Sequence record: PZ019082.1
From: a phage
Length of the DNA: 40,613 nt
Strand: one strand, 5' to 3'
Shown here: positions 1 through 40,613 of the stretch, one piece after another
How the letters are laid out: each line of letters begins with the position of its first letter
Numbering within the stretch: position 1 is the stretch's first letter
Position numbers and translations under genes: made by a program
Notes under the pieces: generated by a model
Told to the model about the DNA's origin: nothing
What the model saw: the letters and a program-made list of their open reading frames with translations, nothing else
Databases searched by the model: none

Positions 1-561
1 ATGCAAGGGGATTCTATGAAGCTGAAACTTAAGCAGCCATCGCCAGAGGTGGTGCAAGCTGCACATGAAGAAGCTGTTAGCGCAAACCGTCGCCGTAAAC
101 GACCGCGCGGTAAACAGAGCCTTTATCAATCATCCCGTAATTCCGCCGCATTGTGGGACCCGGACTATTGTGACGCGTTAATCGAGTTCTTCGACCGCAC
201 GTCATGGGAACTTGTACCTACGTCCAAGGGCGACGAACGCCCGTTGATTCAGGATAAGCCACCATCGCTGGCCCGCTTCGCCTTACACATCGGCGTAACT
301 ATCCCAATTATTAAGCTATGGCTGCGTGAGATTCCCGCATTTGCGGAAGCCTATGAGACAGCACAGGCGCTGGAAGAGGCATACTTCACTGAGACGGGGG
401 CGGCGGGCATCTCTGCTACATTTGCTGCCGCGAAACTGGGCCTTAGCAAAGAGAAACCGGTTGAGTCCACCGAAGAAACAGCACCGACCGAGATTGTTTT
501 CAGTGTTGCAGAGCCTGTAGGTAAAATCGTAACAACTAACATGGGCGAGGTAGAGGAATGA
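1..561 (+). CDS. putative terminase small subunit (5-prime end may be cut by window edge)
   Basis: ORF directly upstream of large terminase with ATGA stop/start overlap at 558; basic stretch RRRKRPRGK; position typical of TerS. Confidence 0.45.
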   Translation: MQGDSMKLKLKQPSPEVVQAAHEEAVSANRRRKRPRGKQSLYQSSRNSAALWDPDYCDALIEFFDRTSWELVPTSKGDERPLIQDKPPSLARFALHIGVTIPIIKLWLREIPAFAEAYETAQALEEAYFTETGAAGISATFAAAKLGLSKEKPVESTEETAPTEIVFSVAEPVGKIVTTNMGEVEE

Positions 562-1808
562 GTATTCAGCTATCCGCGCCCCAGGCTCTGTTCCTGAATT
601 GCGATAACAAGTACAAGGCCTACGTCGGTGGCTTCGGCAGCGGTAAGACATTTGTTGGTTGCCTTGACCTGCTTACGTTTATGCTAAAGCACCCCGGTAC
701 GCGCCTGGGCTACTTCGGCCCCACATACCCAGCTATCCGCGACATCTTCTACCCAACATTCGAGGAAGCGGCTAACCTGCTTGGCCTTGATGTGCTGGTT
801 AAATCCGGCGACAAAGAAGTCGTGGTTACTCGTGGTAAGACGGTGCTCGGGACCATTATCTGCCGTTCGATGGATAATCCCGGCTCGATAGTCGGTTTCA
901 AAATCGCGGCTGCGGTCGTGGATGAGCTCGATGTATTGAGCCGCGAGAAAGCCGAGCTGGCGTGGAACAAAATTGTTGCTCGTATGCGTCTGGTTATACC
1001 AGGTGTAATTAACCACATCTCCGTTACCACGACACCGGAAGGATTCAAGTTCGTCTACGCCAAGTTCAAAGAGAATCCGACGCCGAGTTACTCGATGGTG
1101 CAGGCTTCCACCCACGAGAACGCGAGATTCCTGCCGCCGGATTACATCAGCTCGCTGACCGAGACTTACCCGGCGCAACTGATTAACGCGTATCTGAACG
1201 GTGAGTTTGTCAACCTGACATCCGGCAGCGTGTATTACGCGTATGACCGTCGCAAGCACCGCAGCAAAGAGACGATTCAACCTGGTGACACACTGTACAT
1301 CGGACAGGACTTCAACGTTACGAAGAACGCTAGCGCCGTGTATGTGCAACGTAAAGACGGCTGGCACGCGGTGGCAGAACTGAAAGGCCTGTTCGACACA
1401 CCAGACACCGTGCGCGTAATTACTGAGAGGTGGAAGTCACAAGGCCACCGCATAGTCATTTACCCCGACGCCAGCGGCAAGAACCGCAAAACCAACTCGG
1501 CATCAATCTCAGATATTGCATTACTCCAGCAGGCTGGGTTTGATGTTCGCGCTAAATCCGCCAACCCCCCGGTTAAAGACCGTGTTTTAGCCGTGAATAC
1601 CGCGCTGGAAAAAGGTAAGCTGTGGGTTAACGACCACTTATGCCCTGAGATAGCGAAGACGCTGGAGCAGCAGGCATACGACGATAACGGAGAGCCAGCT
1701 AAAGACGGCATCATTGACCATATGGCAGATGCTCTCGGCTATCCTGTAGTTTACGAGATGCCGGTGGTTAAACCAGTAATCAACATCCCGGTGACTTTCG
1801 CACTTTAA
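558..1808 (+). CDS. terL: terminase large subunit
   Basis: Walker A GGFGSGKT near N-terminus; 416 aa; followed by portal-sized ORF; RBS GAGGTAGAGGA upstream. Confidence 0.85.
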   Translation: MSIQLSAPQALFLNCDNKYKAYVGGFGSGKTFVGCLDLLTFMLKHPGTRLGYFGPTYPAIRDIFYPTFEEAANLLGLDVLVKSGDKEVVVTRGKTVLGTIICRSMDNPGSIVGFKIAAAVVDELDVLSREKAELAWNKIVARMRLVIPGVINHISVTTTPEGFKFVYAKFKENPTPSYSMVQASTHENARFLPPDYISSLTETYPAQLINAYLNGEFVNLTSGSVYYAYDRRKHRSKETIQPGDTLYIGQDFNVTKNASAVYVQRKDGWHAVAELKGLFDTPDTVRVITERWKSQGHRIVIYPDASGKNRKTNSASISDIALLQQAGFDVRAKSANPPVKDRVLAVNTALEKGKLWVNDHLCPEIAKTLEQQAYDDNGEPAKDGIIDHMADALGYPVVYEMPVVKPVINIPVTFAL

Positions 1809-1819
1809 GAGGACAACAA

Positions 1820-3313
1820 ATGGTTTCCGCAAACATTAACGCAGGGCAAGGGCAGAACGTTAAAACCCGCCACCGCCAGTACGAAGAATATTTTCCTAAG
1901 TGGCAGAAGGTGCGACATGCGCTTTCTGGTGACCTGACATCATATTTACGTGATGTCGGTAAGAACGAGCCAGACCCGGTTTACGGTCGCCAGCGTCAGG
2001 CCGAATATGAAGCGGGGGCTATTTGCTACAACTTCACCAAGCGAACGCTTTCCGGCATGGTAGGCAGCGTAATGCGCAAAGACCCTGAGATGATTATTCC
2101 GTCTCAGATGGAGTACCTGACCACTAACTGCGACGGCTCCGGCGTTGGCCTGTGGCAGCACGCGCAGGATACCCTGTATGAGATTGACGCCGTTGGGCGC
2201 GGCGGTTTGCTGGTGGACGCGCCCGCGGTAGAAGTCGCCACTATGGCGGAGCAAAACGAGGGCTTACTAAACCCTACAATTGCTTTCTACACAGCCGAGA
2301 ACATCATCAACTGGCGTCTTCAGCGCGTAGGGTCGGTCAATCGTGTTGTTATGGTAGTATTGCGTGAAGAATACGAGTACACCGACGGCACGGATGAGTT
2401 CAGCCCTAACTATGGTGAACAATACCGCGTCCTTGACATCTTCGAAGGCCAGTATCGCCAGCGTCTGTACCGCTTTAACCAGAAAGGCGCACTGATGGAA
2501 GGTGGCTATATCGAAATCTTCCCGAAACTCGGTAATATTCCGGTAGGGGTGATTCCGTTCACGTTCATCGGCGCGGGAAATAACGACTCAACCCCTGATG
2601 ATGCCCCTTTGCTGCCGTTGGCTGAACTTAATATCGGGCATTTCCGTAACAGCGCAGACAATGAGGAGTCCAGCTTCGTAGTAGGCCAGCCTACTTTGTT
2701 CATCGCCCCGGGCGAGAACATGAGCGCCGAGCAATGGGTGACAGCCAACCCTCACGGCGTGCGCATGGGGTCGCGTTCCGGCCATAACATCGGCTATGGC
2801 GGCAATGCGTTTCTGGTTCAGGCGGGGGAGAACAACCTCGCCAAACAGAACATGCTGGATAAAGAGAATCAGGCCATCCAGATTGGCGCACAGCTTATTA
2901 CCCCGACGCAGCAAATCACTGCTGAATCGGCGCGCCTGCAACGCGGCGCTGACACGTCCGTTATGGCAACAATCGCACGTAACGTAAGCATGGCGTATAC
3001 CGATGCGCTGAAATGGGTTGCGGGTATGCTTGGGATTAGTGACGGTACTGAAATTGAGTTCAAACTGAATATGGAGTTCTTCCTGCAGCCGATGACCGCT
3101 CAGGACCGCGCTCAGTGGATGGCAGATATTAACGCTGGCCTGCTACCTGCTACCGCTTACTACGCTGCGTTGCGTAAGGCGGGGGTAACAGACTGGACGG
3201 ACGAGGATATTCGGAACGCTATCGAGGATGCGCCACTGCCGTTAGGTGCTGCCGCGCAGGTGGCGGGAGAGATTCCGCAGTCGGCACAGCAACAAGACGC
3301 CGCTCAGCCGTAA
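1820..3313 (+). CDS. portal protein
   Basis: 497 aa ORF immediately after TerL, RBS AGAGGA, followed by hairpin terminator; size and position typical of portal. Confidence 0.7.
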   Translation: MVSANINAGQGQNVKTRHRQYEEYFPKWQKVRHALSGDLTSYLRDVGKNEPDPVYGRQRQAEYEAGAICYNFTKRTLSGMVGSVMRKDPEMIIPSQMEYLTTNCDGSGVGLWQHAQDTLYEIDAVGRGGLLVDAPAVEVATMAEQNEGLLNPTIAFYTAENIINWRLQRVGSVNRVVMVVLREEYEYTDGTDEFSPNYGEQYRVLDIFEGQYRQRLYRFNQKGALMEGGYIEIFPKLGNIPVGVIPFTFIGAGNNDSTPDDAPLLPLAELNIGHFRNSADNEESSFVVGQPTLFIAPGENMSAEQWVTANPHGVRMGSRSGHNIGYGGNAFLVQAGENNLAKQNMLDKENQAIQIGAQLITPTQQITAESARLQRGADTSVMATIARNVSMAYTDALKWVAGMLGISDGTEIEFKLNMEFFLQPMTAQDRAQWMADINAGLLPATAYYAALRKAGVTDWTDEDIRNAIEDAPLPLGAAAQVAGEIPQSAQQQDAAQP

Positions 3314-3323
3314 GTTCACCTAT

Positions 3324-3346
3324 AGCCCCGAAAGGGGCTTTCTTAT
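3324..3346 (+). terminator. rho-independent terminator-like hairpin
   Basis: AGCCCC-GAAA-GGGGCT stem-loop followed by TTCTTAT. Confidence 0.6.
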
Positions 3347-3349
3347 AGT

Positions 3350-4426
3350 ATGCTATTAACTTTAGCACCACAGGGTTTAACTATGAGCTTACTTACATCC
3401 CTAATCAGCCACCAGATATGGCTGCAACGAACCGCATCCGGCGAAGTGAAAGACCTCGCACCGTTCATTCAGGAAATGCGGGACGAAATCAAACGGCAGG
3501 TGCTGTTATTCGGTGACGACGGGCGAAGCACCGCGCGGCTGAATAAACTGTTACGCGACCTTGAAGAAGCGCTAACCGGACTTACCGGCGACTGGCAAAC
3601 AAAGCTGACAGAAGACCTCAAGGAGCTGGCGGCGTATGAGGCTGAGTGGAACGTAAAGACGCTGGCCACCAACGTAGATGCGGAATTTGTCACGCCTACC
3701 GCCGAACAGGTGTGGGCTGCCGCTGAGTTTCAACCCTTATCATTAAGCGACAAGCCTGTTGATTTCACTAAGCTGATGTCGGGATGGGGTGAAACCGAAG
3801 TAGCACGTCTCGTAACCGGCGTTAAGATGGGCTTTGTTCAGGGTAAGACAACACGGCAGATTGTTACAGAAGTAGTCGGTAAAGGTGGGCTGGCTGACGT
3901 ATCAGAGAAATATGCGGCTACAGTAATCCGCACCGCGCTGTCCCACGTATCCAACGAAGCCCGTAACGAGACGTACCGCCAGAACGACGACATCATCGAG
4001 AAGTACGAGTGGGTGTCGACGCTGGACAGCCGTACCAGTACGATTTGTAGGGCCAGAGACGGAATGACGTGGGAAATCGGTAAGGGGCCGATGCCGCCAG
4101 CACATCCGAATTGCCGGAGTACCACTGCACCAGTAATCAGTTCGGAGTTCGACTTCCTCGATAAGGGAGCAAAACGAGCAGCTAAGGGTGCGGACGGCGG
4201 TATGCAGGTAAGTGCAGACACCACCTATTATGAGTTCCTGAAACAACAACCGGCATGGTTTCAGGACCAGGCTCTAGGCCCTGTTCGCGGTAAGATTTTC
4301 CGTAACAGCGGTATATCGCCGGAAGAGTTTCGCGTAATATCTGTAGATGGTTTCGGGAATCCGCTCACGCTTAAGCAGATGGCGGAACTCGATAAACGTG
4401 TTGCTGATTATCTGAAAGGGGAATAA
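3350..4426 (+). CDS. head morphogenesis protein (Mu F / SPP1 gp7-like, inferred from position)
   Basis: 358 aa ORF following portal; alternative start at 3372; synteny only. Confidence 0.5.
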   Translation: MLLTLAPQGLTMSLLTSLISHQIWLQRTASGEVKDLAPFIQEMRDEIKRQVLLFGDDGRSTARLNKLLRDLEEALTGLTGDWQTKLTEDLKELAAYEAEWNVKTLATNVDAEFVTPTAEQVWAAAEFQPLSLSDKPVDFTKLMSGWGETEVARLVTGVKMGFVQGKTTRQIVTEVVGKGGLADVSEKYAATVIRTALSHVSNEARNETYRQNDDIIEKYEWVSTLDSRTSTICRARDGMTWEIGKGPMPPAHPNCRSTTAPVISSEFDFLDKGAKRAAKGADGGMQVSADTTYYEFLKQQPAWFQDQALGPVRGKIFRNSGISPEEFRVISVDGFGNPLTLKQMAELDKRVADYLKGE

Positions 4427-4887
4427 TGATGGGCTTTTTCAAAGTAACTGATGTACCGTCACGCCGCGTAGTACAGTACGCCCGTGTGTCTGGTTCCGGC
4501 GAGAACGTAACCTACGTTGAAGATGAAAGTGTACTAGGTACACCCGTAGACGAGATGCCCTACGCAGACAAGACAGGTATCGCGCTCTCTGCCGCTGGTA
4601 TGCTTTATGAGATTCCGTATCTGGCTGACGCAGGCGACGTGTACTTCTCGGCGCAACCGCAGGACGCTGAACTGGCAGACGGCAGCGCAACTATCACTGT
4701 CGAAGTTAAGGCGGGCAAAGCGCCGTATGCTCTTACCTGGTACAAAGACGGAAAGGAAGTTGTAAACGCACCTGAAGAGGCCTTGTCTCTGACGGTTAAC
4801 GCAGTAGGTGAATACTTCGTTAAAGTCACCGATGCCAATGGTGTGGAGACGGTAAGCAAAGCGGCGAAGGTCACTAAGCCAGAATAA
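4426..4887 (+). CDS. virion protein with C-terminal Ig-like domain (possible decoration protein)
   Basis: ATGATG overlap with upstream stop; C-terminal beta-rich segment TITVEVKAGKAPYALTWYKDGKEV resembling Ig-like folds. Confidence 0.4.
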   Translation: MMGFFKVTDVPSRRVVQYARVSGSGENVTYVEDESVLGTPVDEMPYADKTGIALSAAGMLYEIPYLADAGDVYFSAQPQDAELADGSATITVEVKAGKAPYALTWYKDGKEVVNAPEEALSLTVNAVGEYFVKVTDANGVETVSKAAKVTKPE

Positions 4888-4891
4888 ACTG

Positions 4892-4913
4892 AAGCCCCGA
4901 AAGGGGCTTTTTA
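4892..4913 (+). terminator. rho-independent terminator
   Basis: GCCCC-GAAA-GGGGC hairpin followed by TTTTT. Confidence 0.7.
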
Positions 4914-5184
4914 GTGCCTGTGATTATTCCAGTTATTCCACTCAATTGTAAATGTTGGAATAAACTATTCGAATAGCTGACTTTTCACTGAAAATATGAT
5001 AAGCTCCACCTGAGCTTGTGAAGTATGAACAAGCGACCGCGGCGCGGGCAGGTAACGGAGCGGGACGTAAGTCCTGAGTGTAGTTACGCTGACGCGTTCG
5101 GAAGGGCCATACTCTATTGCTTGTGTAAAAAGTAACGGGTTTACTGAGATTACGCCGTTTCTATGTTTAAATGATAAGGACTAG

Positions 5185-5212
5185 CGCCCCGCTTTAAGGC
5201 GGGGCTTTACTT
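5185..5212 (+). terminator. terminator-like hairpin
   Basis: GCCCCGC ... GCGGGGC stem followed by TTTACTT, just upstream of Rz-like gene. Confidence 0.5.
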
Positions 5213-5229
5213 ATCGAGAAAGGGGAAAC

Positions 5230-5616
5230 ATGAATCTTAAAGCAACTGTCGTAGCCGGAGCATGTTTCGTTGTCCTGGCCTACGCACACAGCATTTATCA
5301 GTATCGCAGCGGCTGGAACGAAGGCCGGGCGAATCTCGTTTCGCAGCAACAGCAGAAAGCACAGGCTGAGTTAGCGAAGAAAACACAACGGCAGCAGCAG
5401 GATGAATCAAAGGCCGCAGCCGCTGACAACGAAGGCAAGACGAAATCAGAGGTGATTACACGTGAAGTCGTTAAGTACATTAAAACGCCTGGTCGCAGCG
5501 TGTGCACTTTCGACGATGCTCGCGTCCTGCTCAAGTCCCGCGCTGTTGCCAACGCCAATTCCATCCCCGGATACGACAATGATGCAGCCGCCGTGCAAGT
5601 TGGCCCCGCCAAGTAG
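5230..5616 (+). CDS. Rz: i-spanin (Rz-like): N-terminal transmembrane helix plus Q-rich coiled coil
   Basis: N-terminal hydrophobic segment ATVVAGACFVVLAYAHSIY, Gln/Ala-rich coiled coil, embedded +1-frame lipoprotein ORF. Confidence 0.6.
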   Translation: MNLKATVVAGACFVVLAYAHSIYQYRSGWNEGRANLVSQQQQKAQAELAKKTQRQQQDESKAAAADNEGKTKSEVITREVVKYIKTPGRSVCTFDDARVLLKSRAVANANSIPGYDNDAAAVQVGPAK

Positions 5617-5725
5617 TGATGCTGACGAGGATTTGGCTATCGACGTTCAGAACGCAGAATGCGCCCGCCAGAATCGTCTGAAGGTATTCCGGTTGCAGGA
5701 TTACGTGAGGAATATTCTGGAATAG
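5462..5725 (+). CDS. Rz1: o-spanin (Rz1-like) outer-membrane lipoprotein, overlapping Rz in a different frame
   Basis: GTG start with RBS AGAGGTGA; signal peptide ending in lipobox LASC; proline-rich mature region; overlaps and extends past Rz. Confidence 0.6.
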   Translation: MKSLSTLKRLVAACALSTMLASCSSPALLPTPIPSPDTTMMQPPCKLAPPSSDADEDLAIDVQNAECARQNRLKVFRLQDYVRNILE

Positions 5726-5804
5726 TTGCCTTGTATGTTGGAATAATTTATTCTTGACATGTAAATCCGGGTGGCCCGGGTTCCAACGTCCAGGGGACAT
5801 ACTG

Positions 5805-6431
5805 ATGAGCGAAGAAGTGAAAGACGAAACTATCGAACAACAAGAGACTAAGACCACGTTTACCAAAGAGGAAGTTGACGCGCTGGTATCAGGTCTTAAA
5901 GCTAACAACGAGAAACTCTTGTCTGAAAAGAAAGCTGCTGCCGCTGCCGCTAAAGAAGCCGCAGATGCGAAGCTGAAAGCCGAACAGGAACGCGCAAAAC
6001 AGAACGGCGAACTTGAGGCATTCGAGAAAACGTTACGTAGTCAGTATGAGCCAGTACTAGCCGAGAAAGACGGTAAGATTAACAAAATGGCTGAGCGTAT
6101 CCTCGGCGCAGAACGTAAATCAGTTATCAGCCAGTTGTCTGGCATGTTGATTGATGAGAGCGCAGCGGATATCATCGCTATGATGGTCAAGACCGAATTC
6201 GACGGCGATGACGTTGTGACCAAGTTCACTGGTGCAGATGGTAACGTCATCACCACCGACGCAGAGCAATTTAAAAAGTATCTGCGTGAGCACAAAGCAT
6301 TCTCGCATCTGATTAAAGCAGATGCAGCAACCGGCGGCGGGGCTTCCGGTAACAAAAATTCTACTGGCGGGGCCGGTGGTACGGACGTAATCCAGCAAAA
6401 ACTTAACGCCAAATACGGCAAACGAGGATAA
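5805..6431 (+). CDS. putative capsid scaffolding protein
   Basis: ATG with RBS GGGGACA; Lys/Ala/Glu-rich predicted coiled coil; immediately upstream of major capsid gene; track ORF starts at TTG 5754. Confidence 0.5.
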   Translation: MSEEVKDETIEQQETKTTFTKEEVDALVSGLKANNEKLLSEKKAAAAAAKEAADAKLKAEQERAKQNGELEAFEKTLRSQYEPVLAEKDGKINKMAERILGAERKSVISQLSGMLIDESAADIIAMMVKTEFDGDDVVTKFTGADGNVITTDAEQFKKYLREHKAFSHLIKADAATGGGASGNKNSTGGAGGTDVIQQKLNAKYGKRG

Positions 6432-6437
6432 CAGAAT

Positions 6438-7406
6438 ATGTCTCTGTCAGATATGAAGGTTTATAACGACGATATCGTCGGTACCACTATCGAACTGCTT
6501 GGTCAGAAAACTGACCAGTTTAACGCGGCCTCTGGTGGGGCAATTGTACTGTCTACCGCTTCATGGCGCGGTGACTTCTCCCGTGAGTCTTTCTTTAACC
6601 AGATTGCCTCAGCTAAACGCCGCGTTGACCGTTACGCGGCTATCGCCTCTCAGGCCGCTACCGCTCTGACTCAGGGTGAGCATGTAGGCGTTAAAGTCGC
6701 TGGCGGCTTCGGTCCGGTACTGTTCGAGCCTGCGCAAATGACCTGGCTGAACGAAGACCCGGCAAGCGCGATTCGTGCTATTTCAGAAGGCTTCTCTGAC
6801 GCACTGTTGGCAGACCAGCTTAACACTGCTGTTGGTGCTGCGGTTGCCGCGGTATCCGGTCAGACCGCACTGGTTAACGACGTATCTGCGTCCGCGGGCC
6901 TGTCCCTGAACGTGCTGAACAACAGCCACGCTAAATTCGGCGACCAGTCTCAGTTGCTGATTACCGACATCATGACTGGCGCGGCTTACCACACTCTGGT
7001 AGACAAAGCGCTGACCAACGCAAACCAGCTGTTCGTTGCCGGTAACGTTATGGTTGTCGATGTTCTCGGTAAGCGTTACGTAATCTCCGACATCCCTGCG
7101 CTGTACGAAGCTGGTACTCCGAACAAGACTAAGGTCCTGTCCGTAGTTGCAAACGGCATCATCGTTGACAATGCTTCTGACATTATCAGCAACATTGACA
7201 CCAGCAACGGTAACACCCGCATCCAGACCACCTGGCAGGCGGACTACAGCTTCGGCCTGAAACTGAAAGGCTATAGCTGGGATGCTACCAACGGCGGTAA
7301 ATCTCCGCTGGATGCAGAACTGTTCACCGCATCCAACTGGGACAAAGCTGTTGCCGAGAACAAGCACACCCTCGGTACTCTGGCAATCGCTGACGCAGAC
7401 CTGTAA
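6438..7406 (+). CDS. major capsid protein
   Basis: 322 aa ORF after scaffold with RBS GAGGATAA, followed by strong terminator 7426-7448. Confidence 0.65.
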   Translation: MSLSDMKVYNDDIVGTTIELLGQKTDQFNAASGGAIVLSTASWRGDFSRESFFNQIASAKRRVDRYAAIASQAATALTQGEHVGVKVAGGFGPVLFEPAQMTWLNEDPASAIRAISEGFSDALLADQLNTAVGAAVAAVSGQTALVNDVSASAGLSLNVLNNSHAKFGDQSQLLITDIMTGAAYHTLVDKALTNANQLFVAGNVMVVDVLGKRYVISDIPALYEAGTPNKTKVLSVVANGIIVDNASDIISNIDTSNGNTRIQTTWQADYSFGLKLKGYSWDATNGGKSPLDAELFTASNWDKAVAENKHTLGTLAIADADL

Positions 7407-7425
7407 CACGGTTGATGGCAGAAAC

Positions 7426-7448
7426 AAAGGGGCTTCGGCCCCTTTTTA
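7426..7448 (+). terminator. rho-independent terminator
   Basis: GGGGC-TTCG-GCCCC hairpin followed by TTTTT. Confidence 0.75.
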
Positions 7449-7463
7449 CTAGGAGAAATTAAA

Positions 7464-7631
7464 GTGGAAATTAAATACGTACCAATGCCAATCACCATCG
7501 AGCAGAAGCGCGAATATAACCGTCAGGGGTTCCGCGTGGTAGATGCGCGTTTCGCACCAGAAGGTGCTGTGGTAGAATCGACTAAAGAAGAGACGCCACG
7601 CCGCCAGCGTCGGGCGAAATCAGAGGAATAA
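7464..7631 (+). CDS. small hypothetical protein (55 aa, GTG start)
   Basis: Not in ORF track (under 60 aa); strong RBS AGGAG 8 nt upstream of GTG; fills gap between capsid terminator and next gene. Confidence 0.4.
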   Translation: MEIKYVPMPITIEQKREYNRQGFRVVDARFAPEGAVVESTKEETPRRQRRAKSEE

Positions 7632-7634
7632 TTT

Positions 7635-8147
7635 ATGCCGCTAATCGTGGAAGATGGGTCGATAGTACCTGATGCCGACAGTTACGTTAGTCTGGCTGAC
7701 GCCCGCGCGTTAGCGGCTAATTATGGTCTTGAGCTACCTGCAGACGATACTGCCGCGGAGGTGGCCCTGCGCAACGGTGCTACTTATGTTGGGCTTGCGG
7801 AGCCGCAGATGTGCGGTCGCCGTGTATCCGCCGAGCAGTCTCTGGCATACCCACGTACCGGAACAACACTAAACGGCTTCACCGTAGCTGATAATGTTAT
7901 TCCGTCGCAGTTAATCCGGGCGCAAGTAATCGCTGCTGTTACGTACGGCGTAGGTACGGATGTTCGGGCTAACTCTGATGGACGTTCCGTGCAGACCGAA
8001 CGTGTCGAGGGCGCAGTGACCGTGACATACTTCAACAACGGCAACAGTGGCGCTACAACTGCGATTACCGCCGCGGACGACGCTTTACGCCCGTTACTGT
8101 GTGGCGGTCTTAACAATGGCTTCTCGTTTAATGTGTACCGGGGTTAA
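7635..8147 (+). CDS. putative head-tail connector / adaptor protein
   Basis: 170 aa ORF, RBS GAGGAA; position between capsid and tail genes. Confidence 0.35.
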   Translation: MPLIVEDGSIVPDADSYVSLADARALAANYGLELPADDTAAEVALRNGATYVGLAEPQMCGRRVSAEQSLAYPRTGTTLNGFTVADNVIPSQLIRAQVIAAVTYGVGTDVRANSDGRSVQTERVEGAVTVTYFNNGNSGATTAITAADDALRPLLCGGLNNGFSFNVYRG

Positions 8148-8149
8148 AA

Positions 8150-8764
8150 ATGGCGAAGACTAAATCCGAGATGTTCACCCTTATCGGGACAAATCTTCCC
8201 GATAACACCACCGGACTTATTACCCCAGCCGCATTGCGCGAGGTAATGACGCAGATGGCAGACTCCCCTATTTACGCCACTCCCGGGGTGAAAGAGGTTG
8301 AAGTTCTCCGTGCCGCGTCTACCGTAACACAAGCGCCTACCGCGGTAGATACGGCGTTGCAGTTAACTTTCGGTGCTGCTCAGGGTGGCGCATCCAACCC
8401 GGTAATGATTAATGCCGCCGGTTTGGTTACGTTCAACACTGCGGGTAACTATGCCGTTCGCATCAAGTTACAGGCAGGACGTACAGGGGCCAGCGGTACG
8501 TCCATACTATTATCTCGCATTCTTATTAATGGGGCCCAGTACGGTTCGCCCGCTGCCACGAAACTGGTAAGCTCAGATACTACAATTCCCATTGAATCAC
8601 GCGTAGTTATTAACCCTACCGCAGGCCAGACATTCGCCGTTCAGATTATGCGAGATAGCGCAGGAACTAACTTCGGTGGCGTATACCCGCAAGTGGCTAC
8701 GGTAACCGCATGGGGTACAGCACCTTCTGCGCTACTGGTTATTTCAAGACTGGAGGCCGCCTGA
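8150..8764 (+). CDS. hypothetical virion protein
   Basis: 204 aa ORF in head-tail joining region; no motif recognised. Confidence 0.35.
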   Translation: MAKTKSEMFTLIGTNLPDNTTGLITPAALREVMTQMADSPIYATPGVKEVEVLRAASTVTQAPTAVDTALQLTFGAAQGGASNPVMINAAGLVTFNTAGNYAVRIKLQAGRTGASGTSILLSRILINGAQYGSPAATKLVSSDTTIPIESRVVINPTAGQTFAVQIMRDSAGTNFGGVYPQVATVTAWGTAPSALLVISRLEAA

Positions 8765-9123
8765 TGAGCACCGCTTTCAGTAAACGTATGCAAGGCGTGG
8801 GGACACGCCTGCTAACCAAATTCGGGAGCACGGTATCTCTGATTCGCGCTGGCTCGAAAGTGTGGGATGAAGTTCTCGGTGAGTACGTCTGGTCTGCGGA
8901 TGAAGTGTCGCCGTTGAAAGCTGTTCCGGTTCCGGTAAACGTGGGACTGGTGAACGGTACGACGATTCAGGCGGGCGACATGATTGTTAAAGCCGATTGC
9001 AGCGTCGTTCCGGAGATGGAAGACAAGGTGCAATTCGGCGGCGAGCAATGGTCTGTCGTAGCCATTGAGAAGAAGATGGTTAACGATGATGTAGTGGCCT
9101 ACTTTATTCAGGTGAGAAAATGA
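8764..9123 (+). CDS. putative head-tail joining protein
   Basis: ATG overlapping upstream stop (TGATG); track ORF begins upstream at 8710; synteny. Confidence 0.35.
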   Translation: MSTAFSKRMQGVGTRLLTKFGSTVSLIRAGSKVWDEVLGEYVWSADEVSPLKAVPVPVNVGLVNGTTIQAGDMIVKADCSVVPEMEDKVQFGGEQWSVVAIEKKMVNDDVVAYFIQVRK

Positions 9124-9515
9124 GTTTCGCGCTTGATGTCTCTAAGTTCGTGGAAAAGGCGAAGAAGAATCCCGAGAAGGTGATGCGTCAGGTGTCTATC
9201 AAGCTGTTTTCCGCTATCATAAAGGCGAGTCCGGTTGATACAGGCCGCTTTCGTATGAACTGGATGGCATCTGGTGGTACTCCTGCTTCCGGGGTTACAG
9301 GTGCTACGGATAAATCAGGAAACACAGCAACCGGAAACGCTACGAGTTTCGTGCTGAAAGCCGCGGACTGGCACGAGTTCACGCTGACAAATAATCTGCC
9401 GTACGCGCAACGTCTGGAGTATGGCTGGTCGCAACAGGCGCCCGCCGGGATGGTCCGGACTAACGTGTCCCGCTTCCAGCAACTCATTAACGAAGAAGCC
9501 AACAAGGTGAAATGA
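9120..9515 (+). CDS. putative tail completion protein
   Basis: ATGA overlap coupling; synteny. Confidence 0.35.
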   Translation: MSFALDVSKFVEKAKKNPEKVMRQVSIKLFSAIIKASPVDTGRFRMNWMASGGTPASGVTGATDKSGNTATGNATSFVLKAADWHEFTLTNNLPYAQRLEYGWSQQAPAGMVRTNVSRFQQLINEEANKVK

Positions 9516-9928
9516 TGGGCTACTTTGAGGACTTAACAAAAGCGTTCGATGTGCCGCTGGTAGCCTTCGGAAACGCCAACGGCATCAAGGTAGCGCTTGA
9601 AAACATCGACGCGCCGACGTCAACCGATACCCCGTATCTGGCAAGTTACATATTGCTGGCAGATACGGAACAGGCGGATTTGTTCTTCACGGAACAACGC
9701 TCAGGTGTTTATCAGGTTGACATTAACTACGCATCGGTGAAAGGTAGCGCGCCAATCAATAAAATGGCAGACTTACTTAACACGGCGTTTAAAGCAGGTA
9801 AGACATTTTCACGTAACGACATCTGCGCCGAGGTACAATCGGTTAGCCTGGGGCCACTGATTGTAGAAAACGGATGGGCCAAACGACCATTGTCAATTAA
9901 CTTTATTGCATTCACCAAGAGGCTGTGA
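9512..9928 (+). CDS. putative tail terminator protein
   Basis: ATGA overlap coupling; synteny. Confidence 0.35.
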   Translation: MMGYFEDLTKAFDVPLVAFGNANGIKVALENIDAPTSTDTPYLASYILLADTEQADLFFTEQRSGVYQVDINYASVKGSAPINKMADLLNTAFKAGKTFSRNDICAEVQSVSLGPLIVENGWAKRPLSINFIAFTKRL

Positions 9929-9930
9929 AT

Positions 9931-11100
9931 ATGGCTACAACTCCTTTTAAGGGCGCGAATACCGCGCAATTCTATGTGGCGGAAACTACCCCGGGAGTAA
10001 CACCGACTAACCCGGTCTGGTCACCGTTGCGTAACACTGGCGGTGTTCCTGCGGTAACCCGCGATGCGCTTACTTCCAACGAACTGGATGGCAGCCGTGA
10101 AACTACATCCATCCGAACCGGTAACAAACAGGTTAGCGGGGAGTACGCCATTGAACTTAGCTCGCGTAGTCAGGATGATTTCCTCGCAGGCGCGATGACT
10201 TCTACGTGGCAGGATGGCGTAACTTTAACTGCGGTCGGTATTACGGTAGACCCGGTTCTTAAAACGTTCACCCGCGCCGCGGGAAGCTTCATTACCGACG
10301 GTGTAGAAGTCGGAGACCTTCTGTACTTCGATGGATTAACCGGCGACAACGCCAAACCGTTCATCGTTACCTCAGTAACGGCTACGGTTGTTACAGGGGC
10401 GGGTATCCAACACACCCTGACCGCTGAAGGCCCTATTGAGACCGACGGTAAAACGGGCGACAAGCTGGAAACCGGTAACGCGTGTAAGACATTCTCCATC
10501 CTGACGTGGTTCAAGGGCCAGTGCGGTAACCCTGACGCGTACATGCTTACCAAAGGCGTGGAAATCTCTGGCTTCACCGTAGAGCAGGCGGTTAACGCTA
10601 TGGTAACCGGTAGTTTCCCGTTCATCGGCTTGAGTCAGGAGATTCTTACCGCACCGCCGTCTGGCTCTGATTTCTCTCAGGTGACGTTCACCGATGAGCC
10701 ATTCTCGTCTGTAGATGTGTCTGTGTTCGACGGTTCTACGCCGTTGCGTTGCGATACTCTGACAATCACCAACGACAACAGTGCATCCGCGCAGTTCGAA
10801 CTCGGAAACAGTAGCGTTGCGTTCGTGGAACGTGGCCGCGCAGCTAACACCTTCTCCATCTCAGGAAAGCTGTACGACATGGCGATGATTCAGAAGTTTA
10901 TCAACGAGCAGCAGGTAGAGATTAACTCTATTCTGGCGGGGGTAAACGGGGCTATGTCTTTCAGTTTGAAACGCGCGGAACTCACCGCGGTTACACCTGA
11001 GATTGGCGGACCTGAGTCAATCACTCAGTCCATTGAAGGTCAGGCTACCGGCAACCAGTACCAGTCGTCTATTGTTATCCAGCGTATCACCTACGCATAA
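9931..11100 (+). CDS. putative major tail protein
   Basis: 389 aa ORF, ATG with RBS AGAGG (track start GTG 9925); last gene before tail chaperones; followed by strong hairpin. Confidence 0.5.
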   Translation: MATTPFKGANTAQFYVAETTPGVTPTNPVWSPLRNTGGVPAVTRDALTSNELDGSRETTSIRTGNKQVSGEYAIELSSRSQDDFLAGAMTSTWQDGVTLTAVGITVDPVLKTFTRAAGSFITDGVEVGDLLYFDGLTGDNAKPFIVTSVTATVVTGAGIQHTLTAEGPIETDGKTGDKLETGNACKTFSILTWFKGQCGNPDAYMLTKGVEISGFTVEQAVNAMVTGSFPFIGLSQEILTAPPSGSDFSQVTFTDEPFSSVDVSVFDGSTPLRCDTLTITNDNSASAQFELGNSSVAFVERGRAANTFSISGKLYDMAMIQKFINEQQVEINSILAGVNGAMSFSLKRAELTAVTPEIGGPESITQSIEGQATGNQYQSSIVIQRITYA

Positions 11101-11105
11101 AACTA

Positions 11106-11128
11106 AGGCCCCGAAAGGGGCCTTTTTC
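11106..11128. terminator. bidirectional terminator-like hairpin
   Basis: AGGCCCC-GAAA-GGGGCCT stem; TTTTT on plus side, TTAGTTTT on minus side; separates convergent genes. Confidence 0.65.
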
Positions 11129-11359
11129 TTACTCATCAATGTTACTCCTGTACTCCCGTAACTTCTCCAGACTTTCAATTGCTTCTGCTAAGTCGGTTCC
11201 GGTGTCCTTGTGTCCACGAAGGCCCATACACAATAGCTTCTTCAATGCGTGCTGTAACGCCGGGTCGCGGATGTCGAAGGCGCGGAGCACATCATAAACG
11301 TCTACTGTCATAGTGCTGCCGTGGGTGTTTGTCATTGTGCGGTTGTATTTTGAAGTCAT
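11129..11359 (-). CDS. hypothetical protein (76 aa), last gene of minus-strand cassette
   Basis: ATGA overlap with upstream phosphoesterase gene; ends at bidirectional terminator. Confidence 0.5.
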   Translation of the reverse strand: MTSKYNRTMTNTHGSTMTVDVYDVLRAFDIRDPALQHALKKLLCMGLRGHKDTGTDLAEAIESLEKLREYRSNIDE

Positions 11360-12486
11360 CCCAGCATCTCCGGTGAAATAGTTAAACGTGCCACCTCGCC
11401 ATATTCGGCGCTATAGGTAATTACGTTTGCACTACGGCCCGACATCCATCCTCCGCGCGATGCGTAGGCGTCTTTAGCCGCTAGGGTGCGGTGTTGCTCA
11501 ACAATCATGTTACGGCTTTCTACAATCTTTTGGTGGTGTAGATGTCCGACATGCGCGTAACTGTACTCGCTTTCGCCGAACGCTTTGCGGAACTTGGCAA
11601 TCATAACTGGCTCTATAGCGTCGAATCGTGCTTTATGTCCGTGGTGAAAGAACAGCGTCGTTTTGCCGTGTTGCACCATCTTGTAAACATCAGGCGACGT
11701 ATCGACGAAAACACGCGGCTCGTTGTCGTACAGCGTACTGAACATCTCAGCCAACCAAATCATACCCGATTCGTCATGGTTCCCTTGCACGATAAGCAAG
11801 CGAACATTTTTATGCTTAACCAGCGCCATATCAATAACACGGCGGACCATGCGAATCATGTAGCGGACAAGTTTCTGATAGCGCGTGTCAGCGTCAAGAA
11901 CATGACCACTCGCTGGCGTAACGGCATCCAGACTATCGAAGTGAGCGAGGTCGCCCAGCAGATTAATAACTCCTGTTCCTGCATCCGGTGCTTTCTGAAA
12001 TGCCGCGTCGAACCAGCGAGAGAACAGGTCTTCCGCAATCTTCATGTCCCAGTCGTCGCCGCTCTCGTCAGCCCATGCCAGCATACCGAGGTGGAAATCA
12101 GATACCGTGTAAAGATTGAGTAGCTTGTCGTCACGTTTGGCGCGAACGGCTTTAACAGGAGCAACGGGAGTAATCTCTGACTTCATGCCCTCGATTACGG
12201 CTTTCATCAACTCTACCTGACGTTCGGCGTCAGTGTCGGTCTTAACCCATTGCAACTTAGTGTTGCCGAACTCATCAACCAGTGACGACGTTCCTTTAAT
12301 CTTGTAGCCATCTGGTACGAGGTGGCTAACGTCACGCCCGTGACCTACGCCTTTCTTAGCCAGTTTCGCTTTACGGATACGAATAACTCGGTCTGAGATG
12401 CCGTATTTACGGGCGATGTCTACATTCTTCAACCCGGCGTTCAATTCTTCCTGTAACTGTTCGTCGGTTATTTTCTTCTGGGCCAT
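11356..12486 (-). CDS. metallophosphoesterase (calcineurin-like) with N-terminal HTH-like domain
   Basis: Motifs DFHLG, GDLAHFD, GNHDE, FFHHGH, GHLHH in canonical order; N-terminal NVDIARKYGISDRVIRIRK; strong RBS GAGGAA. Confidence 0.7.
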   Translation of the reverse strand: MAQKKITDEQLQEELNAGLKNVDIARKYGISDRVIRIRKAKLAKKGVGHGRDVSHLVPDGYKIKGTSSLVDEFGNTKLQWVKTDTDAERQVELMKAVIEGMKSEITPVAPVKAVRAKRDDKLLNLYTVSDFHLGMLAWADESGDDWDMKIAEDLFSRWFDAAFQKAPDAGTGVINLLGDLAHFDSLDAVTPASGHVLDADTRYQKLVRYMIRMVRRVIDMALVKHKNVRLLIVQGNHDESGMIWLAEMFSTLYDNEPRVFVDTSPDVYKMVQHGKTTLFFHHGHKARFDAIEPVMIAKFRKAFGESEYSYAHVGHLHHQKIVESRNMIVEQHRTLAAKDAYASRGGWMSGRSANVITYSAEYGEVARLTISPEMLG

Positions 12487-12516
12487 GCTTACTTCCTCGT
12501 GTTTAGGATTTGTCTT

Positions 12517-12544
12517 ATAGTAGCCTACTTATTATCTTGAACAA
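12517..12544 (-). promoter_or_regulatory. sigma70-like promoter (TTGTTC-N16-TACTAT), early-promoter family
   Basis: Minus-strand TTGTTCaagataataagtaggcTACTAT shares aagata..taggcTACTAT with promoter at 35301-35329; upstream of phosphoesterase gene. Confidence 0.4.
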
Positions 12545-12818
12545 ACTTTTCAAACGCGTCCGCCTTTTCTTTACTATTAGGCGAGAAACGTTTGTGATTA
12601 CCCTCTCTCACCCATTTAGCATTGAACGCGTCCCATAAATCTGCGTTAACTTTGATGCTCTCTTTGATTTCCGAATCTTCCGGTTTAGCGACAGCAGCCA
12701 GAATTTTATGCAGAAGCTGAATCTGTTCATTTGCTCTCGAGGCTTTACTAATTACGATAAACAGAAACGCGGTCTGAATGGCGAGCACTACTACGGCAGC
12801 GATTAATAGTTCGAACAT
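12525..12818 (-). CDS. small single-pass membrane protein (97 aa)
   Basis: ATG at 12818 with RBS AGAGGAA (track ORF starts at GTG 12851); hydrophobic N-terminus LLIAAVVVLAIQTAFLFIVI. Confidence 0.5.
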   Translation of the reverse strand: MFELLIAAVVVLAIQTAFLFIVISKASRANEQIQLLHKILAAVAKPEDSEIKESIKVNADLWDAFNAKWVREGNHKRFSPNSKEKADAFEKFVQDNK

Positions 12819-12850
12819 GGTTATTTCCTCTGTAAGTAAAATGTATATCA

Positions 12851-12890
12851 CCGATAAGTGAATAGTACCCTATTATATTGGGGTGCGCAA
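12851..12890 (-). promoter_or_regulatory. early-type promoter (TTGCGC-N17-TACTAT), near-identical copy of 34301-34340
   Basis: Reverse complement matches 34301-34340 at 37 of 40 positions, including TACTATTCACTTATCGG. Confidence 0.6.
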
Positions 12891-12998
12891 GTAATGTGAT
12901 AGAATAATTTTGCACCTAGTGTCGCGCACGAAAAGCGGTTGGTTACCGCCTGGTGCATTTCTCTTTAACCAACAACCTCTTAACCAAAGGATTAAAGA

Positions 12999-13415
12999 AT
13001 GAAACTTTCTGATTTTTATTTTGCCGATAAACACGCAGAAGGCAGCCGTATGCCAATCCTACTGCCGAGTGGTGAAGACTCCGGTGAATGGTTGCAGGTG
13101 ATGGGGCCGGAATGTGACGTTGCGGTTCGCGCGGGGCGTGCCTTTGTATCAGCTAACTTCGCGCTGAAAGAGCAACTCGAAGAGCTTGATGCGAAATGCA
13201 AGGCAAAGAATGACTGGACCGAGTACAACGCAAAATATAACTGGATGGCGGAAGACCTAAACCGGCAACTGGCGGTAGAAGTTGTGACAGGCTGGTCCTT
13301 TGACGACGCGTTCTCTAAAGAAGCTCTGGCAACGCTGCTCAGTCAGTACCGCGGCCTTGCGGAAGAAGTGGTTAAATATCACACCAAGCTTCGCGAAGAA
13401 TTATCGGTAAAGTAG
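12999..13415 (+). CDS. putative tail assembly chaperone
   Basis: 138 aa ORF with RBS AGGA immediately upstream of tape measure region. Confidence 0.45.
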   Translation: MKLSDFYFADKHAEGSRMPILLPSGEDSGEWLQVMGPECDVAVRAGRAFVSANFALKEQLEELDAKCKAKNDWTEYNAKYNWMAEDLNRQLAVEVVTGWSFDDAFSKEALATLLSQYRGLAEEVVKYHTKLREELSVK

Positions 13416-13423
13416 ACGCGCTG

Positions 13424-13777
13424 TTGAAATATTTTTCGTGGCTCTATATCGAACTGCAGAAGAAGCAGAAGTTTGATGATATATCTAAGGGCCATGAAGC
13501 GGCGTTAATAGCGATGGGTATTATCGAAAAGGCGGAACGTAAGGGGCTAAAAGGCCCGGAGTGTCCGCCTGTTTTTTACCCGTTACTCGCTAAATACCGC
13601 GCCATTAAATTTCAACAGCGCGAAACAGCAGACCAGGTAGTTGTCTACCCGAGGGGGATGCTATCATGGGGCGACTTACAGGACTTCAAAGCAGCTACCG
13701 GAACAGACGTTAGTTTCTTTGAAGCGGATTTAATTATGGCGCTAGACGCCGTGTTCGAGGGCCGAGACGATGGCTGA
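13424..13777 (+). CDS. putative second tail assembly chaperone ORF (possible frameshift extension product)
   Basis: Frame -1 relative to upstream chaperone, open from 13376; track start is TTG with no RBS; ends overlapping tape measure start. Confidence 0.3.
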   Translation: MKYFSWLYIELQKKQKFDDISKGHEAALIAMGIIEKAERKGLKGPECPPVFYPLLAKYRAIKFQQRETADQVVVYPRGMLSWGDLQDFKAATGTDVSFFEADLIMALDAVFEGRDDG

Positions 13778-15959
13778 TACCGCATCGCTGGTAGCGAGAG
13801 TAACGGCGGAAGGTGCCGCTACTGCCGCCAAGCAATTAGATAACTTTGCTGCAAGTGCAACAAAGGCCGAAGCCGCTACCGATAAAATGACACCAGCGGT
13901 TAAAGAAGCCGCGGCAACTACCCCTAAATTCGGAAGCGCGGTTACAAACGTTTCCTACCAGTTGCAGGACTTTATCGTCCAGGTAAGCAGCGGGCAGTCC
14001 GCTTTACTTGCATTTAGCCAACAGGCCCCCCAAATGCTGTCCGGCTTCGGCGCGCTCGGAGCGGTGCTTGGTATCGCCGCGGCTGCCACCAGTGTGCTGT
14101 ATAACGCTTTCGGCTCGACTAATGAAGCCACTAAAAACCTTGAGTCGTCTACTAAGGCCCTTAACGCCGTTATCCAGACATCTAAAACCGGGGTTACAGA
14201 GTTATCCGACAGCTACATCCAACTGGCTACCGGAGTAGAAACGGCAACCGCATCACAGGCGCAACTTGAAGCGGGAATCGCGGGCGCGGAAAACACTATT
14301 GCGGCTATGAACGCCAAGTTGAAAGAAACGGCAGACATTAGCTATTTGATGTCCGGTTCTATCACTGGTGCTAATGATTCTCTGCAAAAAGGGCAAACCA
14401 ACACCTCCAGCTATACCGGATTCCTGTCGAGTCTGGCGGACCAGTTCGGTGTAACAAAACAGCAGGCGGAAGAGTTAATCCCGTTACTGGCGAGCGTAGC
14501 CGAGAAGCCCACACAAGATAACGTGCTGGCGCTCACCACCCGTATGGGAGAGCTTAGCTCAGCTACAGACAGCAAAGTCACTCCGGCGTTCCGTAATTTC
14601 CGTGCAGAGCTTCTCAACGCAATCGCTACACAAGACACTGCTAAAAAGTCGTTAGATATTCTCAAGGCGGCGCAATTAGGCCAGGCAGAAGCAACTAACT
14701 CCAGCACCGAAGCAACTAAGCAGAACATCACTAAGATGATTGAGTATGCTCAGGCTCAGTTGCAGGGTGCTAAAGCTGTGCTTGCATTTAACGCCGCACA
14801 GGACAAACAGCAATTTGCGCAGTCCGGTGCTACCGCGGAGCAGATAGCGCAGTACAACGAATTAATCAACAAGCAGTACGAGAAAGACGTTGCTAACTAC
14901 GATGCCGCGCAGCAGAAGAAAGCAGAGGCCGAAGCTAAATCGGCAGCTGCCCGCGCTAAGTCCGAAGCCGACAGACAAGCCGCACAGGAAAAACAGGCGG
15001 ATGCTTTCCTTACGCTCGTTAAGAAACAGAACTCTTCGGAAGTAGAACAAGTAACTATTGCTGCCGCAGAGAAGCAAAAGCAGTTAGACGAGTATTATGC
15101 GAAAGGTCTCGTCTCTCAGCAAGAGTACGAAACGGCGTCGGCAGATATCGCCAACGCTGCGCAAGAGAAAAAAGACGCTATTGTTGCTAAAGAACAAGAG
15201 CAACAGGCAAAACGCCAGGAACAGGCTGACGCGTATCTGGCCCAGTTACAGGCCAACTTCGAAGGCGAATCGGCAGAGCTTGACCGCCAGTATCAGGTAA
15301 AACAGGATAAGCTGGACAAGTTCCATGAAGAAGGCTTGATTAGCGAGGAAGATTACCAGAACGCTCTTGCGGACCTGCGCCAACAAAAAGCAGATGCACT
15401 AATCGCCGCCGACCTGTCTACATGGGGTACTATCGCCGCCAACGTTAAAAGTGCTGCGAGCGAGAATACTGCTTTGTATAAAGCCGCGGCTATCACGGAG
15501 GCCACCATTTCAACGTACCTGGCAGCGACAAAAGCACTGGCAACTGGTGGCCCAATCCTCGGCCCAATTCTCGCGGCGTCAACTATCGCGCTAGGTCTGG
15601 CTAACGTGGCTAAAATAAGTTCCGCACGTGAACAGGGTGGTCAGTTATCCGCAGGGCAGGCTTCCACCATCGCTGAACGCGGCAAACCAGAAGTTATCAT
15701 GCCCGCTGGAGCATCGCGCGTACGAACTGCGCAGCAGATGAAGGAAATTATGGGGCAAAACGGGTCTTCTTCCGGCCCGTCTAATGTTACCATTGTAAAT
15801 AACACATCGAGTCAGATTGGCAACGTATCCACAGAACAAGATGATGAAGGCCGTCTGCGTATCATCATAGAGGAGCAAGTTGCCGCGTCTTTGCAGAACA
15901 GCAACAGTAAGATTAGCAAGGCCCGCAAGGCCACAAGAAACGCGCCGGGGTTTAAATAA
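13770..15959 (+). CDS. tail tape measure protein
   Basis: 729 aa, Ala/Gln/Lys-rich coiled coil, C-terminal hydrophobic and Gly-rich segments; follows chaperones. Confidence 0.75.
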   Translation: MADTASLVARVTAEGAATAAKQLDNFAASATKAEAATDKMTPAVKEAAATTPKFGSAVTNVSYQLQDFIVQVSSGQSALLAFSQQAPQMLSGFGALGAVLGIAAAATSVLYNAFGSTNEATKNLESSTKALNAVIQTSKTGVTELSDSYIQLATGVETATASQAQLEAGIAGAENTIAAMNAKLKETADISYLMSGSITGANDSLQKGQTNTSSYTGFLSSLADQFGVTKQQAEELIPLLASVAEKPTQDNVLALTTRMGELSSATDSKVTPAFRNFRAELLNAIATQDTAKKSLDILKAAQLGQAEATNSSTEATKQNITKMIEYAQAQLQGAKAVLAFNAAQDKQQFAQSGATAEQIAQYNELINKQYEKDVANYDAAQQKKAEAEAKSAAARAKSEADRQAAQEKQADAFLTLVKKQNSSEVEQVTIAAAEKQKQLDEYYAKGLVSQQEYETASADIANAAQEKKDAIVAKEQEQQAKRQEQADAYLAQLQANFEGESAELDRQYQVKQDKLDKFHEEGLISEEDYQNALADLRQQKADALIAADLSTWGTIAANVKSAASENTALYKAAAITEATISTYLAATKALATGGPILGPILAASTIALGLANVAKISSAREQGGQLSAGQASTIAERGKPEVIMPAGASRVRTAQQMKEIMGQNGSSSGPSNVTIVNNTSSQIGNVSTEQDDEGRLRIIIEEQVAASLQNSNSKISKARKATRNAPGFK

Positions 15960-17359
15960 TGAGTGACTTATATTTCCCACGTAGCCTTAAGCCTATTGTA
16001 TCGAAAGGCTACTCAATGACCAGACGCAACAACGTCTGGAGTGTCGATTTAGCCGGCGGCGGGGTGCGCCAGGGCCGTGACACATATTACGACGTGTTTC
16101 CGATAAGCGTAACCCTGATTACATCGGCGCTAGGACGGCAGGCGTTTCTGTCGTTCCTTGAGAAAGTAGACGGCGGTGCGTCAAGTTTCTGGATGGCGCA
16201 CGACTTCGGCATGGGGATTGAAGATTATCAAGTCACAATCACGTCCACGATAGCGGAGTCCACCGAAGACGGGATTAACTGGACAATTACCTTCACGGCA
16301 ACCGCCGAGAAATCGCCGTTCCAGGACCTCGAGAACCAATGCCTGATTAACAATCTTCCGGATTTGTACGGTTGCTATGGTGACTGCCTTGGTAGTTTCC
16401 TGAAAATATATGCCAACTATGAGACGACGTTCCCGCGCATCTGGAGCAATGAAGGGCCTGCGGGATACCCGCCGATTAACCTTCTGGCGTCGACTCTTGA
16501 TAGCCGCATTGTGTATGATGGGCCTCAGGTTTATTACATCAACCGTAACGGCAATCTTGTGCAGTCCGCTGCCAATGAATGGCCCCTTACGTTTATTGAT
16601 GGGGCCGCTGCGGGTCGTGTGCCACCGGAATATACATCTAAGAACGTCATACTACATAACACTAATCTGGCGGACGTAGTGTGGGCCACTACACGCATGT
16701 CAATAACCGCATCACCGCAAACAGGAATGTTGGTTAATGGTTGTTTTAAATTAACCCCAACGACAGATAACGGCATTCACTTAGTCGGTCAGTCCCCGGT
16801 ATTTGAAATTCTTGAGGGGGAAGTATGTACATTCAGTGTTATAGCTAAGGCAGACGGGTATCGCAATATCCGTATACGAATCGCCAATAACGCGGTATTT
16901 GTAGCGGATGTGACCGTAAACCTGCTTAGCGGAGTTATTATCGGCGGCAACGCCAACTCTTCTATAGAAAATCTTGGGGATGGGTGGTTCCGTTTCTCAG
17001 AAATAGTAACAGCCCCGGCAGGGGGATACAGCGCCATTACTATGCAGATTTGGGTCCATGACGATTCAAACTTGACCACATTTGCTGGTGATGGGGTCAA
17101 CGGAGTTCTCGTTTGCACCCCGCAAAGTGACTCCTCGGGCCTGTCTACGTCGCCGGTAGTAACTGGGGCGTCGCCAGTAACCAGACCTACCGCAACGGCA
17201 AAAGTAGTAATGAACGGCGCAACAAGCATCGACATTACCTATTCCGACGGCGCTGTGGTAAACGTTCAGGCTGTTGACGGTTACGCCACCATCCCACAGG
17301 CCGATTCTGCGTGGGGTAGTAAATACATCACTCGTATCGACTTTAATGTGGACGGTTAA
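15959..17359 (+). CDS. minor tail protein (distal tail / gpM-like N-terminus with large C-terminal extension)
   Basis: ATGA overlap with tape measure stop; 466 aa; position as first gene after TMP. Confidence 0.45.
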   Translation: MSDLYFPRSLKPIVSKGYSMTRRNNVWSVDLAGGGVRQGRDTYYDVFPISVTLITSALGRQAFLSFLEKVDGGASSFWMAHDFGMGIEDYQVTITSTIAESTEDGINWTITFTATAEKSPFQDLENQCLINNLPDLYGCYGDCLGSFLKIYANYETTFPRIWSNEGPAGYPPINLLASTLDSRIVYDGPQVYYINRNGNLVQSAANEWPLTFIDGAAAGRVPPEYTSKNVILHNTNLADVVWATTRMSITASPQTGMLVNGCFKLTPTTDNGIHLVGQSPVFEILEGEVCTFSVIAKADGYRNIRIRIANNAVFVADVTVNLLSGVIIGGNANSSIENLGDGWFRFSEIVTAPAGGYSAITMQIWVHDDSNLTTFAGDGVNGVLVCTPQSDSSGLSTSPVVTGASPVTRPTATAKVVMNGATSIDITYSDGAVVNVQAVDGYATIPQADSAWGSKYITRIDFNVDG

Positions 17360-17362
17360 CTT

Positions 17363-17878
17363 ATGAGCCAGGAATCAGTAGAAGCAGCCTATCGCCGTAA
17401 GCTGGCGTCAAATCCCGACGGCGAAATGGATTACATCACATTGCAAATCAGCCACCCGTTGCTATCGAAGACGTATTATCTTGTGCGTGGGCTACAGGAG
17501 CTAACGGCGACACTGGAGACGGGAGAAACAATCACATTCGAACCAACCCCGATGGAGGCGTCGGGGGCCGCTAATAATAGCGATATGGACCAGACGACCA
17601 CGTTTACCCTACCGGATATTCTCAATCAACTGGACGATGAGATGGATAAAATCCCTATGAGTAACACCGAGTTGCCGAAATTCGTCTTCCGCCGTTATGT
17701 CAGCACCGACCTGTCTTACCCGGCTGACGGCCCGGTCGTGTACGAGTTACAGGCCATCAACCAGGAGAAGGGCGAGTTCTCCGCAGATGTCGGTACACCT
17801 ATGCTGAACCAACGAAGCACTGGTATACTTATGACACCTAAAGAGATACCGTTATTACGCGGCCTGTTGACCACATGA
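17363..17878 (+). CDS. minor tail protein (gpL-like, inferred)
   Basis: 171 aa; synteny within lambda-like tail tip gene order. Confidence 0.4.
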   Translation: MSQESVEAAYRRKLASNPDGEMDYITLQISHPLLSKTYYLVRGLQELTATLETGETITFEPTPMEASGAANNSDMDQTTTFTLPDILNQLDDEMDKIPMSNTELPKFVFRRYVSTDLSYPADGPVVYELQAINQEKGEFSADVGTPMLNQRSTGILMTPKEIPLLRGLLTT

Positions 17879-18240
17879 ATATTAACGACTACACGGGCAT
17901 TCCTTATGACTTTCGCAAACGTAATTGCTGGCATCACGTGCGCATTGTCCGCGCGGATGCCGGGTTAGACACCCCGGCTTTCGACGTTACAAGCCCGACG
18001 GCAATTAACGACGCGTTTGACGAAGGCCATCGCAACACGAAGGGGCTTACGAAGATTGATAAGCCTGAAAACTTCTGCGCGGTGCTTATGGGGTATCGCC
18101 GCGGCGGTCGTATCGTGTGGCACGCAGGAGTTTACTTCGACGGGATGGTGAGTCATTGCGAGCTTGCGTCCCGTCAGGTACGGTTTGACAGGCTGGCGGA
18201 CCTCAGAGACACGTACACGGAGATTGAATTTTGGCGATAA
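17875..18240 (+). CDS. tail assembly protein with NlpC/P60-like Cys/His motifs (gpK-like)
   Basis: ATGA overlap; Cys and His residues in NCWHH and SHCE contexts; synteny. Confidence 0.45.
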   Translation: MNINDYTGIPYDFRKRNCWHHVRIVRADAGLDTPAFDVTSPTAINDAFDEGHRNTKGLTKIDKPENFCAVLMGYRRGGRIVWHAGVYFDGMVSHCELASRQVRFDRLADLRDTYTEIEFWR

Positions 18241-20786
18241 TCCTGCACTACACGCGAAACGCTGATGGCGCTTTCGACCGTACAAAACACGTCGGTATGC
18301 CGATGGAATTTGTCGTTAACCGTATCCCGGACGGCGTTCCGGTGCGCGTCTACCTCGGTGAGATTGGTGACGATACTGACGTAACTGACGACTTCGAAGC
18401 GCTTAAAGACGAAGACGCTGTGTACCACATTATTGAGGGTGCGGGTAGCGGGGCGCTTGGTGCCGTTAGTAAGGTGTTCGGTTTTATCCTTAAGCCAATC
18501 GCTAAGTTGTTTGGTCTGAACATGTCCGCAAACGCCAACTATACGACGACTAACAACCAGACAACGTCACCGAATAACAGCCTTACAGACCGCTCCAACA
18601 AGCCGCGGCCTTACGAGCGCTCTTATGACATCTGCGGGACCGTACAGACAATCCCTAATGACCTGATGCAGACGTATAAGGCGTTCAACTCCACTGGTGC
18701 TTTGCTGGAGTATTCATACTACGACGCGGGGCGCGGGTATCTGCATATTGAGGCTGATGGCGTAACGGAAGGCGACACCCTGATAAGCGACATCACAGGC
18801 TCCTCTGTTGCCGTGTATGCGCCGTATACTTCCCCGAACAACACCACATCGCCGCAACTACAAATCGGCGACGTCATTGACCAGAAACTTTATGTGACAT
18901 ACTCCAACGACGACGTTGACGGTATTGTACTGAAAGCGCCCAACGACATCGGGGCTAACCCAAGCGCCGACGGCACAGCTAAACGTATTTCAAACACCGG
19001 CTACATCTATGACCCGTCAGGCGACTCTGCTTTTTCTGAGTTTCTTAGCGTTGGCGATGTCGCGGTGCTGAGCAACTTTGACGTTGCTGATGTCACTAAC
19101 CTGAACGGCTCGTTCGAGGTTTTATATGTTGACGACTTCGAAGTGAGATTAGCCGTAAACGGTGCGTCTAACTGGGCGGCGTTGACCAGCGGGCAGACGT
19201 ACACGCTAACAGAGCGTTCAGATACGTTTATCGGCCCGAGCAACACATATGACGTGTCCCTGACCGACTGGTACTACATGGTGCGGGGAGAAGTTGACCG
19301 TGTGCTTGCTAACGTTGCCGGGCAGAACGGCCTCTACAAATACGACGGAGGCTATAACCGCACCAGCGTAACCGTAGAACTCCAGTACCAGATGATTGAC
19401 TCTCAGCGTAACCCGTTGAGCGATATCTACACAGTACAGGCCACAATCACTGGTAATAACACGGATTACGTCGGTACGTCTATCTACGGGCAGTTGCCTA
19501 CTGCATCGCGTTTCCGCGCCCGTATGCGCCGTATAACGAATTTCGATAAGGACTACGACGGTACCGTAAGTGATGAGATAACGTTCATCAACCTGTACGG
19601 GCAGTCTCTGGACACAACCCCACACTACGGCAACAGAACCACCGTACATTGCGCCCGTAAACAGACGCCGCGGGCCGCCAGTATCGACAACCCGGAACTG
19701 CGCATGATTGCGACCGAGATGTGCTACAAATACCTTGGCAATGGGGTATTCGATACAGTAATGACGCCGAATACTCAGGCGGTGCAGTCGCTAATCAGAC
19801 TGGCTCGCGACCCGGCGGTGGGTAATCTGGAACTGACAACGGCAAACATGGATAAGTTGCTTGCTGTGCAGGAAGAAATTGAGTCCTATTTCGGAAGTGA
19901 ATTAGCGGGGCAGTTCTGCTACACATTCGACGACTACGACACAACCATGCAGGACATTGTTCAGACCATAGCGGAGGCCGTGTTCTGTACGGCATACCGT
20001 AAAGGCGCGGATATTATGCTGCGTTTCGACCGTCCGGTTGCAGGACCTGAAATGGTGTTCACCCACCGCAGCAAAACTACTGGTACAGAGAAATGGACGC
20101 GCACGTTCAACGATTCGACAACCTACGATAGCCTGTCGTTCTCATACATCGACCCGGATACGAACGTACAGGAAACTATTTATATCCCGGAAGAACTCGG
20201 AGCAAACACCGAGGAATATGAATCTAAGGGTGTGCGCAATTATCAGCAGGCGTACTGGCTGGCGTGGCGTCGCTACCAGCGCAATGCGTTAAGTAAAGTT
20301 GTTGTGGAGTTCGAAGCTACTGAAGAGGGGGCACTAGCTACACCGGGCGGCGTAATCAGTGTGGCCAAAGGCTCACGCATCGCGCCGCAGGATGGTTACG
20401 TTGTTGCCGTTAATGGGCTTACGCTGACACTGTCACAGCCGGTTACGTTTACCCCCGGCGATGACCACTCCATCATCCTCAAGAAGCGCGACGGCTCTGT
20501 GCAGAGTATCTCTGTTATCAAAGGAAGCCATGACCGCGAGGTGATTATGCTCTCTGCACCGGAGGAGGCAATCTACACGGGGAATAGTGCACTAAAAACT
20601 GAGTTTTCATTCGGCAACGAAGCAAGGCATAATGCTCAGAAGATAGTTGTTTCTTCAATCGACCCGGGCGACGACCGCACGGTCAAGATTACAGGCTACA
20701 ACTATGACGACGGATTCTATAAATACGACGGCGTCGCGCCATACGGCAGCGGTTTCTCCGACGGATTCAGCAATGGTTTTAATTAA
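18231..20786 (+). CDS. tail tip / central fibre protein (gpJ-like)
   Basis: 851 aa ORF after gpK-like gene; track start is TTG overlapping upstream stop, true start uncertain (ATG at 18297 possible). Confidence 0.55.
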   Translation: MAIILHYTRNADGAFDRTKHVGMPMEFVVNRIPDGVPVRVYLGEIGDDTDVTDDFEALKDEDAVYHIIEGAGSGALGAVSKVFGFILKPIAKLFGLNMSANANYTTTNNQTTSPNNSLTDRSNKPRPYERSYDICGTVQTIPNDLMQTYKAFNSTGALLEYSYYDAGRGYLHIEADGVTEGDTLISDITGSSVAVYAPYTSPNNTTSPQLQIGDVIDQKLYVTYSNDDVDGIVLKAPNDIGANPSADGTAKRISNTGYIYDPSGDSAFSEFLSVGDVAVLSNFDVADVTNLNGSFEVLYVDDFEVRLAVNGASNWAALTSGQTYTLTERSDTFIGPSNTYDVSLTDWYYMVRGEVDRVLANVAGQNGLYKYDGGYNRTSVTVELQYQMIDSQRNPLSDIYTVQATITGNNTDYVGTSIYGQLPTASRFRARMRRITNFDKDYDGTVSDEITFINLYGQSLDTTPHYGNRTTVHCARKQTPRAASIDNPELRMIATEMCYKYLGNGVFDTVMTPNTQAVQSLIRLARDPAVGNLELTTANMDKLLAVQEEIESYFGSELAGQFCYTFDDYDTTMQDIVQTIAEAVFCTAYRKGADIMLRFDRPVAGPEMVFTHRSKTTGTEKWTRTFNDSTTYDSLSFSYIDPDTNVQETIYIPEELGANTEEYESKGVRNYQQAYWLAWRRYQRNALSKVVVEFEATEEGALATPGGVISVAKGSRIAPQDGYVVAVNGLTLTLSQPVTFTPGDDHSIILKKRDGSVQSISVIKGSHDREVIMLSAPEEAIYTGNSALKTEFSFGNEARHNAQKIVVSSIDPGDDRTVKITGYNYDDGFYKYDGVAPYGSGFSDGFSNGFN

Positions 20787-20798
20787 AGAGGACTCTAT

Positions 20799-22826
20799 AT
20801 GTCAAGCGGATGCGGTGACGTTTTAAGCCTGGCGGACTTACAAACTGCCAAGAAACACCAGATTTTCGAAGCCGAGGTTATCACCGGTAAATCCGGCGGG
20901 GTTGCTGGTGGTGTCGATATCGAGTATGCGACCAATGCGGTTACGGGGCAGACCCAAAAGACGCTCCCAGCCGTGTTGCGTGATGCTGGTTTTAGGCCAG
21001 CATCGTTTACCTTTGAAACAGGCGGGACCGTAACTGATGCGGGTACTATTGTTTTATGGCCTGAGCCTGGTGGGGATGGGATGTGGTATTACTGGACAGG
21101 AAGTCTACCTAAAGTAATCCCTGCGTCATCATCCCCTATTGGAGACGCTAATTGGGTACCAATTGATATCAACGGTGCTGGTAACGACGAGGAGCTATGG
21201 CGAACTGTTTTGAGCTACGTGGGTATTAACCTAGTACCCGGCAGCTTCGAACGCGGTGGTACTTTAAACAATCTTCGCGACGCTATTTGGTCTGAAAAAG
21301 AGGCGAAAGCATACGTTAACTACAACGCACAATTGTCACCGGTGTTAATCCCATCTGGCAGTACACCGAACGACATAGTTGGTAGCGAAGATGTATCTAA
21401 ATTCGTAGGTCATGGGGTAAACATAATTTCATCACCCCGTAAAATGCGTCTGTCGGAGGTAATAGACTTTGGTTCATCTAATGCCCTCGATACCGGTGTA
21501 GACCGTGCGCAATTTAATGGTTTTTCTAAGACTACAAATACCACGGTAGCCGTCGGGGCGACTACGGTAGACTGTGCGCTTTATGTAGACCCTGCATGGT
21601 ACCAACTCCCCGGCGGTAGCTCCGGCGGTGTATACCCGCAAAAAGTACAGATAAGAAACACATCGGTGGTATGCGACGCCCCCGCAATCGGGCAAGCTGG
21701 CGTTTTTGTGGAGCAAGGTGGGTTTTTTAATTTCGAAAAAATGGATATTTATGACTTCACTAACGCCATCTGGTTAAAGGACGCCTGGATTACAACAATC
21801 AGAAAAGTTGTCTCTAACGGTCGTCTTAGAATAGAAAGCGGTACGTCAATAAAGGTTGAACAATGCTCATTCGGCGGTGCGTCAACTAAATTTTCAGCCA
21901 ACAACGGCGGTATCTACTTCACAGGGGTATCCTATAGCCACATAGATAACTGTACTAGTGACGGAGGGGCGTTAGCTCCATACAAATTTAATGGGTGTAA
22001 TGCCATTAAATTGACCGCATGCGGCTGCGAGGAGACAGGCTCATCTGATGCAAACGAGGGTAAAGCCCTGGCATTCGAGAGCAACAACCTTAACATTATA
22101 GTGGAGGGGTTTACTAACCGGCAGTTAGCACACGCCACCAAACCTGTAGCGTCATTTATATCTAACAATAAGGTTACATTCCGTAATTGCGTGTTCTCGC
22201 AGACAGGAACCAGCCTGTCTAACAGAGATTTTTATATTGCTGAAAACGGTAATGTGATAAATGTTATTGATTGCCAATTCAGCAACGATTCTCTCGATAG
22301 CCCTAGAATTAAATTCGAAAACGGCGTAACAACATCATCCGTCTATGTAACGGTAAACGGCAGAACATCAAGATACTATTCAAAGGGGGACGGGAAAACA
22401 TACCGCGCCCGATTATACGACCAGGAAGGCTCTGACGCTAACGGTTCCTTCATCAAACACTGGAACGGTACAAAGACATGCCGTCATGCTTTCAGCGCTG
22501 CACTTTTTACGGGTAACTCTAGCCAAGAGACAGTATCTGGCGTGACGATATATAAGTCTAATGGAGTGGCTTGGACGTTCCCGGATGGTGGTTTCTCCAC
22601 ACAACCCGTAATAACGGCTCAGATTTTATCAACGGGCGGGGCTGCGCCTGCGCTAACACAGGTCAATATCGACTCCACGGGTTTCGGTACTACATCCGCA
22701 GGCTCTTTTTTCCTTTCCGGGCTTAAATCATTTGCTTCTGGCGCCGGAGGTATATCCGCGGCGGTGCGTGTTATGGTAACTGCGTCCGGGACGTGGACTA
22801 ACGAGGAAGACGTTACCCCAGCCTAG
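20799..22826 (+). CDS. tailspike / receptor-binding protein
   Basis: 675 aa, RBS AGAGGA; last structural gene; Gly/Ser/Thr/Asn-rich repetitive beta-type sequence; followed by strong terminator. Confidence 0.6.
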   Translation: MSSGCGDVLSLADLQTAKKHQIFEAEVITGKSGGVAGGVDIEYATNAVTGQTQKTLPAVLRDAGFRPASFTFETGGTVTDAGTIVLWPEPGGDGMWYYWTGSLPKVIPASSSPIGDANWVPIDINGAGNDEELWRTVLSYVGINLVPGSFERGGTLNNLRDAIWSEKEAKAYVNYNAQLSPVLIPSGSTPNDIVGSEDVSKFVGHGVNIISSPRKMRLSEVIDFGSSNALDTGVDRAQFNGFSKTTNTTVAVGATTVDCALYVDPAWYQLPGGSSGGVYPQKVQIRNTSVVCDAPAIGQAGVFVEQGGFFNFEKMDIYDFTNAIWLKDAWITTIRKVVSNGRLRIESGTSIKVEQCSFGGASTKFSANNGGIYFTGVSYSHIDNCTSDGGALAPYKFNGCNAIKLTACGCEETGSSDANEGKALAFESNNLNIIVEGFTNRQLAHATKPVASFISNNKVTFRNCVFSQTGTSLSNRDFYIAENGNVINVIDCQFSNDSLDSPRIKFENGVTTSSVYVTVNGRTSRYYSKGDGKTYRARLYDQEGSDANGSFIKHWNGTKTCRHAFSAALFTGNSSQETVSGVTIYKSNGVAWTFPDGGFSTQPVITAQILSTGGAAPALTQVNIDSTGFGTTSAGSFFLSGLKSFASGAGGISAAVRVMVTASGTWTNEEDVTPA

Positions 22827-22840
22827 TTGACCTAAAACTA

Positions 22841-22863
22841 AGGCCCCAAACGGGGCCTTTTCT
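22841..22863 (+). terminator. rho-independent terminator
   Basis: GGCCCC-AAAC-GGGGCC hairpin followed by TTTT. Confidence 0.75.
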
Positions 22864-23001
22864 CTACTCTTCTGCTAACTTCTCCAGTACAAACGCCAGT
22901 TGCGCATTAGCGGCGTCTCTTTGCTGCCGTAGTCGTAGAACCTCTTCTTCGAGTTCCTTGATACGTTTTTGCAATGCTGGAATCGGCGCTACGATGTTCA
23001 T
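22864..23001 (-). CDS. small coiled-coil protein (45 aa)
   Basis: Not in ORF track; ATGA overlap with HNH stop; RBS GGAG 9 nt upstream; heptad-like KELEEEVLRLRQQRD. Confidence 0.3.
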   Translation of the reverse strand: MNIVAPIPALQKRIKELEEEVLRLRQQRDAANAQLAFVLEKLAEE

Positions 23002-23489
23002 GCGGTTTCTCCGTGGTTTTCATGAAATCCGTAAGCAGCTTCCGCGGCTTTACGCGCGGCAACAGCTTCGTTAAAATCATCAAACCTTCCAATAGTTTTT
23101 GTCTTTCTAAATTTGGTTATCTGCACCAACCACTTGCACCGCTCTTTGTCAAATGACACCCCTACCGCCCCAGACCTATTACGCCCAGTAGCCAGCCTGT
23201 TCATAGCGTTTTCTTGCTTAGTAACTACTCTTAAATTTGCGAGCCTGTTATCCGCGCGATTATGATTCTGGTGGTCTATTTCCATGCCGTCTGGTATAGG
23301 GCCATTGAACATTTCCCATATGACTCGGTGCGCGCGGTAGATAACTCCATTGTAGCGAAACTGAATGTAGCCGAACTTGTTTAGTGTTCCCGCTACCGCA
23401 CCTTTAGCAACATTTTTAGCGGGTTTTATGATCCATATCAGATTTCCAGTCTCTGGTTCATACCGTAGGACATTCTTCCAGATAAACAT
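22998..23489 (-). CDS. HNH endonuclease
   Basis: Motif EIDHQNHNRADNRLANLRVVTKQEN; TAATG overlap with upstream helicase stop. Confidence 0.8.
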   Translation of the reverse strand: MFIWKNVLRYEPETGNLIWIIKPAKNVAKGAVAGTLNKFGYIQFRYNGVIYRAHRVIWEMFNGPIPDGMEIDHQNHNRADNRLANLRVVTKQENAMNRLATGRNRSGAVGVSFDKERCKWLVQITKFRKTKTIGRFDDFNEAVAARKAAEAAYGFHENHGETA

Positions 23490-24910
23490 TATCGTTTCCT
23501 TCTCTTCATATAATTAAGTAGTTCGTCCTGTACAGACCTTTTCTCGTCTGTACGCGCGGCGACAACTTCATCAAGAGTATTTCGGGCTATTATTTGATAA
23601 ATGAATACAGACCGTTTGTATCCAGATTGCATCTGCCTTACCGGGCCTATACGCTCGATAACCTGCAGATAATGTTCCAGGTTCCACCCCTGACTAATAA
23701 ATGCCATGTGGTGTCCGCCATGTTGTAGCGACAGCCCGTGGCCCGCAGAAGCTGGGTGTATCAGGAGCATAGGTATCTCACCGCGGTTCCACGCTTCCAT
23801 CTGCTTATTGCCCTTAGCACCTTTTGCAAATGCCTGTGCTTGGGGGAATCGCTTAAGGATGCGCTCCAGTTCGTGCTTGAACTGATAGGCGACCAGTAAC
23901 GGCGCACCCTGTAACTCCTCAACAATTGACTCAAGCGCATCCAGTTTCGTGTCGTGCACTTTCTCCCATTCTTTGGTTGCTTCGCCGTCTTCGCCCGTCA
24001 CATACACAGCACCGGAAGCAATCTGCAAGCACTTAGCCGTTTTAGCGGCGGCGTTGGCGGCCTGCACCTCCCCACTCTCCAGTTCCGCGATTAACTTTTT
24101 CTCCATGTCGTCGTACGCCTGACGCGCTTTCTTCGGCAGGTCGATTTCAACCGGTACAATAATCGGCGCTTCACAACCAAACCACTCGGCGGGGTCGATG
24201 GTCAGGCTGATGTCTTTCATCTTCTGATGAATCTCATTATCGGCACCAGGTCGCGCGTGATATTCACGCGCCATAGCCGACTTACCTTTCTGTACCGAGT
24301 TAAACCAGCGGTCGGTGAATGCTGTGTACGATGAACCGAGTCGCTCACCGGCGTCGATAAACCAGTTCTGACCCCACAAGTCTTTGAGGCCGTTTGGCGA
24401 CGGCGTACCAGTCAGGTTGATGAAACGCCTAACCTTACCGAACGCCACTTTACTAAGCGCCTTTGCTCGCTTGCTTCCGCCAGAACGGCTACGGAATGAT
24501 TTAAGCTTCGTGCTTTCATCAGCAACAATAACGGTAAAAGGCCAGTCGTCTTTGCCGTAGTAGTCAATCAGCCACTCGATAACCTCGTAGTTGGTGCATA
24601 CCACGTTAGCGTCTGACTCCAGAGCCGCGATGCGGCGCTTCTCCGAACCTGTTGCATCGGCGACACTCAGACACGGGAAACCCCACTTAGTTTGTTCTGC
24701 GGGCCACGTACCAGACGCAACGCGCAACGGGGCAAGGATTAACACGCGGTCCTCTTCGGTAAGCTGCCCGTTGCGAAACAGTCGGTTGAGCACCCACATA
24801 GTAGAGGAGGTTTTACCCCCTCCCATGCCGCACCAGATATTACAGCGAGGGTGTTGCAACATGAACGAAGTCATGAGCTTCTGGTATTCACGCCTTTGAA
24901 ACTTACTCAT
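23489..24910 (-). CDS. SNF2/DEAD-like superfamily 2 helicase
   Basis: Walker A GMGGGKTSS, Walker B VIVADEST, motif III LTGTPSPNG. Confidence 0.8.
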   Translation of the reverse strand: MSKFQRREYQKLMTSFMLQHPRCNIWCGMGGGKTSSTMWVLNRLFRNGQLTEEDRVLILAPLRVASGTWPAEQTKWGFPCLSVADATGSEKRRIAALESDANVVCTNYEVIEWLIDYYGKDDWPFTVIVADESTKLKSFRSRSGGSKRAKALSKVAFGKVRRFINLTGTPSPNGLKDLWGQNWFIDAGERLGSSYTAFTDRWFNSVQKGKSAMAREYHARPGADNEIHQKMKDISLTIDPAEWFGCEAPIIVPVEIDLPKKARQAYDDMEKKLIAELESGEVQAANAAAKTAKCLQIASGAVYVTGEDGEATKEWEKVHDTKLDALESIVEELQGAPLLVAYQFKHELERILKRFPQAQAFAKGAKGNKQMEAWNRGEIPMLLIHPASAGHGLSLQHGGHHMAFISQGWNLEHYLQVIERIGPVRQMQSGYKRSVFIYQIIARNTLDEVVAARTDEKRSVQDELLNYMKRRKR

Positions 24911-25098
24911 TTTGCCACCAGAACTAACTCTTTACGTCCGAACGCCGTAACGTTACCGGTTACATCTTCAATAACCAGTTTACCGTTAGACTCGACGAAC
25001 ACCGTATCAACGGCAACAGGGCGACGGGTCTTAACGTTGAAAATCAGGTCACCAGGTACGATGTCACGTGCTGGTTTGCGGTCATATTCGTGTTTCAT
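24907..25098 (-). CDS. hypothetical protein (63 aa)
   Basis: ATGA overlap with helicase start; RBS AAGGA; preceded by promoter-like element 25132-25160. Confidence 0.45.
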   Translation of the reverse strand: MKHEYDRKPARDIVPGDLIFNVKTRRPVAVDTVFVESNGKLVIEDVTGNVTAFGRKELVLVAK

Positions 25099-25128
25099 TT
25101 CTCAATTCCTTATATTGTTGGTGTAGGG

Positions 25129-25413
25129 CTAACTATAATAGTTAGCTATTAGGTCGTCAACCTGTTTAAACGAACCAACGACAAAAACATTCGCGCCACG
25201 TTTACGCATCCGCGCGTGTTCACGTAGCTGGTGCGGGTCTGGCTTCGTGTTTTCGTCTTTCTTAACCTCGACGAACCAGACTATGCCGCCGGGGAGAATT
25301 ACCAGCAGGTCAGGAGCGCCTGAGCGCCCCTCGTAAGACAGCTTACGAACGAGGCCACCAATGGCCTCGAACATCTCTTTTGCGTATTTCTGAATCTTGC
25401 CTTCCGGGGTCAT
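25129..25413 (-). CDS. VRR-NUC domain nuclease
   Basis: PD-(D/E)XK-like motif PDLLV ... FVEVKK; 94 aa. Confidence 0.65.
   Translation of the reverse strand: MTPEGKIQKYAKEMFEAIGGLVRKLSYEGRSGAPDLLVILPGGIVWFVEVKKDENTKPDPHQLREHARMRKRGANVFVVGSFKQVDDLIANYYS
25132..25160 (-). promoter_or_regulatory. sigma70-like promoter TTGACG-N17-TATAGTTAG
   Basis: Minus-strand TTGACGacctaatagctaactatTATAGTTAG; lies within the 3-prime end of the VRR-NUC coding sequence; same architecture as 28687-28715 and 30806-30834. Confidence 0.5.
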
Positions 25414-25562
25414 GAGCGCAGAACCCAGGTTATAAACGCTCCTCCGAGAACGGCAACGCCAACAAACTTAAAGAACAGGCCGTAACAGAACATCGCAGCT
25501 ATTCCCGCGCCGAGTAACAGTGCGAGCATGGTTACTATCGCCCAAAATACAAACATTGTCAT
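25410..25562 (-). CDS. small hydrophobic membrane protein (50 aa)
   Basis: Not in ORF track; RBS GAGGGG 10 nt upstream; ATGA overlap with VRR-NUC start; sequence almost entirely hydrophobic. Confidence 0.35.
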   Translation of the reverse strand: MTMFVFWAIVTMLALLLGAGIAAMFCYGLFFKFVGVAVLGGAFITWVLRS

Positions 25563-25644
25563 AATACGCACCCCTCGCGTTTCGTGTGCTCAATACCGCA
25601 GCGCGGACAGATTCGGCAGTCTTCTTCGTAGAACCAGTAAATTT

Positions 25645-25776
25645 TCATTCCAGCACCCACAGATAAATTGCGATGAACATTCCCAATACCGCAGCCATCA
25701 TGCCGTATTGGCCCTCGTGACAATAGACACCGGCGGCAAATCCTGCCAGTAACGCGATAATCAGTTTACTTAGCAT
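25645..25776 (-). CDS. small hydrophobic membrane protein (43 aa)
   Basis: Not in ORF track; ATG overlaps last codons of DNA polymerase gene; RBS GGAG; hydrophobic throughout. Confidence 0.35.
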   Translation of the reverse strand: MLSKLIIALLAGFAAGVYCHEGQYGMMAAVLGMFIAIYLWVLE

Positions 25777-27946
25777 AGCGCTTCATCTCCGCACCTTCTG
25801 CCACAAGAGGGAACCCTTCGGCCCATTCCGGTAATTCGCACATTAATTTTTCCAGTTCAGCCACCGTGTACTCAGGTGTGTCTGGAGTTTCACACACTAA
25901 TTCATCGTGTACCGAAAGCACGATGGGGTACCCGCCGCCCTCAACATTAATCATCGCGTATGCGAGTAAATCACGGCACAGCGCCTGAGTGCAGTTTTCC
26001 ACCAGTTTACCGGAGTAGGTGTACTGGAAGCCCCACTGACGGGTTAACTGGTTTTCGCCCTGGTACTTGATGCGCACGTTAGTGGACACCTTCCCGTCTT
26101 CGTCTGCCTCTTTAGACACACTTAACCCGACGCCCGGATAAGACATAACGCGGCCCGACGGCAACGTCATGCGCAGCCACCAACCAGCGACTTTGTTGCC
26201 GTTGTTATCTGTTTCTACGTTACGCGAAAACTTAACTCCCCGCGGACCTGCAGTGAACTCTTTACCTGGGTTGCGGATAGCCGCCATAGCTGCGTCTTCA
26301 ATATCACGCCAGAATGCTACTGTTTCAGGGTGAGACTCCCGCCACATGCGCTTGATAGCGTCACAGGTGCGCCACACTTTCTTATCAAGAATATATGACG
26401 GCCGGTCGTCTTTTTCACCAGGACGTGGTTGTCGCTTGGCTTCCTGAATACGTGCCCACTCATATCCACGTGCGGTAGCGGTCCAGATGTGGTCGGGGAA
26501 AGTACCGTCCATTGTTTTAGCCATATCAACCAGGTCAAGGCCGAGGTTCTTGGCGAACTGTACGAATGCGCCGACACCGCCCGCGTAGCCAAGACCCAAT
26601 TCACAGGCTTTACCAATCTGGCGTAAGTCTTTACGTTCTTTCTTAATGTAATCCGGATCCATGCCAAACATCTTACCCGCGGTTACACAGTAAATATCCA
26701 GCCCAGCGCGGAACGTATCGAGCGCGGTTTCTTCTCCCGCCAGCCACGCAAGCCCACGGCCTTCAACGTTAGAGTAATCGGCAACGACAAACTTATGCCC
26801 TGCTTCCGGGATAATGCAGCTACGAACTGTCGATGCCGTCAGCTTGGCTACGTCAAATCGGCGGTGAGCACGACCCTTAAGTAACGCTGAAATGCCTTTA
26901 TCCAGTTCATCATCATGATAGTACCCGCGGGCCAGGTTCTGCGGCTGAAAGCCTTTACCCGCCCATCGCAAAGTACGTTTTGCCCCGCCGTACTGTAAAC
27001 AACCGCGGCGTCGGTCGTCCGACGAGCGGCCCAACAGCAGCGGGTTATATTTCGTTGATGCGGTGGATGCGGCCCCGAGGCGCATTTCGATAATCGTGCG
27101 AGCGTCGTCCGGTAAATCATCATCCGCCAGCAGGTCGTTAAGCGTCGACTTCTGCGCATTGTGGATGCGGTGCGCTGGCGCAAGTTCACGCAGAATCGGA
27201 AGGAAGTCTTTACCGGTAAGTGAGCCGCCGTATTTGCGTTGGGCTTCTTCCTGTAACTGTGCCTTGTGCTTCTCCACGGCTTCAATCGCTGCTTCTGCCA
27301 GCGCTACGTCAACCTTAAACCCGCGGTCGTTGATTAACTGGTCCAGTTCCAGTACACGGTCTTCAAACTCGGAGTTACCCCACCGCGGCAGCTTATGGAA
27401 GACTTCCCGCATCGCAGTGATGTCGCTCACGGCGTACTTGATGAACAGCGCCCACTCATCGGGATGTGTTTCAGCGGTGTAGCGGCGGATTTTGTAGTTC
27501 TTAGGTGTCGGTTTAGAAAAACGCTGAATCAGCGCCTTGCCGCGTTTGTCTTTTGCGTTGTCCGCAGACACGCCCAGCACTTCGCACAATGCGTCAAGTG
27601 AACCCGGCAGCGCGTGGCGAAACGCCCAAATCATCGTATCAATGGTGTTGCTTACCGGAATATCAAAGTCCCAGCAGTGTTTCATGATGAGCCTGTCGAA
27701 CATTGAGCCGTTGTGCCACACCATCTTAATGCGGCTGTTTGGCTTAACCAGACGGCGTAAGGCGCGGTGCAAATCCCCCGGCATGTCGCTGCCGTCTGTG
27801 CAATCCCATACCTGCACAGGCTCGTCGTCAAAAGCGTATGTGCAGATAAGCACTTCGGTAGTTGGGTGCTCTGCGTAAGCGTATGAACCGACTTTCTTTA
27901 AATCGGCTTCGGAGAATGTTTCAAAGTCTAAGAACAGGTAACTCAT
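25766..27946 (-). CDS. family A DNA polymerase with N-terminal 3-prime to 5-prime exonuclease domain
   Basis: Exo I FLDFETFS; motif A DYSNVEGR; motif B K..LGLGYAGG; motif C VHDE. Confidence 0.8.
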   Translation of the reverse strand: MSYLFLDFETFSEADLKKVGSYAYAEHPTTEVLICTYAFDDEPVQVWDCTDGSDMPGDLHRALRRLVKPNSRIKMVWHNGSMFDRLIMKHCWDFDIPVSNTIDTMIWAFRHALPGSLDALCEVLGVSADNAKDKRGKALIQRFSKPTPKNYKIRRYTAETHPDEWALFIKYAVSDITAMREVFHKLPRWGNSEFEDRVLELDQLINDRGFKVDVALAEAAIEAVEKHKAQLQEEAQRKYGGSLTGKDFLPILRELAPAHRIHNAQKSTLNDLLADDDLPDDARTIIEMRLGAASTASTKYNPLLLGRSSDDRRRGCLQYGGAKRTLRWAGKGFQPQNLARGYYHDDELDKGISALLKGRAHRRFDVAKLTASTVRSCIIPEAGHKFVVADYSNVEGRGLAWLAGEETALDTFRAGLDIYCVTAGKMFGMDPDYIKKERKDLRQIGKACELGLGYAGGVGAFVQFAKNLGLDLVDMAKTMDGTFPDHIWTATARGYEWARIQEAKRQPRPGEKDDRPSYILDKKVWRTCDAIKRMWRESHPETVAFWRDIEDAAMAAIRNPGKEFTAGPRGVKFSRNVETDNNGNKVAGWWLRMTLPSGRVMSYPGVGLSVSKEADEDGKVSTNVRIKYQGENQLTRQWGFQYTYSGKLVENCTQALCRDLLAYAMINVEGGGYPIVLSVHDELVCETPDTPEYTVAELEKLMCELPEWAEGFPLVAEGAEMKRYAK

Positions 27947-27963
27947 TATTTTCGACCCTTAGT

Positions 27964-27984
27964 AAAAAGGCCCAATGAAGGGCC
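27964..27984 (-). terminator. terminator-like hairpin (minus strand)
   Basis: GGCCC-TTCATT-GGGCC followed by TTTTT on minus strand, between DUF2815-like gene and DNA polymerase. Confidence 0.45.
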
Positions 27985-28005
27985 TTAGTTAAATTGATTC
28001 AGATA

Positions 28006-28632
28006 TTAGCGGCGACGACGTTCGCGGCGCGGTGCTTCATCTTCTTCGTCGTCTTCCAGGTCATTGACGCTTGCGGCGACTTTAGAACCACCAAACGCCT
28101 TACCTTCGCCGACGTATTTAATTCCCAGCAGTTTAACACCGAGGACTTTATATTTCTGGCTGAACCAGATTTCAACGCTTACGTTAGCGACGCATCCGCT
28201 GTAAACCTGTTCGCCTTCAATCTGTTCACCGTCTACATTGAAGTCCTGTTCTACCTGAGTCTCACCTTTTTTAGAGGTTATAATCAGCGGCTGTTTCTGC
28301 GCCTTCGCTTTGAAGTAGAAGCCTTCCGGGAAGTCTTCAAAGGGATTGTCACGCTCGGCAATGTCTTTAACAGCACATTTATCCATGTGCTTACCTTCGC
28401 CGTAGTTGGACCTCATCCACTTCTCTGCGGCGGCAGCACCTAACGCTTCTTCAACTACGGCGTAAACAGTGTCGTAAAGCGCATCGATTTGCGCATGGTC
28501 TGGCGGCAGGATAATAGTCGCGCTGTACTGGCCTTTAGTAATTGAGCCATCATCGTTTTCGCGGTCTTTTTCGCGTTCGAATACGTTAACCCAAGCAGTG
28601 TTTACTTTACGCAGATTTAATGTCAGTCCCAT
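28006..28632 (-). CDS. putative ssDNA-binding-like protein (DUF2815-like) with acidic/basic C-terminal tail
   Basis: 208 aa; position between DUF2800-like nuclease and PolA; C-terminus DLEDDEEDEAPRRERRRR. Confidence 0.35.
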   Translation of the reverse strand: MGLTLNLRKVNTAWVNVFEREKDRENDDGSITKGQYSATIILPPDHAQIDALYDTVYAVVEEALGAAAAEKWMRSNYGEGKHMDKCAVKDIAERDNPFEDFPEGFYFKAKAQKQPLIITSKKGETQVEQDFNVDGEQIEGEQVYSGCVANVSVEIWFSQKYKVLGVKLLGIKYVGEGKAFGGSKVAASVNDLEDDEEDEAPRRERRRR

Positions 28633-28686
28633 CTTGATTTCTCGCTTTTAAGTTTACTCCGGGAAGCTGCCCGGCCAGTGATTAGA

Positions 28687-28715
28687 ACTATAATAGCTAA
28701 CTATTCAGGTGTCAA
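28687..28715 (-). promoter_or_regulatory. sigma70 consensus-like promoter TTGACA-N17-TATAGT
   Basis: Minus-strand TTGACAcctgaatagttagctatTATAGTTC in intergenic region upstream of 28632 start. Confidence 0.6.
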
Positions 28716-28719
28716 CACT

Positions 28720-29961
28720 TTATTCTAAATCTTCTCCACTAACCTGATTCCACTCAGGCCGTTTGTCGTCTGCCGTTGCAACGCATGGCGCTCCCGGCTT
28801 ACGGGTAATGAAGTCTTTCAGTTCTTCTTCCGGTATTACTTTAACAGCTTCGGTCGGTGTCATTAGCACTTCTTTAGTTAGCTTGTCGCCGTAGAGTTCT
28901 GTTACTTTCTCCGCGTCTTTCCACGCACGATTACTGGGACGGCCTTCAACCAGTTTGTACCCAGGCACTTTCTTACCTGAATGCAAAGCGGCGGCCATCG
29001 CTTTTTCAACCTTGTCGATGTGCTGGCGCAACAGCGGCAACTTCTCATACTCAGCTACGAGTTGCTCAGGCGTAAGTTCCAGCGCAAAGTCGTCCTCCAG
29101 TTCTTCCGCCAGTACCGCGTTAACGGTTTTTGTACGCGCGGCGCACTGTTCTGAGAACCGACACCACTGACAACCATCTGCAGAAGGCTTGAAGTCCGAC
29201 GCTTTCAGGTTCTTCTTGCCGCGGGAATAAGCATCAAGAGCCAACAGCGCGCGTTTATGTGCGAACTTAGCGAACAGTTCCAGACCTTCAACCGAGATGT
29301 CCCACTCCGACGCACCGCCAGCATACGGCTGGAAGATTACCAGACGAACGGTTGTTATGTTATAACGTCTCTTGAGTCGGCGATAAACACCGAGAGCGTA
29401 AAGCATAAGCTGCTTGTTTTCTTTCGCTTCGACGCGATGTCGCCCGGTTTTAAGGTCCCCAATAATGAGCATGTGCTCGTCGGTGTTAGCCAGTTCCTGA
29501 ACGGCAACAAGGTCAGCGGTCCCGAACGTCTCAACGCCTTCATACCCAGGATGCAATACCTCAGTGAGATTGACGCGCATTTCCAGCTTGGCGTAAGTCG
29601 CAACGTCGATAATCGCTTTGCAGTAGTCGGTATACTTGCGCACCTGCTCAATCATGTCAGCCGTAATCAGTACCGCGCCTTTCACCGGGCTGATTAGAGC
29701 CTTAATCTGACCTTTGCCCTCATCCAACACGTAAGCACCAACTTCACGCTCTAATGGAAACGCAGTGCCTTTGATGTACTGGTTAAGGTGCATTTCCGCT
29801 ATGGTGTGCATAGTCGTACCTAATACTGCGGCCTTACCGGACGTGTTAGGAATATCTTTTTCACAGGCCAGTGATGCAGCACAGCTTAGCCACTTTTTAG
29901 CGCCAGACGGCGACAGCAGGGCGTGCACATCGTTATTGCCGCCGCGTTCTTTTAAAATCAT
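28720..29961 (-). CDS. PD-(D/E)XK nuclease with Fe-S cluster cysteines (DUF2800 / Cas4-like)
   Basis: N-terminal HALLSPSGAKKWLSC and C-terminal CQWCRFSEQC cysteine pattern; ATG at 29961 with ATGA coupling (track start GTG 29976). Confidence 0.55.
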   Translation of the reverse strand: MILKERGGNNDVHALLSPSGAKKWLSCAASLACEKDIPNTSGKAAVLGTTMHTIAEMHLNQYIKGTAFPLEREVGAYVLDEGKGQIKALISPVKGAVLITADMIEQVRKYTDYCKAIIDVATYAKLEMRVNLTEVLHPGYEGVETFGTADLVAVQELANTDEHMLIIGDLKTGRHRVEAKENKQLMLYALGVYRRLKRRYNITTVRLVIFQPYAGGASEWDISVEGLELFAKFAHKRALLALDAYSRGKKNLKASDFKPSADGCQWCRFSEQCAARTKTVNAVLAEELEDDFALELTPEQLVAEYEKLPLLRQHIDKVEKAMAAALHSGKKVPGYKLVEGRPSNRAWKDAEKVTELYGDKLTKEVLMTPTEAVKVIPEEELKDFITRKPGAPCVATADDKRPEWNQVSGEDLE

Positions 29962-30230
29962 ACCCTGTTCTCCCACTGGTCGATTAAATGTCGTGTCTTA
30001 TGCCCACAATGCATAGCCCACCCATACATCGACTCAAAAACATAAAAGTCAGGCTTGGCGAAAGTCGTGCGCTTAATCTGTGACACGTGACGGCCTAAAG
30101 ATATAGGCCGCGGTACTTTGCCTAAGTACGCCATCTCTTCCATCTGGTGCGCACCGGACGGCGCACGCAACAGCCATAGTGCCTCCGTGTTGTCCCGCCT
30201 GTCTACGGCCCGGTAGAGTTGGTAAATCAT
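29958..30230 (-). CDS. hypothetical protein (90 aa)
   Basis: RBS GAGGG; coupled to downstream nuclease gene; contains HCGHKTRH. Confidence 0.45.
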   Translation of the reverse strand: MIYQLYRAVDRRDNTEALWLLRAPSGAHQMEEMAYLGKVPRPISLGRHVSQIKRTTFAKPDFYVFESMYGWAMHCGHKTRHLIDQWENRV

Positions 30231-30250
30231 AATTCCGACCCTCAGTTAAA

Positions 30251-30266
30251 GCGGCCCGAAGGCCGC
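30251..30266 (-). terminator. weak terminator-like hairpin
   Basis: GCGGCC-CGAA-GGCCGC palindrome; only a short T-run on minus strand. Confidence 0.3.
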
Positions 30267-30273
30267 GAGATAG

Positions 30274-30774
30274 TTAGTCTTCTTCGAAATACTTGTTCTT
30301 GATTGCCGTCAGGCGTTCAAGGTATTCAGCAAGGTCTTCATCTTTAATCGCGGCAATCTTCATCTTCTTACCGGTGAACTCCTCCAGCAGTTCATCAGAA
30401 TCATCACACGCGGCATCGCTCGGACCTTCGTTAATGGCGTCGTCGATAGCCTGAATCTGGTCACGCAGAGACTGGTAATCGACTTCTTCTTTCTCTTCTT
30501 CCGGCTCTGGTGTCGGCTCCTCTACTTTAGCTTTACGCGGCTTGCGTTTTGGCTTCTCTTCTTCAACCGGTTTAGTATCAACTACGTCTTCACCTTCGAC
30601 CGGGATTTCTTTTGATCCTTCTTCTGCACACTTGGCTACTGCTTCTTTGGTATACGCTACCGTCTCTACTTCCAGAGGCGCGGAAACCTGAACAACTTGT
30701 TTCACGCTGTTCGCAGCAATCAGTTCATGAGCAACTACGAAACGTTCCAGTAATACTAAGAATTTCTCTAACAT
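30274..30774 (-). CDS. highly acidic early protein (166 aa), function unknown
   Basis: Strong RBS GAGGAGAGA; first gene after promoter 30806-30834; Glu/Asp-rich with one KPKRKPRKAK patch. Confidence 0.5.
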   Translation of the reverse strand: MLEKFLVLLERFVVAHELIAANSVKQVVQVSAPLEVETVAYTKEAVAKCAEEGSKEIPVEGEDVVDTKPVEEEKPKRKPRKAKVEEPTPEPEEEKEEVDYQSLRDQIQAIDDAINEGPSDAACDDSDELLEEFTGKKMKIAAIKDEDLAEYLERLTAIKNKYFEED

Positions 30775-30805
30775 TTGTTTCTCTCCTCTCGTTTGGTATG
30801 GGCTA

Positions 30806-30834
30806 ACTATAATAGCGAACTATTCACATGTCAA
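30806..30834 (-). promoter_or_regulatory. sigma70 consensus promoter TTGACA-N17-TATAGTTAGCCC
   Basis: Minus-strand TTGACAtgtgaatagttcgctatTATAGT followed by conserved leader AAACGAGAGGAGAGA. Confidence 0.65.
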
Positions 30835-30838
30835 TGGG

Positions 30839-30867
30839 CTTTTCTAAAATAATTAATATGGTACTAT
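30839..30867 (+). promoter_or_regulatory. putative promoter for XRE regulator gene (-10 TACTAT, weak -35)
   Basis: gTACTATTCACATATCAA upstream of RBS AAGGAG and ATG 30899; AT-rich upstream region. Confidence 0.35.
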
Positions 30868-30898
30868 TCACATATCAACTGACTAAGGAGTAATTGAC

Positions 30899-31114
30899 AT
30901 GCAACCATCTGAACTAGGCATTCGTGTAGAACAACGCCGTAAAGAACTCGGCATCTCCCAGCGCCGTCTGGCTGTCCTGACCGGGGTTTCCCAGGGCGCG
31001 ATTAACCAGCTTGCGCTCGGGGTAACTCAGGACGTCCGCCCGGCGACGCTGTTTAAACTGGCGGAAGTGCTGCAAGTAGACGCCAAGTGGCTGGCGTTAG
31101 GTGAAGGGGCTTAA
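30899..31114 (+). CDS. XRE-family helix-turn-helix transcriptional regulator (71 aa)
   Basis: HTH segment ISQRRLAVLTGVSQGAINQLALG; RBS AAGGAG; followed by terminator. Confidence 0.7.
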   Translation: MQPSELGIRVEQRRKELGISQRRLAVLTGVSQGAINQLALGVTQDVRPATLFKLAEVLQVDAKWLALGEGA

Positions 31115-31129
31115 CGCCCCTTTCTTTTT
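31104..31129 (+). terminator. rho-independent terminator
   Basis: GGGGC-TTAAC-GCCCC hairpin followed by TTTCTTTTT. Confidence 0.6.
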
Positions 31130-31131
31130 AT

Positions 31132-33402
31132 CTATTCCAAATCCTCCTCTGTCACCACCAGCATTTCATTCGGTTCGTATATTGTCTTCGGAATCTTGTT
31201 ATCGTTTATACCCCACGGCAATCGGTATTGCTTAGGGATAGGCCTGTTGTTGTTATCCAGACCTGAGACGATAACCCCGGCCTCGTGCATCTCTTCCAGT
31301 TTCTTTCGAAGGTCGTTATTAGCGTTAATCGGTACGCCGTAACTATCTTCTTTCGCTGCTTTGACGATAGCCGACATGGAAAACCCCCGCTTGTCGTCAC
31401 CCTGCTCCTGCAATTTACCTAACGCGTAAATAACCGTAGCTTCTTTGGTATCCAGTTTCTCGAACTGACCTACCTTTTCTTTAACAGCCGCTTTACCTTC
31501 CTTTGTCAGCCCTTCTTCCCGCTCTTTCTCCTCGTCGGTCTTGAATGGTTCGAAACCCCACGGCATCAGCACAAGCGCCTTGTGTGGTTCAGGCAGGTCG
31601 AGGTTTACGATTGTGCCGTATTCCTCCGTGCTTCCGAGGAACTCAACCGCGCGGTACTCTTTCGGTGGTGGCGCTTCACGGAACTGTACCGACTCCAGTA
31701 CCATGCCAACCGTCTTCTGTTGAGGCCCGTGCTTAAATTTCGAGTGGTATACATTTATTTGACGTTCGGTCGCGCGTTCGATTGTTAGTTCCACGTCGAC
31801 ACCAGCGTACAGCGCCCCACTGCCACGGGCTTTCTTTCCACCTTTCGGCGTATGGTGGACAACGCCTACCGCGGCTTTAGTTGCGTCGCGTACTTCTTTC
31901 AGGATGGCGATAACTTTACCCATGCCGATTGTCGTTGATGAACTGTTCTCGTCGAACTTATCAATCGTCAGGGCCAGCGTCTGGTTGAGGGTGTCGAACG
32001 CAACCATACCAATAGGCTCGTCGCCCGCAGTTTCGCGCATTAACTTAATCAGGCTTTTCAGTTTCCCGACTTCGCCCATGTCGATAACATGTACATAATC
32101 TTTACCTTCCTCGCCATATTTAGCCGCTAGTGCGTCGATACGTGTGCGCGTAGCTGCGCCACCTTCACCGTCAATATAGAAATGGTGGCAACGCTGGGTA
32201 TCTGCCCCGGCAAATCTGTATCCGGCGGCGCTAAGGTACATCATCCCCAGCGTATAAAACGATTTGTACGTTCCAGACTCCCCGACGATATCCCAGATGC
32301 AGTCTGTCGGCATGTATCCTTCTACGACGAAATCAGCCTTTACCGGTTCCGGTAACTCGTCCTCCTCTGAGTCCTCGTCGTCTTCCAGGTCGTCCAGACT
32401 GCATGAAACTGACTCACGCGCACCCCAGCCGATGGCCTCGGCGACTTCACTGAATGGAAGACCAGTCGCATCACACGCATACTTCCACACCTCTTTCGGT
32501 GACATGCCCTCGGTTGCCGTGATGTCTGTGTCGTGAATCATGGTTACGTTAGGTGCTTCGTACCCCTCGCGCGGGAAGCACAGCAGGAAGTCGTCCGGGC
32601 GCGGGGTCGGGTCGCTGTAGTTTTCTGCGTGTTCCGGTGTGGCGGGCATCTTAAGTCCACGCGGCGTCATGATGCCGCCGTATTCGAACGCCAGTGCCTC
32701 GAACGCATCAGTAAATGCCGTGCGCAGTTCTTCTGGTATCTGGTAATCCGATGCGCTGCTCACCTCGTAATCCGGGATGCCTTCCAGTAACTCGTCCGGG
32801 TCAATCAGGTCGTTACGGCGCGACCAGATAACGGTAGAGCCGACAGGCGGCAGGTACATCGGCTGCGACAGAGTGAACCCGCTGTGGTCCGCACCCATGC
32901 CTTTGAAGAAGTGCTCCAGCAATCCATGACGAACACGGATGATGCCACCACCTTCGACCGGGCGGCCCAGCGGCATGACGACGCGAAAGCGCGGTGACTC
33001 ATCGGTATGTGATGCCGTGGTGTAGAGGCACATAGCCAGGCGGCTACGCTTAACCAATCGCACCGCCTCCTGATACTCGTCAGGTGTTGCACTGTCGAAG
33101 TCCAGATACGCCAGCGACGATTTGTTTACAGACGCATCGCAGCGATAGAAGAAGCCTTTACGCGCCTGCTTAAAGTCCCCAGTTTCCGGGTCTTTTACGG
33201 TGCTGTGCGTTGAGTCGCACGCGGCGGTGATATACCCCGGCGCGGTCTTCGGGTTAATTCCGTCGCGAACAGCATCGAGCGGCTGGATTAACTCTTTCAG
33301 GTCGTCCAGTGTTGCCGTGTGTGTGGTTCTGACGTTTATATCCTTTTTCTCCGCCCGCGCGTTGCGACGAGACCACGAGTAGGATAAAATTACATCGGAC
33401 AT
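31132..33402 (-). CDS. putative replicative primase/helicase-like protein (756 aa)
   Basis: Central P-loop-like GESGTYKS and RecA-type layout; size and position in replication module; RBS GAAGGAAA; family assignment uncertain. Confidence 0.5.
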   Translation of the reverse strand: MSDVILSYSWSRRNARAEKKDINVRTTHTATLDDLKELIQPLDAVRDGINPKTAPGYITAACDSTHSTVKDPETGDFKQARKGFFYRCDASVNKSSLAYLDFDSATPDEYQEAVRLVKRSRLAMCLYTTASHTDESPRFRVVMPLGRPVEGGGIIRVRHGLLEHFFKGMGADHSGFTLSQPMYLPPVGSTVIWSRRNDLIDPDELLEGIPDYEVSSASDYQIPEELRTAFTDAFEALAFEYGGIMTPRGLKMPATPEHAENYSDPTPRPDDFLLCFPREGYEAPNVTMIHDTDITATEGMSPKEVWKYACDATGLPFSEVAEAIGWGARESVSCSLDDLEDDEDSEEDELPEPVKADFVVEGYMPTDCIWDIVGESGTYKSFYTLGMMYLSAAGYRFAGADTQRCHHFYIDGEGGAATRTRIDALAAKYGEEGKDYVHVIDMGEVGKLKSLIKLMRETAGDEPIGMVAFDTLNQTLALTIDKFDENSSSTTIGMGKVIAILKEVRDATKAAVGVVHHTPKGGKKARGSGALYAGVDVELTIERATERQINVYHSKFKHGPQQKTVGMVLESVQFREAPPPKEYRAVEFLGSTEEYGTIVNLDLPEPHKALVLMPWGFEPFKTDEEKEREEGLTKEGKAAVKEKVGQFEKLDTKEATVIYALGKLQEQGDDKRGFSMSAIVKAAKEDSYGVPINANNDLRKKLEEMHEAGVIVSGLDNNNRPIPKQYRLPWGINDNKIPKTIYEPNEMLVVTEEDLE

Positions 33403-33460
33403 GTTGTATTTCCTTCAGCAAGTAATTTGGCCTCGGCGTTCACCGCGTCGGGGCTTTCTT

Positions 33461-33736
33461 TTATTCCAGGTCGCGGGAGATATTACCCTCGGGGACCAAC
33501 ACTTTTCCAATACTTCTCGCTTTCCCGTTAAGCGGCGTTGCTCTTGTTGCCCGATAAAACTTTCCTTTATTAAGAACCTCTCCGTGTTGCTCAAGAACAC
33601 TTAAAGCATGTTTAATCGGATTTACACCGTAATTATCTAACCGGTATCTACGAAGCCCGTCTAGTGTAAAAGCGCCGTTCGCCTCGGTCAGTCTGCGTGC
33701 GCACATTAATACGTGTTTCTGGAATTTAGTTAGCAT
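33461..33736 (-). CDS. hypothetical protein (91 aa)
   Basis: RBS AAGGAG 10 nt upstream; overlaps end of upstream regulator gene. Confidence 0.45.
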   Translation of the reverse strand: MLTKFQKHVLMCARRLTEANGAFTLDGLRRYRLDNYGVNPIKHALSVLEQHGEVLNKGKFYRATRATPLNGKARSIGKVLVPEGNISRDLE

Positions 33737-33905
33737 CTTTTACGTTCTCCTTAATCCAAGCCTCCACGGTAGCGCGGTCAAATGTGCCTGGCTGCCGGTA
33801 GCCGTTAATAACCCGGCAACACTCGGGGAACTTACCTGACCGAAGCCAGCGATTAAGTGTCATAGGGGAAACTCCGATTAAGTCTGCTACTTCTTTCTGT
33901 GTCAT
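33726..33905 (-). CDS. AlpA-like / excisionase-like HTH DNA-binding protein
   Basis: MTQKEVADLIGVSPMTLNRWLRSGKFPE matches AlpA-type HTH pattern; ATG at 33905 with RBS AGAGGG (track start TTG 33935). Confidence 0.55.
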   Translation of the reverse strand: MTQKEVADLIGVSPMTLNRWLRSGKFPECCRVINGYRQPGTFDRATVEAWIKENVKDAN

Positions 33906-33934
33906 TTTACACACCCTCTTTATCAAGTGAAACA

Positions 33935-33963
33935 ACTATAACACCTACAATAACTAAACACAA
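33935..33963 (-). promoter_or_regulatory. putative promoter TTGTGT-N17-TATAGT for minus-strand regulatory/primase operon
   Basis: Minus-strand motif 29 nt upstream of ATG 33905; divergent from plus promoter 33968-33995. Confidence 0.4.
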
Positions 33964-33967
33964 CCTA

Positions 33968-33995
33968 TTGACAAAATAAAATGTAGCTGTAAAAT
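33968..33995 (+). promoter_or_regulatory. putative promoter TTGACA-N16-TAAAAT
   Basis: Consensus -35 and good -10 on plus strand, about 370 nt upstream of the first plus-strand early gene. Confidence 0.4.
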
Positions 33996-34200
33996 CAACG
34001 TATCGAAGGACCTTAGTTCAGAATTACTTAGAAACATTATTCTTAAGTCTCTGGTGACCAAAGCCCGGCCCATAAAGGACGGGCGCTGAGAGTCACTTCG
34101 ACAACGTTAGTATCTAAGTTTCCTCAAAGTAACAGCAAGTAGCAAGAAAGCCCCCGTCTATTTAAATTTTGCCATATGGTATAAATCATTGATTTGCAAG

Positions 34201-34215
34201 CTCACTCACTCACTC
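34201..34215. repeat. short tandem repeat (CTCA)n, about 3.75 units
   Basis: ctcactcactcactc directly visible. Confidence 0.6.
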
Positions 34216-34300
34216 TTGGTGCCTTCGGCACCACGTTCGTTTCGTTTCGCTCGCTACCCCCATTAAACGAAAGAATCACAACGGCAACGTAACTATTCTC

Positions 34301-34329
34301 TTGCACACCCCAACATAATAGGATACTAT
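34301..34329 (+). promoter_or_regulatory. early promoter TTGCAC-N17-TACTAT
   Basis: Followed by TCACTTATCGG and leader AACGAGACAGAGGAG; 40-bp element repeated on minus strand at 12851-12890. Confidence 0.6.
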
Positions 34330-34363
34330 TCACTTATCGGAACGAGACAGAGGAGTGAGGGTT

Positions 34364-34549
34364 ATGTTTAAGAAGGGTCAGTTGGTGAGAATTTTGGAGA
34401 CAGGGGGGTTAGCGGTTATTTCATTCGCACACCACAAAGAATGTAGTGTTTATTTTGCAAAATCTTTAACGGGGTCCTATCTCACCGTGTTATACGCACA
34501 AGATATGAAACTCATCGGCAACAATTTTAAATTCAAAGGGGCGAAGTGA
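34364..34549 (+). CDS. hypothetical early protein (61 aa)
   Basis: ATG with RBS AGGAG 8 nt upstream (track ORF starts at GTG 34355). Confidence 0.5.
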   Translation: MFKKGQLVRILETGGLAVISFAHHKECSVYFAKSLTGSYLTVLYAQDMKLIGNNFKFKGAK

Positions 34550-34752
34550 TGGAAGAATTATTTGAAGAACTGAAACATCATGAGTTCGAGGAGATATATT
34601 TTGTAGCTGAACGCTACGAGGTGCATTTAGTGGACGGGGTTACAATTATTACAATGGATAGCCAGCAAATGCTAAATAGCTTACGGGCTATACGAACGGC
34701 ATCTAATCATGATGCTCGTGCCGACGACTCCGAGGGAGGTTGCCGTGAATAA
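34549..34752 (+). CDS. hypothetical early protein (67 aa)
   Basis: TGATG overlap with upstream stop. Confidence 0.45.
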   Translation: MEELFEELKHHEFEEIYFVAERYEVHLVDGVTIITMDSQQMLNSLRAIRTASNHDARADDSEGGCRE

Positions 34753-34812
34753 TTACCCGTTCATTTTAATTGTCAGCGCCGTTTATGTGGTGCACGCGTT
34801 GCGGGGGTTGGT

Positions 34813-35007
34813 ATGAGTCCATATAACGAATCCCGCTTACGCCGTCTGATTGGTGGTCTGCGCGCCGCCGAGTTTGTTGTTGAATGTTGGGAGAAGGTGC
34901 AATATGCCCCATGGAAGTCGTGGCATTTGGCTCATGCTAAGGAGGTAGCACAGTACCGTGAGTACAAGTTAAACAGTTTCCTTAAACACCACGGGGTTGA
35001 GTTATGA
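34813..35007 (+). CDS. hypothetical early protein (64 aa)
   Basis: ORF with G-rich RBS. Confidence 0.45.
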   Translation: MSPYNESRLRRLIGGLRAAEFVVECWEKVQYAPWKSWHLAHAKEVAQYREYKLNSFLKHHGVEL

Positions 35008-35153
35008 GAGAAGCATTTGAACGGTGGGCCGTAGTCGAGGGTCTGCCGGTTAACAAGGGTTCAAAGAAAGAGTACCTGAACGTTAAGACGCGTCTCGCGT
35101 GGCGGGCGTGGAAAGCTGGTGTGCAAGCCCGAGCTGGTGTAACAGGTCAATAG
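35004..35153 (+). CDS. hypothetical small protein (49 aa)
   Basis: Not in ORF track; ATGA overlap with upstream stop. Confidence 0.35.
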   Translation: MREAFERWAVVEGLPVNKGSKKEYLNVKTRLAWRAWKAGVQARAGVTGQ

Positions 35154-35208
35154 GTTACTATTTGGCTTAGTGACTTACGCTGCTACACAGCAGCGTACAA
35201 CTTTAACT

Positions 35209-35281
35209 TAGTGTCGTCAAAAAGCGACACTTCCCTAAGACACTGTTGGGTCAGGAATAAAGTGTCTCCAGTTAGCGACAC
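35209..35281. promoter_or_regulatory. array of AGTGTC / GACACT half-sites forming two inverted repeats plus an extra half-site
   Basis: AGTGTCG-N8-CGACACT (35209-35230), AGACACT-N16-AGTGTCT (35237-35266), CGACACT (35275-35281); just upstream of promoter 35301. Confidence 0.45.
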
Positions 35282-35300
35282 TTTGCACCAATAAAATTTA

Positions 35301-35329
35301 CTTGCACACTAAGATAGAATAGGCTACTA
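35301..35329 (+). promoter_or_regulatory. early promoter TTGCAC-N17-TACTAT
   Basis: Same architecture as 34301-34329; followed by TCATTTACAC and leader AAACGAGAGGAGAGA. Confidence 0.6.
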
Positions 35330-35361
35330 TTCATTTACACAAACGAGAGGAGAGACAGAAG

Positions 35362-35481
35362 ATGGGTTGGTACGGTAGCTGGACATTAGGCGAACTGGTA
35401 GACGCTTACGAAATAATGGGTAGCACTTCGGTGTGCGACGGCGACACTAAAGCGATAACAATGGGGGTTGATGATGAGTAA
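35362..35481 (+). CDS. small early peptide (39 aa)
   Basis: Not in ORF track; ATG directly after conserved leader AAACGAGAGGAGAGACAGAAG. Confidence 0.35.
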   Translation: MGWYGSWTLGELVDAYEIMGSTSVCDGDTKAITMGVDDE

Positions 35482-35992
35482 CAAAAACGAAGTATTCGAG
35501 TGCCTGATTGACCAACTACGGCAGCAGGTAAATAACAACCAGTGTGAAGACCTGGCGCATGAGGTGCTGTCACTTAAGAATCAGTTACGTGATGCTTCGG
35601 CGCTGGTGGCCGAGTTACAGCGAGAGCCGCAACATCAGATTGACCTGGCGTCGGGTGTGTATAGATGGTCTACCGCACATTTCGACGAGAAAGGTAAAGT
35701 CACCAAGGTCGAGAGTGGGGTTAAGACAGAGCAATCCGGTTGCCGTAAAGAAGACGTGCAGGAATGTGAGCACGATTGGGTTGAGTTTCACGGTTTGTTT
35801 ATTGCAGAGGGGGACCTGCGAAATGAACCTGGGTATACCTTCTGCCGTAAATGCGGGCTGAAAGAATACTCCCGTAAATGTGAACATGAATGGTCCATGG
35901 TAACTGGCGACGGCCCAAGTTTCTATGAGTGCGATGTGTGCGGAGCCCGTAGTAAAGATTTACCGTACGACTTACGGTGGTTGGCACTATGA
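35471..35992 (+). CDS. cysteine-rich protein with two zinc-ribbon-like CEH[DE]W ... C..CG modules
   Basis: ECEHDWVEF...FCRKCG and KCEHEWSMV...CDVCG; track ORF starts at TTG 35468. Confidence 0.5.
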   Translation: MMSNKNEVFECLIDQLRQQVNNNQCEDLAHEVLSLKNQLRDASALVAELQREPQHQIDLASGVYRWSTAHFDEKGKVTKVESGVKTEQSGCRKEDVQECEHDWVEFHGLFIAEGDLRNEPGYTFCRKCGLKEYSRKCEHEWSMVTGDGPSFYECDVCGARSKDLPYDLRWLAL

Positions 35993-36192
35993 CCAGCATC
36001 TTATTTATCTGGGTATTGTCCGCAGGCCAGATGCAACTCGCAGCATCAGAAACGTTTTATTCGATGGGGGCGTGCCAGTCAGCGGCACGCGCCGCGGAGA
36101 ACGCGCACTTCATGTTTCAGGGCGACAAACCAAACGATTCAGAGGTACGCGCTATCTGCTCACCTAAGCGACTTGGTAAACAGGAGAAGTGA
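35989..36192 (+). CDS. small protein with N-terminal signal-peptide-like segment (67 aa)
   Basis: ATGA coupling; hydrophobic N-terminus MTSILFIWVLSAGQMQLAA; three cysteines. Confidence 0.4.
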   Translation: MTSILFIWVLSAGQMQLAASETFYSMGACQSAARAAENAHFMFQGDKPNDSEVRAICSPKRLGKQEK

Positions 36193-36194
36193 TT

Positions 36195-36377
36195 ATGGTT
36201 GCTCGTAAAGGCTTTTATGAAGATGGTCATTTCGATAGCAAAGTAAACGGTGAATACGTCACATACGAAGACTACGCGAAACTTGAAGCCGAGTTACAGA
36301 AATACAAAGACCAGTTCCCGGATTACGTCGAGTGCGCGAACTGTGGGTCAGTTACACATGTGGAGGGGGTGGAGTGA
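36195..36377 (+). CDS. hypothetical early protein (60 aa)
   Basis: ATG with RBS GGAG 8 nt upstream; C-terminal CANCGS motif. Confidence 0.45.
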   Translation: MVARKGFYEDGHFDSKVNGEYVTYEDYAKLEAELQKYKDQFPDYVECANCGSVTHVEGVE

Positions 36378-36670
36378 TGTCTCTGGCTACTGATATCCTG
36401 AAACGTAGCGGCCTCGCGCCGCTGTCACCGAGAGCGAACACCCGGATATACAAGCGCCGCCGTAATGCGCTGTACCCTGAGATTCAGGCCAGGCGCAAAG
36501 CGGTACGCGCCTGTGGATTCCAGAACGGGAAGGCCGTGAATCTTGGTGAGTTTAAAACCCAGGAACGCGCAGCAATCGCTAATCGGTTATTTAATTACTG
36601 GAAGTCGCTGGGGTACGATGATATTCCAACGAAACCACAGAGACGACAATACATCTGGCGTCATAAATAA
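36377..36670 (+). CDS. basic hypothetical protein (97 aa)
   Basis: TGATG coupling; Arg/Lys-rich; track ORF starts upstream at 36332. Confidence 0.4.
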   Translation: MSLATDILKRSGLAPLSPRANTRIYKRRRNALYPEIQARRKAVRACGFQNGKAVNLGEFKTQERAAIANRLFNYWKSLGYDDIPTKPQRRQYIWRHK

Positions 36671-36745
36671 ACCGTTATTAAGATAATTCCTAACCGTGCT
36701 ATCCTCCAGTTACTGCATACTTAATACGCACCTGGAGGATTCATC

Positions 36746-37054
36746 TTGGATAAATTTACTGAAACAGTGACGGGGTGGCTTCTCGCTGCCGCACTGGTCG
36801 GTGGATTGGTCGGACTAAGACAACATAAAAAGTCTATATCCGGGCCGATTGACGGACTGGTATTTCTTCTAACCGGCTTTGCGTGTGCCATTTTCGGTGC
36901 ACCTCTTGCCGCTCAATGGTTCGGTATTACCGGTGAGCGTGAGATAGCTGGCCTCGGATTCATCATTGCCATTCTCTGGATGCCTATCTATTCCCGCCTT
37001 TCTGGCATCGTATCGGGTGGAGATATTTCCCGTCCGGGAGGACCTCATGACTGA
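36746..37054 (+). CDS. putative holin (three predicted transmembrane segments)
   Basis: TTG start 6 nt after RBS GGAGGA; three hydrophobic segments; immediately upstream of endolysin cluster. Confidence 0.5.
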   Translation: MDKFTETVTGWLLAAALVGGLVGLRQHKKSISGPIDGLVFLLTGFACAIFGAPLAAQWFGITGEREIAGLGFIIAILWMPIYSRLSGIVSGGDISRPGGPHD

Positions 37055-37319
37055 GCTATTCTGGTTTGTCGTAATGCTTTCAATGGGCGCTTCGTCCCTG
37101 TTCAACGTGTATAATGAGCGTGTGGACGACGGGCTGTTCGGGCGTGTTCTCTATATCCTGACCGCTATTGTCTGCGCCGCCGGGTGTATCCACCTGTTAC
37201 AGGGCGGCATGTCGCCTACGTTGCCCGAGACATTAATCACATTAGTTGCGCTGCGTCAGATTCGTCAGGCGTGGCTGTCGTACGGAGGACATAAGCGTGT
37301 CTCGAAACATTTCAGATAA
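37047..37319 (+). CDS. second small membrane protein (possible antiholin or holin partner)
   Basis: ATG with RBS GGAGGA overlapping holin end; two hydrophobic segments. Confidence 0.4.
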   Translation: MTELFWFVVMLSMGASSLFNVYNERVDDGLFGRVLYILTAIVCAAGCIHLLQGGMSPTLPETLITLVALRQIRQAWLSYGGHKRVSKHFR

Positions 37320-37782
37320 TGGATTGCATTTTACCTCTGCATTTGAGGGATTCCGCGGAACTGCGTATCGTGCTACCCCAAACGAGAAGTACCTTACTAT
37401 TGGGTACGGACATTACGGGCCGGACGTAACCCCGGGTAAGACCATCACACCGGGGCAGGGCTTGCTGTTACTGAATCGCGATATGGCTAAGGCTGTAGCT
37501 GCGGTTGACGCGGCAGCACACCATTCGCTGACACAGGCACAGTTTGATGCAGTGTGCGACCTGGTCTATAACGCGGGTGCTGGTGTGATTGCAGCTACTA
37601 CAGGCACGGGTAAGGCGCTGCGTTCTGGTGATATTGCAACGCTGCGGGCTAAGCTGGCGCTGTTTATCAACCAGAACGGCAAACCGTTACTCGGCCTGCG
37701 TCGCCGTACAGCCGGACGCCTTGCACTGTTCGACGGTAAACCGTGGCAGGAGGCTGAGGCTATTGGGAGGGCTGTTAAATGA
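37297..37782 (+). CDS. endolysin, glycoside hydrolase family 24 (T4-type lysozyme)
   Basis: Motif FEGFRGTAYRATPNEKYLTIGYGHYG; GTG start with RBS GGAGGA (track ORF starts at 37246). Confidence 0.75.
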   Translation: MSRNISDNGLHFTSAFEGFRGTAYRATPNEKYLTIGYGHYGPDVTPGKTITPGQGLLLLNRDMAKAVAAVDAAAHHSLTQAQFDAVCDLVYNAGAGVIAATTGTGKALRSGDIATLRAKLALFINQNGKPLLGLRRRTAGRLALFDGKPWQEAEAIGRAVK

Positions 37783-37816
37783 TGGAAGAGAACTGGGACG
37801 TATAGTACAATTGCAG

Positions 37817-37902
37817 CGCCGCTTGTGCTTGCGAAGGATTGAAGTGATGATGGACGAATACGAAGGCGTTTAGTAAACTTACATCACGCCGCTTGTGCTT
37901 GC
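37817..37902. repeat. 16-bp direct repeat CGCCGCTTGTGCTTGC (37817-37832 and 37887-37902)
   Basis: Exact repeat in noncoding region downstream of endolysin. Confidence 0.6.
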
Positions 37903-37906
37903 ACCA

Positions 37907-37934
37907 CCCCGAAACCCGGACCCCGAAACCCGGA
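37907..37934. repeat. tandem duplication of 14-bp unit CCCCGAAACCCGGA
   Basis: Two exact adjacent copies; second copy forms the 5-prime arm of the terminator hairpin. Confidence 0.65.
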
Positions 37935-37956
37935 CCGCGAATCCGGGTTTTATTTT
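37928..37956 (+). terminator. rho-independent terminator
   Basis: ACCCGGA-CCGCGAA-TCCGGGT hairpin followed by TTTTATTTT. Confidence 0.7.
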
Positions 37957-38085
37957 GCCCGCAGTTTGATAGACTAACGGCAACAGAAGATTAAACAACA
38001 TTGAGGGCACTCCGGGTATCATCACCCTCATGGACCTGTAACAAGGTCTGGCCAAAGTGCGGTAACGCGTGCCGGAGAATCTCTG

Positions 38086-38114
38086 TTGACACCTAAGACT
38101 AATCCGACGATACT
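38086..38114 (+). promoter_or_regulatory. putative promoter TTGACA-N17-GATACT
   Basis: Consensus -35 with moderate -10; about 45 nt upstream of terminator 38156-38186. Confidence 0.3.
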
Positions 38115-38155
38115 TAAATCACCTCCTGTTCCATCCCTCTACTCTCCAGTTTTAT

Positions 38156-38186
38156 CCCGGCCCTGACCCAGCCGGGATTTTTTTTA
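38156..38186 (+). terminator. rho-independent terminator
   Basis: CCCGGC-CCTGACCCA-GCCGGG hairpin followed by ATTTTTTTT. Confidence 0.7.
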
Positions 38187-38207
38187 TTTATTTTCTGCAA
38201 TGACTAG

Positions 38208-38236
38208 TTGACTATTACCTTCGACCCTATTATATT
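38208..38236 (+). promoter_or_regulatory. promoter TTGACT-N17-TATATT
   Basis: Followed by leader AACGAGAACGGAGTAGAGAGA and ATG 38271. Confidence 0.55.
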
Positions 38237-38270
38237 TACTCCATCGACAACGAGAACGGAGTAGAGAGAA

Positions 38271-38411
38271 ATGAGAATTTACAAGGTTGAGCTTCACGGT
38301 AAAGTACTTGGTCATTATAACTTTGGCGAGTACATCTCCGCCGATTGCGCACGTGACATCCTGATTAGCGAAGGTTTTAGTCAATACATCAAAGTCACGG
38401 AGATTAAATAA
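38271..38411 (+). CDS. small hypothetical protein (46 aa)
   Basis: Not in ORF track; RBS GGAGTAGAGAGA; first gene after promoter. Confidence 0.4.
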   Translation: MRIYKVELHGKVLGHYNFGEYISADCARDILISEGFSQYIKVTEIK

Positions 38412-38560
38412 TGAAAATCACAGATACCGAAGCATTCAAAGACGCACAACTGATGGCACGCATCGCCGTTAGTAACCTGAGCAACAGCATTCCGGCTGAC
38501 GCGTTCTGGTTCGCTGCGATGCAGACACTGAAAGCAGCTTATGCAGGAGAGAAGAAATGA
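38411..38560 (+). CDS. small hypothetical protein (49 aa)
   Basis: Not in ORF track; TAATG overlap coupling. Confidence 0.35.
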   Translation: MKITDTEAFKDAQLMARIAVSNLSNSIPADAFWFAAMQTLKAAYAGEKK

Positions 38561-38718
38561 GCGAACAAGGTCAAGTAAGCCAGCCATTACGAGTAGGCCG
38601 TAAAGTAAATCACACCCCGTTCCCAACACGCGAGGAACTGATGAAACGTAACAGTTTCCCTGGGCCAGACAAGAACAAGTATCTCAATCGCATGTGGGGA
38701 GAGCGTAAAAATGACTGA
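38557..38718 (+). CDS. small hypothetical protein (53 aa)
   Basis: Not in ORF track; ATGA overlap coupling. Confidence 0.35.
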   Translation: MSEQGQVSQPLRVGRKVNHTPFPTREELMKRNSFPGPDKNKYLNRMWGERKND

Positions 38719-38896
38719 CCGCGACTACGAAAAGATGATGGTAGAGGCCGTTAACAGCGGCATAGACATTGGCCACGTGATGCACGTCCTGAATACTAAA
38801 ATCGCGGTAGCCGAGCAAATGGTAGAGTCGCTATATGAGACGCGCCGCGAGCTGATTAACCGCTTCAACCTGAACAAAGGTGACACCAATGCCTAA
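38711..38896 (+). CDS. hypothetical protein (61 aa)
   Basis: ORF overlapping upstream stop. Confidence 0.45.
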   Translation: MTDRDYEKMMVEAVNSGIDIGHVMHVLNTKIAVAEQMVESLYETRRELINRFNLNKGDTNA

Positions 38897-39137
38897 AATA
38901 ACAATCGCATCACTCGAGCGCCGTATTCTGGTGCTTGAGTCAGAGAAACAGACGTTAGGCGGGCAACTGTCAATTAACGGTGAGTACCAGTTAGCCGCAT
39001 TTAAGGTTCTTCTCATGTTGTTGAGAGGAGAAGAGGAAAAGATGAACGCCTGCGAGCATGATTACCGCCTGCATTTAGTTGATGGGGTACATCGAGTCAC
39101 ATGCTTAAAATGTGGTAAAGCGTATGGAGTCGCCTGA
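38889..39137 (+). CDS. zinc-ribbon-like protein (82 aa)
   Basis: C-terminal ACEHDYRLHLVDGVHRVTCLKCG, same module as in 35471..35992; RBS AAAGGTGA. Confidence 0.45.
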   Translation: MPKITIASLERRILVLESEKQTLGGQLSINGEYQLAAFKVLLMLLRGEEEKMNACEHDYRLHLVDGVHRVTCLKCGKAYGVA

Positions 39138-39306
39138 GCCGGTAGTTATTGACGGTGTCCTGTGGAAACCTTACTCGGTTAACCACATCGACGCCGACGG
39201 GAAGAAGTTCAGCTTCTACATTTTTGCAATTAGCCGTGAGCACGCCGCCTGTGTGGTTGACGATATACGAGAAACGGCGTGGCTTGGTGATGAGATAGTG
39301 GGGTGA
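39124..39306 (+). CDS. hypothetical protein (60 aa, start uncertain)
   Basis: Track ORF starts at GTG 39112; internal ATG 39124 more plausible; weak RBS. Confidence 0.3.
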   Translation: MESPEPVVIDGVLWKPYSVNHIDADGKKFSFYIFAISREHAACVVDDIRETAWLGDEIVG

Positions 39307-39310
39307 GAGT

Positions 39311-39403
39311 ATGAGTCTTGAGGTTGTTATTGGTCTTGTAGCCACCGGTTATTTTATCGGCGTATTGATTGGCTTTCTGTGGGGTAAAGACAGTGTTCAG
39401 TGA
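39311..39403 (+). CDS. small hydrophobic peptide (30 aa)
   Basis: Not in ORF track; RBS GGGTGAG; hydrophobic core VIGLVATGYFIGVLIGFLW. Confidence 0.3.
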   Translation: MSLEVVIGLVATGYFIGVLIGFLWGKDSVQ

Positions 39404-39563
39404 CATCAACGCAGCAATCGAAGAAGCAATCTGGCGTCGCTACAATGGCGAGCAACAGCGGCACTTTTGCCTCGTGCAACGCGGTAACATGGTTGCCGTG
39501 GTGCAGGACCGCGATAACAAATACCCGAATGCGATGTGGACAACGAGGAATTTCTTAGGATGA
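39369..39563 (+). CDS. hypothetical protein (start uncertain)
   Basis: Track ORF with TTG start overlapping previous small ORF. Confidence 0.35.
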   Translation: MAFCGVKTVFSDINAAIEEAIWRRYNGEQQRHFCLVQRGNMVAVVQDRDNKYPNAMWTTRNFLG

Positions 39564-39757
39564 AACATTTCTTAATTGGTTTCAATTGGGCGGACAATAC
39601 CGGACGTAGTGGTTTCGGGAATAGCGAACGTACACCTACCAACGGCGATAAATTTACATACGACGAACTAAGGAAAATTGAACAGAGCATCGCAAAGTCT
39701 CTCCCCTACAGTGCCGAAGTGATTATTCTTAGCGTATCGGAGATTGCCGCAGAATGA
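39560..39757 (+). CDS. hypothetical protein (65 aa)
   Basis: ATGA coupling; track ORF starts at GTG 39536. Confidence 0.4.
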   Translation: MKHFLIGFNWADNTGRSGFGNSERTPTNGDKFTYDELRKIEQSIAKSLPYSAEVIILSVSEIAAE

Positions 39758-39990
39758 TTACCAGCATTCCTAACCTGATTAAAGAATTCGGCACGATGGC
39801 GGAGACATGCCGACAAACCGGCATCAACGAAATGACGATTGCGAAGTACAGCAAAGACGTGAACTGCGAGCGCCACGTAATTTATAACAACCGTCTCATG
39901 ACGCACGTTAAGACAAGCCCGGTATTATTCACGCGCCGTGGTATCACTAAAACAGAGCAACGCATTGCTAAAGAGGAGAGCGGAGAATGA
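39754..39990 (+). CDS. hypothetical protein (78 aa)
   Basis: ATGA coupling. Confidence 0.45.
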   Translation: MITSIPNLIKEFGTMAETCRQTGINEMTIAKYSKDVNCERHVIYNNRLMTHVKTSPVLFTRRGITKTEQRIAKEESGE

Positions 39991-40169
39991 TTGAGGTTTT
40001 AGAGTTTCTTAGCCGTTTTGGAAATAATGTATTTATTATGGCGTTCGCATGGGCGCTTATATCAAGTTGGTCTGTAGTGAAGCAACTACCAAAGATTCAA
40101 TTATGGATGATTGTTGGTGGGTTATATGTATCTGGTATCGCGGGCATCCTTTTGTGGTTTTTCAAATGA
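39987..40169 (+). CDS. small membrane protein (60 aa, two hydrophobic segments)
   Basis: ATGA coupling; VFIMAFAWALISSW and MIVGGLYVSGIAGILLWFF. Confidence 0.45.
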   Translation: MIEVLEFLSRFGNNVFIMAFAWALISSWSVVKQLPKIQLWMIVGGLYVSGIAGILLWFFK

Positions 40170-40281
40170 GATTATTAATCATCCCTAACGCCTGGACCAT
40201 TCCTGTAGCTAACGACCATTACGGCGGCGATGGTAAAAGAGCGCCACGACACGGCCTGTATAACTGATTGGAGAGTAAGAG

Positions 40282-40503
40282 ATGAAAATTCAGCTAATAT
40301 CAGATGATGATGTTATGAATTGTGTAGGTAAGATGCACCACGGAGAGCCTACTTATTACATCCGTAACGTATTAAAATACACATATCCGAATTTAGACAC
40401 ACCATCAGTTCTCCGTAAGCTTAAGGATATGGAGAAAAGAGGCCTCGTAAAGCGAACTAAAAGTCCGCTCTTCAAAAATAACATAACCTGGACCTCGGTA
40501 TAG
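40282..40503 (+). CDS. hypothetical protein (73 aa)
   Basis: RBS GGAGAG; followed by terminator. Confidence 0.5.
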   Translation: MKIQLISDDDVMNCVGKMHHGEPTYYIRNVLKYTYPNLDTPSVLRKLKDMEKRGLVKRTKSPLFKNNITWTSV

Positions 40504-40512
40504 CCGCTACTT

Positions 40513-40534
40513 GCCCTCTACGGAGGGCTTTTCT
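40513..40534 (+). terminator. rho-independent terminator
   Basis: GCCCTC-TACG-GAGGGC hairpin followed by TTTTCT. Confidence 0.7.
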
Positions 40535-40613
40535 GTACATCCCGCCCAATCCCCTTATATAATCCATTTAGACGCGTAGGGCGCGTCTGGTGCGCTCTGA
40601 TGGTCAGACGCAT

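Follow-up and report, generated by a model that had tools for sequence, protein, structure and literature searches.

Among the closest described counterparts of the control circuit considered here is that of phage 434. 434 Cro binds as a dimer to 14-bp operators and contacts their outer bases, and the 434 OR/OL sites, like the operators of the lambda and P22 Cro proteins, have conserved outer bases and a variable centre. The 434 operators have ACAA half-sites, are arranged in two clusters of three, and cover several promoters, including that of the regulator itself, in a divergent control region with a CI repressor. In phi29, a small phage DNA-binding protein acts at sites over several host-polymerase promoters (p4/p6 at A2b/A2c), and p4 also activates the late promoter from an upstream site. 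The moron cassettes of tailed phages provide a parallel of another kind, in that a promoter-leader block is kept as far as the ATG and the downstream genes vary.

Repeats of the type analyzed below have been noticed in relatives of the present phage. Seven PHIRE "phage promoters", with the consensus tgAATAGTa-ccTATTat-T, were described in fBC-Eco01 and ascribed to a phage-encoded RNA polymerase (PMC9825357), and seven PHIRE promoters, whose sequences the text does not list, were also reported for VB_EcoS-Golestan (PMC7203180). The fBC-Eco01 consensus is the reverse complement of A-ATAATAgg-tACTATTca and corresponds to the same element, at the same relative places, but it was given in one orientation only, whereas the element is found in both orientations in our sequence. 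Neither of these papers remarks on the palindromic symmetry, on the existence of two sigma-70 architectures, on a link with an XRE protein or on the leader box. In the literature searched, the palindrome was nowhere described as an operator and the other three features were likewise unreported, and neither mapped transcript starts nor binding assays came to light for phages of this subfamily. The only Kagunavirus RNA-seq study (K1B4) assigned 42 of 57 genes to a "middle" class, these classes being coarse and defined at the gene level, with no starts mapped.

The window, that is, the whole stretch of DNA analyzed (PZ019082.1, 40.6 kb), shares about 90% identity with Kagunaviruses such as the Escherichia phages K1G, K1H and K1ind, and has the same gene order as K1H. 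It is the almost complete genome of a virulent E. coli phage of the genus Kagunavirus (Guernseyvirinae), a group of small virulent siphoviruses related to the Salmonella Jerseyviruses. No RNA polymerase or sigma factor gene was found in the window or in the annotated relatives (K1H, HSE2 and SETP3 for the polymerase); the window is therefore taken to be transcribed by the host sigma-70 RNA polymerase. No CI repressor, integrase or lysogeny module was found in the window either. Near-identical terminator hairpins (GCCCCGAAAGGGGC with T-runs) are located at 3320-3344, 4889-4913, 11103-11127, 22838-22862 and 27960-27990, several of them bidirectional and at the borders of plus- and minus-strand blocks, and tandem CCCCGAAACCCGGA-like repeats (37880-37950) run into a terminator-like hairpin immediately after the endolysin gene. 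The replication block also contains an HNH endonuclease gene (22998-23489, minus strand; Pfam HNH_3, 1.6e-23), probably encoding a homing endonuclease.

The initial annotation described a family of early promoters with the sequence TTGCAC-N17-TACTAT. This sequence was found at 34301-34329 on the plus strand (promoter A), but the second plus-strand copy lies at 35302-35330 rather than starting at 35301 (promoter B), and the minus-strand copy at 12890-12862 (promoter C), although it has the N17-TACTAT part, reads TTGCGC instead of TTGCAC. The pattern TTGC(A/G)C-N17-TACTAT occurs exactly three times in the window (34301 and 35302 on the plus strand, 12890 on the minus strand) and not at all in shuffled sequence; we refer to these promoters as family 1. 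A motif scan of the window yielded three exact copies of TACTATTCAYTTA, a count reached by none of 100 shuffles, together with a one-mismatch copy at 30862, and the longer pattern TTG-N13-AATAGNNTACTATT gave three matches versus 0.00 expected from the shuffles. The segments 12851-12891 and 34300-34340 are 93% identical across 41 nt. The copy described as related at 12517-12544 on the minus strand is weak: its palindrome has two mismatches and its -35 is not kept in phage HSE2.

The family-1 hexamers have only 3/6 and 4/6 matches to the consensus, so that their activity could depend on a positive factor, either in place of a repressor or in addition to one. A reading of family 1 in the reverse direction was rejected: the -35 that it would require is not improved, no minus-strand gene is available for promoter B to drive, and the TTG is kept on the forward side only. 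The stretch from the HTH_17 gene to promoter A (33936-34300) is non-coding over about 365 nt and includes a near-consensus promoter without the palindrome (TTGACA-N16-TAAAAT, 33968-33995, plus strand), (CTCA)n and (CGTTT)n repeats (34200-34215 and 34234-34250) and a hairpin (34217-34233). This stretch may provide an immediate-early promoter free of regulation, or else encode a non-coding RNA.

A repeat search of the window revealed a perfect 14-bp palindrome, AATAG-N4-CTATT, which had been overlooked. It is the top over-represented gapped palindrome in the window (about 200 times expectation), with seven exact copies (12861, 25137, 28692, 30811, 34317, 35149 and 35318) and five with one mismatch, including those at 30855, 38203 and 3344. 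The 12 sites with at most one mismatch compare with an expectation of 0.89, and none of 100 shuffles reached 12. In its Kagunavirus form the operator extends to TAATAG-N4-CTATTCA. The sites and the surrounding features are listed in Table 1, in which we infer transcript starts on the assumption that transcription begins 7 nt past the -10.

Table 1. Features of the window related to the palindrome-bearing promoters, their leaders and the candidate regulators
Feature	Position	Strand	Sequence	Remarks
Terminase to tail genes		+		
Palindrome, one mismatch	3344..3357		TATAGTATGCTATT	Directly after the terminator behind the portal gene
Insert in tail module	11.1-12.9 kb	-		
Promoter C	12862..12890	-	TTGCGC-N17-TACTAT	Operator 12861-12874; predicted start 12855
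Genes under promoter C		-		Tail-module insert: small protein, then 376-aa DNA-repair exonuclease
Replication block	22.9-30.8 kb	-		
Family-2 promoter	25132..25160	-	TTGACG-N17-TATAGT	Operator 25137-25150; predicted start ~25125
Family-2 promoter	28687..28715	-	TTGACA-N17-TATAGT	Operator 28692-28705; predicted start ~28680
Leader of leftward replication operon		-		AACGAGA 30793-30787; ATG 30774
Leftward replication promoter	30806..30834	-	TTGACA-N17-TATAGT	Operator O1 30811-30824 in spacer; predicted start 30799
XRE gene promoter (predicted)	30823-30850	+	TTCACA-N16-TAAAAT	Flanked by O1 and O2; predicted start ~30857
Operator O2	30855-30868		AATATGGTACTATT	One mismatch; covers predicted XRE start
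XRE/Cro-type gene	30899..31114	+		71-aa HTH_3 protein (Pfam 1.1e-12)
Helicase-primase operon		-		After the XRE gene in gene order
HTH_17 (AlpA/excisionase-like) gene	33726..33935	-		Alternative candidate regulator
Small genes, holin, endolysin	34.3-37.8 kb	+		Followed by more small genes back to terminase
Promoter A	-35 34301-34306; -10 34324-34329	+	TTGCAC, TACTAT	17-nt spacer; predicted start 34336
Operator of promoter A	34317..34330		AATAGGATACTATT	Exact palindrome arms; overlaps spacer and -10
Promoter A leader (predicted)	34336..34363	+		AACGAGA 34341-34347; Shine-Dalgarno GAGGAG 34350-34355; ATG 34364
Promoter A operon	34364..35153	+		Small genes
Orphan operator	35149..35162		AATAGGTTACTATT	Exact; no -35; end of first small-gene operon
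Promoter B	35302..35330	+	TTGCAC-N17-TACTAT	Operator 35318-35331; predicted start 35337; AACGAGA 35342-35348
Promoter B operon	From ATG 35362	+		Onward through holin (36746..37054) and endolysin (37246..37782)
38208 promoter	38208-38236	+	TTGACT-N17-TATATT	One-mismatch operator 38203-38216 over -35; predicted start 38243
Leader of 38208 promoter		+		AACGAGA 38249-38255; ATG 38271

The palindrome takes up different places relative to these predicted starts. In the TTGCAC family it lies at about -19 to -6, its right arm and last two central bases forming the -10 TACTAT; the initial annotation was right in supposing a regulator site in these promoters, but this site spans the spacer and the -10 and is not "beyond the -10", the TCAC after the -10 being merely the asymmetric flank of the palindrome. 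In the TTGACA family it lies at about -25 to -12, wholly in the spacer and with the CTATTCA flank on the opposite side relative to transcription, at the 38208 promoter it lies at about -40 to -27, over the -35, and at the promoter of the XRE gene itself at about +1 to +12. The same sequence is found in two orientations and in at least three registers with respect to the downstream genes, one copy (35149) having no -35, and it is therefore not itself a promoter but behaves as an operator over ordinary promoters. The location of both arms in the spacer in family 2, where they are not read by sigma-70, also indicates an operator rather than a promoter element. An origin of the palindrome from bidirectional promoters was rejected, since only three of its seven exact copies lie between genes that diverge.

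Three exact palindromes sit in near-consensus minus-strand promoters, TTGAC(A/G)-N17-TATAGT (25160, 28715 and 30834), which have 11/12 consensus matches, stand at the start of the replication operons and are referred to here as family 2. The 28715 promoter is 5' of the DUF2815 and DNA polymerase genes and the 25160 promoter is 5' of helicase genes. The regulon suggested by the initial annotation is very probably real, but it is larger than was seen, with the replication operons, the promoter of the XRE gene and the 38208 promoter in addition. Co-regulation is likewise retained from the description as a "co-regulated early regulon", but the term "early" is unproven, because promoter B heads an operon with holin and endolysin. 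O1 and O2 are 44 bp apart, and O1 falls both on the -35 of the XRE promoter and in the spacer of the leftward promoter that diverges from it. A distance of 169 bp separates the orphan operator at 35149 from operator B, which is downstream of it, and the orphan copy is kept in relatives; it is preceded by GGTGTAACAGGT, which several relatives carry as a tandem duplication, and followed by a hairpin, GCTGCTACACAGCAGC (35120-35162). The palindrome at 3344 is kept in K1H, HSE2 and SS3e. The 25132-25160 promoter and its operator (25137) lie in the last codons of ORF 25129..25413, a VRR-NUC/Holliday-junction resolvase homologue, and the palindrome is therefore also coding sequence there.

In all, at least eight (about ten) promoters of the window carry the palindrome, and they are very probably real and co-regulated. 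Families 1 and 2, with three copies each, have a -35 starting with TTG and a TANNNT -10 separated by 17±1 nt, and the promoters are placed 5' of co-oriented genes, with a short leader and a purine 7 nt after the -10, as in sigma-70 promoters. The embedded sites have the properties of operators: they are several, dyad-symmetric and 14-18 bp long, with conserved arms and a variable centre, and they overlap core promoters, that of the candidate regulator included. They do not resemble T4 MotA-type middle promoters, in which an activator box centred near -30 takes the place of the -35, as the -35 TTG is kept and the palindrome, at -25 to -6, overlaps the -10.

The same element is the top gapped palindrome in K1H (seven copies) and SETP3 (five copies, as TAATAG-N4-CTATTA) and the joint top palindrome in SS3e (three copies). 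It is also present in Serratia phage Tsm2, and it was top or joint-top in all 47 Kagunavirus/Jerseyvirus loci from IMG/VR, which were gathered through the XRE protein. The SETP3 record annotates the orthologues of the 12890 (promoter C) and 28715 sites as promoters. The relatives contain 71 unique sites of the family-1 type, conserved promoter A among them, and 87 of the family-2 type, with the TTG at a fixed distance, the presence of the TTG being itself a selection criterion for these sites. The central 4 bp are free in the family-2 sites and constrained to NNTA in those of family 1, where the centre doubles as the start of the -10 hexamer.

AATAG-N4-CTATT is missing from lineages in which the XRE protein has about 45% identity or less. 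Symmetric variants occupy equivalent promoter positions in such distant lineages, namely AATAC-N4-GTATT in L178 and TATTA-N6-TAATA in the Salmonella phage TS6 (L005), where the latter is found at three promoters and AATAG-N4-CTATT is absent. Two direct copies of GAATAACTATTCAC, 21 bp apart, were also noted in TS6, beside the helicase gene (1138-1175). A scan of IMG/VR with ATAATAGNNTACTATT returned mostly chance matches in unrelated AT-rich contigs and only about 25 Guernseyvirinae. Three contigs from outside this subfamily with ATAATAGCTTACTATTCAC (L024, L027 and L055) had one copy each and no XRE homologue, and were dismissed as chance matches on these grounds.

The XRE and AlpA-like proteins had both been put forward for binding assays, and the XRE protein is the best candidate regulator: it is an HTH_3 protein akin to 434 Cro, and two operators bracket its own promoter. 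The nearest solved structures are 434 Cro, which also has 71 aa (E = 7e-6), and the N-terminal domain of the 434 repressor (1.3e-5), with P22 C2 also among the closest solved relatives. Like 434 Cro, to which it is detectably homologous, it is a single-domain protein, and the arrangement resembles that of 434 in that the operators are 14 bp long, vary at the centre but not in the outer bases, and lie in multiple copies over promoters, the regulator's own included, in a divergent control region. Unlike 434, the present phage has no CI, integrase or lysogeny module, and is therefore not provided with a bistable switch; in place of a divergent CI, the gene divergent from the XRE gene encodes a 166-aa protein with no function assigned, followed by replication genes. 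The operators are also scattered over at least eight promoters genome-wide, in contrast to the two clusters of three in 434, and their half-site is AATAG as opposed to ACAA, binding being a prediction in our case. The resemblance to phi29 lies in a small phage DNA-binding protein with sites over several host-polymerase promoters and a proposed role in timing without lysogeny, but the protein family differs, and no site corresponding to the upstream activating site of p4 was seen here.

The base flanking CTATT is a C in 40/40 loci with a Kagunavirus-type XRE protein and an A in 13/13 with a Jerseyvirus-type protein. It follows the XRE type in 53/53 loci, whatever the HTH_17 variant, a correlation that is confounded with genus. 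We consider it most likely that the palindrome is recognized by a small Cro-like repressor that the phage itself encodes, a suggestion based on sequence comparison. We assign a probability of about 0.6 to the reading in which sigma-70 promoters contain an operator bound by a dimeric HTH repressor of the phage, the likeliest being the XRE protein.

The shared leader described in the initial annotation was recovered in part: an AACGAGA core is placed alike in four leaders, but the exact 14-mer AACGAGAGGAGAGA occurs only twice in the window, at 35342 (plus strand) and 30793-30780 (minus strand). A loose scan for AACGAGAGGAGAGA, with up to three mismatches, showed no enrichment in the window, and the positional analysis of the 7-mer core was used in its place. 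There are 10 copies of AACGAGA on both strands of the window, versus about 5 expected. Four of them (34341, 35342, 30793 on the minus strand and 38249) lie 11-12 nt past a -10 and 9-15 nt before a start codon, a positional coincidence far beyond chance (roughly 0.01 expected, by our own estimate). If the start is taken 7 nt after the -10, AACGAGA falls at +6/+7 of four predicted transcripts and is followed by GGAG and the ATG. In every promoter with a leader, the base exactly 7 nt past the -10 is an A, and this A precedes the start codon by 24-33 nt.

The predicted leader of promoter A was unstructured when folded, and all four leaders were less stable than shuffled controls (z of +0.7 to +1.8), which argues against a structured leader RNA; no Rfam match was obtained anywhere in the window. 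Given this poor folding and the lack of an Rfam match, the simplest reading is an open purine-rich translation-initiation region. AACGAGA is kept at orthologous promoters of SETP3 and Tsm2, and the leftward promoter of Tsm2 retains it with the palindrome absent. It also follows promoters other than those of the TTGCAC-type architecture, and many relatives pair the same promoter with other leaders, so that the coupling of promoter and leader supposed earlier is not obligatory. We also considered a sigma-70-dependent promoter-proximal pause element of the lambda PR' type, for which a -10-like TANNNT would be expected early in the transcript, but rejected it, as AACGAG(A), unlike the lambda hexamer AACGAT, lacks the final T.

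Another leader motif, CACCAAC(A), also recurs: it was noted after the -10 at 25100-25131 (minus strand), in SETP3 (27430 and 34479), in TS6 (872 and 4241) and in many "moron" promoters of family 1 from IMG/VR. Upstream of the 38208 promoter, the segment 38086-38190 (plus strand) comprises a promoter-like TTGACA-N17-GATACT, then a pyrimidine-rich run of about 75 nt (ACCTCCTGTTCCATCCCTCTACTCTCC) and, after it, a strong terminator, CCCGGCCCTGACCCAGCCGGG-T8. It is a candidate small RNA with an anti-Shine-Dalgarno-like CCUCC and no Rfam match, and its CUCUACUC shows complementarity to GAGUAGAG, which lies at 38258-38266 in the leader of the following gene.

Several other explanations of the repeats have to be considered. 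It is extremely improbable that they are promoters for a phage-encoded RNA polymerase, as stated for fBC-Eco01, in which PHIRE lists the motif as a "phage promoter" with seven copies (PMC9825357). This is refuted by gene content, the window and its annotated relatives having no polymerase or sigma gene, and the copies occur in both orientations and three registers rather than in a single orientation at a fixed distance. Sigma-70 hexamers with a conserved TTG accompany the element, and PHIRE detects repeats only, the attribution to a polymerase being the default label of the program. The palindrome could instead be a positive element at which the XRE protein, or some other small early protein of the phage, would recruit or remodel the host RNA polymerase, the weak TTGCAC/TACTAT promoters firing only after infection, as in T4 middle or phi29 late activation. 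This would suit the poor consensus of family 1, which a simple promoter scan missed, and the conservation over 41 nt, with a spacer ACCCCAAYAT, which exceeds the needs of sigma-70. A strong promoter without a -35 consensus, said to interact with a phage-specific factor, was reportedly found in the 1990s in the related Salmonella phage MB78. However, the site covers the -10 and the spacer and not the -41 or -61 positions of activators, the spacers are of 17 nt as opposed to the 19-20 nt of MerR-type activation, the near-consensus family-2 promoters carry the same site, and one site (30855) is downstream of a predicted start. We therefore regard activation as unlikely.

It is similarly unlikely that the operator is real but bound by something other than the XRE protein, such as the HTH_17 protein, another small phage protein or a host regulator. 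A second HTH gene does lie 400 bp upstream of promoter A, there is no palindrome 5' of the XRE gene in Tsm2, although other Tsm2 promoters have palindromes, and the TS6-like phages lack the site despite an XRE recognition helix fairly similar to that of the Jerseyviruses; the last two observations count against the link with the XRE protein. The HTH_17 homologue, however, is undetectable in Tsm2, which carries the palindrome, and the HTH_17 type varies inside Kagunavirus with the operator unchanged. AlpA/Xis-type proteins, moreover, usually bind direct repeats as monomers. A host regulator is disfavored by the flank base, which differs between the E. coli and the Salmonella phages although their hosts' regulators are nearly identical, and by what is presumably only a partial resemblance of the palindrome to the TrpR, Fur, ArgR, CRP and Cra boxes.

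The promoter-leader blocks might also be mainly recombination junctions for swaps of accessory genes, with constitutive promoters and no dedicated regulator. In relatives (L127-L162), conservation of the promoter-B block extends as far as the ATG, whereas more than ten different versions of the first gene follow it (35337-35364); the block therefore also marks a mosaic junction, sharply placed at the start codon, and family-1 cassettes precede different "moron" genes in other Kagunaviruses. As in the moron cassettes of tailed phages, the block is kept and the downstream genes vary, and cassettes head minus-strand genes inserted in the structural module. Unlike moron junctions, however, the block has a dyad-symmetric operator in common with non-mosaic replication promoters. 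A role as junction alone leaves unexplained the exact dyad symmetry, the promoter-less copy, the copies in near-consensus replication promoters and the two copies around the XRE promoter, and we consider it very unlikely. The junction and operator roles are compatible.

The family of host-type promoters is thus real and conserved, its members share an embedded dyad-symmetric operator, and together they most likely constitute the regulon of a Cro-like repressor without a lysogeny switch. A phage-encoded dimeric HTH protein would bind AATAG-N4-CTATT and block RNA polymerase, because the operator always overlaps the core promoter; it is from this overlap that we infer the direction of regulation, and the pairing of protein and DNA is likewise predicted. 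The likeliest binder, the 71-aa XRE protein, would repress its own promoter and gradually lower the expression of the accessory genes, the replication operons and the operon that includes the lysis genes, and so serve as a temporal brake of the Cro type. The AACGAGA...GGAG leader would be a separate module, an unstructured purine-rich 5' UTR or ribosome-binding region heading four operons. The purpose of a repressor over nearly all the promoters of a virulent phage is not demonstrated, and we count this against the repressor reading. A more ambitious version, in which a single Cro-like protein would control essentially the whole programme of a virulent phage in three registers and AACGAGA would be the target of a second regulator, appears doubtful; this second regulator may act post-transcriptionally or at the level of initiation, beyond the effect of a good ribosome-binding region.

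The promoter control circuit is real but fairly ordinary for phages, and the repeat had already been noticed in relatives. Kagunaviruses and Jerseyviruses are nonetheless isolated for therapy and food safety more often than most phages, and have been suggested as small chassis for synthetic biology, but there has been almost no work on how their genes are regulated. A correct map of the promoters, the operators and the likely master regulator replaces the wrong statement in the literature concerning a phage RNA polymerase, explains the presence of a "repressor" gene in genomes labelled strictly lytic, and offers portable, regulator-controlled promoter-leader cassettes.

Follow-up and report, generated by a model that had tools for sequence, protein, structure and literature searches.

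A palindrome cluster in a Kagunavirus genome: most likely an ordinary operon junction that forms hairpins, not a five-site operator

Genomic context and anatomy of the palindrome cluster

The sequence record PZ019082.1, which at its full length of 40,613 nt (40.6 kb) is the window analysed here, represents an essentially complete genome of a Kagunavirus, belonging within the Guernseyvirinae to the K1G/K1H-like virulent siphoviruses of E. coli. Using a 2-kb query around the palindrome cluster, we matched 301 phage records, nearly all of them from Escherichia Kagunavirus and Salmonella Jerseyvirus. The terminase and structural genes are encoded on the + strand, the replication genes on the - strand (22998-33935), and a series of small ORFs on the + strand extends from ~34355 into the lysis genes. 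The cluster sits at the junction of two co-directional (rightward, +) operons and begins 23 nt past the stop codon of the last ORF of the upstream one. The junction and its surroundings contain the following features, in which A, B and C denote the alleles of the junction described below:

34301-34329, + strand: promoter cassette P34301, which drives the upstream operon
34355-35153, + strand: ORFs of the upstream operon
35004-35153, + strand: last ORF of the upstream operon, 49 aa, phrog_15836
35149-35162: AATAGGTTACTATT, one of seven AATAG-N4-CTATT palindromes, overlapping the stop codon and without a usable -35 element
35176-35197, + strand: hairpin 1, TACGCTGCT-ACAC-AGCAGCGTA, perfect 9-bp stem, -13.9 kcal/mol
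35198-35209, + strand: 12-nt linker of the allele B cassette, with its CTTTA core at 35201-35205
35210-35231: dyad 1, AGTGTCG-TCAAAAAG-CGACACT (AGTGTCG-N8-CGACACT), RNA hairpin of -10.7 kcal/mol
35233-35274: lineage-specific segment of 42 bp, lying between two copies of the 9-bp direct repeat GCGACACTT (35224-35232, 35275-35283)
35239-35244, + strand: orphan half-site GACACT, within AGACACT (35238-35244)
35261-35282: dyad 2, AGTGTC-TCCAGTTAGC-GACACT, RNA hairpin of -9.5 kcal/mol
35283-35288, + strand: TTGCAC adjoining dyad 2, the counterpart of the TT(G)CACC found right next to the dyad in relatives
35302-35330, + strand: predicted promoter TTGCAC-17-TACTAT, following an A/T-rich stretch and recognised by its paralogy with two other cassettes
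35347-35364, + strand: beginning of the first ORF of the downstream operon, with the Shine-Dalgarno sequence GAGGAG (35347-35352) and the ATG (35362-35364)

An earlier note on this DNA, written from the letters alone, had listed a hairpin, two inverted repeats and a last separate half-site at this position. All of these motifs are present in the sequence, but every coordinate had been placed 1 nt too far left, with the inner form of hairpin 1 (GCTGC-TACACA-GCAGC) located at 35179-35194 and the last half-site (CGACACT) at 35276-35282. The inverted repeats as grouped in that note do exist, including the pairing of the orphan arm with 35261-35267 (AGACACT-N16-AGTGTCT, 35238-35267, -7.8 kcal/mol), but the most economical parse of the region is different, namely two copies of one 22-23-bp dyad, AGTGTC-N10-GACACTT, accompanied by one orphan GACACT. 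The two dyad copies lie 51 bp apart from start to start and are 78% identical, with all five differences falling in the spacer, and the extended arms of dyad 2 (AAAGTGTC/GACACTTT) reach from 35259 to 35284. For the palindrome of hairpin 1, a genome-wide search would be expected to return 0.02 matches.

The hexamer GACACT/AGTGTC is not over-represented in the genome, where it occurs 18 times compared with 17.35 expected copies. Its clustering, which had been noticed earlier, is nevertheless far beyond chance and non-random: five of the 18 copies fall inside 73 bp, no other hexamer class in the genome forms so dense a cluster, and such a density was never reached in first-order Markov simulations (n = 300), which gave a maximum of 3 copies per 80-bp window. 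Likewise, AGTGTC-N(4-20)-GACACT was observed twice in the genome against an expectation of 0.05. Further copies of the dyad were found neither near promoters nor elsewhere in the genome when up to 3 mismatches were allowed, no other copy is present in the genome of phage K1H, which carries allele B, and dyad 1 was absent from the bacterial genomes of the 185,579 species searched.

Alleles of the junction among relatives

We gathered 61 loci containing hairpin 1 from GenBank phages and IMG/VR, and 7 more from metagenomes. All 18 stem positions of the hairpin are invariant in the 61 loci and its 4-nt loop varies among relatives (ACAC, GTGT, GAGT, ACTC or GTGC). According to the sequence that follows the hairpin, the loci fall into allele A (44 loci), allele B (15 loci) and allele C (2 loci), of which A and B are each present in both Kagunavirus and Jerseyvirus.

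Allele A continues from hairpin 1 directly into a T-run (TCATTTTTCTCATTTTTGTT...), which makes it a canonical intrinsic terminator, and contains no AGTGTC dyad. Hairpin 1 together with TCATTTTTCT was scored as a terminator in the relative L001, and the allele A junction of phage Shashou is annotated as one. Allele B has a cassette of ~34-35 nt in place of the T-run, reading CA(A/C)CTTTA(A/G)(A/C)(T/C)T followed by AGTGTCGTCAAAA(A/G)G(C/T)GACACT and containing dyad 1 only; this cassette occurs in ~77 deposited Guernseyvirinae genomes, and in 12 aligned relatives the CTTTA of its linker is invariant while four other linker positions vary. In both alleles the next element is a conserved block 3 (TCACCAAACGCAACAATCGAAGCGACTATTGCAGGAGATGCAACA), which provides the ribosome-binding site and ATG to a small ORF that is optional and varies strongly, and the promoter cassette comes thereafter, at a distance from the dyad that varies by more than 150 bp among relatives.

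Allele C, distinguished by the orphan half-site and dyad 2, was found only in this phage and in one metagenomic contig (L016, identical to L072). Here the 42-bp segment, which contains the orphan and the left arm of dyad 2, replaces block 3 and the optional small ORF. The contig reads GACTCT at the orphan and GACATT at the right arm of dyad 2, and two of the five half-sites are not conserved between the only two carriers of the allele; a set of five perfect copies is therefore peculiar to this phage. In total, 2 of 30 half-site positions and 8 of 74 other positions differ between this phage and L016, so that there is no excess constraint on the half-sites. Searching for additional carriers, we obtained no blastn match to the allele C core (63 nt, 35228-35290) in 50,697 phage records and no exact match to dyad 2 in IMG/VR, and a metagenome scan returned only contig L016 again. 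One 18-mer match to allele C in IMG/VR was discarded as a chance match within an unrelated coding region. For the 42-bp segment no donor was found, the best matches being 11-12 nt long and at chance level.

RNA structure and termination

The + strand sequence 35150-35300 folds with -47.4 kcal/mol (z-score -4.3), and its minimum free energy structure contains tandem hairpins at hairpin 1, dyad 1 and dyad 2. The earlier proposal of a structured element at the end of the preceding operon, to be checked by RNA folding, agrees with this result, with the location 23 nt past the stop codon and with the fact that the hairpin is the terminator stem in most relatives. All three hairpins possess the stable, G+C-containing stem-loop of an intrinsic terminator. 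A U-tract (at least 5 T in the 8 nt 3' of the stem) follows none of them, the tails being CAACTTTA, TCCCTAAG and GCACCAAT, and no terminator-like site was scored within 35100-35400; hairpin 1, which runs into a T-run in allele A, is followed in this phage by CAACTTTAACTT, without a T-run. Since none of the hairpins has a U-tract, intrinsic termination should be weak.

Comparisons with known RNA families returned no Rfam match, either within 34900-35500 at E values up to 10 or genome-wide at the gathering score. Covariation was likewise absent from 12 aligned allele B and C sequences, in which 16 of the 17 pairs are invariant and one changes from G-C to G-U. Invariant stem pairs are uninformative in this respect, as they neither support nor oppose a structure. 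Only two substitutions in the dyad arms were observed, in L005 and L016, both of them C-to-T changes on the 3' arm; the GACATT at the right arm of dyad 2 in L016, for example, is G-U compatible on the + strand. Both substitutions keep the pairing (G-U) in + strand RNA only and would leave A-C on the - strand, a pattern that is suggestive but comprises just two events. An attenuator-type alternative pairing (3:4 versus 4:5) was rejected as well, since L016 has a broken 3:4 stem.

Downstream promoter and paralogous cassettes

Three paralogous promoter/5'UTR cassettes of the form TTGCRCAC...ATAATAGGNTACTATTCA...GAGGAG are present in the genome, at 34301 (+), 35302 (+) and 12890 (-). The promoter at 35302, to which the earlier note had already drawn attention, matches 7 of 12 consensus positions and was missed by a simple promoter scan, but is plausible because it is one of these three paralogous cassettes. 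The cassettes at 34301 and 12890 are each preceded by a terminator-like hairpin and neither has an AGTGTC dyad, with a single GCGACACT half-site upstream of the 12890 cassette. Counting from a predicted start 7 nt after TACTAT (35325-35330), the centres of the two dyads lie at ~-65.5 and ~-116.5, upstream of the promoter core.

Among the neighbouring genes, an AP2-like DNA-binding domain in ORF 36332-36670 was considered and found no support from Pfam or PDB searches. The only real ORF of the genome with a CxxC...CxxC motif is 35468-35992, whose Pfam matches (DUF7577, Zn_Ribbon_Prim) are weak.

Origin of the array

The loops of hairpin 1 among relatives form reverse-complement pairs (ACAC/GTGT and GAGT/ACTC), and in the relative L004 the palindrome has grown to perfect 17-bp arms (-24 kcal/mol). 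Together with the 9-bp repeat around the 42-bp segment, the inverted loops and the extension in L004 are signs that hairpins have driven template switching or duplication here. Furthermore, the sequence following dyad 2, TTGCACCAA|TAAAATTT, looks like a deletion junction, in which TT(G)CACCAA, found after the dyad in allele B, would be joined to ACACCAA|TAAAATTT, found before the promoter. The TTGCAC at 35283-35288 is probably the remnant -35 element of a deleted block 3 mini-promoter.

The Jerseyvirus and Kagunavirus copies of the cassette differ by 1 change in 34 nt and the upstream 76 nt by 4 changes. Purifying selection on the cassette between the genera was rejected as an explanation, since the upstream flank is equally similar; the shared similarity therefore indicates a recent exchange with its right boundary just past the dyad, and does not prove selection.

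Discussion

Taken together, we consider the palindrome cluster most likely to be an ordinary operon junction that forms hairpins, and not a five-site operator. The explanation that we tentatively prefer, with somewhat less than even confidence, is that of a junction in which a palindrome cassette took the place of the terminator tail and was then partly duplicated, and which acts, if at all, as a set of tandem RNA hairpins on a read-through transcript. The ancestral state would correspond to the commonest junction, consisting of the hairpin with its 9-bp stem and T-run, the short conserved block, the optional small ORF and the promoter cassette. A cassette carrying one 22-bp palindrome would have replaced the T-run to give allele B, and allele C would have arisen by the addition of a 51-bp unit, that is, the 42-bp segment bounded by the 9-bp repeat GCGACACTT, which would have created the second palindrome copy and the orphan arm, with the conserved block being lost. 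In this phage, the + strand transcript from P34301 would be expected to fold into the three tandem hairpins, and RNA polymerase would presumably read through them into the downstream operon. The hairpins would constitute at most 3'-end or processing barriers, possibly with an RNA-stabilising role, and the alternating array of five half-sites would be a by-product of the palindrome duplication instead of a five-site operator.

Several observations argue for such a hairpin-forming junction. The cluster directly follows a stop codon and precedes the next promoter on the transcribed strand, the homologous hairpin with its T-run is scored as a terminator in L001 and annotated as one in Shashou, the + strand fold is more stable than expected (z-score -4.3) and the arm substitutions are pairing-compatible on this strand only; moreover, the half-sites show no excess constraint in the comparison with L016, and the dyad has no other copy in this genome or in K1H. 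The distribution of the three alleles and the signs of template switching at the locus fit this reading too. However, the spacer of dyad 1 (8-10 nt) is nearly invariant and never inverted, which a plain hairpin would not need, and the identical N10 spacing of two dyads placed 51 bp, or ~five helical turns, apart is frequent in cooperative operator sites. The hairpins without U-tracts would here have only a putative function, and neither covariation nor an Rfam match was found.

A close known counterpart is the junction terminator of other Guernseyvirinae, e.g., of Shashou, which has the same TACGCTGCT/AGCAGCGTA stem at the same place, between the last ORF of the rightward early operon and the same promoter cassette, but in which the T-run stands where this phage has CAACTTTAACTT and the AGTGTC dyad. 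REP-type extragenic palindromes, which stabilise upstream mRNA, also consist of stable hairpins that lack U-tracts and stand in tandem at operon 3' ends, in alternating orientation and with a copy number that varies between strains. Unlike REP elements, the palindromes described here are not dispersed and occupy one locus in the genome, and dyad 1 was absent from the bacterial genomes searched. A further parallel is offered by the PeSL of T4-type phages, composite promoter/stem-loop cassettes which are repeated, bracket small variable ORFs and mark modular exchange (PMC2839356, PMC4122927). The three hairpin-preceded promoter/5'UTR cassettes of this genome and the differing small ORFs at this junction in relatives may be compared with them, although there is no sequence relationship, the phage family is another one and the AGTGTC dyad lies outside the repeated module, so that the resemblance is one of analogy and not of homology.

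If the junction reading is true, the locus is an ordinary operon junction and its value is mainly descriptive. It would illustrate that the terminator tail at one junction of the Guernseyvirinae is a swappable allele, realised as a T-run, as one palindrome or as a duplicated palindrome, and that the junction is a hot spot for the gain and loss of small ORFs. It also calls for caution, in that a repeat array from a single genome should not be taken as an operator when relatives do not keep the array. In the literature we found no description of this element or of transcript ends in these phages, the transcriptome work that we found being at the gene level.

The main alternative is a DNA operator, in which AGTGTC-N10-GACACT would be bound by a dimeric phage or host protein. 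With both dyads on approximately the same helical face and the orphan nearby, such a protein might bind cooperatively or by looping and modulate promoter 35302, and in allele B the single dyad would act on the adjoining mini-promoter. We regard this as doubtful, although several points favour it: the palindromes are repeated with the same spacing, giving two perfect 6+10+6 dyads where 0.05 would be expected, and none of the five differences between the copies falls in an arm. The arms are invariant in 17 haplotypes, and the six variable positions of the 34-nt cassette miss all 12 arm positions (hypergeometric p ~0.055). In addition, dyad 1 has a conserved spacer that never occurs inverted, the dyad of allele B always adjoins a -35-like hexamer (TTCACC/TTGCAC), and promoter 35302, matching only 7 of 12 consensus positions, could therefore use a factor.

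What speaks against an operator is above all the distribution among relatives. The dyad is missing from 44 of the 61 loci, that is, from ~72% of the relatives that have the same promoter cassette and candidate regulators, and 15 further loci contain dyad 1 only, and L016, the sole other allele C sequence, carries mutations in the orphan and in one arm of dyad 2. No regulator tracks with the dyad either, as the distribution of alleles A, B and C shows no association with the allele of the AlpA-like HTH_17 protein (33726-33935), with the adjacent 91-aa protein or with nine nearby ORFs. The dyad occupies a single locus in the genome and is not found at the paralogous promoters 34301 and 12890, and both of its copies at 35302 are centred outside the promoter core. 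A distance of 16 bp, or ~1.5 turns, separates the half-site centres, a spacing that is unusual for simple HTH dimers, and the low divergence of the dyad between the genera is equalled by that of the upstream flank and thus attributable to recent exchange. The earlier interpretation of the five half-sites as an operator array thus receives no support from the comparison. Of the AlpA-like and XRE proteins that the earlier note named for footprinting, the first has an HTH_17 allele that the dyad does not follow, and for the XRE protein (30899-31114) a better candidate site, AATAG-N4-CTATT, exists.

A more specific variant of protein binding was rejected. The late promoters of P2, P4 and 186 carry TGT-N12-ACA near -55, where it is bound by the Ogr/Delta/B zinc-finger proteins, and both dyads contain the same motif (35212-35229 and 35263-35280) upstream of a promoter with a weak -35 element. 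The centres at ~-65.5 and ~-116.5 do not agree with the position of these activator sites, the two paralogous promoters have no such site, and a CxxC motif scan combined with Pfam searches found no Ogr_Delta-type protein; an Ogr/Delta activator site was thus dismissed on its position and on the absence of the protein.

It is also conceivable, though in our view unlikely, that the cluster is a functionless relic. It would then have arisen neutrally, through palindrome-driven template switching or through slipped duplication, in a 'moron' insertion hot spot prone to recombination, and would be tolerated since a promoter of its own serves the downstream operon. The 9-bp direct repeat flanking the 42-bp segment, the inversion of the hairpin 1 loop among relatives and the extended palindrome of L004 are all consistent with such an origin, as are the several unrelated small ORFs that were gained or lost at exactly this spot, the decay of two of the five half-sites in L016 and the existence of three interchangeable alleles that are uncorrelated with their neighbours. 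Set against this are the persistence of dyad 1, which is unchanged in ~77 deposited genomes from two genera, and the missing donor for the 42-bp segment.

A combined model, to which we give little weight, would treat the junction as a set of interchangeable alleles in which a constitutive terminator alternates with a sequence-specific control element. This element would be composed of the linker and AGTGTCG-TCAAAAAG-CGACACT, duplicated in this phage, and would be read on DNA or on nascent RNA by a putative phage or host factor that gates either read-through or the promoter.

A nut-like RNA element appears highly improbable. In such an element the CUUUA(A) of the linker would be the boxA-like part and dyad 1, with its CAAAAA loop, the boxB-like hairpin, which would load an antitermination factor on RNA polymerase. 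As in lambdoid nut sites, a short conserved single-stranded motif (CUUUA) precedes, by a few nucleotides, a hairpin whose loop is A-rich, on a transcript that begins at an early promoter; the CTTTA is invariant in an otherwise variable linker, the loop is conserved, and the terminator tail is missing in this allele. The geometry, however, is that of an 8-bp stem with a CAAAAA hexaloop, whereas lambdoid boxB has a 5-bp stem with a GNRA-like pentaloop, and only 5 nt (CUUUA, 35201-35205) match the boxA consensus CGCUCUUUA. Furthermore, no N-like arginine-rich protein family was found among the 10 neighbouring ORFs, the loop of dyad 2 differs, and the genome has one such site and most relatives have none.

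Finally, iterons of a replication origin used by the primase-helicase (31132-33402), or else a pac signal for packaging, can hardly account for the cluster: short motifs repeated in both orientations, a cumulative GC-skew minimum nearby (~34 kb) and several GenBank records that open near the region would fit, but the motif is absent from 44 of the 61 related loci and so from most relatives that share these replication and packaging genes, the skew minimum falls where the direction of transcription switches, and an origin or pac site was rejected on this distribution and on the PhageTerm analysis of the allele B phage fBC-Eco01, which revealed no defined termini (PMC9825357).

Should the palindrome bind a factor after all, it would offer a handle on the temporal control in K1-specific coliphages and Jersey-like Salmonella phages. 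Both groups are widely used in therapy and biocontrol. For this question, the AATAG-N4-CTATT palindrome is a more promising lead than the AGTGTC dyad, being the better operator candidate of the genome and a much better one for the XRE protein.

As a separate observation, the genome contains seven perfect AATAG-N4-CTATT palindromes, and the palindrome AATAGGCTACTATT lies inside promoter 35302 (35318-35331).

AATAG-N4-CTATT as a candidate operator

The window carries 12 copies of the palindrome AATAG-N4-CTATT, seven of them perfect and five with one mismatch, where 0.89 would be expected.

AATAG-N4-CTATT in the window
Perfect copies: 12861, 25137, 28692, 30811, 34317, 35149, 35318
Copies with one mismatch: 3344, 4972, 19877, 30855, 38203

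Three perfect copies (25137, 28692 and 30811) take up the spacer in minus-strand promoters close to consensus (TTGACA/TTGACG-17-TATAGT). Three others, at 12861, 34317 and 35318, overlap the -10 element of TTGCRC-17-TACTAT cassettes. It also agrees with the 'phage promoter' consensus that was reported for fBC-Eco01 using PHIRE (PMC9825357). AATAG-N4-CTATT looks like the main operator of this genome, and it is a better candidate for binding by a phage regulator than the AGTGTC dyads, the two palindromes between the operons at the junction. A putative regulator is encoded by an XRE-type HTH gene (30899-31114, plus strand; Pfam HTH_3, E = 1e-12), the lone plus-strand gene within the minus-strand replication block. 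In the region 30775-31131 this gene is situated between two divergent promoters that carry the palindrome, at 30811 (minus) and 30855 (plus). Such an arrangement would be compatible with a repressor that binds AATAG-N4-CTATT and regulates its own gene.

Paralogous promoter cassettes

Paralogous modules, each comprising a promoter and a 5'UTR, are found in the window; their similarity extends beyond the promoter into the leader (...AACGAGA(G/C)AGAGGAG...), and the operons behind them differ.

Paralogous promoter and 5'UTR cassettes
34301-34354
35302-35361
12890-12830, minus strand
30824-30775, minus strand

A single GCGACACT half-site (12918-12925, minus strand) lies 27 nt upstream of the -35 element of the cassette promoter at 12890 (minus), directly after a terminator-like hairpin. 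Because its partner arm is absent, this half-site may be a chance occurrence.

Hairpin loop, palindrome growth and small-ORF insertion in relatives

In the invariant hairpin directly before the dyad region, the 4-nt loop (35185-35188, and the homologous positions in the related loci L003, L011 and L022-L061) occurs as the reverse-complement pairs ACAC/GTGT and GAGT/ACTC, which implies that template switching within the palindrome has inverted the loop repeatedly. In Escherichia phage vB_EcoS-K1_SXAU_B4 (OQ696342.1, locus ~462-505) the dyad has grown to a 38-nt near-perfect palindrome, TTTAACTTAGTGTCGTC-AAAA-GGCGACACTAAGTTAAA (-24 kcal/mol), and the flank downstream of the dyad has been converted into the linker's complement.

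Several related loci (L002, L008, L009, L010, L012, L022, L026, L116 and others) carry a conserved 45-nt block, termed block 3, between hairpin and promoter cassette. It provides a ribosome-binding site and an ATG, and it resembles the promoter cassette in degenerate form (TTCACC-18-GACTATT). The small ORF behind it differs from phage to phage, with no fewer than four or five unrelated ones represented, and some phages have none; the site is a hot spot for moron insertion. Block 3 is entirely absent from the window.

Other ORFs and repeats

ORFs near the dyads
35183-35281, minus strand: 32-codon ORF across the entire palindrome cluster, GTG start
L016 (metagenomic contig) 10147-10245, minus strand: the corresponding 32-codon ORF, ATG start
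35468-35992, plus strand: second ORF of the downstream operon, 174 aa, phrog_6094, CxxC-X25-CxxC zinc-ribbon motif

The 32-codon ORF is open in both sequences with the duplicated palindrome (the window and L016); between them it shows one synonymous change and three that alter an amino acid. No convincing ribosome-binding site precedes this ORF, which is probably spurious. The 174-aa product is the only protein of the genome with such a zinc-ribbon motif, and its C-terminal half diverges strongly among relatives. GGAATA/TATTCC is clustered at 4925-4962 and 5685-5745, with three copies at one site and four at the other, and ranks second in density among the hexamer clusters of the genome.

Follow-up and report, generated by a model that had tools for sequence, protein, structure and literature searches.

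A recurrent zinc-ribbon-like module at the C-termini of small phage accessory proteins

Two genes and three copies of a motif

The analysed DNA (sequence record PZ019082.1, 40,613 nt, in the following termed the window) stems from a phage that is Kagunavirus-like. Two conserved genes on its plus strand, ORF A and ORF B, harbor three copies of a short Cys/His motif, two in ORF A and one in ORF B:

35471..35992, plus strand: ORF A, 173 aa, phrog_6094
35765..35857, plus strand: module A1, long-loop subtype, C99-E-H101-D-W103 ... C125-R-K-C128-G, strands 103-106 and 122-125
35879..35944, plus strand: module A2, short acidic subtype, C137-E-H139-E-W141 ... C154-D-V-C157-G, strands 141-144 and 151-154
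38889..39137, plus strand: ORF B, 82 aa, phrog_9023
39051..39116, plus strand: module B, C55-E-H57-D-Y59 ... C72-L-K-C75-G, strands 59-64 and 67-72

Both ORFs are real genes, as they follow Shine-Dalgarno-like sequences (GGGGG ahead of 35471/35474 for ORF A, GGTGA ahead of 38889 for ORF B) and have many homologues, 1285 and 280, respectively, all located on ~40-45 kb Guernseyvirinae-type contigs. Translation of ORF A from the alternative start at 35474 would give MSNKNEV, matching the homologues. Over their full length the two proteins match phrog_6094 (ORF A, E 9.1e-42) and phrog_9023 (ORF B, E 4.4e-47); these two and the other PHROG families encountered here carry the annotation 'unknown function'. 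In ORF A a long helix at the N-terminus is followed by a small hairpin and a disordered linker, and the C-terminal part holds the two modules; in ORF B helices 6-22 and 29-53 form a helical hairpin ahead of a single C-terminal module. The N-termini lack similarity and the two proteins resemble each other in the module only, in agreement with the preliminary description, which had called them unrelated. It had also given 35471-39137 as the span of the feature; both ORFs indeed lie within this span, but so do unrelated genes, including a lysis cassette. The label 'early' that the preliminary description gave to both proteins is putative; the signs that bear on it are sigma-70-like promoters upstream. 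The following candidate signals accompany the two gene clusters, the promoters being consensus matches only:

33968..33995, plus strand: sigma-70-like promoter, TTGACA-16-TAAAAT, 11/12, upstream of the gene cluster of ORF A
38208..38236, plus strand: sigma-70-like promoter, TTGACT-17-TATATT, 10/12, upstream of the cluster of ORF B
40513-40528: terminator-like hairpin closing the unit that holds ORF B

A six-frame scan of the window for CEH[DE][WYF] followed by CxxCG yields three occurrences and no others in any frame:

35765-35779, plus strand: CEHDW, CxxCG downstream, codons TGT GAG CAC GAT TGG
35879-35893, plus strand: CEHEW, CxxCG downstream, codons TGT GAA CAT GAA TGG
39051-39065, plus strand: CEHDY, CxxCG downstream, codons TGC GAG CAT GAT TAC

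In 300 dinucleotide-preserving shuffles of the window CEH[DE][WYF] is found 0.017 times on average (maximum 1) and the full pattern including CxxCG 0.013 times, and three copies are reached in 0/300 shuffles. Thus, the threefold recurrence in two proteins holds and exceeds chance frequency. As the codons are unlike between the copies, the repeat exists at the protein level, and a DNA repeat as its origin is ruled out. The motif does not form the very end of ORF B, as had been stated, since the stop lies seven residues past CxxCG (KAYGVA).

Predicted fold, metal site and related zinc proteins

In full-length alignments of both families the conserved core is C-x-H-x-aromatic ... CxxCG, with C, H, C, C and G being (nearly) invariant; CxH precedes the CxxCG knuckle in 218/230 cases in family A and 71/75 in family B. 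Of the initial spelling CEH(D/E), C and H stand, whereas Glu2 and Asp/Glu4 are preferred rather than invariant. In the modules of the window the variable loops have 7-21 residues. AlphaFold2 predicts the same topology for 3/3 copies, i.e. CxH, strand, loop, strand, CxxC, with a moderate module pLDDT of 55-82. In each of the three predictions a β-hairpin lies between the knuckles and the second knuckle is located at a strand end, as in a zinc ribbon. The modules of ORF A and ORF B are weakly alike (33% identity over 30 residues, hhalign probability 71%). Taken together, the alignments and models support the view that the three copies are homologous and represent a compact, probably autonomous mini-domain of about 20-32 residues.

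This mini-domain resembles a zinc ribbon in which CxxC of the first knuckle has been reduced to CxH. One His and three Cys are conserved, but the spacing in the first knuckle is C-x-H, unlike CxxC and CxxH. Most likely, each module would bind one Zn(II) via three Cys and one His. Canonical FmdB ribbons, however, keep the His despite having four Cys, so that its conservation alone is no proof of ligation. The small metal-binding module that had been proposed is supported in part, namely by sequence and predicted topology, with metal binding as the probable, inferred part.

The nearest relative of the module is the FmdB-type C4 zinc ribbon (TIGR02605 CxxC_CxxC_SSSS; PF09723 Zn_ribbon_8), with which it shares C-x-H-x-[FW] after the first knuckle Cys, the β-hairpin and the CxxCG second knuckle; CEH[DE]W corresponds to the post-knuckle motif of these ribbons. 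Among viral proteins, one of the C4 form carrying CxxCEHEW...CEECG reaches 60.3 bits against TIGR02605 (cutoff 31.3) and is a bona fide FmdB member. In contrast, the modules of the window lack the first knuckle Cys, position -3 being V96 and S134 in ORF A and M52 in ORF B, and they have variable loops and no Ser-rich tail. Neither ORF matches NCBIfam, including TIGR02605, at E <= 0.1, and PF09723 matches 1/78 modules (E 0.021).

Some TFIIB ribbons are known to use three Cys and one His as ligands (C-x2-H ... C-x2-C), i.e. the same Cys-His-Cys-Cys set. A giant protein (P0276) with a five-fold tandem array of CEHEW...CSKCG scores 42.5 bits on the TFIIB family PF08271 (cutoff 29), and only this array passes the cutoff: the window proteins are unmatched by PF08271 and a homologue, RP180, reaches E 0.86. 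The modules of the window differ from TFIIB in having C-x-H instead of C-x2-H and in lacking a cyclin-fold or transcription-factor context. Lar (PF14354) and the C4 fingers of DksA/TraR (TIGR02419) likewise represent small accessory proteins of phages in which helices occur together with a Cys-rich knuckle, but ligand pattern and order are different in the ORF A and ORF B modules, and neither ORF matches PF14354 or TIGR02419. An acidic tip motif is characteristic of DksA-type coiled coils. A DksA/TraR-like reading of ORF B was rejected, as there is no family match and its hairpin tip, LGGQLS, is non-acidic.

No named family in Pfam, PHROG or NCBIfam covers the module at threshold, and all sub-threshold profile matches are to zinc-ribbon second knuckles, which is in line with the proposed type of module although no curated family is reached. 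Queried with ORF A and with the profiles of family B and of the module, PDB sequences yielded no relative, only weak knuckle matches. Foldseek gave scattered zinc domains for ORF A in the PDB, none of them significant (best E 1.4), and for ORF B in BFVD nothing beyond members of its own family and phage proteins that are uncharacterised; the module thus has no significant structural neighbour in these fold searches.

Linker, exchange and spread of the module

In ORF A the modules are preceded by a conserved stretch:

35729..35755, plus strand: conserved 27-nt island, GAGCAATCCGGTTGCCGTAAAGAAGAC, encoding EQSGCRKED

Within this linker Q88 and G90 are invariant and E87, S89, C91, R92, K93 and D95 are found in at least 90% of the sequences. 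The 27 nt are conserved across nine loci with non-homologous flanks on either side. Judged from these comparisons, the linker is a mosaic junction between variable N-terminal parts and variable module arrays, providing a clean case of such a junction at a defined position within a coding sequence. Family A contains 0-4 module copies of more than 15 subtypes, and the ORF A modules of the window are ~89% identical to those of Salmonella phages and ~40% to those of the nearest K1 phages. In family B residues 1-42 are almost all kept in at least 90% of the sequences and the C-terminus is either the module or an unrelated acidic tail.

Two neighbouring ORFs of the window are related to module carriers:

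36189..36377, plus strand: ORF of 62 aa, phrog_29624, ending in YVECANCGSVTHVEGVE
38711..38896, plus strand: ORF of 61 aa, phrog_1402, without module, profile match stopping at 62 of 82

In P0278, a relative of the 36189..36377 ORF, the linker (QSGCRKED) and a module continue past the point where the latter ends, and thus this ORF is a module-less form. It is weakly Lar-like (Pfam E 0.08, PHROG E 0.0035), with 13.6 bits on PF14354 being below the cutoff of 28.6. The homologue of the 38711..38896 ORF in phage K1ind2 runs on as ...NLNK-CEHEFDYNPKDMCGQCIKCG; ~60 nt are absent from the window and the flanks of this module indel are near-identical in both phages. By this comparison the ORF of the window has lost its module. 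The string HLVDGV occurs both in the ORF B hairpin and in the ORF at 34546-34752; this is probably chance. The K1ind2 homologue reads HLADGI and lacks Cys/His ligands.

The module moves as one block between six different N-terminal contexts, and fusions to DUF551 and DUF7438 domains occur. Near-identical subtypes with the same linker stand behind different N-terminal domains, and the identity at nucleotide level extends across the module as far as the gene downstream of it. By these alignments, the module is a mobile add-on at the C-terminus, which phages gain, lose and swap between accessory genes.

The module is common in viral metagenomes and has no curated family. IMG/VR contains 192 matches to CEH[DE]W-x7-17-CxxCG, 192/192 of them in frame, and a permuted control gives 2. 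A Cys at -3 is present in 22/192 of these modules and absent from 170/192. Giant proteins that carry signal peptides and are secreted contain the module as well, and two module proteins from outside the Guernseyvirinae lie on contigs of 1-2 kb only. When the module profile was used in a word-indexed search for homologues, only 63 candidates came up and nothing productive. Literature searches on the motif, on Kagunavirus/Guernseyvirinae and zinc, and on small zinc-ribbon proteins of phages returned nothing relevant; in the ApeA preprint Guernseyvirinae appear merely as sensitive phages. What goes beyond the recurrence of the motif is thus the mobility of the module, its variable copy number, its breadth in viruses and the kinship of the motif with FmdB.

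Possible function

Our preferred explanation, to which we assign a probability of roughly 60%, is that the modules are homologous mini-ribbons that serve as swappable add-ons and act as protein-binding adaptors with variable loops on helical stalks. In Guernseyvirinae the module would be attached to the C-terminus of small accessory proteins with a helical and probably oligomeric N-terminal part. Recombination would lead to gain, loss, duplication and exchange of modules between genes; at the ORF A locus, comparison shows the conserved 27-nt linker to be the exchange point. Conservation is confined to the ligands and the aromatic residue, hypervariability marks the loops, and both modules of ORF A are acidic (net charge -3 and -2; ORF A as a whole pI 5.1, net -10). 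From this we suggest that the module may be a scaffold that displays a variable loop for protein-protein recognition. With several copies presented by a coiled-coil stalk, it might work as an adaptor that directs host-takeover or anti-defence functions to their target. The role as protein-binding adaptor on oligomeric stalks is our best guess, drawn from charge and variability. The ORF B module is near neutral and the CxKCG knuckle is basic, which would suit nucleic-acid contact as well, observations that weigh against a protein-binding role.

That the modules are nucleic-acid-binding zinc ribbons like those of TFIIB, primases and ribosomal proteins, making ORF A and ORF B small DNA/RNA regulators, seems unlikely to us. 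The weak profile matches are to ribbons of ribosomal proteins, primases and TFIIB, most second knuckles read C-[RK]-K-C-G with basic residues following (GLKK) in many subtypes, and the pI of ORF B, 7.7, is near neutral; however, ORF A is strongly acidic, as are both modules in it, the loops are hypervariable where conservation would be needed for a fixed nucleic-acid target, and the same module is found in giant secreted proteins. The module could also be nothing but a metal or disulfide clasp that steadies tiny proteins, with the function residing in the N-terminal helical parts. The conservation of the first 42 residues of family B next to a C-terminus that an acidic tail can replace, and the two module-less ORFs of the window, fit such a staple. 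Arrays of 2-4 different subtypes behind a long, independently stable coiled coil and the exchange of whole modules between six N-terminal contexts would be unexpected for it, making it improbable. Finally, the modules are short and the similarity between those of ORF A and ORF B is weak, as would be the case for generic Cys-rich knuckles that arose by convergence or chance without common origin. This reading is already disfavoured and very improbable given the shuffles of the window, the permuted IMG/VR control (2 vs 109), and near-identical subtypes that share a linker behind different N-terminal domains and nucleotide identity into the downstream gene.

The preferred adaptor reading can be extended to a widespread, uncurated viral domain that serves as interchangeable targeting 'warhead', its loop variants being shuffled, singly or arrayed, onto oligomeric helical stalks, with the Guernseyvirinae linker cassette allowing rapid retargeting of host-takeover or anti-defence proteins; we put this forward as speculation and consider it rather doubtful. 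Most small accessory genes of phages are unannotated, and a short searchable module can help to sort orphan phage proteins into groups, hundreds of them. If the hairpin loops are recognition surfaces, polymorphisms in presence/absence and copy number would constitute natural experiments for finding the targets, and the window and K1ind2 form one near-identical phage pair that differs by a module.

The shared module and its signature

A six-frame scan of the window finds the motif CEH[DE][WYF] three times, i.e. at 35765-35779 and 35879-35893 in ORF A and at 39051-39065 in ORF B, each copy being trailed by CxxCG.

35471-35992, plus strand: ORF A, 173 amino acids, two modules
38889-39137, plus strand: ORF B, 82 amino acids, one module

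The chance mean for CEH[DE][WYF] is 0.017 and none of 300 dinucleotide-preserving shuffles gave three copies, so that the recurrence of a module in two unrelated proteins, as proposed in the preliminary description, is borne out and lies above chance frequency. As the codons differ among the three copies, the recurrence exists at the protein level, and a DNA repeat as its source is ruled out. Both ORFs are preceded by Shine-Dalgarno-like sequences. Their homologues, situated on contigs of 40-45 kb, number 1285 for ORF A (family A) and 280 for ORF B (family B), and both ORFs are assigned to PHROG families without annotated function (phrog_6094 and phrog_9023, respectively). The term "unrelated" also holds, the two proteins being alike only in the module: BLASTP aligns the second module of ORF A with that of ORF B in a gap-free stretch of 30 residues (33% identity; pairwise E 0.002), and in a profile-profile comparison only the linker and CxHx-aromatic align (E 3.6e-5, probability 71%).

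The family A alignment shows no variation at C99, H101, C125 and C128; the full-length family B alignment shows none at C72, K74, C75 and G76, and at least 90% of its sequences have C55, H57, D58 and Y59. A count that started from CxxCG, and hence does not presuppose the motif, agrees with the alignments: in 120 family A proteins CxHx-hydrophobic stands at most 30 residues before 209 of 230 CxxCG knuckles and nine further knuckles are preceded by CxH without the aromatic residue, and in family B CxH precedes 71 of 75. Positions 2 (Glu in the window) and 4 (Asp/Glu) vary, as do the loop sequences, and the module core spans 16-30 residues. Thus, the four-ligand signature is conserved and, judged from these sequences, the true signature is C-x-H-x-aromatic, 7-21 variable residues and CxxCG.

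AlphaFold2, run with the family alignments, predicts that in ORF B (mean pLDDT 83) helices 6-22 and 29-53 form a hairpin and that, in the module, C55-x-H57 leads into strand 59-64, which a turn connects to strand 67-72 and the C72-x-x-C75 knuckle. For ORF A (mean pLDDT 67.5) the prediction begins with a long helix (4-67) and continues through a small hairpin and a linker predicted as disordered (84-93) to two modules (strands 103-106/122-125 and 141-144/151-154) with the layout of the ORF B module. The models thus suggest one topology common to all three copies, i.e. a zinc ribbon with C-x-H as first knuckle, and the recurrent module, with its conserved Cys, His, Cys and Cys and its common predicted topology, is real and had been sensed correctly. 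The metal-site geometry is one that we infer from these models. A Cys and a His separated by one residue in an extended chain face the same side, an arrangement also found in the His-x-His zinc ligands of carbonic anhydrase; this analogy makes chelation of a metal by C-x-H plausible. In fold searches the module had no significant neighbour, helices dominating the comparisons.

Relation to zinc ribbons and distribution

Neither the two ORFs nor the isolated modules score above the cutoff of any Pfam or NCBIfam model, and all weak matches are second knuckles of zinc ribbons (DUF7577, Zn_Ribbon_1, Zn_Ribbon_Prim and A2L; ribosomal S27e/S29/L32 in the PDB). Five tandem CEHEW...CSKCG modules of P0276, a giant secreted protein, jointly reach 42.5 bits against the TFIIB zinc-ribbon cutoff of 29. 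An extra Cys at -3 (CxxCEHEW...CxxCG) is present in roughly one of every nine viral CEH[DE]W modules, and a protein of this kind is clearly a zinc ribbon of the FmdB family (TIGR02605, 60.3 bits; cutoff 31.3), which identifies CEH[DE]W as the motif that comes after the first knuckle in C4 ribbons of the FmdB type. The window modules have this motif likewise, but differ from the FmdB type in the loss of their first cysteine, so that Cys, His, Cys and Cys remain; two tested features, the first CxxC knuckle and the family score, place them outside the FmdB family. By its sequence the module is best regarded as an FmdB-like zinc ribbon depleted of a cysteine (Cys-His-Cys-Cys). It is uncurated and widespread, yet a variation on a very common fold.

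Searched exhaustively against 1.84 billion representative proteins, the module-alignment profile gave 78 matches at E <= 0.001, among them small, unrelated proteins that carry one to three modules and giant signal-peptide proteins with N-terminal tandem modules; eukaryotic C2H2 arrays among them are regarded as noise. In IMG/VR, degenerate DNA patterns for CEH[DE]W-x7-17-CxxCG matched 109 (TGT first codon) and 83 (TGC) times, all 192 in frame and open (chance expectation about one third), and the permuted control CHE[DE]W matched twice. The carriers are mostly small (median about 90-107 amino acids), the module often being C-terminal after a helix. Among ten sampled carriers none scored above cutoff in Pfam and only two matched PHROG families at E <= 0.001, both without annotated function; we found no literature on the motif.

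The giant signal-peptide proteins P0262, P0276, P0292 and P0304 (1824-4195 amino acids) contain two to five tandem CEH[DE]W...CxKCG modules near the N-terminus, a secreted setting that is unusual for a zinc ribbon, and P0247 and P0256 contain related repeats. A family of about 190 amino acids (IMG/VR loci L010, L020, L025, L029, L030, L033 and others), to which about one in five of the TGT-pattern matches belongs, combines two predicted hydrophobic segments with a C-terminal ...HRQCEHEWGDxDxDGxxECQKCG module. In Raoultella phage RP180 (L005) an unannotated 65-aa ORF with CKHVY...CRDC (31167-31361, minus strand) adjoins the DNA polymerase gene and may be another module-like small protein, in a replication cluster.

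Exchange, gain and loss among genes

The module is a swappable add-on in phage accessory proteins, being exchanged, gained and lost among genes. Family A proteins have the N-terminal coiled coil in common and, by strict pattern count, carry zero to four modules, most apparent zero-module proteins being variants in which the first Cys is shifted or the loop has an extra Cys; the modules fall into more than 15 subtypes. In ORF A the C-terminal part with the modules (35729-35992) has about 89% protein identity to Salmonella Jerseyvirus phages LP31, CKT1 and SHWT1, but only about 40% to the K1 Kagunavirus phages, otherwise the closest relatives, which places a mosaic boundary inside the gene; the modules themselves give the same two values. 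At this locus a 27-nt stretch (35729-35755), which encodes the linker EQSGCRKED, forms an island of conservation in nine loci whose flanks can be non-homologous, and in Ent1 identity resumes at the linker and continues through the module into the downstream gene; the island is therefore a mosaic junction.

Family B (P0121-P0240) has two alternatives behind an N-terminal stretch of ~42 residues, nearly all of them conserved: the 79-82 aa forms carry the Cys-His-Cys-Cys module, and the 67 aa forms carry an acidic tail, ...EEEQKLLLSPEFDYGVDDESA, that is unrelated to it and resembles a short linear interaction motif. The ORF directly preceding ORF B (38711-38896, phrog_1402) ends ...NLNKGDTNA and matches its PHROG profile only up to position 62 of 82; the homologue in the related phage K1ind2 runs on as ...NLNK-CEHEFDYNPKDMCGQCIKCG. 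As the ~60 nt that encode this module in K1ind2 and are absent from the window have near-identical flanks in the DNA alignment, this is a clean presence/absence polymorphism. The small ORF 36189-36377 (weak Lar-like match) ends YVECANCGSVTHVEGVE, and its relative P0278 extends into the QSGCRKED linker and a module. The module also stands behind a DUF551 domain in P0287 (39.3 bits) and behind a DUF7438 domain in P0275 (type of Ent1 gp46; 56 bits).

ORF 34546-34752 (68 aa) has the hexapeptide HLVDGV in common with the ORF B hairpin and KHHEF in place of CxHxF, without the Cys ligands. The likeness is probably due to chance, since the position reads HLADGI in the K1ind2 homologue, or possibly a degenerate relic.

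Possible function and genomic setting

Each module would bind one zinc via Cys3-His and fold autonomously, the helical N-termini may oligomerise and the variable hairpin loop would constitute the functional surface. ORF A is acidic (pI 5.1; module charges -3 and -2), which favours protein recognition over nucleic-acid binding; the argument is weaker for the near-neutral ORF B. As these genes are accessory and hypervariable, one may guess at a role in host takeover or anti-defence.

The right-hand 6.6 kb are ~92% identical to Kagunavirus phages K1ind2/3, K1H and K1G over about two-thirds of the query and match Salmonella Jerseyvirus phages more distantly, all matches being Guernseyvirinae. A rightward small-ORF cluster is followed by a holin-holin-endolysin cassette and a second small-ORF cluster up to the terminase genes, with these signals (the first three by consensus match only):

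33968-33995: strong sigma-70-like promoter upstream of the small-ORF cluster with ORF A
38208-38236: strong sigma-70-like promoter upstream of the small-ORF cluster with ORF B
40513-40528: clean terminator-like hairpin closing the second unit, just before the terminase genes
40534-40563: promoter-like site just before the terminase genes

These sites suggest separate transcription units. Elsewhere in the window, a canonical four-Cys pattern, CRRC ... CRICPRCG, occurs in a minus-strand reading frame (25607-25738) just downstream of a 726-aa minus-strand ORF (25766-27946).

Follow-up and report, generated by a model that had tools for sequence, protein, structure and literature searches.

The stretch at 38086-38185 of the phage DNA analyzed here (sequence record PZ019082.1, 40,613 nucleotides, referred to as the window) was assigned, with moderate confidence, as a putative gene for a small non-coding RNA that appears to be conserved across the Guernseyvirinae; the RNA is probably a regulatory one. 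The assignment is based on conservation in approximately 450 genomes, promoter hexamers that are invariant while the spacers between them vary freely, covariation in the stem of the terminator T2, and a single copy per genome. The source phage is a Kagunavirus-like (Guernseyvirinae) E. coli siphophage. A preliminary description of its sequence had proposed the entire spacer between the endolysin gene and the next operon as a candidate small RNA locus; the comparison with relatives supported this for the unit at 38086-38186, and not for the repeats, the attenuator or the replication origin that had been considered along with it.

The spacer extends from the endolysin stop codon (TGA, 37780-37782) to the ATG of the next gene (38271). 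The start listed for the endolysin gene (Table 1) corresponds to the first TTG in its frame, and the true start is probably located further downstream. As initially described, the spacer contains no ORF of meaningful length: the longest on the plus strand has 33 aa, and a single 58-aa ORF with a TTG start on the minus strand reads across a terminator. All features listed at that stage were found again, with coordinates that were exact or off by 1-2 nt. Within the window alone, promoter- and terminator-like sites were not distinguishable from chance: a consensus scan yielded four promoter-like sites versus 3.7 ± 2.2 in shuffled sequences, which is not above expectation. The functional case derives from the comparison with relatives and not from the window by itself.

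Table 1. Features of the endolysin gene and the spacer downstream of it (positions in the window).
Feature	Position	Strand	Description or source
Endolysin gene	37246-37782	+	ORF list; relatives annotate endolysin or lysozyme
Two diverged tandem copies of a ~68-bp unit	37779-37846 and 37847-37906	+	repeat families D1, D3
14-bp unit ACCCCGAAACCCGG in tandem	37906-37919 and 37920-37933	+	Tandem Repeats Finder
T1, intrinsic terminator	37925-37956	+	fold: 10-bp stem, 7-nt loop, U-rich tail
E element, 120 bp	37965-38084	+	minority of relatives
P1, sigma-70 promoter	38086-38114	+	-35 TTGACA (38086-38091), 17-nt spacer, -10 GATACT (38109-38114)
Predicted non-coding RNA, ~65 nt	38121-38185	+	fold, alignment, covariance model
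T2, intrinsic terminator	38154-38185	+	8-bp stem, 9-nt loop, 8 T
P2, promoter, with 28-nt leader of the next operon	38208-38270	+	TTGACT-17-TATATT (38208-38236)

The conserved cassette (38086-38270) comprises P1, approximately 35 nt of unstructured C/U-rich RNA, T2 with its U8 tract, P2 and the leader, and was present in approximately 450 phage records of the genera Kagunavirus and Jerseyvirus. With the Jersey cassette as blastn query, 450 records were matched, and in 425 the match spanned 80% or more of the query length. Conservation among relatives, on which the preliminary description had made its proposal depend, was therefore borne out for this cassette (~450 Guernseyvirinae genomes). In approximately 120 Kagunavirus records, 93-98% identity was observed from the P1 -35 hexamer onward; the adjacent upstream DNA was present in four. 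A survey anchored on the endolysin, and hence not biased towards the RNA, gave one match to the covariance model of the RNA (R1) in each of the 29 close loci with enough downstream DNA, at 30-300 nt past the endolysin stop codon. R1 scored 92 bits at the RNA locus of the window and found a single strong match per genome; an extra copy suggested at 33393-33461 (21.7 bits) falls within a gene of the opposite strand and was not retained.

The surroundings of the cassette were variable. Six unrelated kinds of sequence form its left flank (the endolysin stop codon inside the -35 hexamer, the endolysin TAG just upstream as in the Jersey type, two different small ORFs, T1, and E), and the first gene to its right also varies among relatives. 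Distant relatives, with endolysins that are 70-82% identical, carry a TATAnT promoter directly past the endolysin stop codon, followed by 50-400 nt without ORFs and then by a shared 3′ module (AAAUUCCAYCC...UUUG-hairpin-U8). No match to the cassette was found in 5,426 E. coli genomes, and species-representative genomes gave no enterobacterial match, only chance matches in unrelated taxa and two contaminant contigs. Judged by these searches, the cassette appears not to be derived from the host.

P1 matches the consensus at 10 of 12 hexamer positions, with A38121 as the predicted start. The promoter-like sequence noticed there earlier is indeed present, and its hexamers were invariant in K-type relatives: in the 42 K-type versions, none of the 12 hexamer positions varied, compared with 10 of the 17 in the spacer (Fisher p = 0.0012), and the discriminator was invariant as well. 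Jersey-type and TPH05A-type phages have unrelated spacers, yet TTGACR-17-[G/C]ATACT is retained, so that hexamers and 17-nt spacing are kept over three unrelated spacer types. Of 51 cassette versions, 27 have the endolysin stop codon within or just 5′ of the -35 hexamer. From this pattern, P1 would supply a dedicated, discrete 5′ end for the RNA.

A transcript of 60-70 nt had been expected from the promoter at 38086, in agreement with the 65 nt now predicted from 38121 to approximately 38185. In 5′ to 3′ direction, the RNA consists of a C/U-rich part, UUUUA, the T2 hairpin (38154-38178) and a U tract. The 5′ part (38121-38153, 33 nt) is G-poor and unpaired in both MFE and centroid folds; the GC skew at 38100-38199 is −0.455. 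Its 5′ end, ACCUCCU, resembles the anti-Shine-Dalgarno sequence, and its conserved core CAUCCCUCU (38132-38140) was near-invariant in Kagunavirus and Jerseyvirus. The seed as a whole is not strictly conserved and shows an internal G/A polymorphism. A UU(C)CAYSC-type core was found in 34 of 36 module versions, distant genera included; distant genera share only UUCCAYCC of the seed.

The second terminator, placed near 38156-38186 in the preliminary description, was recovered as T2. Its arms are formed by ATCCCGGC (38154-38161) and GCCGGGAT (38171-38178), with the T run at 38178-38185, and its folding energy is −13.8 kcal/mol (z = −2.7); the consensus scan missed it only because loops were limited to 3-8 nt. 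Across genera, three stem pairs were changed on both sides, and one sequence has a G-U pair. Of the alignment cells, 91% were paired, versus 21-53% when the partner was slid, and the T run measured 7-13 across all versions. The structural comparison with related phages that had been suggested thus revealed a covarying stem within a conserved unit. T2 would end the P1 RNA and, in most relatives, the lysis operon as well; the annotations of PVP-SE2 and Schulenburg already mark it as a terminator.

P2 follows T2 in every relative. Its assignment as promoter of the next operon was supported, with 0 of 12 hexamer positions varying versus 12 of 17 spacer positions (p = 0.00012). The leader contains the predicted start A38243, AACGAGA (38249-38255) and the Shine-Dalgarno sequence GGAG (38258-38261); K and J consensus leaders are identical in 32 of 34 alignment columns, and the AACGAGA layout is common to four promoters of the window. 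The T tract of T2 may double as an upstream element of P2. Some of the conservation can be accounted for without a functional RNA, since T2 ends the lysis operon elsewhere and the T tract may serve P2.

Outside the cassette, the spacer is a mosaic insertion hot-spot with a 68-bp duplication, an optional T1 with a duplicated arm, and a 120-bp non-coding RNA fragment. The 16-bp direct repeat CGCCGCTTGTGCTTGC described before is exact, at 37817-37832 and 37887-37902; an exact 16-mer repeat in 488 bp has an estimated chance expectation of ~3e-5 and is therefore a real repeat. It represents the best-kept core of the ~68-bp tandem duplication (D1, 70% identity, plus D3), both copies of which open with an 8-codon mini-ORF (ATGATGGA...TAG) and contain CGCCGCTTGTGCTTGC. 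Copy 1 resembles the allele of SCS44 and Ivi, copy 2 that of K1ind3 and JSSK01, and each of the relatives examined has one copy, none the second. Most likely, judged from these alleles, the duplication is a recombination scar fusing two alleles of the post-endolysin spacer. The 14-bp tandem unit is also real (period 14, 2.6 copies, score 65); the earlier assignment to 37907-37934 describes the same repeat in another register. Its tandem copy duplicates the 5′ arm of T1, and relatives have one CGAAACCCGGA only, without a tandem. Two copies of either the 16-bp repeat or the 14-bp unit were absent from every relative examined, and the repeats around the RNA unit appear to be recent accidents outside the conserved cassette.

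The T1 stem pairs 37925-37934 with 37942-37951, after which AUUUU runs to 37956. In this phage T1 closes the lysis operon; a T1 hairpin immediately 5′ of P1 was found in 10 of 51 cassette versions, approximately one fifth, and is hence an optional element. The count of two terminators given earlier is correct for the window, with this restriction for T1. The suggestion that the tandem repeat forms alternative, attenuator-like hairpins was not sustained: the MFE fold takes the proximal arm, the duplication is specific to the window, and conserved mutually exclusive terminator/antiterminator pairings were not found, the second 5′ arm being present in the window only.

The E element was covered by just 4 of 121 records; its homologue in the distant relative L281 is an internal segment of a longer non-coding transcript from this locus. 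It contains small hairpins (38003-38007/38025-38029; 38032-38036/38045-38049; 38057-38061/GUAA/38066-38070), the first of which shows compensatory changes in L264 and L281 in the alignment. As a structured RNA it was rejected because its fold was no better than that of shuffles (z = −0.6), and it was kept as an L281-homologous fragment. A promoter before E was rejected as well: in TTGATA-17-GATTAA the last T of the -10 hexamer is missing, and the sequence is conserved in neither L050 nor L264. Possibly, E is a remnant in this phage.

In the proposed mechanism, host RNA polymerase would start at P1 (+1 at A38121) and halt at T2 to give an RNA of ~65 nt. Its final 32 nt (U-rich stretch, GC-rich hairpin and U tail) would provide an Hfq-type layout, and the C/U-rich seed would base-pair with purine-rich ribosome-binding regions and alter translation or stability; candidate targets would be mRNAs of the host or operon leaders of the phage itself, foremost the leaders at 34341, 35342 and 38249 and, in Jersey, gp54 and gp57. 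We infer P1 transcription, Hfq dependence, the base-pairing action and the targets; the features of Hfq-type RNAs recognizable at the locus are a putative promoter of its own, a predicted Rho-independent terminator with a U-rich stretch before it, and a conserved, presumably single-stranded seed.

A search for targets inside the phage gave mixed results. The window RNA paired with the purine-rich phage leaders no better than dinucleotide shuffles (p = 0.63), the K consensus seed gave p = 0.15 against such shuffles, and the small RNA locus of the window ranked 85th-254th genome-wide as partner of the leaders. In two rightward operons, the Jersey seed beat shuffled seeds at the ribosome-binding region of the first gene (p = 0.009 and 0.0125) and paired with these two regions better than the K-type seed; the Jersey locus ranked fourth and seventh genome-wide as their partner. 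The P2 leader contains an 11-nt stretch with 91% complementarity to the seed, which ranked only 13th of 163 start sites. A match in the helicase coding sequence (24060-24089, minus strand; −38 kcal/mol), obtained by sliding RNAduplex over both strands, is not in a ribosome-binding region, is probably due to chance and was rejected.

Two other readings of the unit were weighed. It might be a regulated terminator or antitermination leader, in which transcripts from a constitutive P1 end at T2 unless a phage factor, working through either the P1 DNA or the C-rich RNA before the hairpin, allows read-through into packaging and structural genes, the short RNA being a by-product. The position immediately 5′ of the operon of small genes, terminase and structural genes would suit such a switch, as would the conserved C-rich element that adjoins the 5′ arm of T2 in all genera; the three unrelated P1 spacers could reflect differing specificities of a DNA-binding factor, and a boxA-like element (UGCUCU / GCUCCUUUA) was noted by eye in the RNA alignment. 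However, with a near-consensus P2 after T2 in every relative the downstream operon does not need read-through, and Pfam and PHROGs scans of 10 small plus-strand ORFs gave no Q-like or antiterminator domain; the HHpred-based annotation of the relative fTaEco03 contains none either. The G of the boxA-like core is an A in the window and in several lineages, and a boxA/Nus-type mechanism was rejected on account of this polymorphism. Antitermination is thus an unlikely reading. The alternative that the unit is a plain operon boundary, with T2 as lysis terminator, its T tract as upstream element of P2, the C/U-rich stretch as a 3′ UTR, P1 conserved but weak or irrelevant, and no functional RNA, appears improbable to us. 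The 27 of 51 versions in which the endolysin stop codon lies inside or just before the -35 hexamer, so that lysis transcripts end at T2, agree with it, as do the chance-level consensus scans of the window and the fact that earlier annotators marked the terminator and P2 only. It leaves unexplained why the P1 hexamers are invariant at an exact spacing of 17 nt over three unrelated spacers, why P1 is kept in the window and in the 10 of 51 versions whose lysis operon is already closed by T1, why distant genera have a promoter after the stop codon and 50-400 nt of non-coding sequence before T2, and why the 3′ module is conserved.

A protein-coding function is close to negligible in our estimation, even though a 39-aa hypothetical CDS is annotated here in two records (Ivi ECPH5_11 and AG11_59A) and one frame is stop-free in 30 of 32 versions. 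This open frame has no ATG, GTG, TTG or Shine-Dalgarno sequence, and the C/U-rich composition accounts for its lack of stop codons; the annotated ORF begins at the TTG of the -35 hexamer, crosses the T2 hairpin and meets a TGA after 26 codons in the window, and the T run of 7-13 and 2-nt indels among close relatives break the frames. The clustering of repeats and hairpins in non-coding DNA would suit a replication origin, a packaging site or a repeat-built attenuator. These are very improbable readings, given that the repeats are missing from all relatives examined. The cumulative GC skew has its extremes at ~22-23 kb and 33-34 kb and shows no turn here, which speaks against the origin; for an attenuator, the fold uses the proximal T1 arm, and the region as a whole folded no better than shuffles (z = −0.37). 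The pac site of P22 is located inside the small-terminase gene; P22 gp3-like is the annotation given to the small terminase subunit of a relative, and the gene lies ~2 kb downstream in the window, both of which argue against a packaging site.

The preferred reading, a small RNA gene, can be compared with known systems. Hfq-dependent small RNAs such as RybB and MicC combine a single-stranded seed with a Rho-independent terminator, and CyaR exposes an anti-Shine-Dalgarno-like CACCUCCUUA loop. The predicted RNA resembles this class in its length of ~65 nt, its own sigma-70 promoter, an unstructured seed at the extreme 5′ end, a U-rich stretch directly before the GC-rich terminator hairpin, a U tail of 7-8, and a pyrimidine-rich seed complementary to Shine-Dalgarno-type sequences, with Hfq binding being a prediction; unlike the enterobacterial members, it is encoded by a virulent phage and has no sequence relationship to them. 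DapZ and MicL are small RNAs of the 3′-UTR type with their own promoter inside the upstream gene. Similarly, most relatives have a P1 whose -35 hexamer overlaps the endolysin stop codon and a T2 common to small RNA and lysis mRNA, and the longer forms of distant relatives have a putative RNase-E-like AA/AUU site before the 3′ module. In the window, by contrast, 300 bp and T1 separate the endolysin gene from P1, which would make the unit a free-standing gene.

The lambda PR′-6S RNA-tR′ segment is a late-gene control module. The unit shares with it a constitutive-looking promoter, a strong intrinsic terminator within ~70 nt and a location by lysis and packaging genes, whereas it differs in the P2 that follows the terminator, in its position 3′ rather than 5′ of the lysis genes, and in that no Q-like protein was found in the ORFs scanned. 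DicF, AgvB/AsxR and lambda OOP are base-pairing small RNAs of E. coli phages or prophages, from temperate phages or prophages. Like these, the RNA would be a short transcript of a mobile element with an intrinsic terminator, and base pairing is presumed; unlike them, it shows no sequence similarity to any of the group, and its cassette is absent from the 5,426 E. coli genomes. A search of Rfam with the whole window returned nothing at gathering thresholds (RyhB model, 15 bits versus 55; AgvB, 14 bits versus 56), and permissive scans of the region, K1ind3 and ten distant loci gave only sub-threshold matches dominated by the terminator. The best of these, to RF02278, a toxic small RNA of Betaproteobacteria, reached 24.7-25 bits, with E ~0.006-0.011 in a very small search space. 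The two have in common a short length, C/U-rich anti-Shine-Dalgarno-like motifs and a terminator; membership was rejected because the score is half of the 50-bit gathering threshold, mainly the terminator is covered, and the host clade is another one.

To our knowledge, few small RNAs have been characterized in strictly lytic enterobacterial phages. The RNA locus has so far been unannotated or mis-annotated as a hypothetical protein. No paper joining Kagunavirus or Jerseyvirus with a small RNA, and no relevant Jerseyvirus RNA-seq data set, was found in the literature searches. The one Kagunavirus transcriptome paper that these yielded, an infection time course of K1B4 with public RNA-seq reads, gives counts for annotated genes only and does not mention non-coding RNA (PMC12645636), and the BASEL paper does not mention it either (PMC11990801).

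If real, the RNA would rank among the best-conserved non-coding elements of an entire subfamily. The Guernseyvirinae are strictly virulent phages in therapy and biocontrol use, and the ~450 genomes with a blastn-detectable unit include many candidates for phage therapy or food biocontrol. With one -10 hexamer and a 65-nt RNA, both readily mutated, the locus would offer a handle for post-transcriptional regulation of phage or host. For annotation, CDS calls at this locus should be dropped, and in engineering of Kagunavirus chassis (phage CM001; BASEL isolates Bas70-76, PMC11990801) the spacer from the endolysin gene to P2 should not be treated as free space. More speculatively, and in our view doubtfully, the Guernseyvirinae might possess a modular non-coding RNA slot between lysis and packaging modules, whose 3′ module would be a high-copy small RNA of the anti-Shine-Dalgarno type and whose exchangeable 5′ domains would be further functional RNAs. 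In that case the small RNA would shut down host translation or time the phage operons via their shared purine-rich AACGAGA leaders, and the 5′ domains, which measure 50-400 nt in other genera and would here be represented by the 120-bp E element, could be, for example, RNA-based counter-defence elements.

Megablast placed the phage in the genus Kagunavirus (subfamily Guernseyvirinae), a group of K1H/K1G-type E. coli siphophages (~90% identity over the structural genes). In annotated relatives, the locus lies on the plus strand, downstream of a lysis cassette made up of two holins and the endolysin. The noncoding interval between endolysin and next gene claimed in the preliminary description was borne out, and the 16-bp repeat, the 14-bp tandem unit, two hairpin-plus-U terminators (T1 and T2) and two promoter-like sites (P1 and P2) were all found in place; T2 was absent from the terminator scan solely owing to its 9-nt loop. 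Promoter-like sites in the window were at the level of chance when judged by pattern matching alone (4 observed versus 3.7 expected), and the argument for function therefore rests on the comparison with relatives. The features are compiled in the table.

Features of the post-endolysin locus and related sites (window coordinates, except for the L-numbered loci of relatives)
Feature	Position	Strand	Remarks
Endolysin end	37782	+	next gene from 38271; intervening ORFs trivial
Mini-ORF MMEENWDV	37779-37805		8 codons; overlaps endolysin stop (ATGA)
Mini-ORF MMDEYEGV	37847-37873		8 codons
T1	37925-37956		terminator
E element	37965-38084		120 bp
Cassette part 1, P1	38086-38114		TTGACA-17-GATACT (alignment of 51 versions)
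Cassette part 2			C/U-rich sequence, ~35 nt
Cassette part 3, T2	38154-38185		hairpin and T run
Cassette part 4, P2	38208-38236		TTGACT-17-TATATT
Cassette part 5			28-nt leader, ending at start codon of variable first gene
AACGAGA-layout promoters	34301-34366, 35302-35364, 38208-38273	+
AACGAGA-layout leader	~30793	-
Distant Guernseyvirinae-like loci L271, L273, L275, L277-L284, L286	~1980-2400 each
Distant Guernseyvirinae-like locus L179	350-450

BLAST analysis of the right half of the interval revealed ~120 records matching at 93-98% from 38085/38086 rightwards, a boundary that coincides exactly with the P1 -35 hexamer; the 125 bp directly upstream were matched in just four of these records. 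The cassette starting there was aligned in 51 distinct versions. To its left, six unrelated kinds of sequence were found: the endolysin with its TGA stop within the P1 -35 hexamer (20 versions), a Jersey-type endolysin with a TAG stop just before this hexamer (7), T1 directly before P1 (10), the E element (7, the window among them), and two different small ORFs (4 and 3). As judged from this alignment, the cassette bears the mark of a functional module, being kept intact while its flanks are mosaic. In most relatives, unrelated ORFs (the endolysin and two small ORFs) end in ...AAGGTTGA, with the TGA stop inside the P1 -35 hexamer (window 38086-38089); because this ending is shared, the comparison suggests AAGGTTGACA as a preferred recombination junction.

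Among 42 Kagunavirus-type versions, none of the 12 hexamer positions varied in either promoter, versus 10 of 17 spacer positions in P1 (Fisher p = 0.0012) and 12 of 17 in P2 (p = 0.00012); all six positions of the P1 discriminator were invariant. Unrelated P1 spacers are present in the TPH05A/L049 type and in Salmonella phage Jersey and its relatives, still as TTGACR-17-CATACT and TTGACR-17-GATACT, respectively. By this pattern of variation, P1 and P2 are real promoters; earlier annotations had marked P2 as promoter and T2 as terminator. Four sigma-70-type promoters of the window share one leader layout, consisting of the -10 hexamer, ~11 nt, AACGAGA, a purine-rich Shine-Dalgarno region and ATG, and the P2 leader is almost the same in Kagunavirus and Jerseyvirus. 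The seven 'phage-RNA-polymerase promoters' described in a Kagunavirus with the motif tgAATAGTa-ccTATTat-T (PMC9825357) probably represent this class of AACGAGA-leader promoters. An RNA polymerase gene was found in none of the annotations of the relatives examined.

With the start predicted at A38121 from the usual 7-nt distance to the -10 hexamer, the P1 transcript would extend to the U tract at 38179-38185. Its predicted length of ~65 nt agrees with the RNA of 60-70 nt proposed in the preliminary description between promoter 38086 and terminator 38186. The only structure predicted is the terminator hairpin (-13.8 kcal/mol), and the first 33 nt are unpaired. GC skew is -0.455 in this 5' stretch, against positive values in the surrounding genome region, and the stretch contains the core CAUCCCUCU, near-invariant in Kagunavirus and Jerseyvirus. 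The RNA starts with ACCUCCU, which resembles the 3' end of 16S rRNA; UUUUA precedes the T2 hairpin and eight U follow it. Structure conservation in relatives was apparent in the T2 stem, where three pairs have changes on both sides and one G-U variant occurs; 91% of cells were paired, versus 21-53% when the 3' partner was slid by 1-3 columns. When 29 versions were used to build a covariance model, each complete genome gave exactly one strong match.

Conservation in related phages was confirmed for the cassette from 38086 onwards. The Jersey version matched 450 phage records (334 from Salmonella, 99 from Escherichia, and others); in 425, the match covered 80% or more of this version. Another survey took the endolysin protein as its anchor and was thus without bias towards the RNA; here the RNA was present in 29/29 close loci with enough downstream DNA, 30-300 nt past the endolysin stop. 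The gap is longest in the window, where 333 nt separate the stop (37782) from the model match, which starts at 38115. Distant relatives, comprising phages with an endolysin of 70-82% identity as well as Salmonella phage LL_sp9, have other sequences and keep the design: a TATAnT promoter, often with extended TGn, immediately 3' of the endolysin stop; 50-400 nt free of ORFs up to a T2-like terminator; and a conserved 3' module comprising AAAUUCCAYCCAGCCAGCYUUUG, a hairpin and U8-10, followed by a P2-like promoter. Of 36 distinct module versions, 34 had a UU(C)CAYSC-type core, and the noncoding stretches of the distant loci had no match in Rfam. A Jerseyvirus-type cassette was also found on a tiny contig (L209) of an assembly of Taishania pollutisoli (Bacteroidota), and a second contig of that assembly, near-identical in size (L224; both 836-838 bp), matched the same search pattern; these contigs are likely phage contamination of the assembly.

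The E element is carried by few relatives. Its homologue forms an internal part of a predicted ~210-nt noncoding transcript at the same locus of the distant relative L281. E has three small hairpins, of which one is capped by a GNRA loop and the first shows compensatory changes. In the window, T1 lies upstream of E, and the promoter-like start of E is not conserved. Given the clear homologue in the long L281 form, 37965-38084 is best seen as a putative fragment of a longer noncoding RNA of this type. Together with the post-endolysin promoter and the conserved 3' module of distant relatives, this homologue points, at the level of sequence, to a putative noncoding-RNA slot shared across the whole subfamily, in which the 3' module stays constant and the 5' parts are exchanged.

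The repeats stressed in the preliminary description turned out to be incidental. The 16-bp repeat is the best-kept core of a ~68 bp tandem duplication (37779-37846 and 37847-37906), a single-copy unit in every relative aligned; copy 1 resembles the SCS44/Ivi allele and copy 2 the K1ind3/JSSK01 allele. Unequal recombination of two phages with different post-endolysin spacer alleles would be the simplest reading. The 14-bp tandem copy is a second copy of the T1 5' arm; all T1-bearing relatives have a single arm, and the predicted fold in the window uses the proximal one, leaving no support for the suggested attenuator-like alternative hairpins. By this comparison, the repeats are recent accidents, and neither is therefore a conserved functional element; T1 itself is real but optional. 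At the position of the mini-ORFs, a hydrophobic ORF of 30 aa (Bas75_0072, TPH05A_00008) or an ORF of 24 aa (Ivi type) is found in some relatives. Tiny genes have a hot-spot in the post-endolysin spacer. In K1G/K1ind-type relatives, endolysin gene and T1 are separated by a 52-nt insert (L003 1580-1750, phage K1ind3), which forms a long hairpin (TAAGCCCC...GGGGCTTA; region fold z -2.3) and is missing from the window.

A coding gene, a replication origin, a packaging site and an attenuator were effectively excluded. The 39-aa hypothetical CDS annotated over the RNA in two records takes its first codon, TTG, from the -35 hexamer and continues through the terminator; the sole frame open in most versions lacks a start codon, and among close relatives the frames are shifted by small indels and by differences in the length of the T run. 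The cassette had no match in 5,426 complete E. coli genomes or in enterobacterial species-representative genomes. A plain operon boundary would account for T2 but explains neither the P1 footprint, nor the retention of P1 behind T1, nor the noncoding inserts of distant relatives. The position, and the C-rich element adjoining the hairpin, would also fit a lambda-like terminated leader awaiting an antiterminator; against this reading stand the P2 promoter, which follows T2 and is invariant, and a search for an antiterminator, which detected none in the 10 small ORFs scanned or in the annotation of relative fTaEco03. The comparative evidence supports well the putative small-RNA gene initially proposed at 38086-38186, which was previously unannotated and is a candidate phage-encoded base-pairing sRNA. 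No Rfam family was found for the predicted RNA; among sub-threshold matches, the C/U-rich 'toxic small RNA' of Betaproteobacteria came closest, with half the score that its gathering cut-off requires. No small-RNA description was found in the papers searched on Kagunavirus or Jerseyvirus, and none is mentioned in the sole Kagunavirus transcriptome study found or in the BASEL collection paper.

In anatomy, the predicted RNA matches enterobacterial sRNAs of the Hfq type, with a promoter of its own, a 5' seed left single-stranded, a U-rich stretch before the terminator and a U tail after it. As the seed is pyrimidine-rich, its probable mode of action would be base pairing with ribosome-binding regions rich in purines, and this is the mechanism favoured here. 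The Jersey seed paired with two AACGAGA-type leaders of Jersey (gp57 and gp54) better than shuffled seeds (p = 0.009 and 0.0125) and better than the Kagunavirus seed, and the sRNA locus ranked 4th and 7th genome-wide as partner of these leaders. With the window leaders, the seed was no better than shuffles (p = 0.63 for the window variant, 0.15 for the Kagunavirus consensus), and the locus ranked 85-254 genome-wide as partner of AACGAGA-type leaders, a negative outcome due in part to the good pairing of any C/U-rich sequence with leaders so rich in purines. A strong complement to the seed in the helicase coding sequence (24060-24089, minus strand; -38 kcal/mol, 11-nt exact core; AACTGGAGAGT) lies within the gene, away from the ribosome-binding region, and the chance expectation for the 11-mer is estimated at ~0.4. 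If confirmed, a modular RNA slot with anti-Shine-Dalgarno action would raise the interest of this locus.
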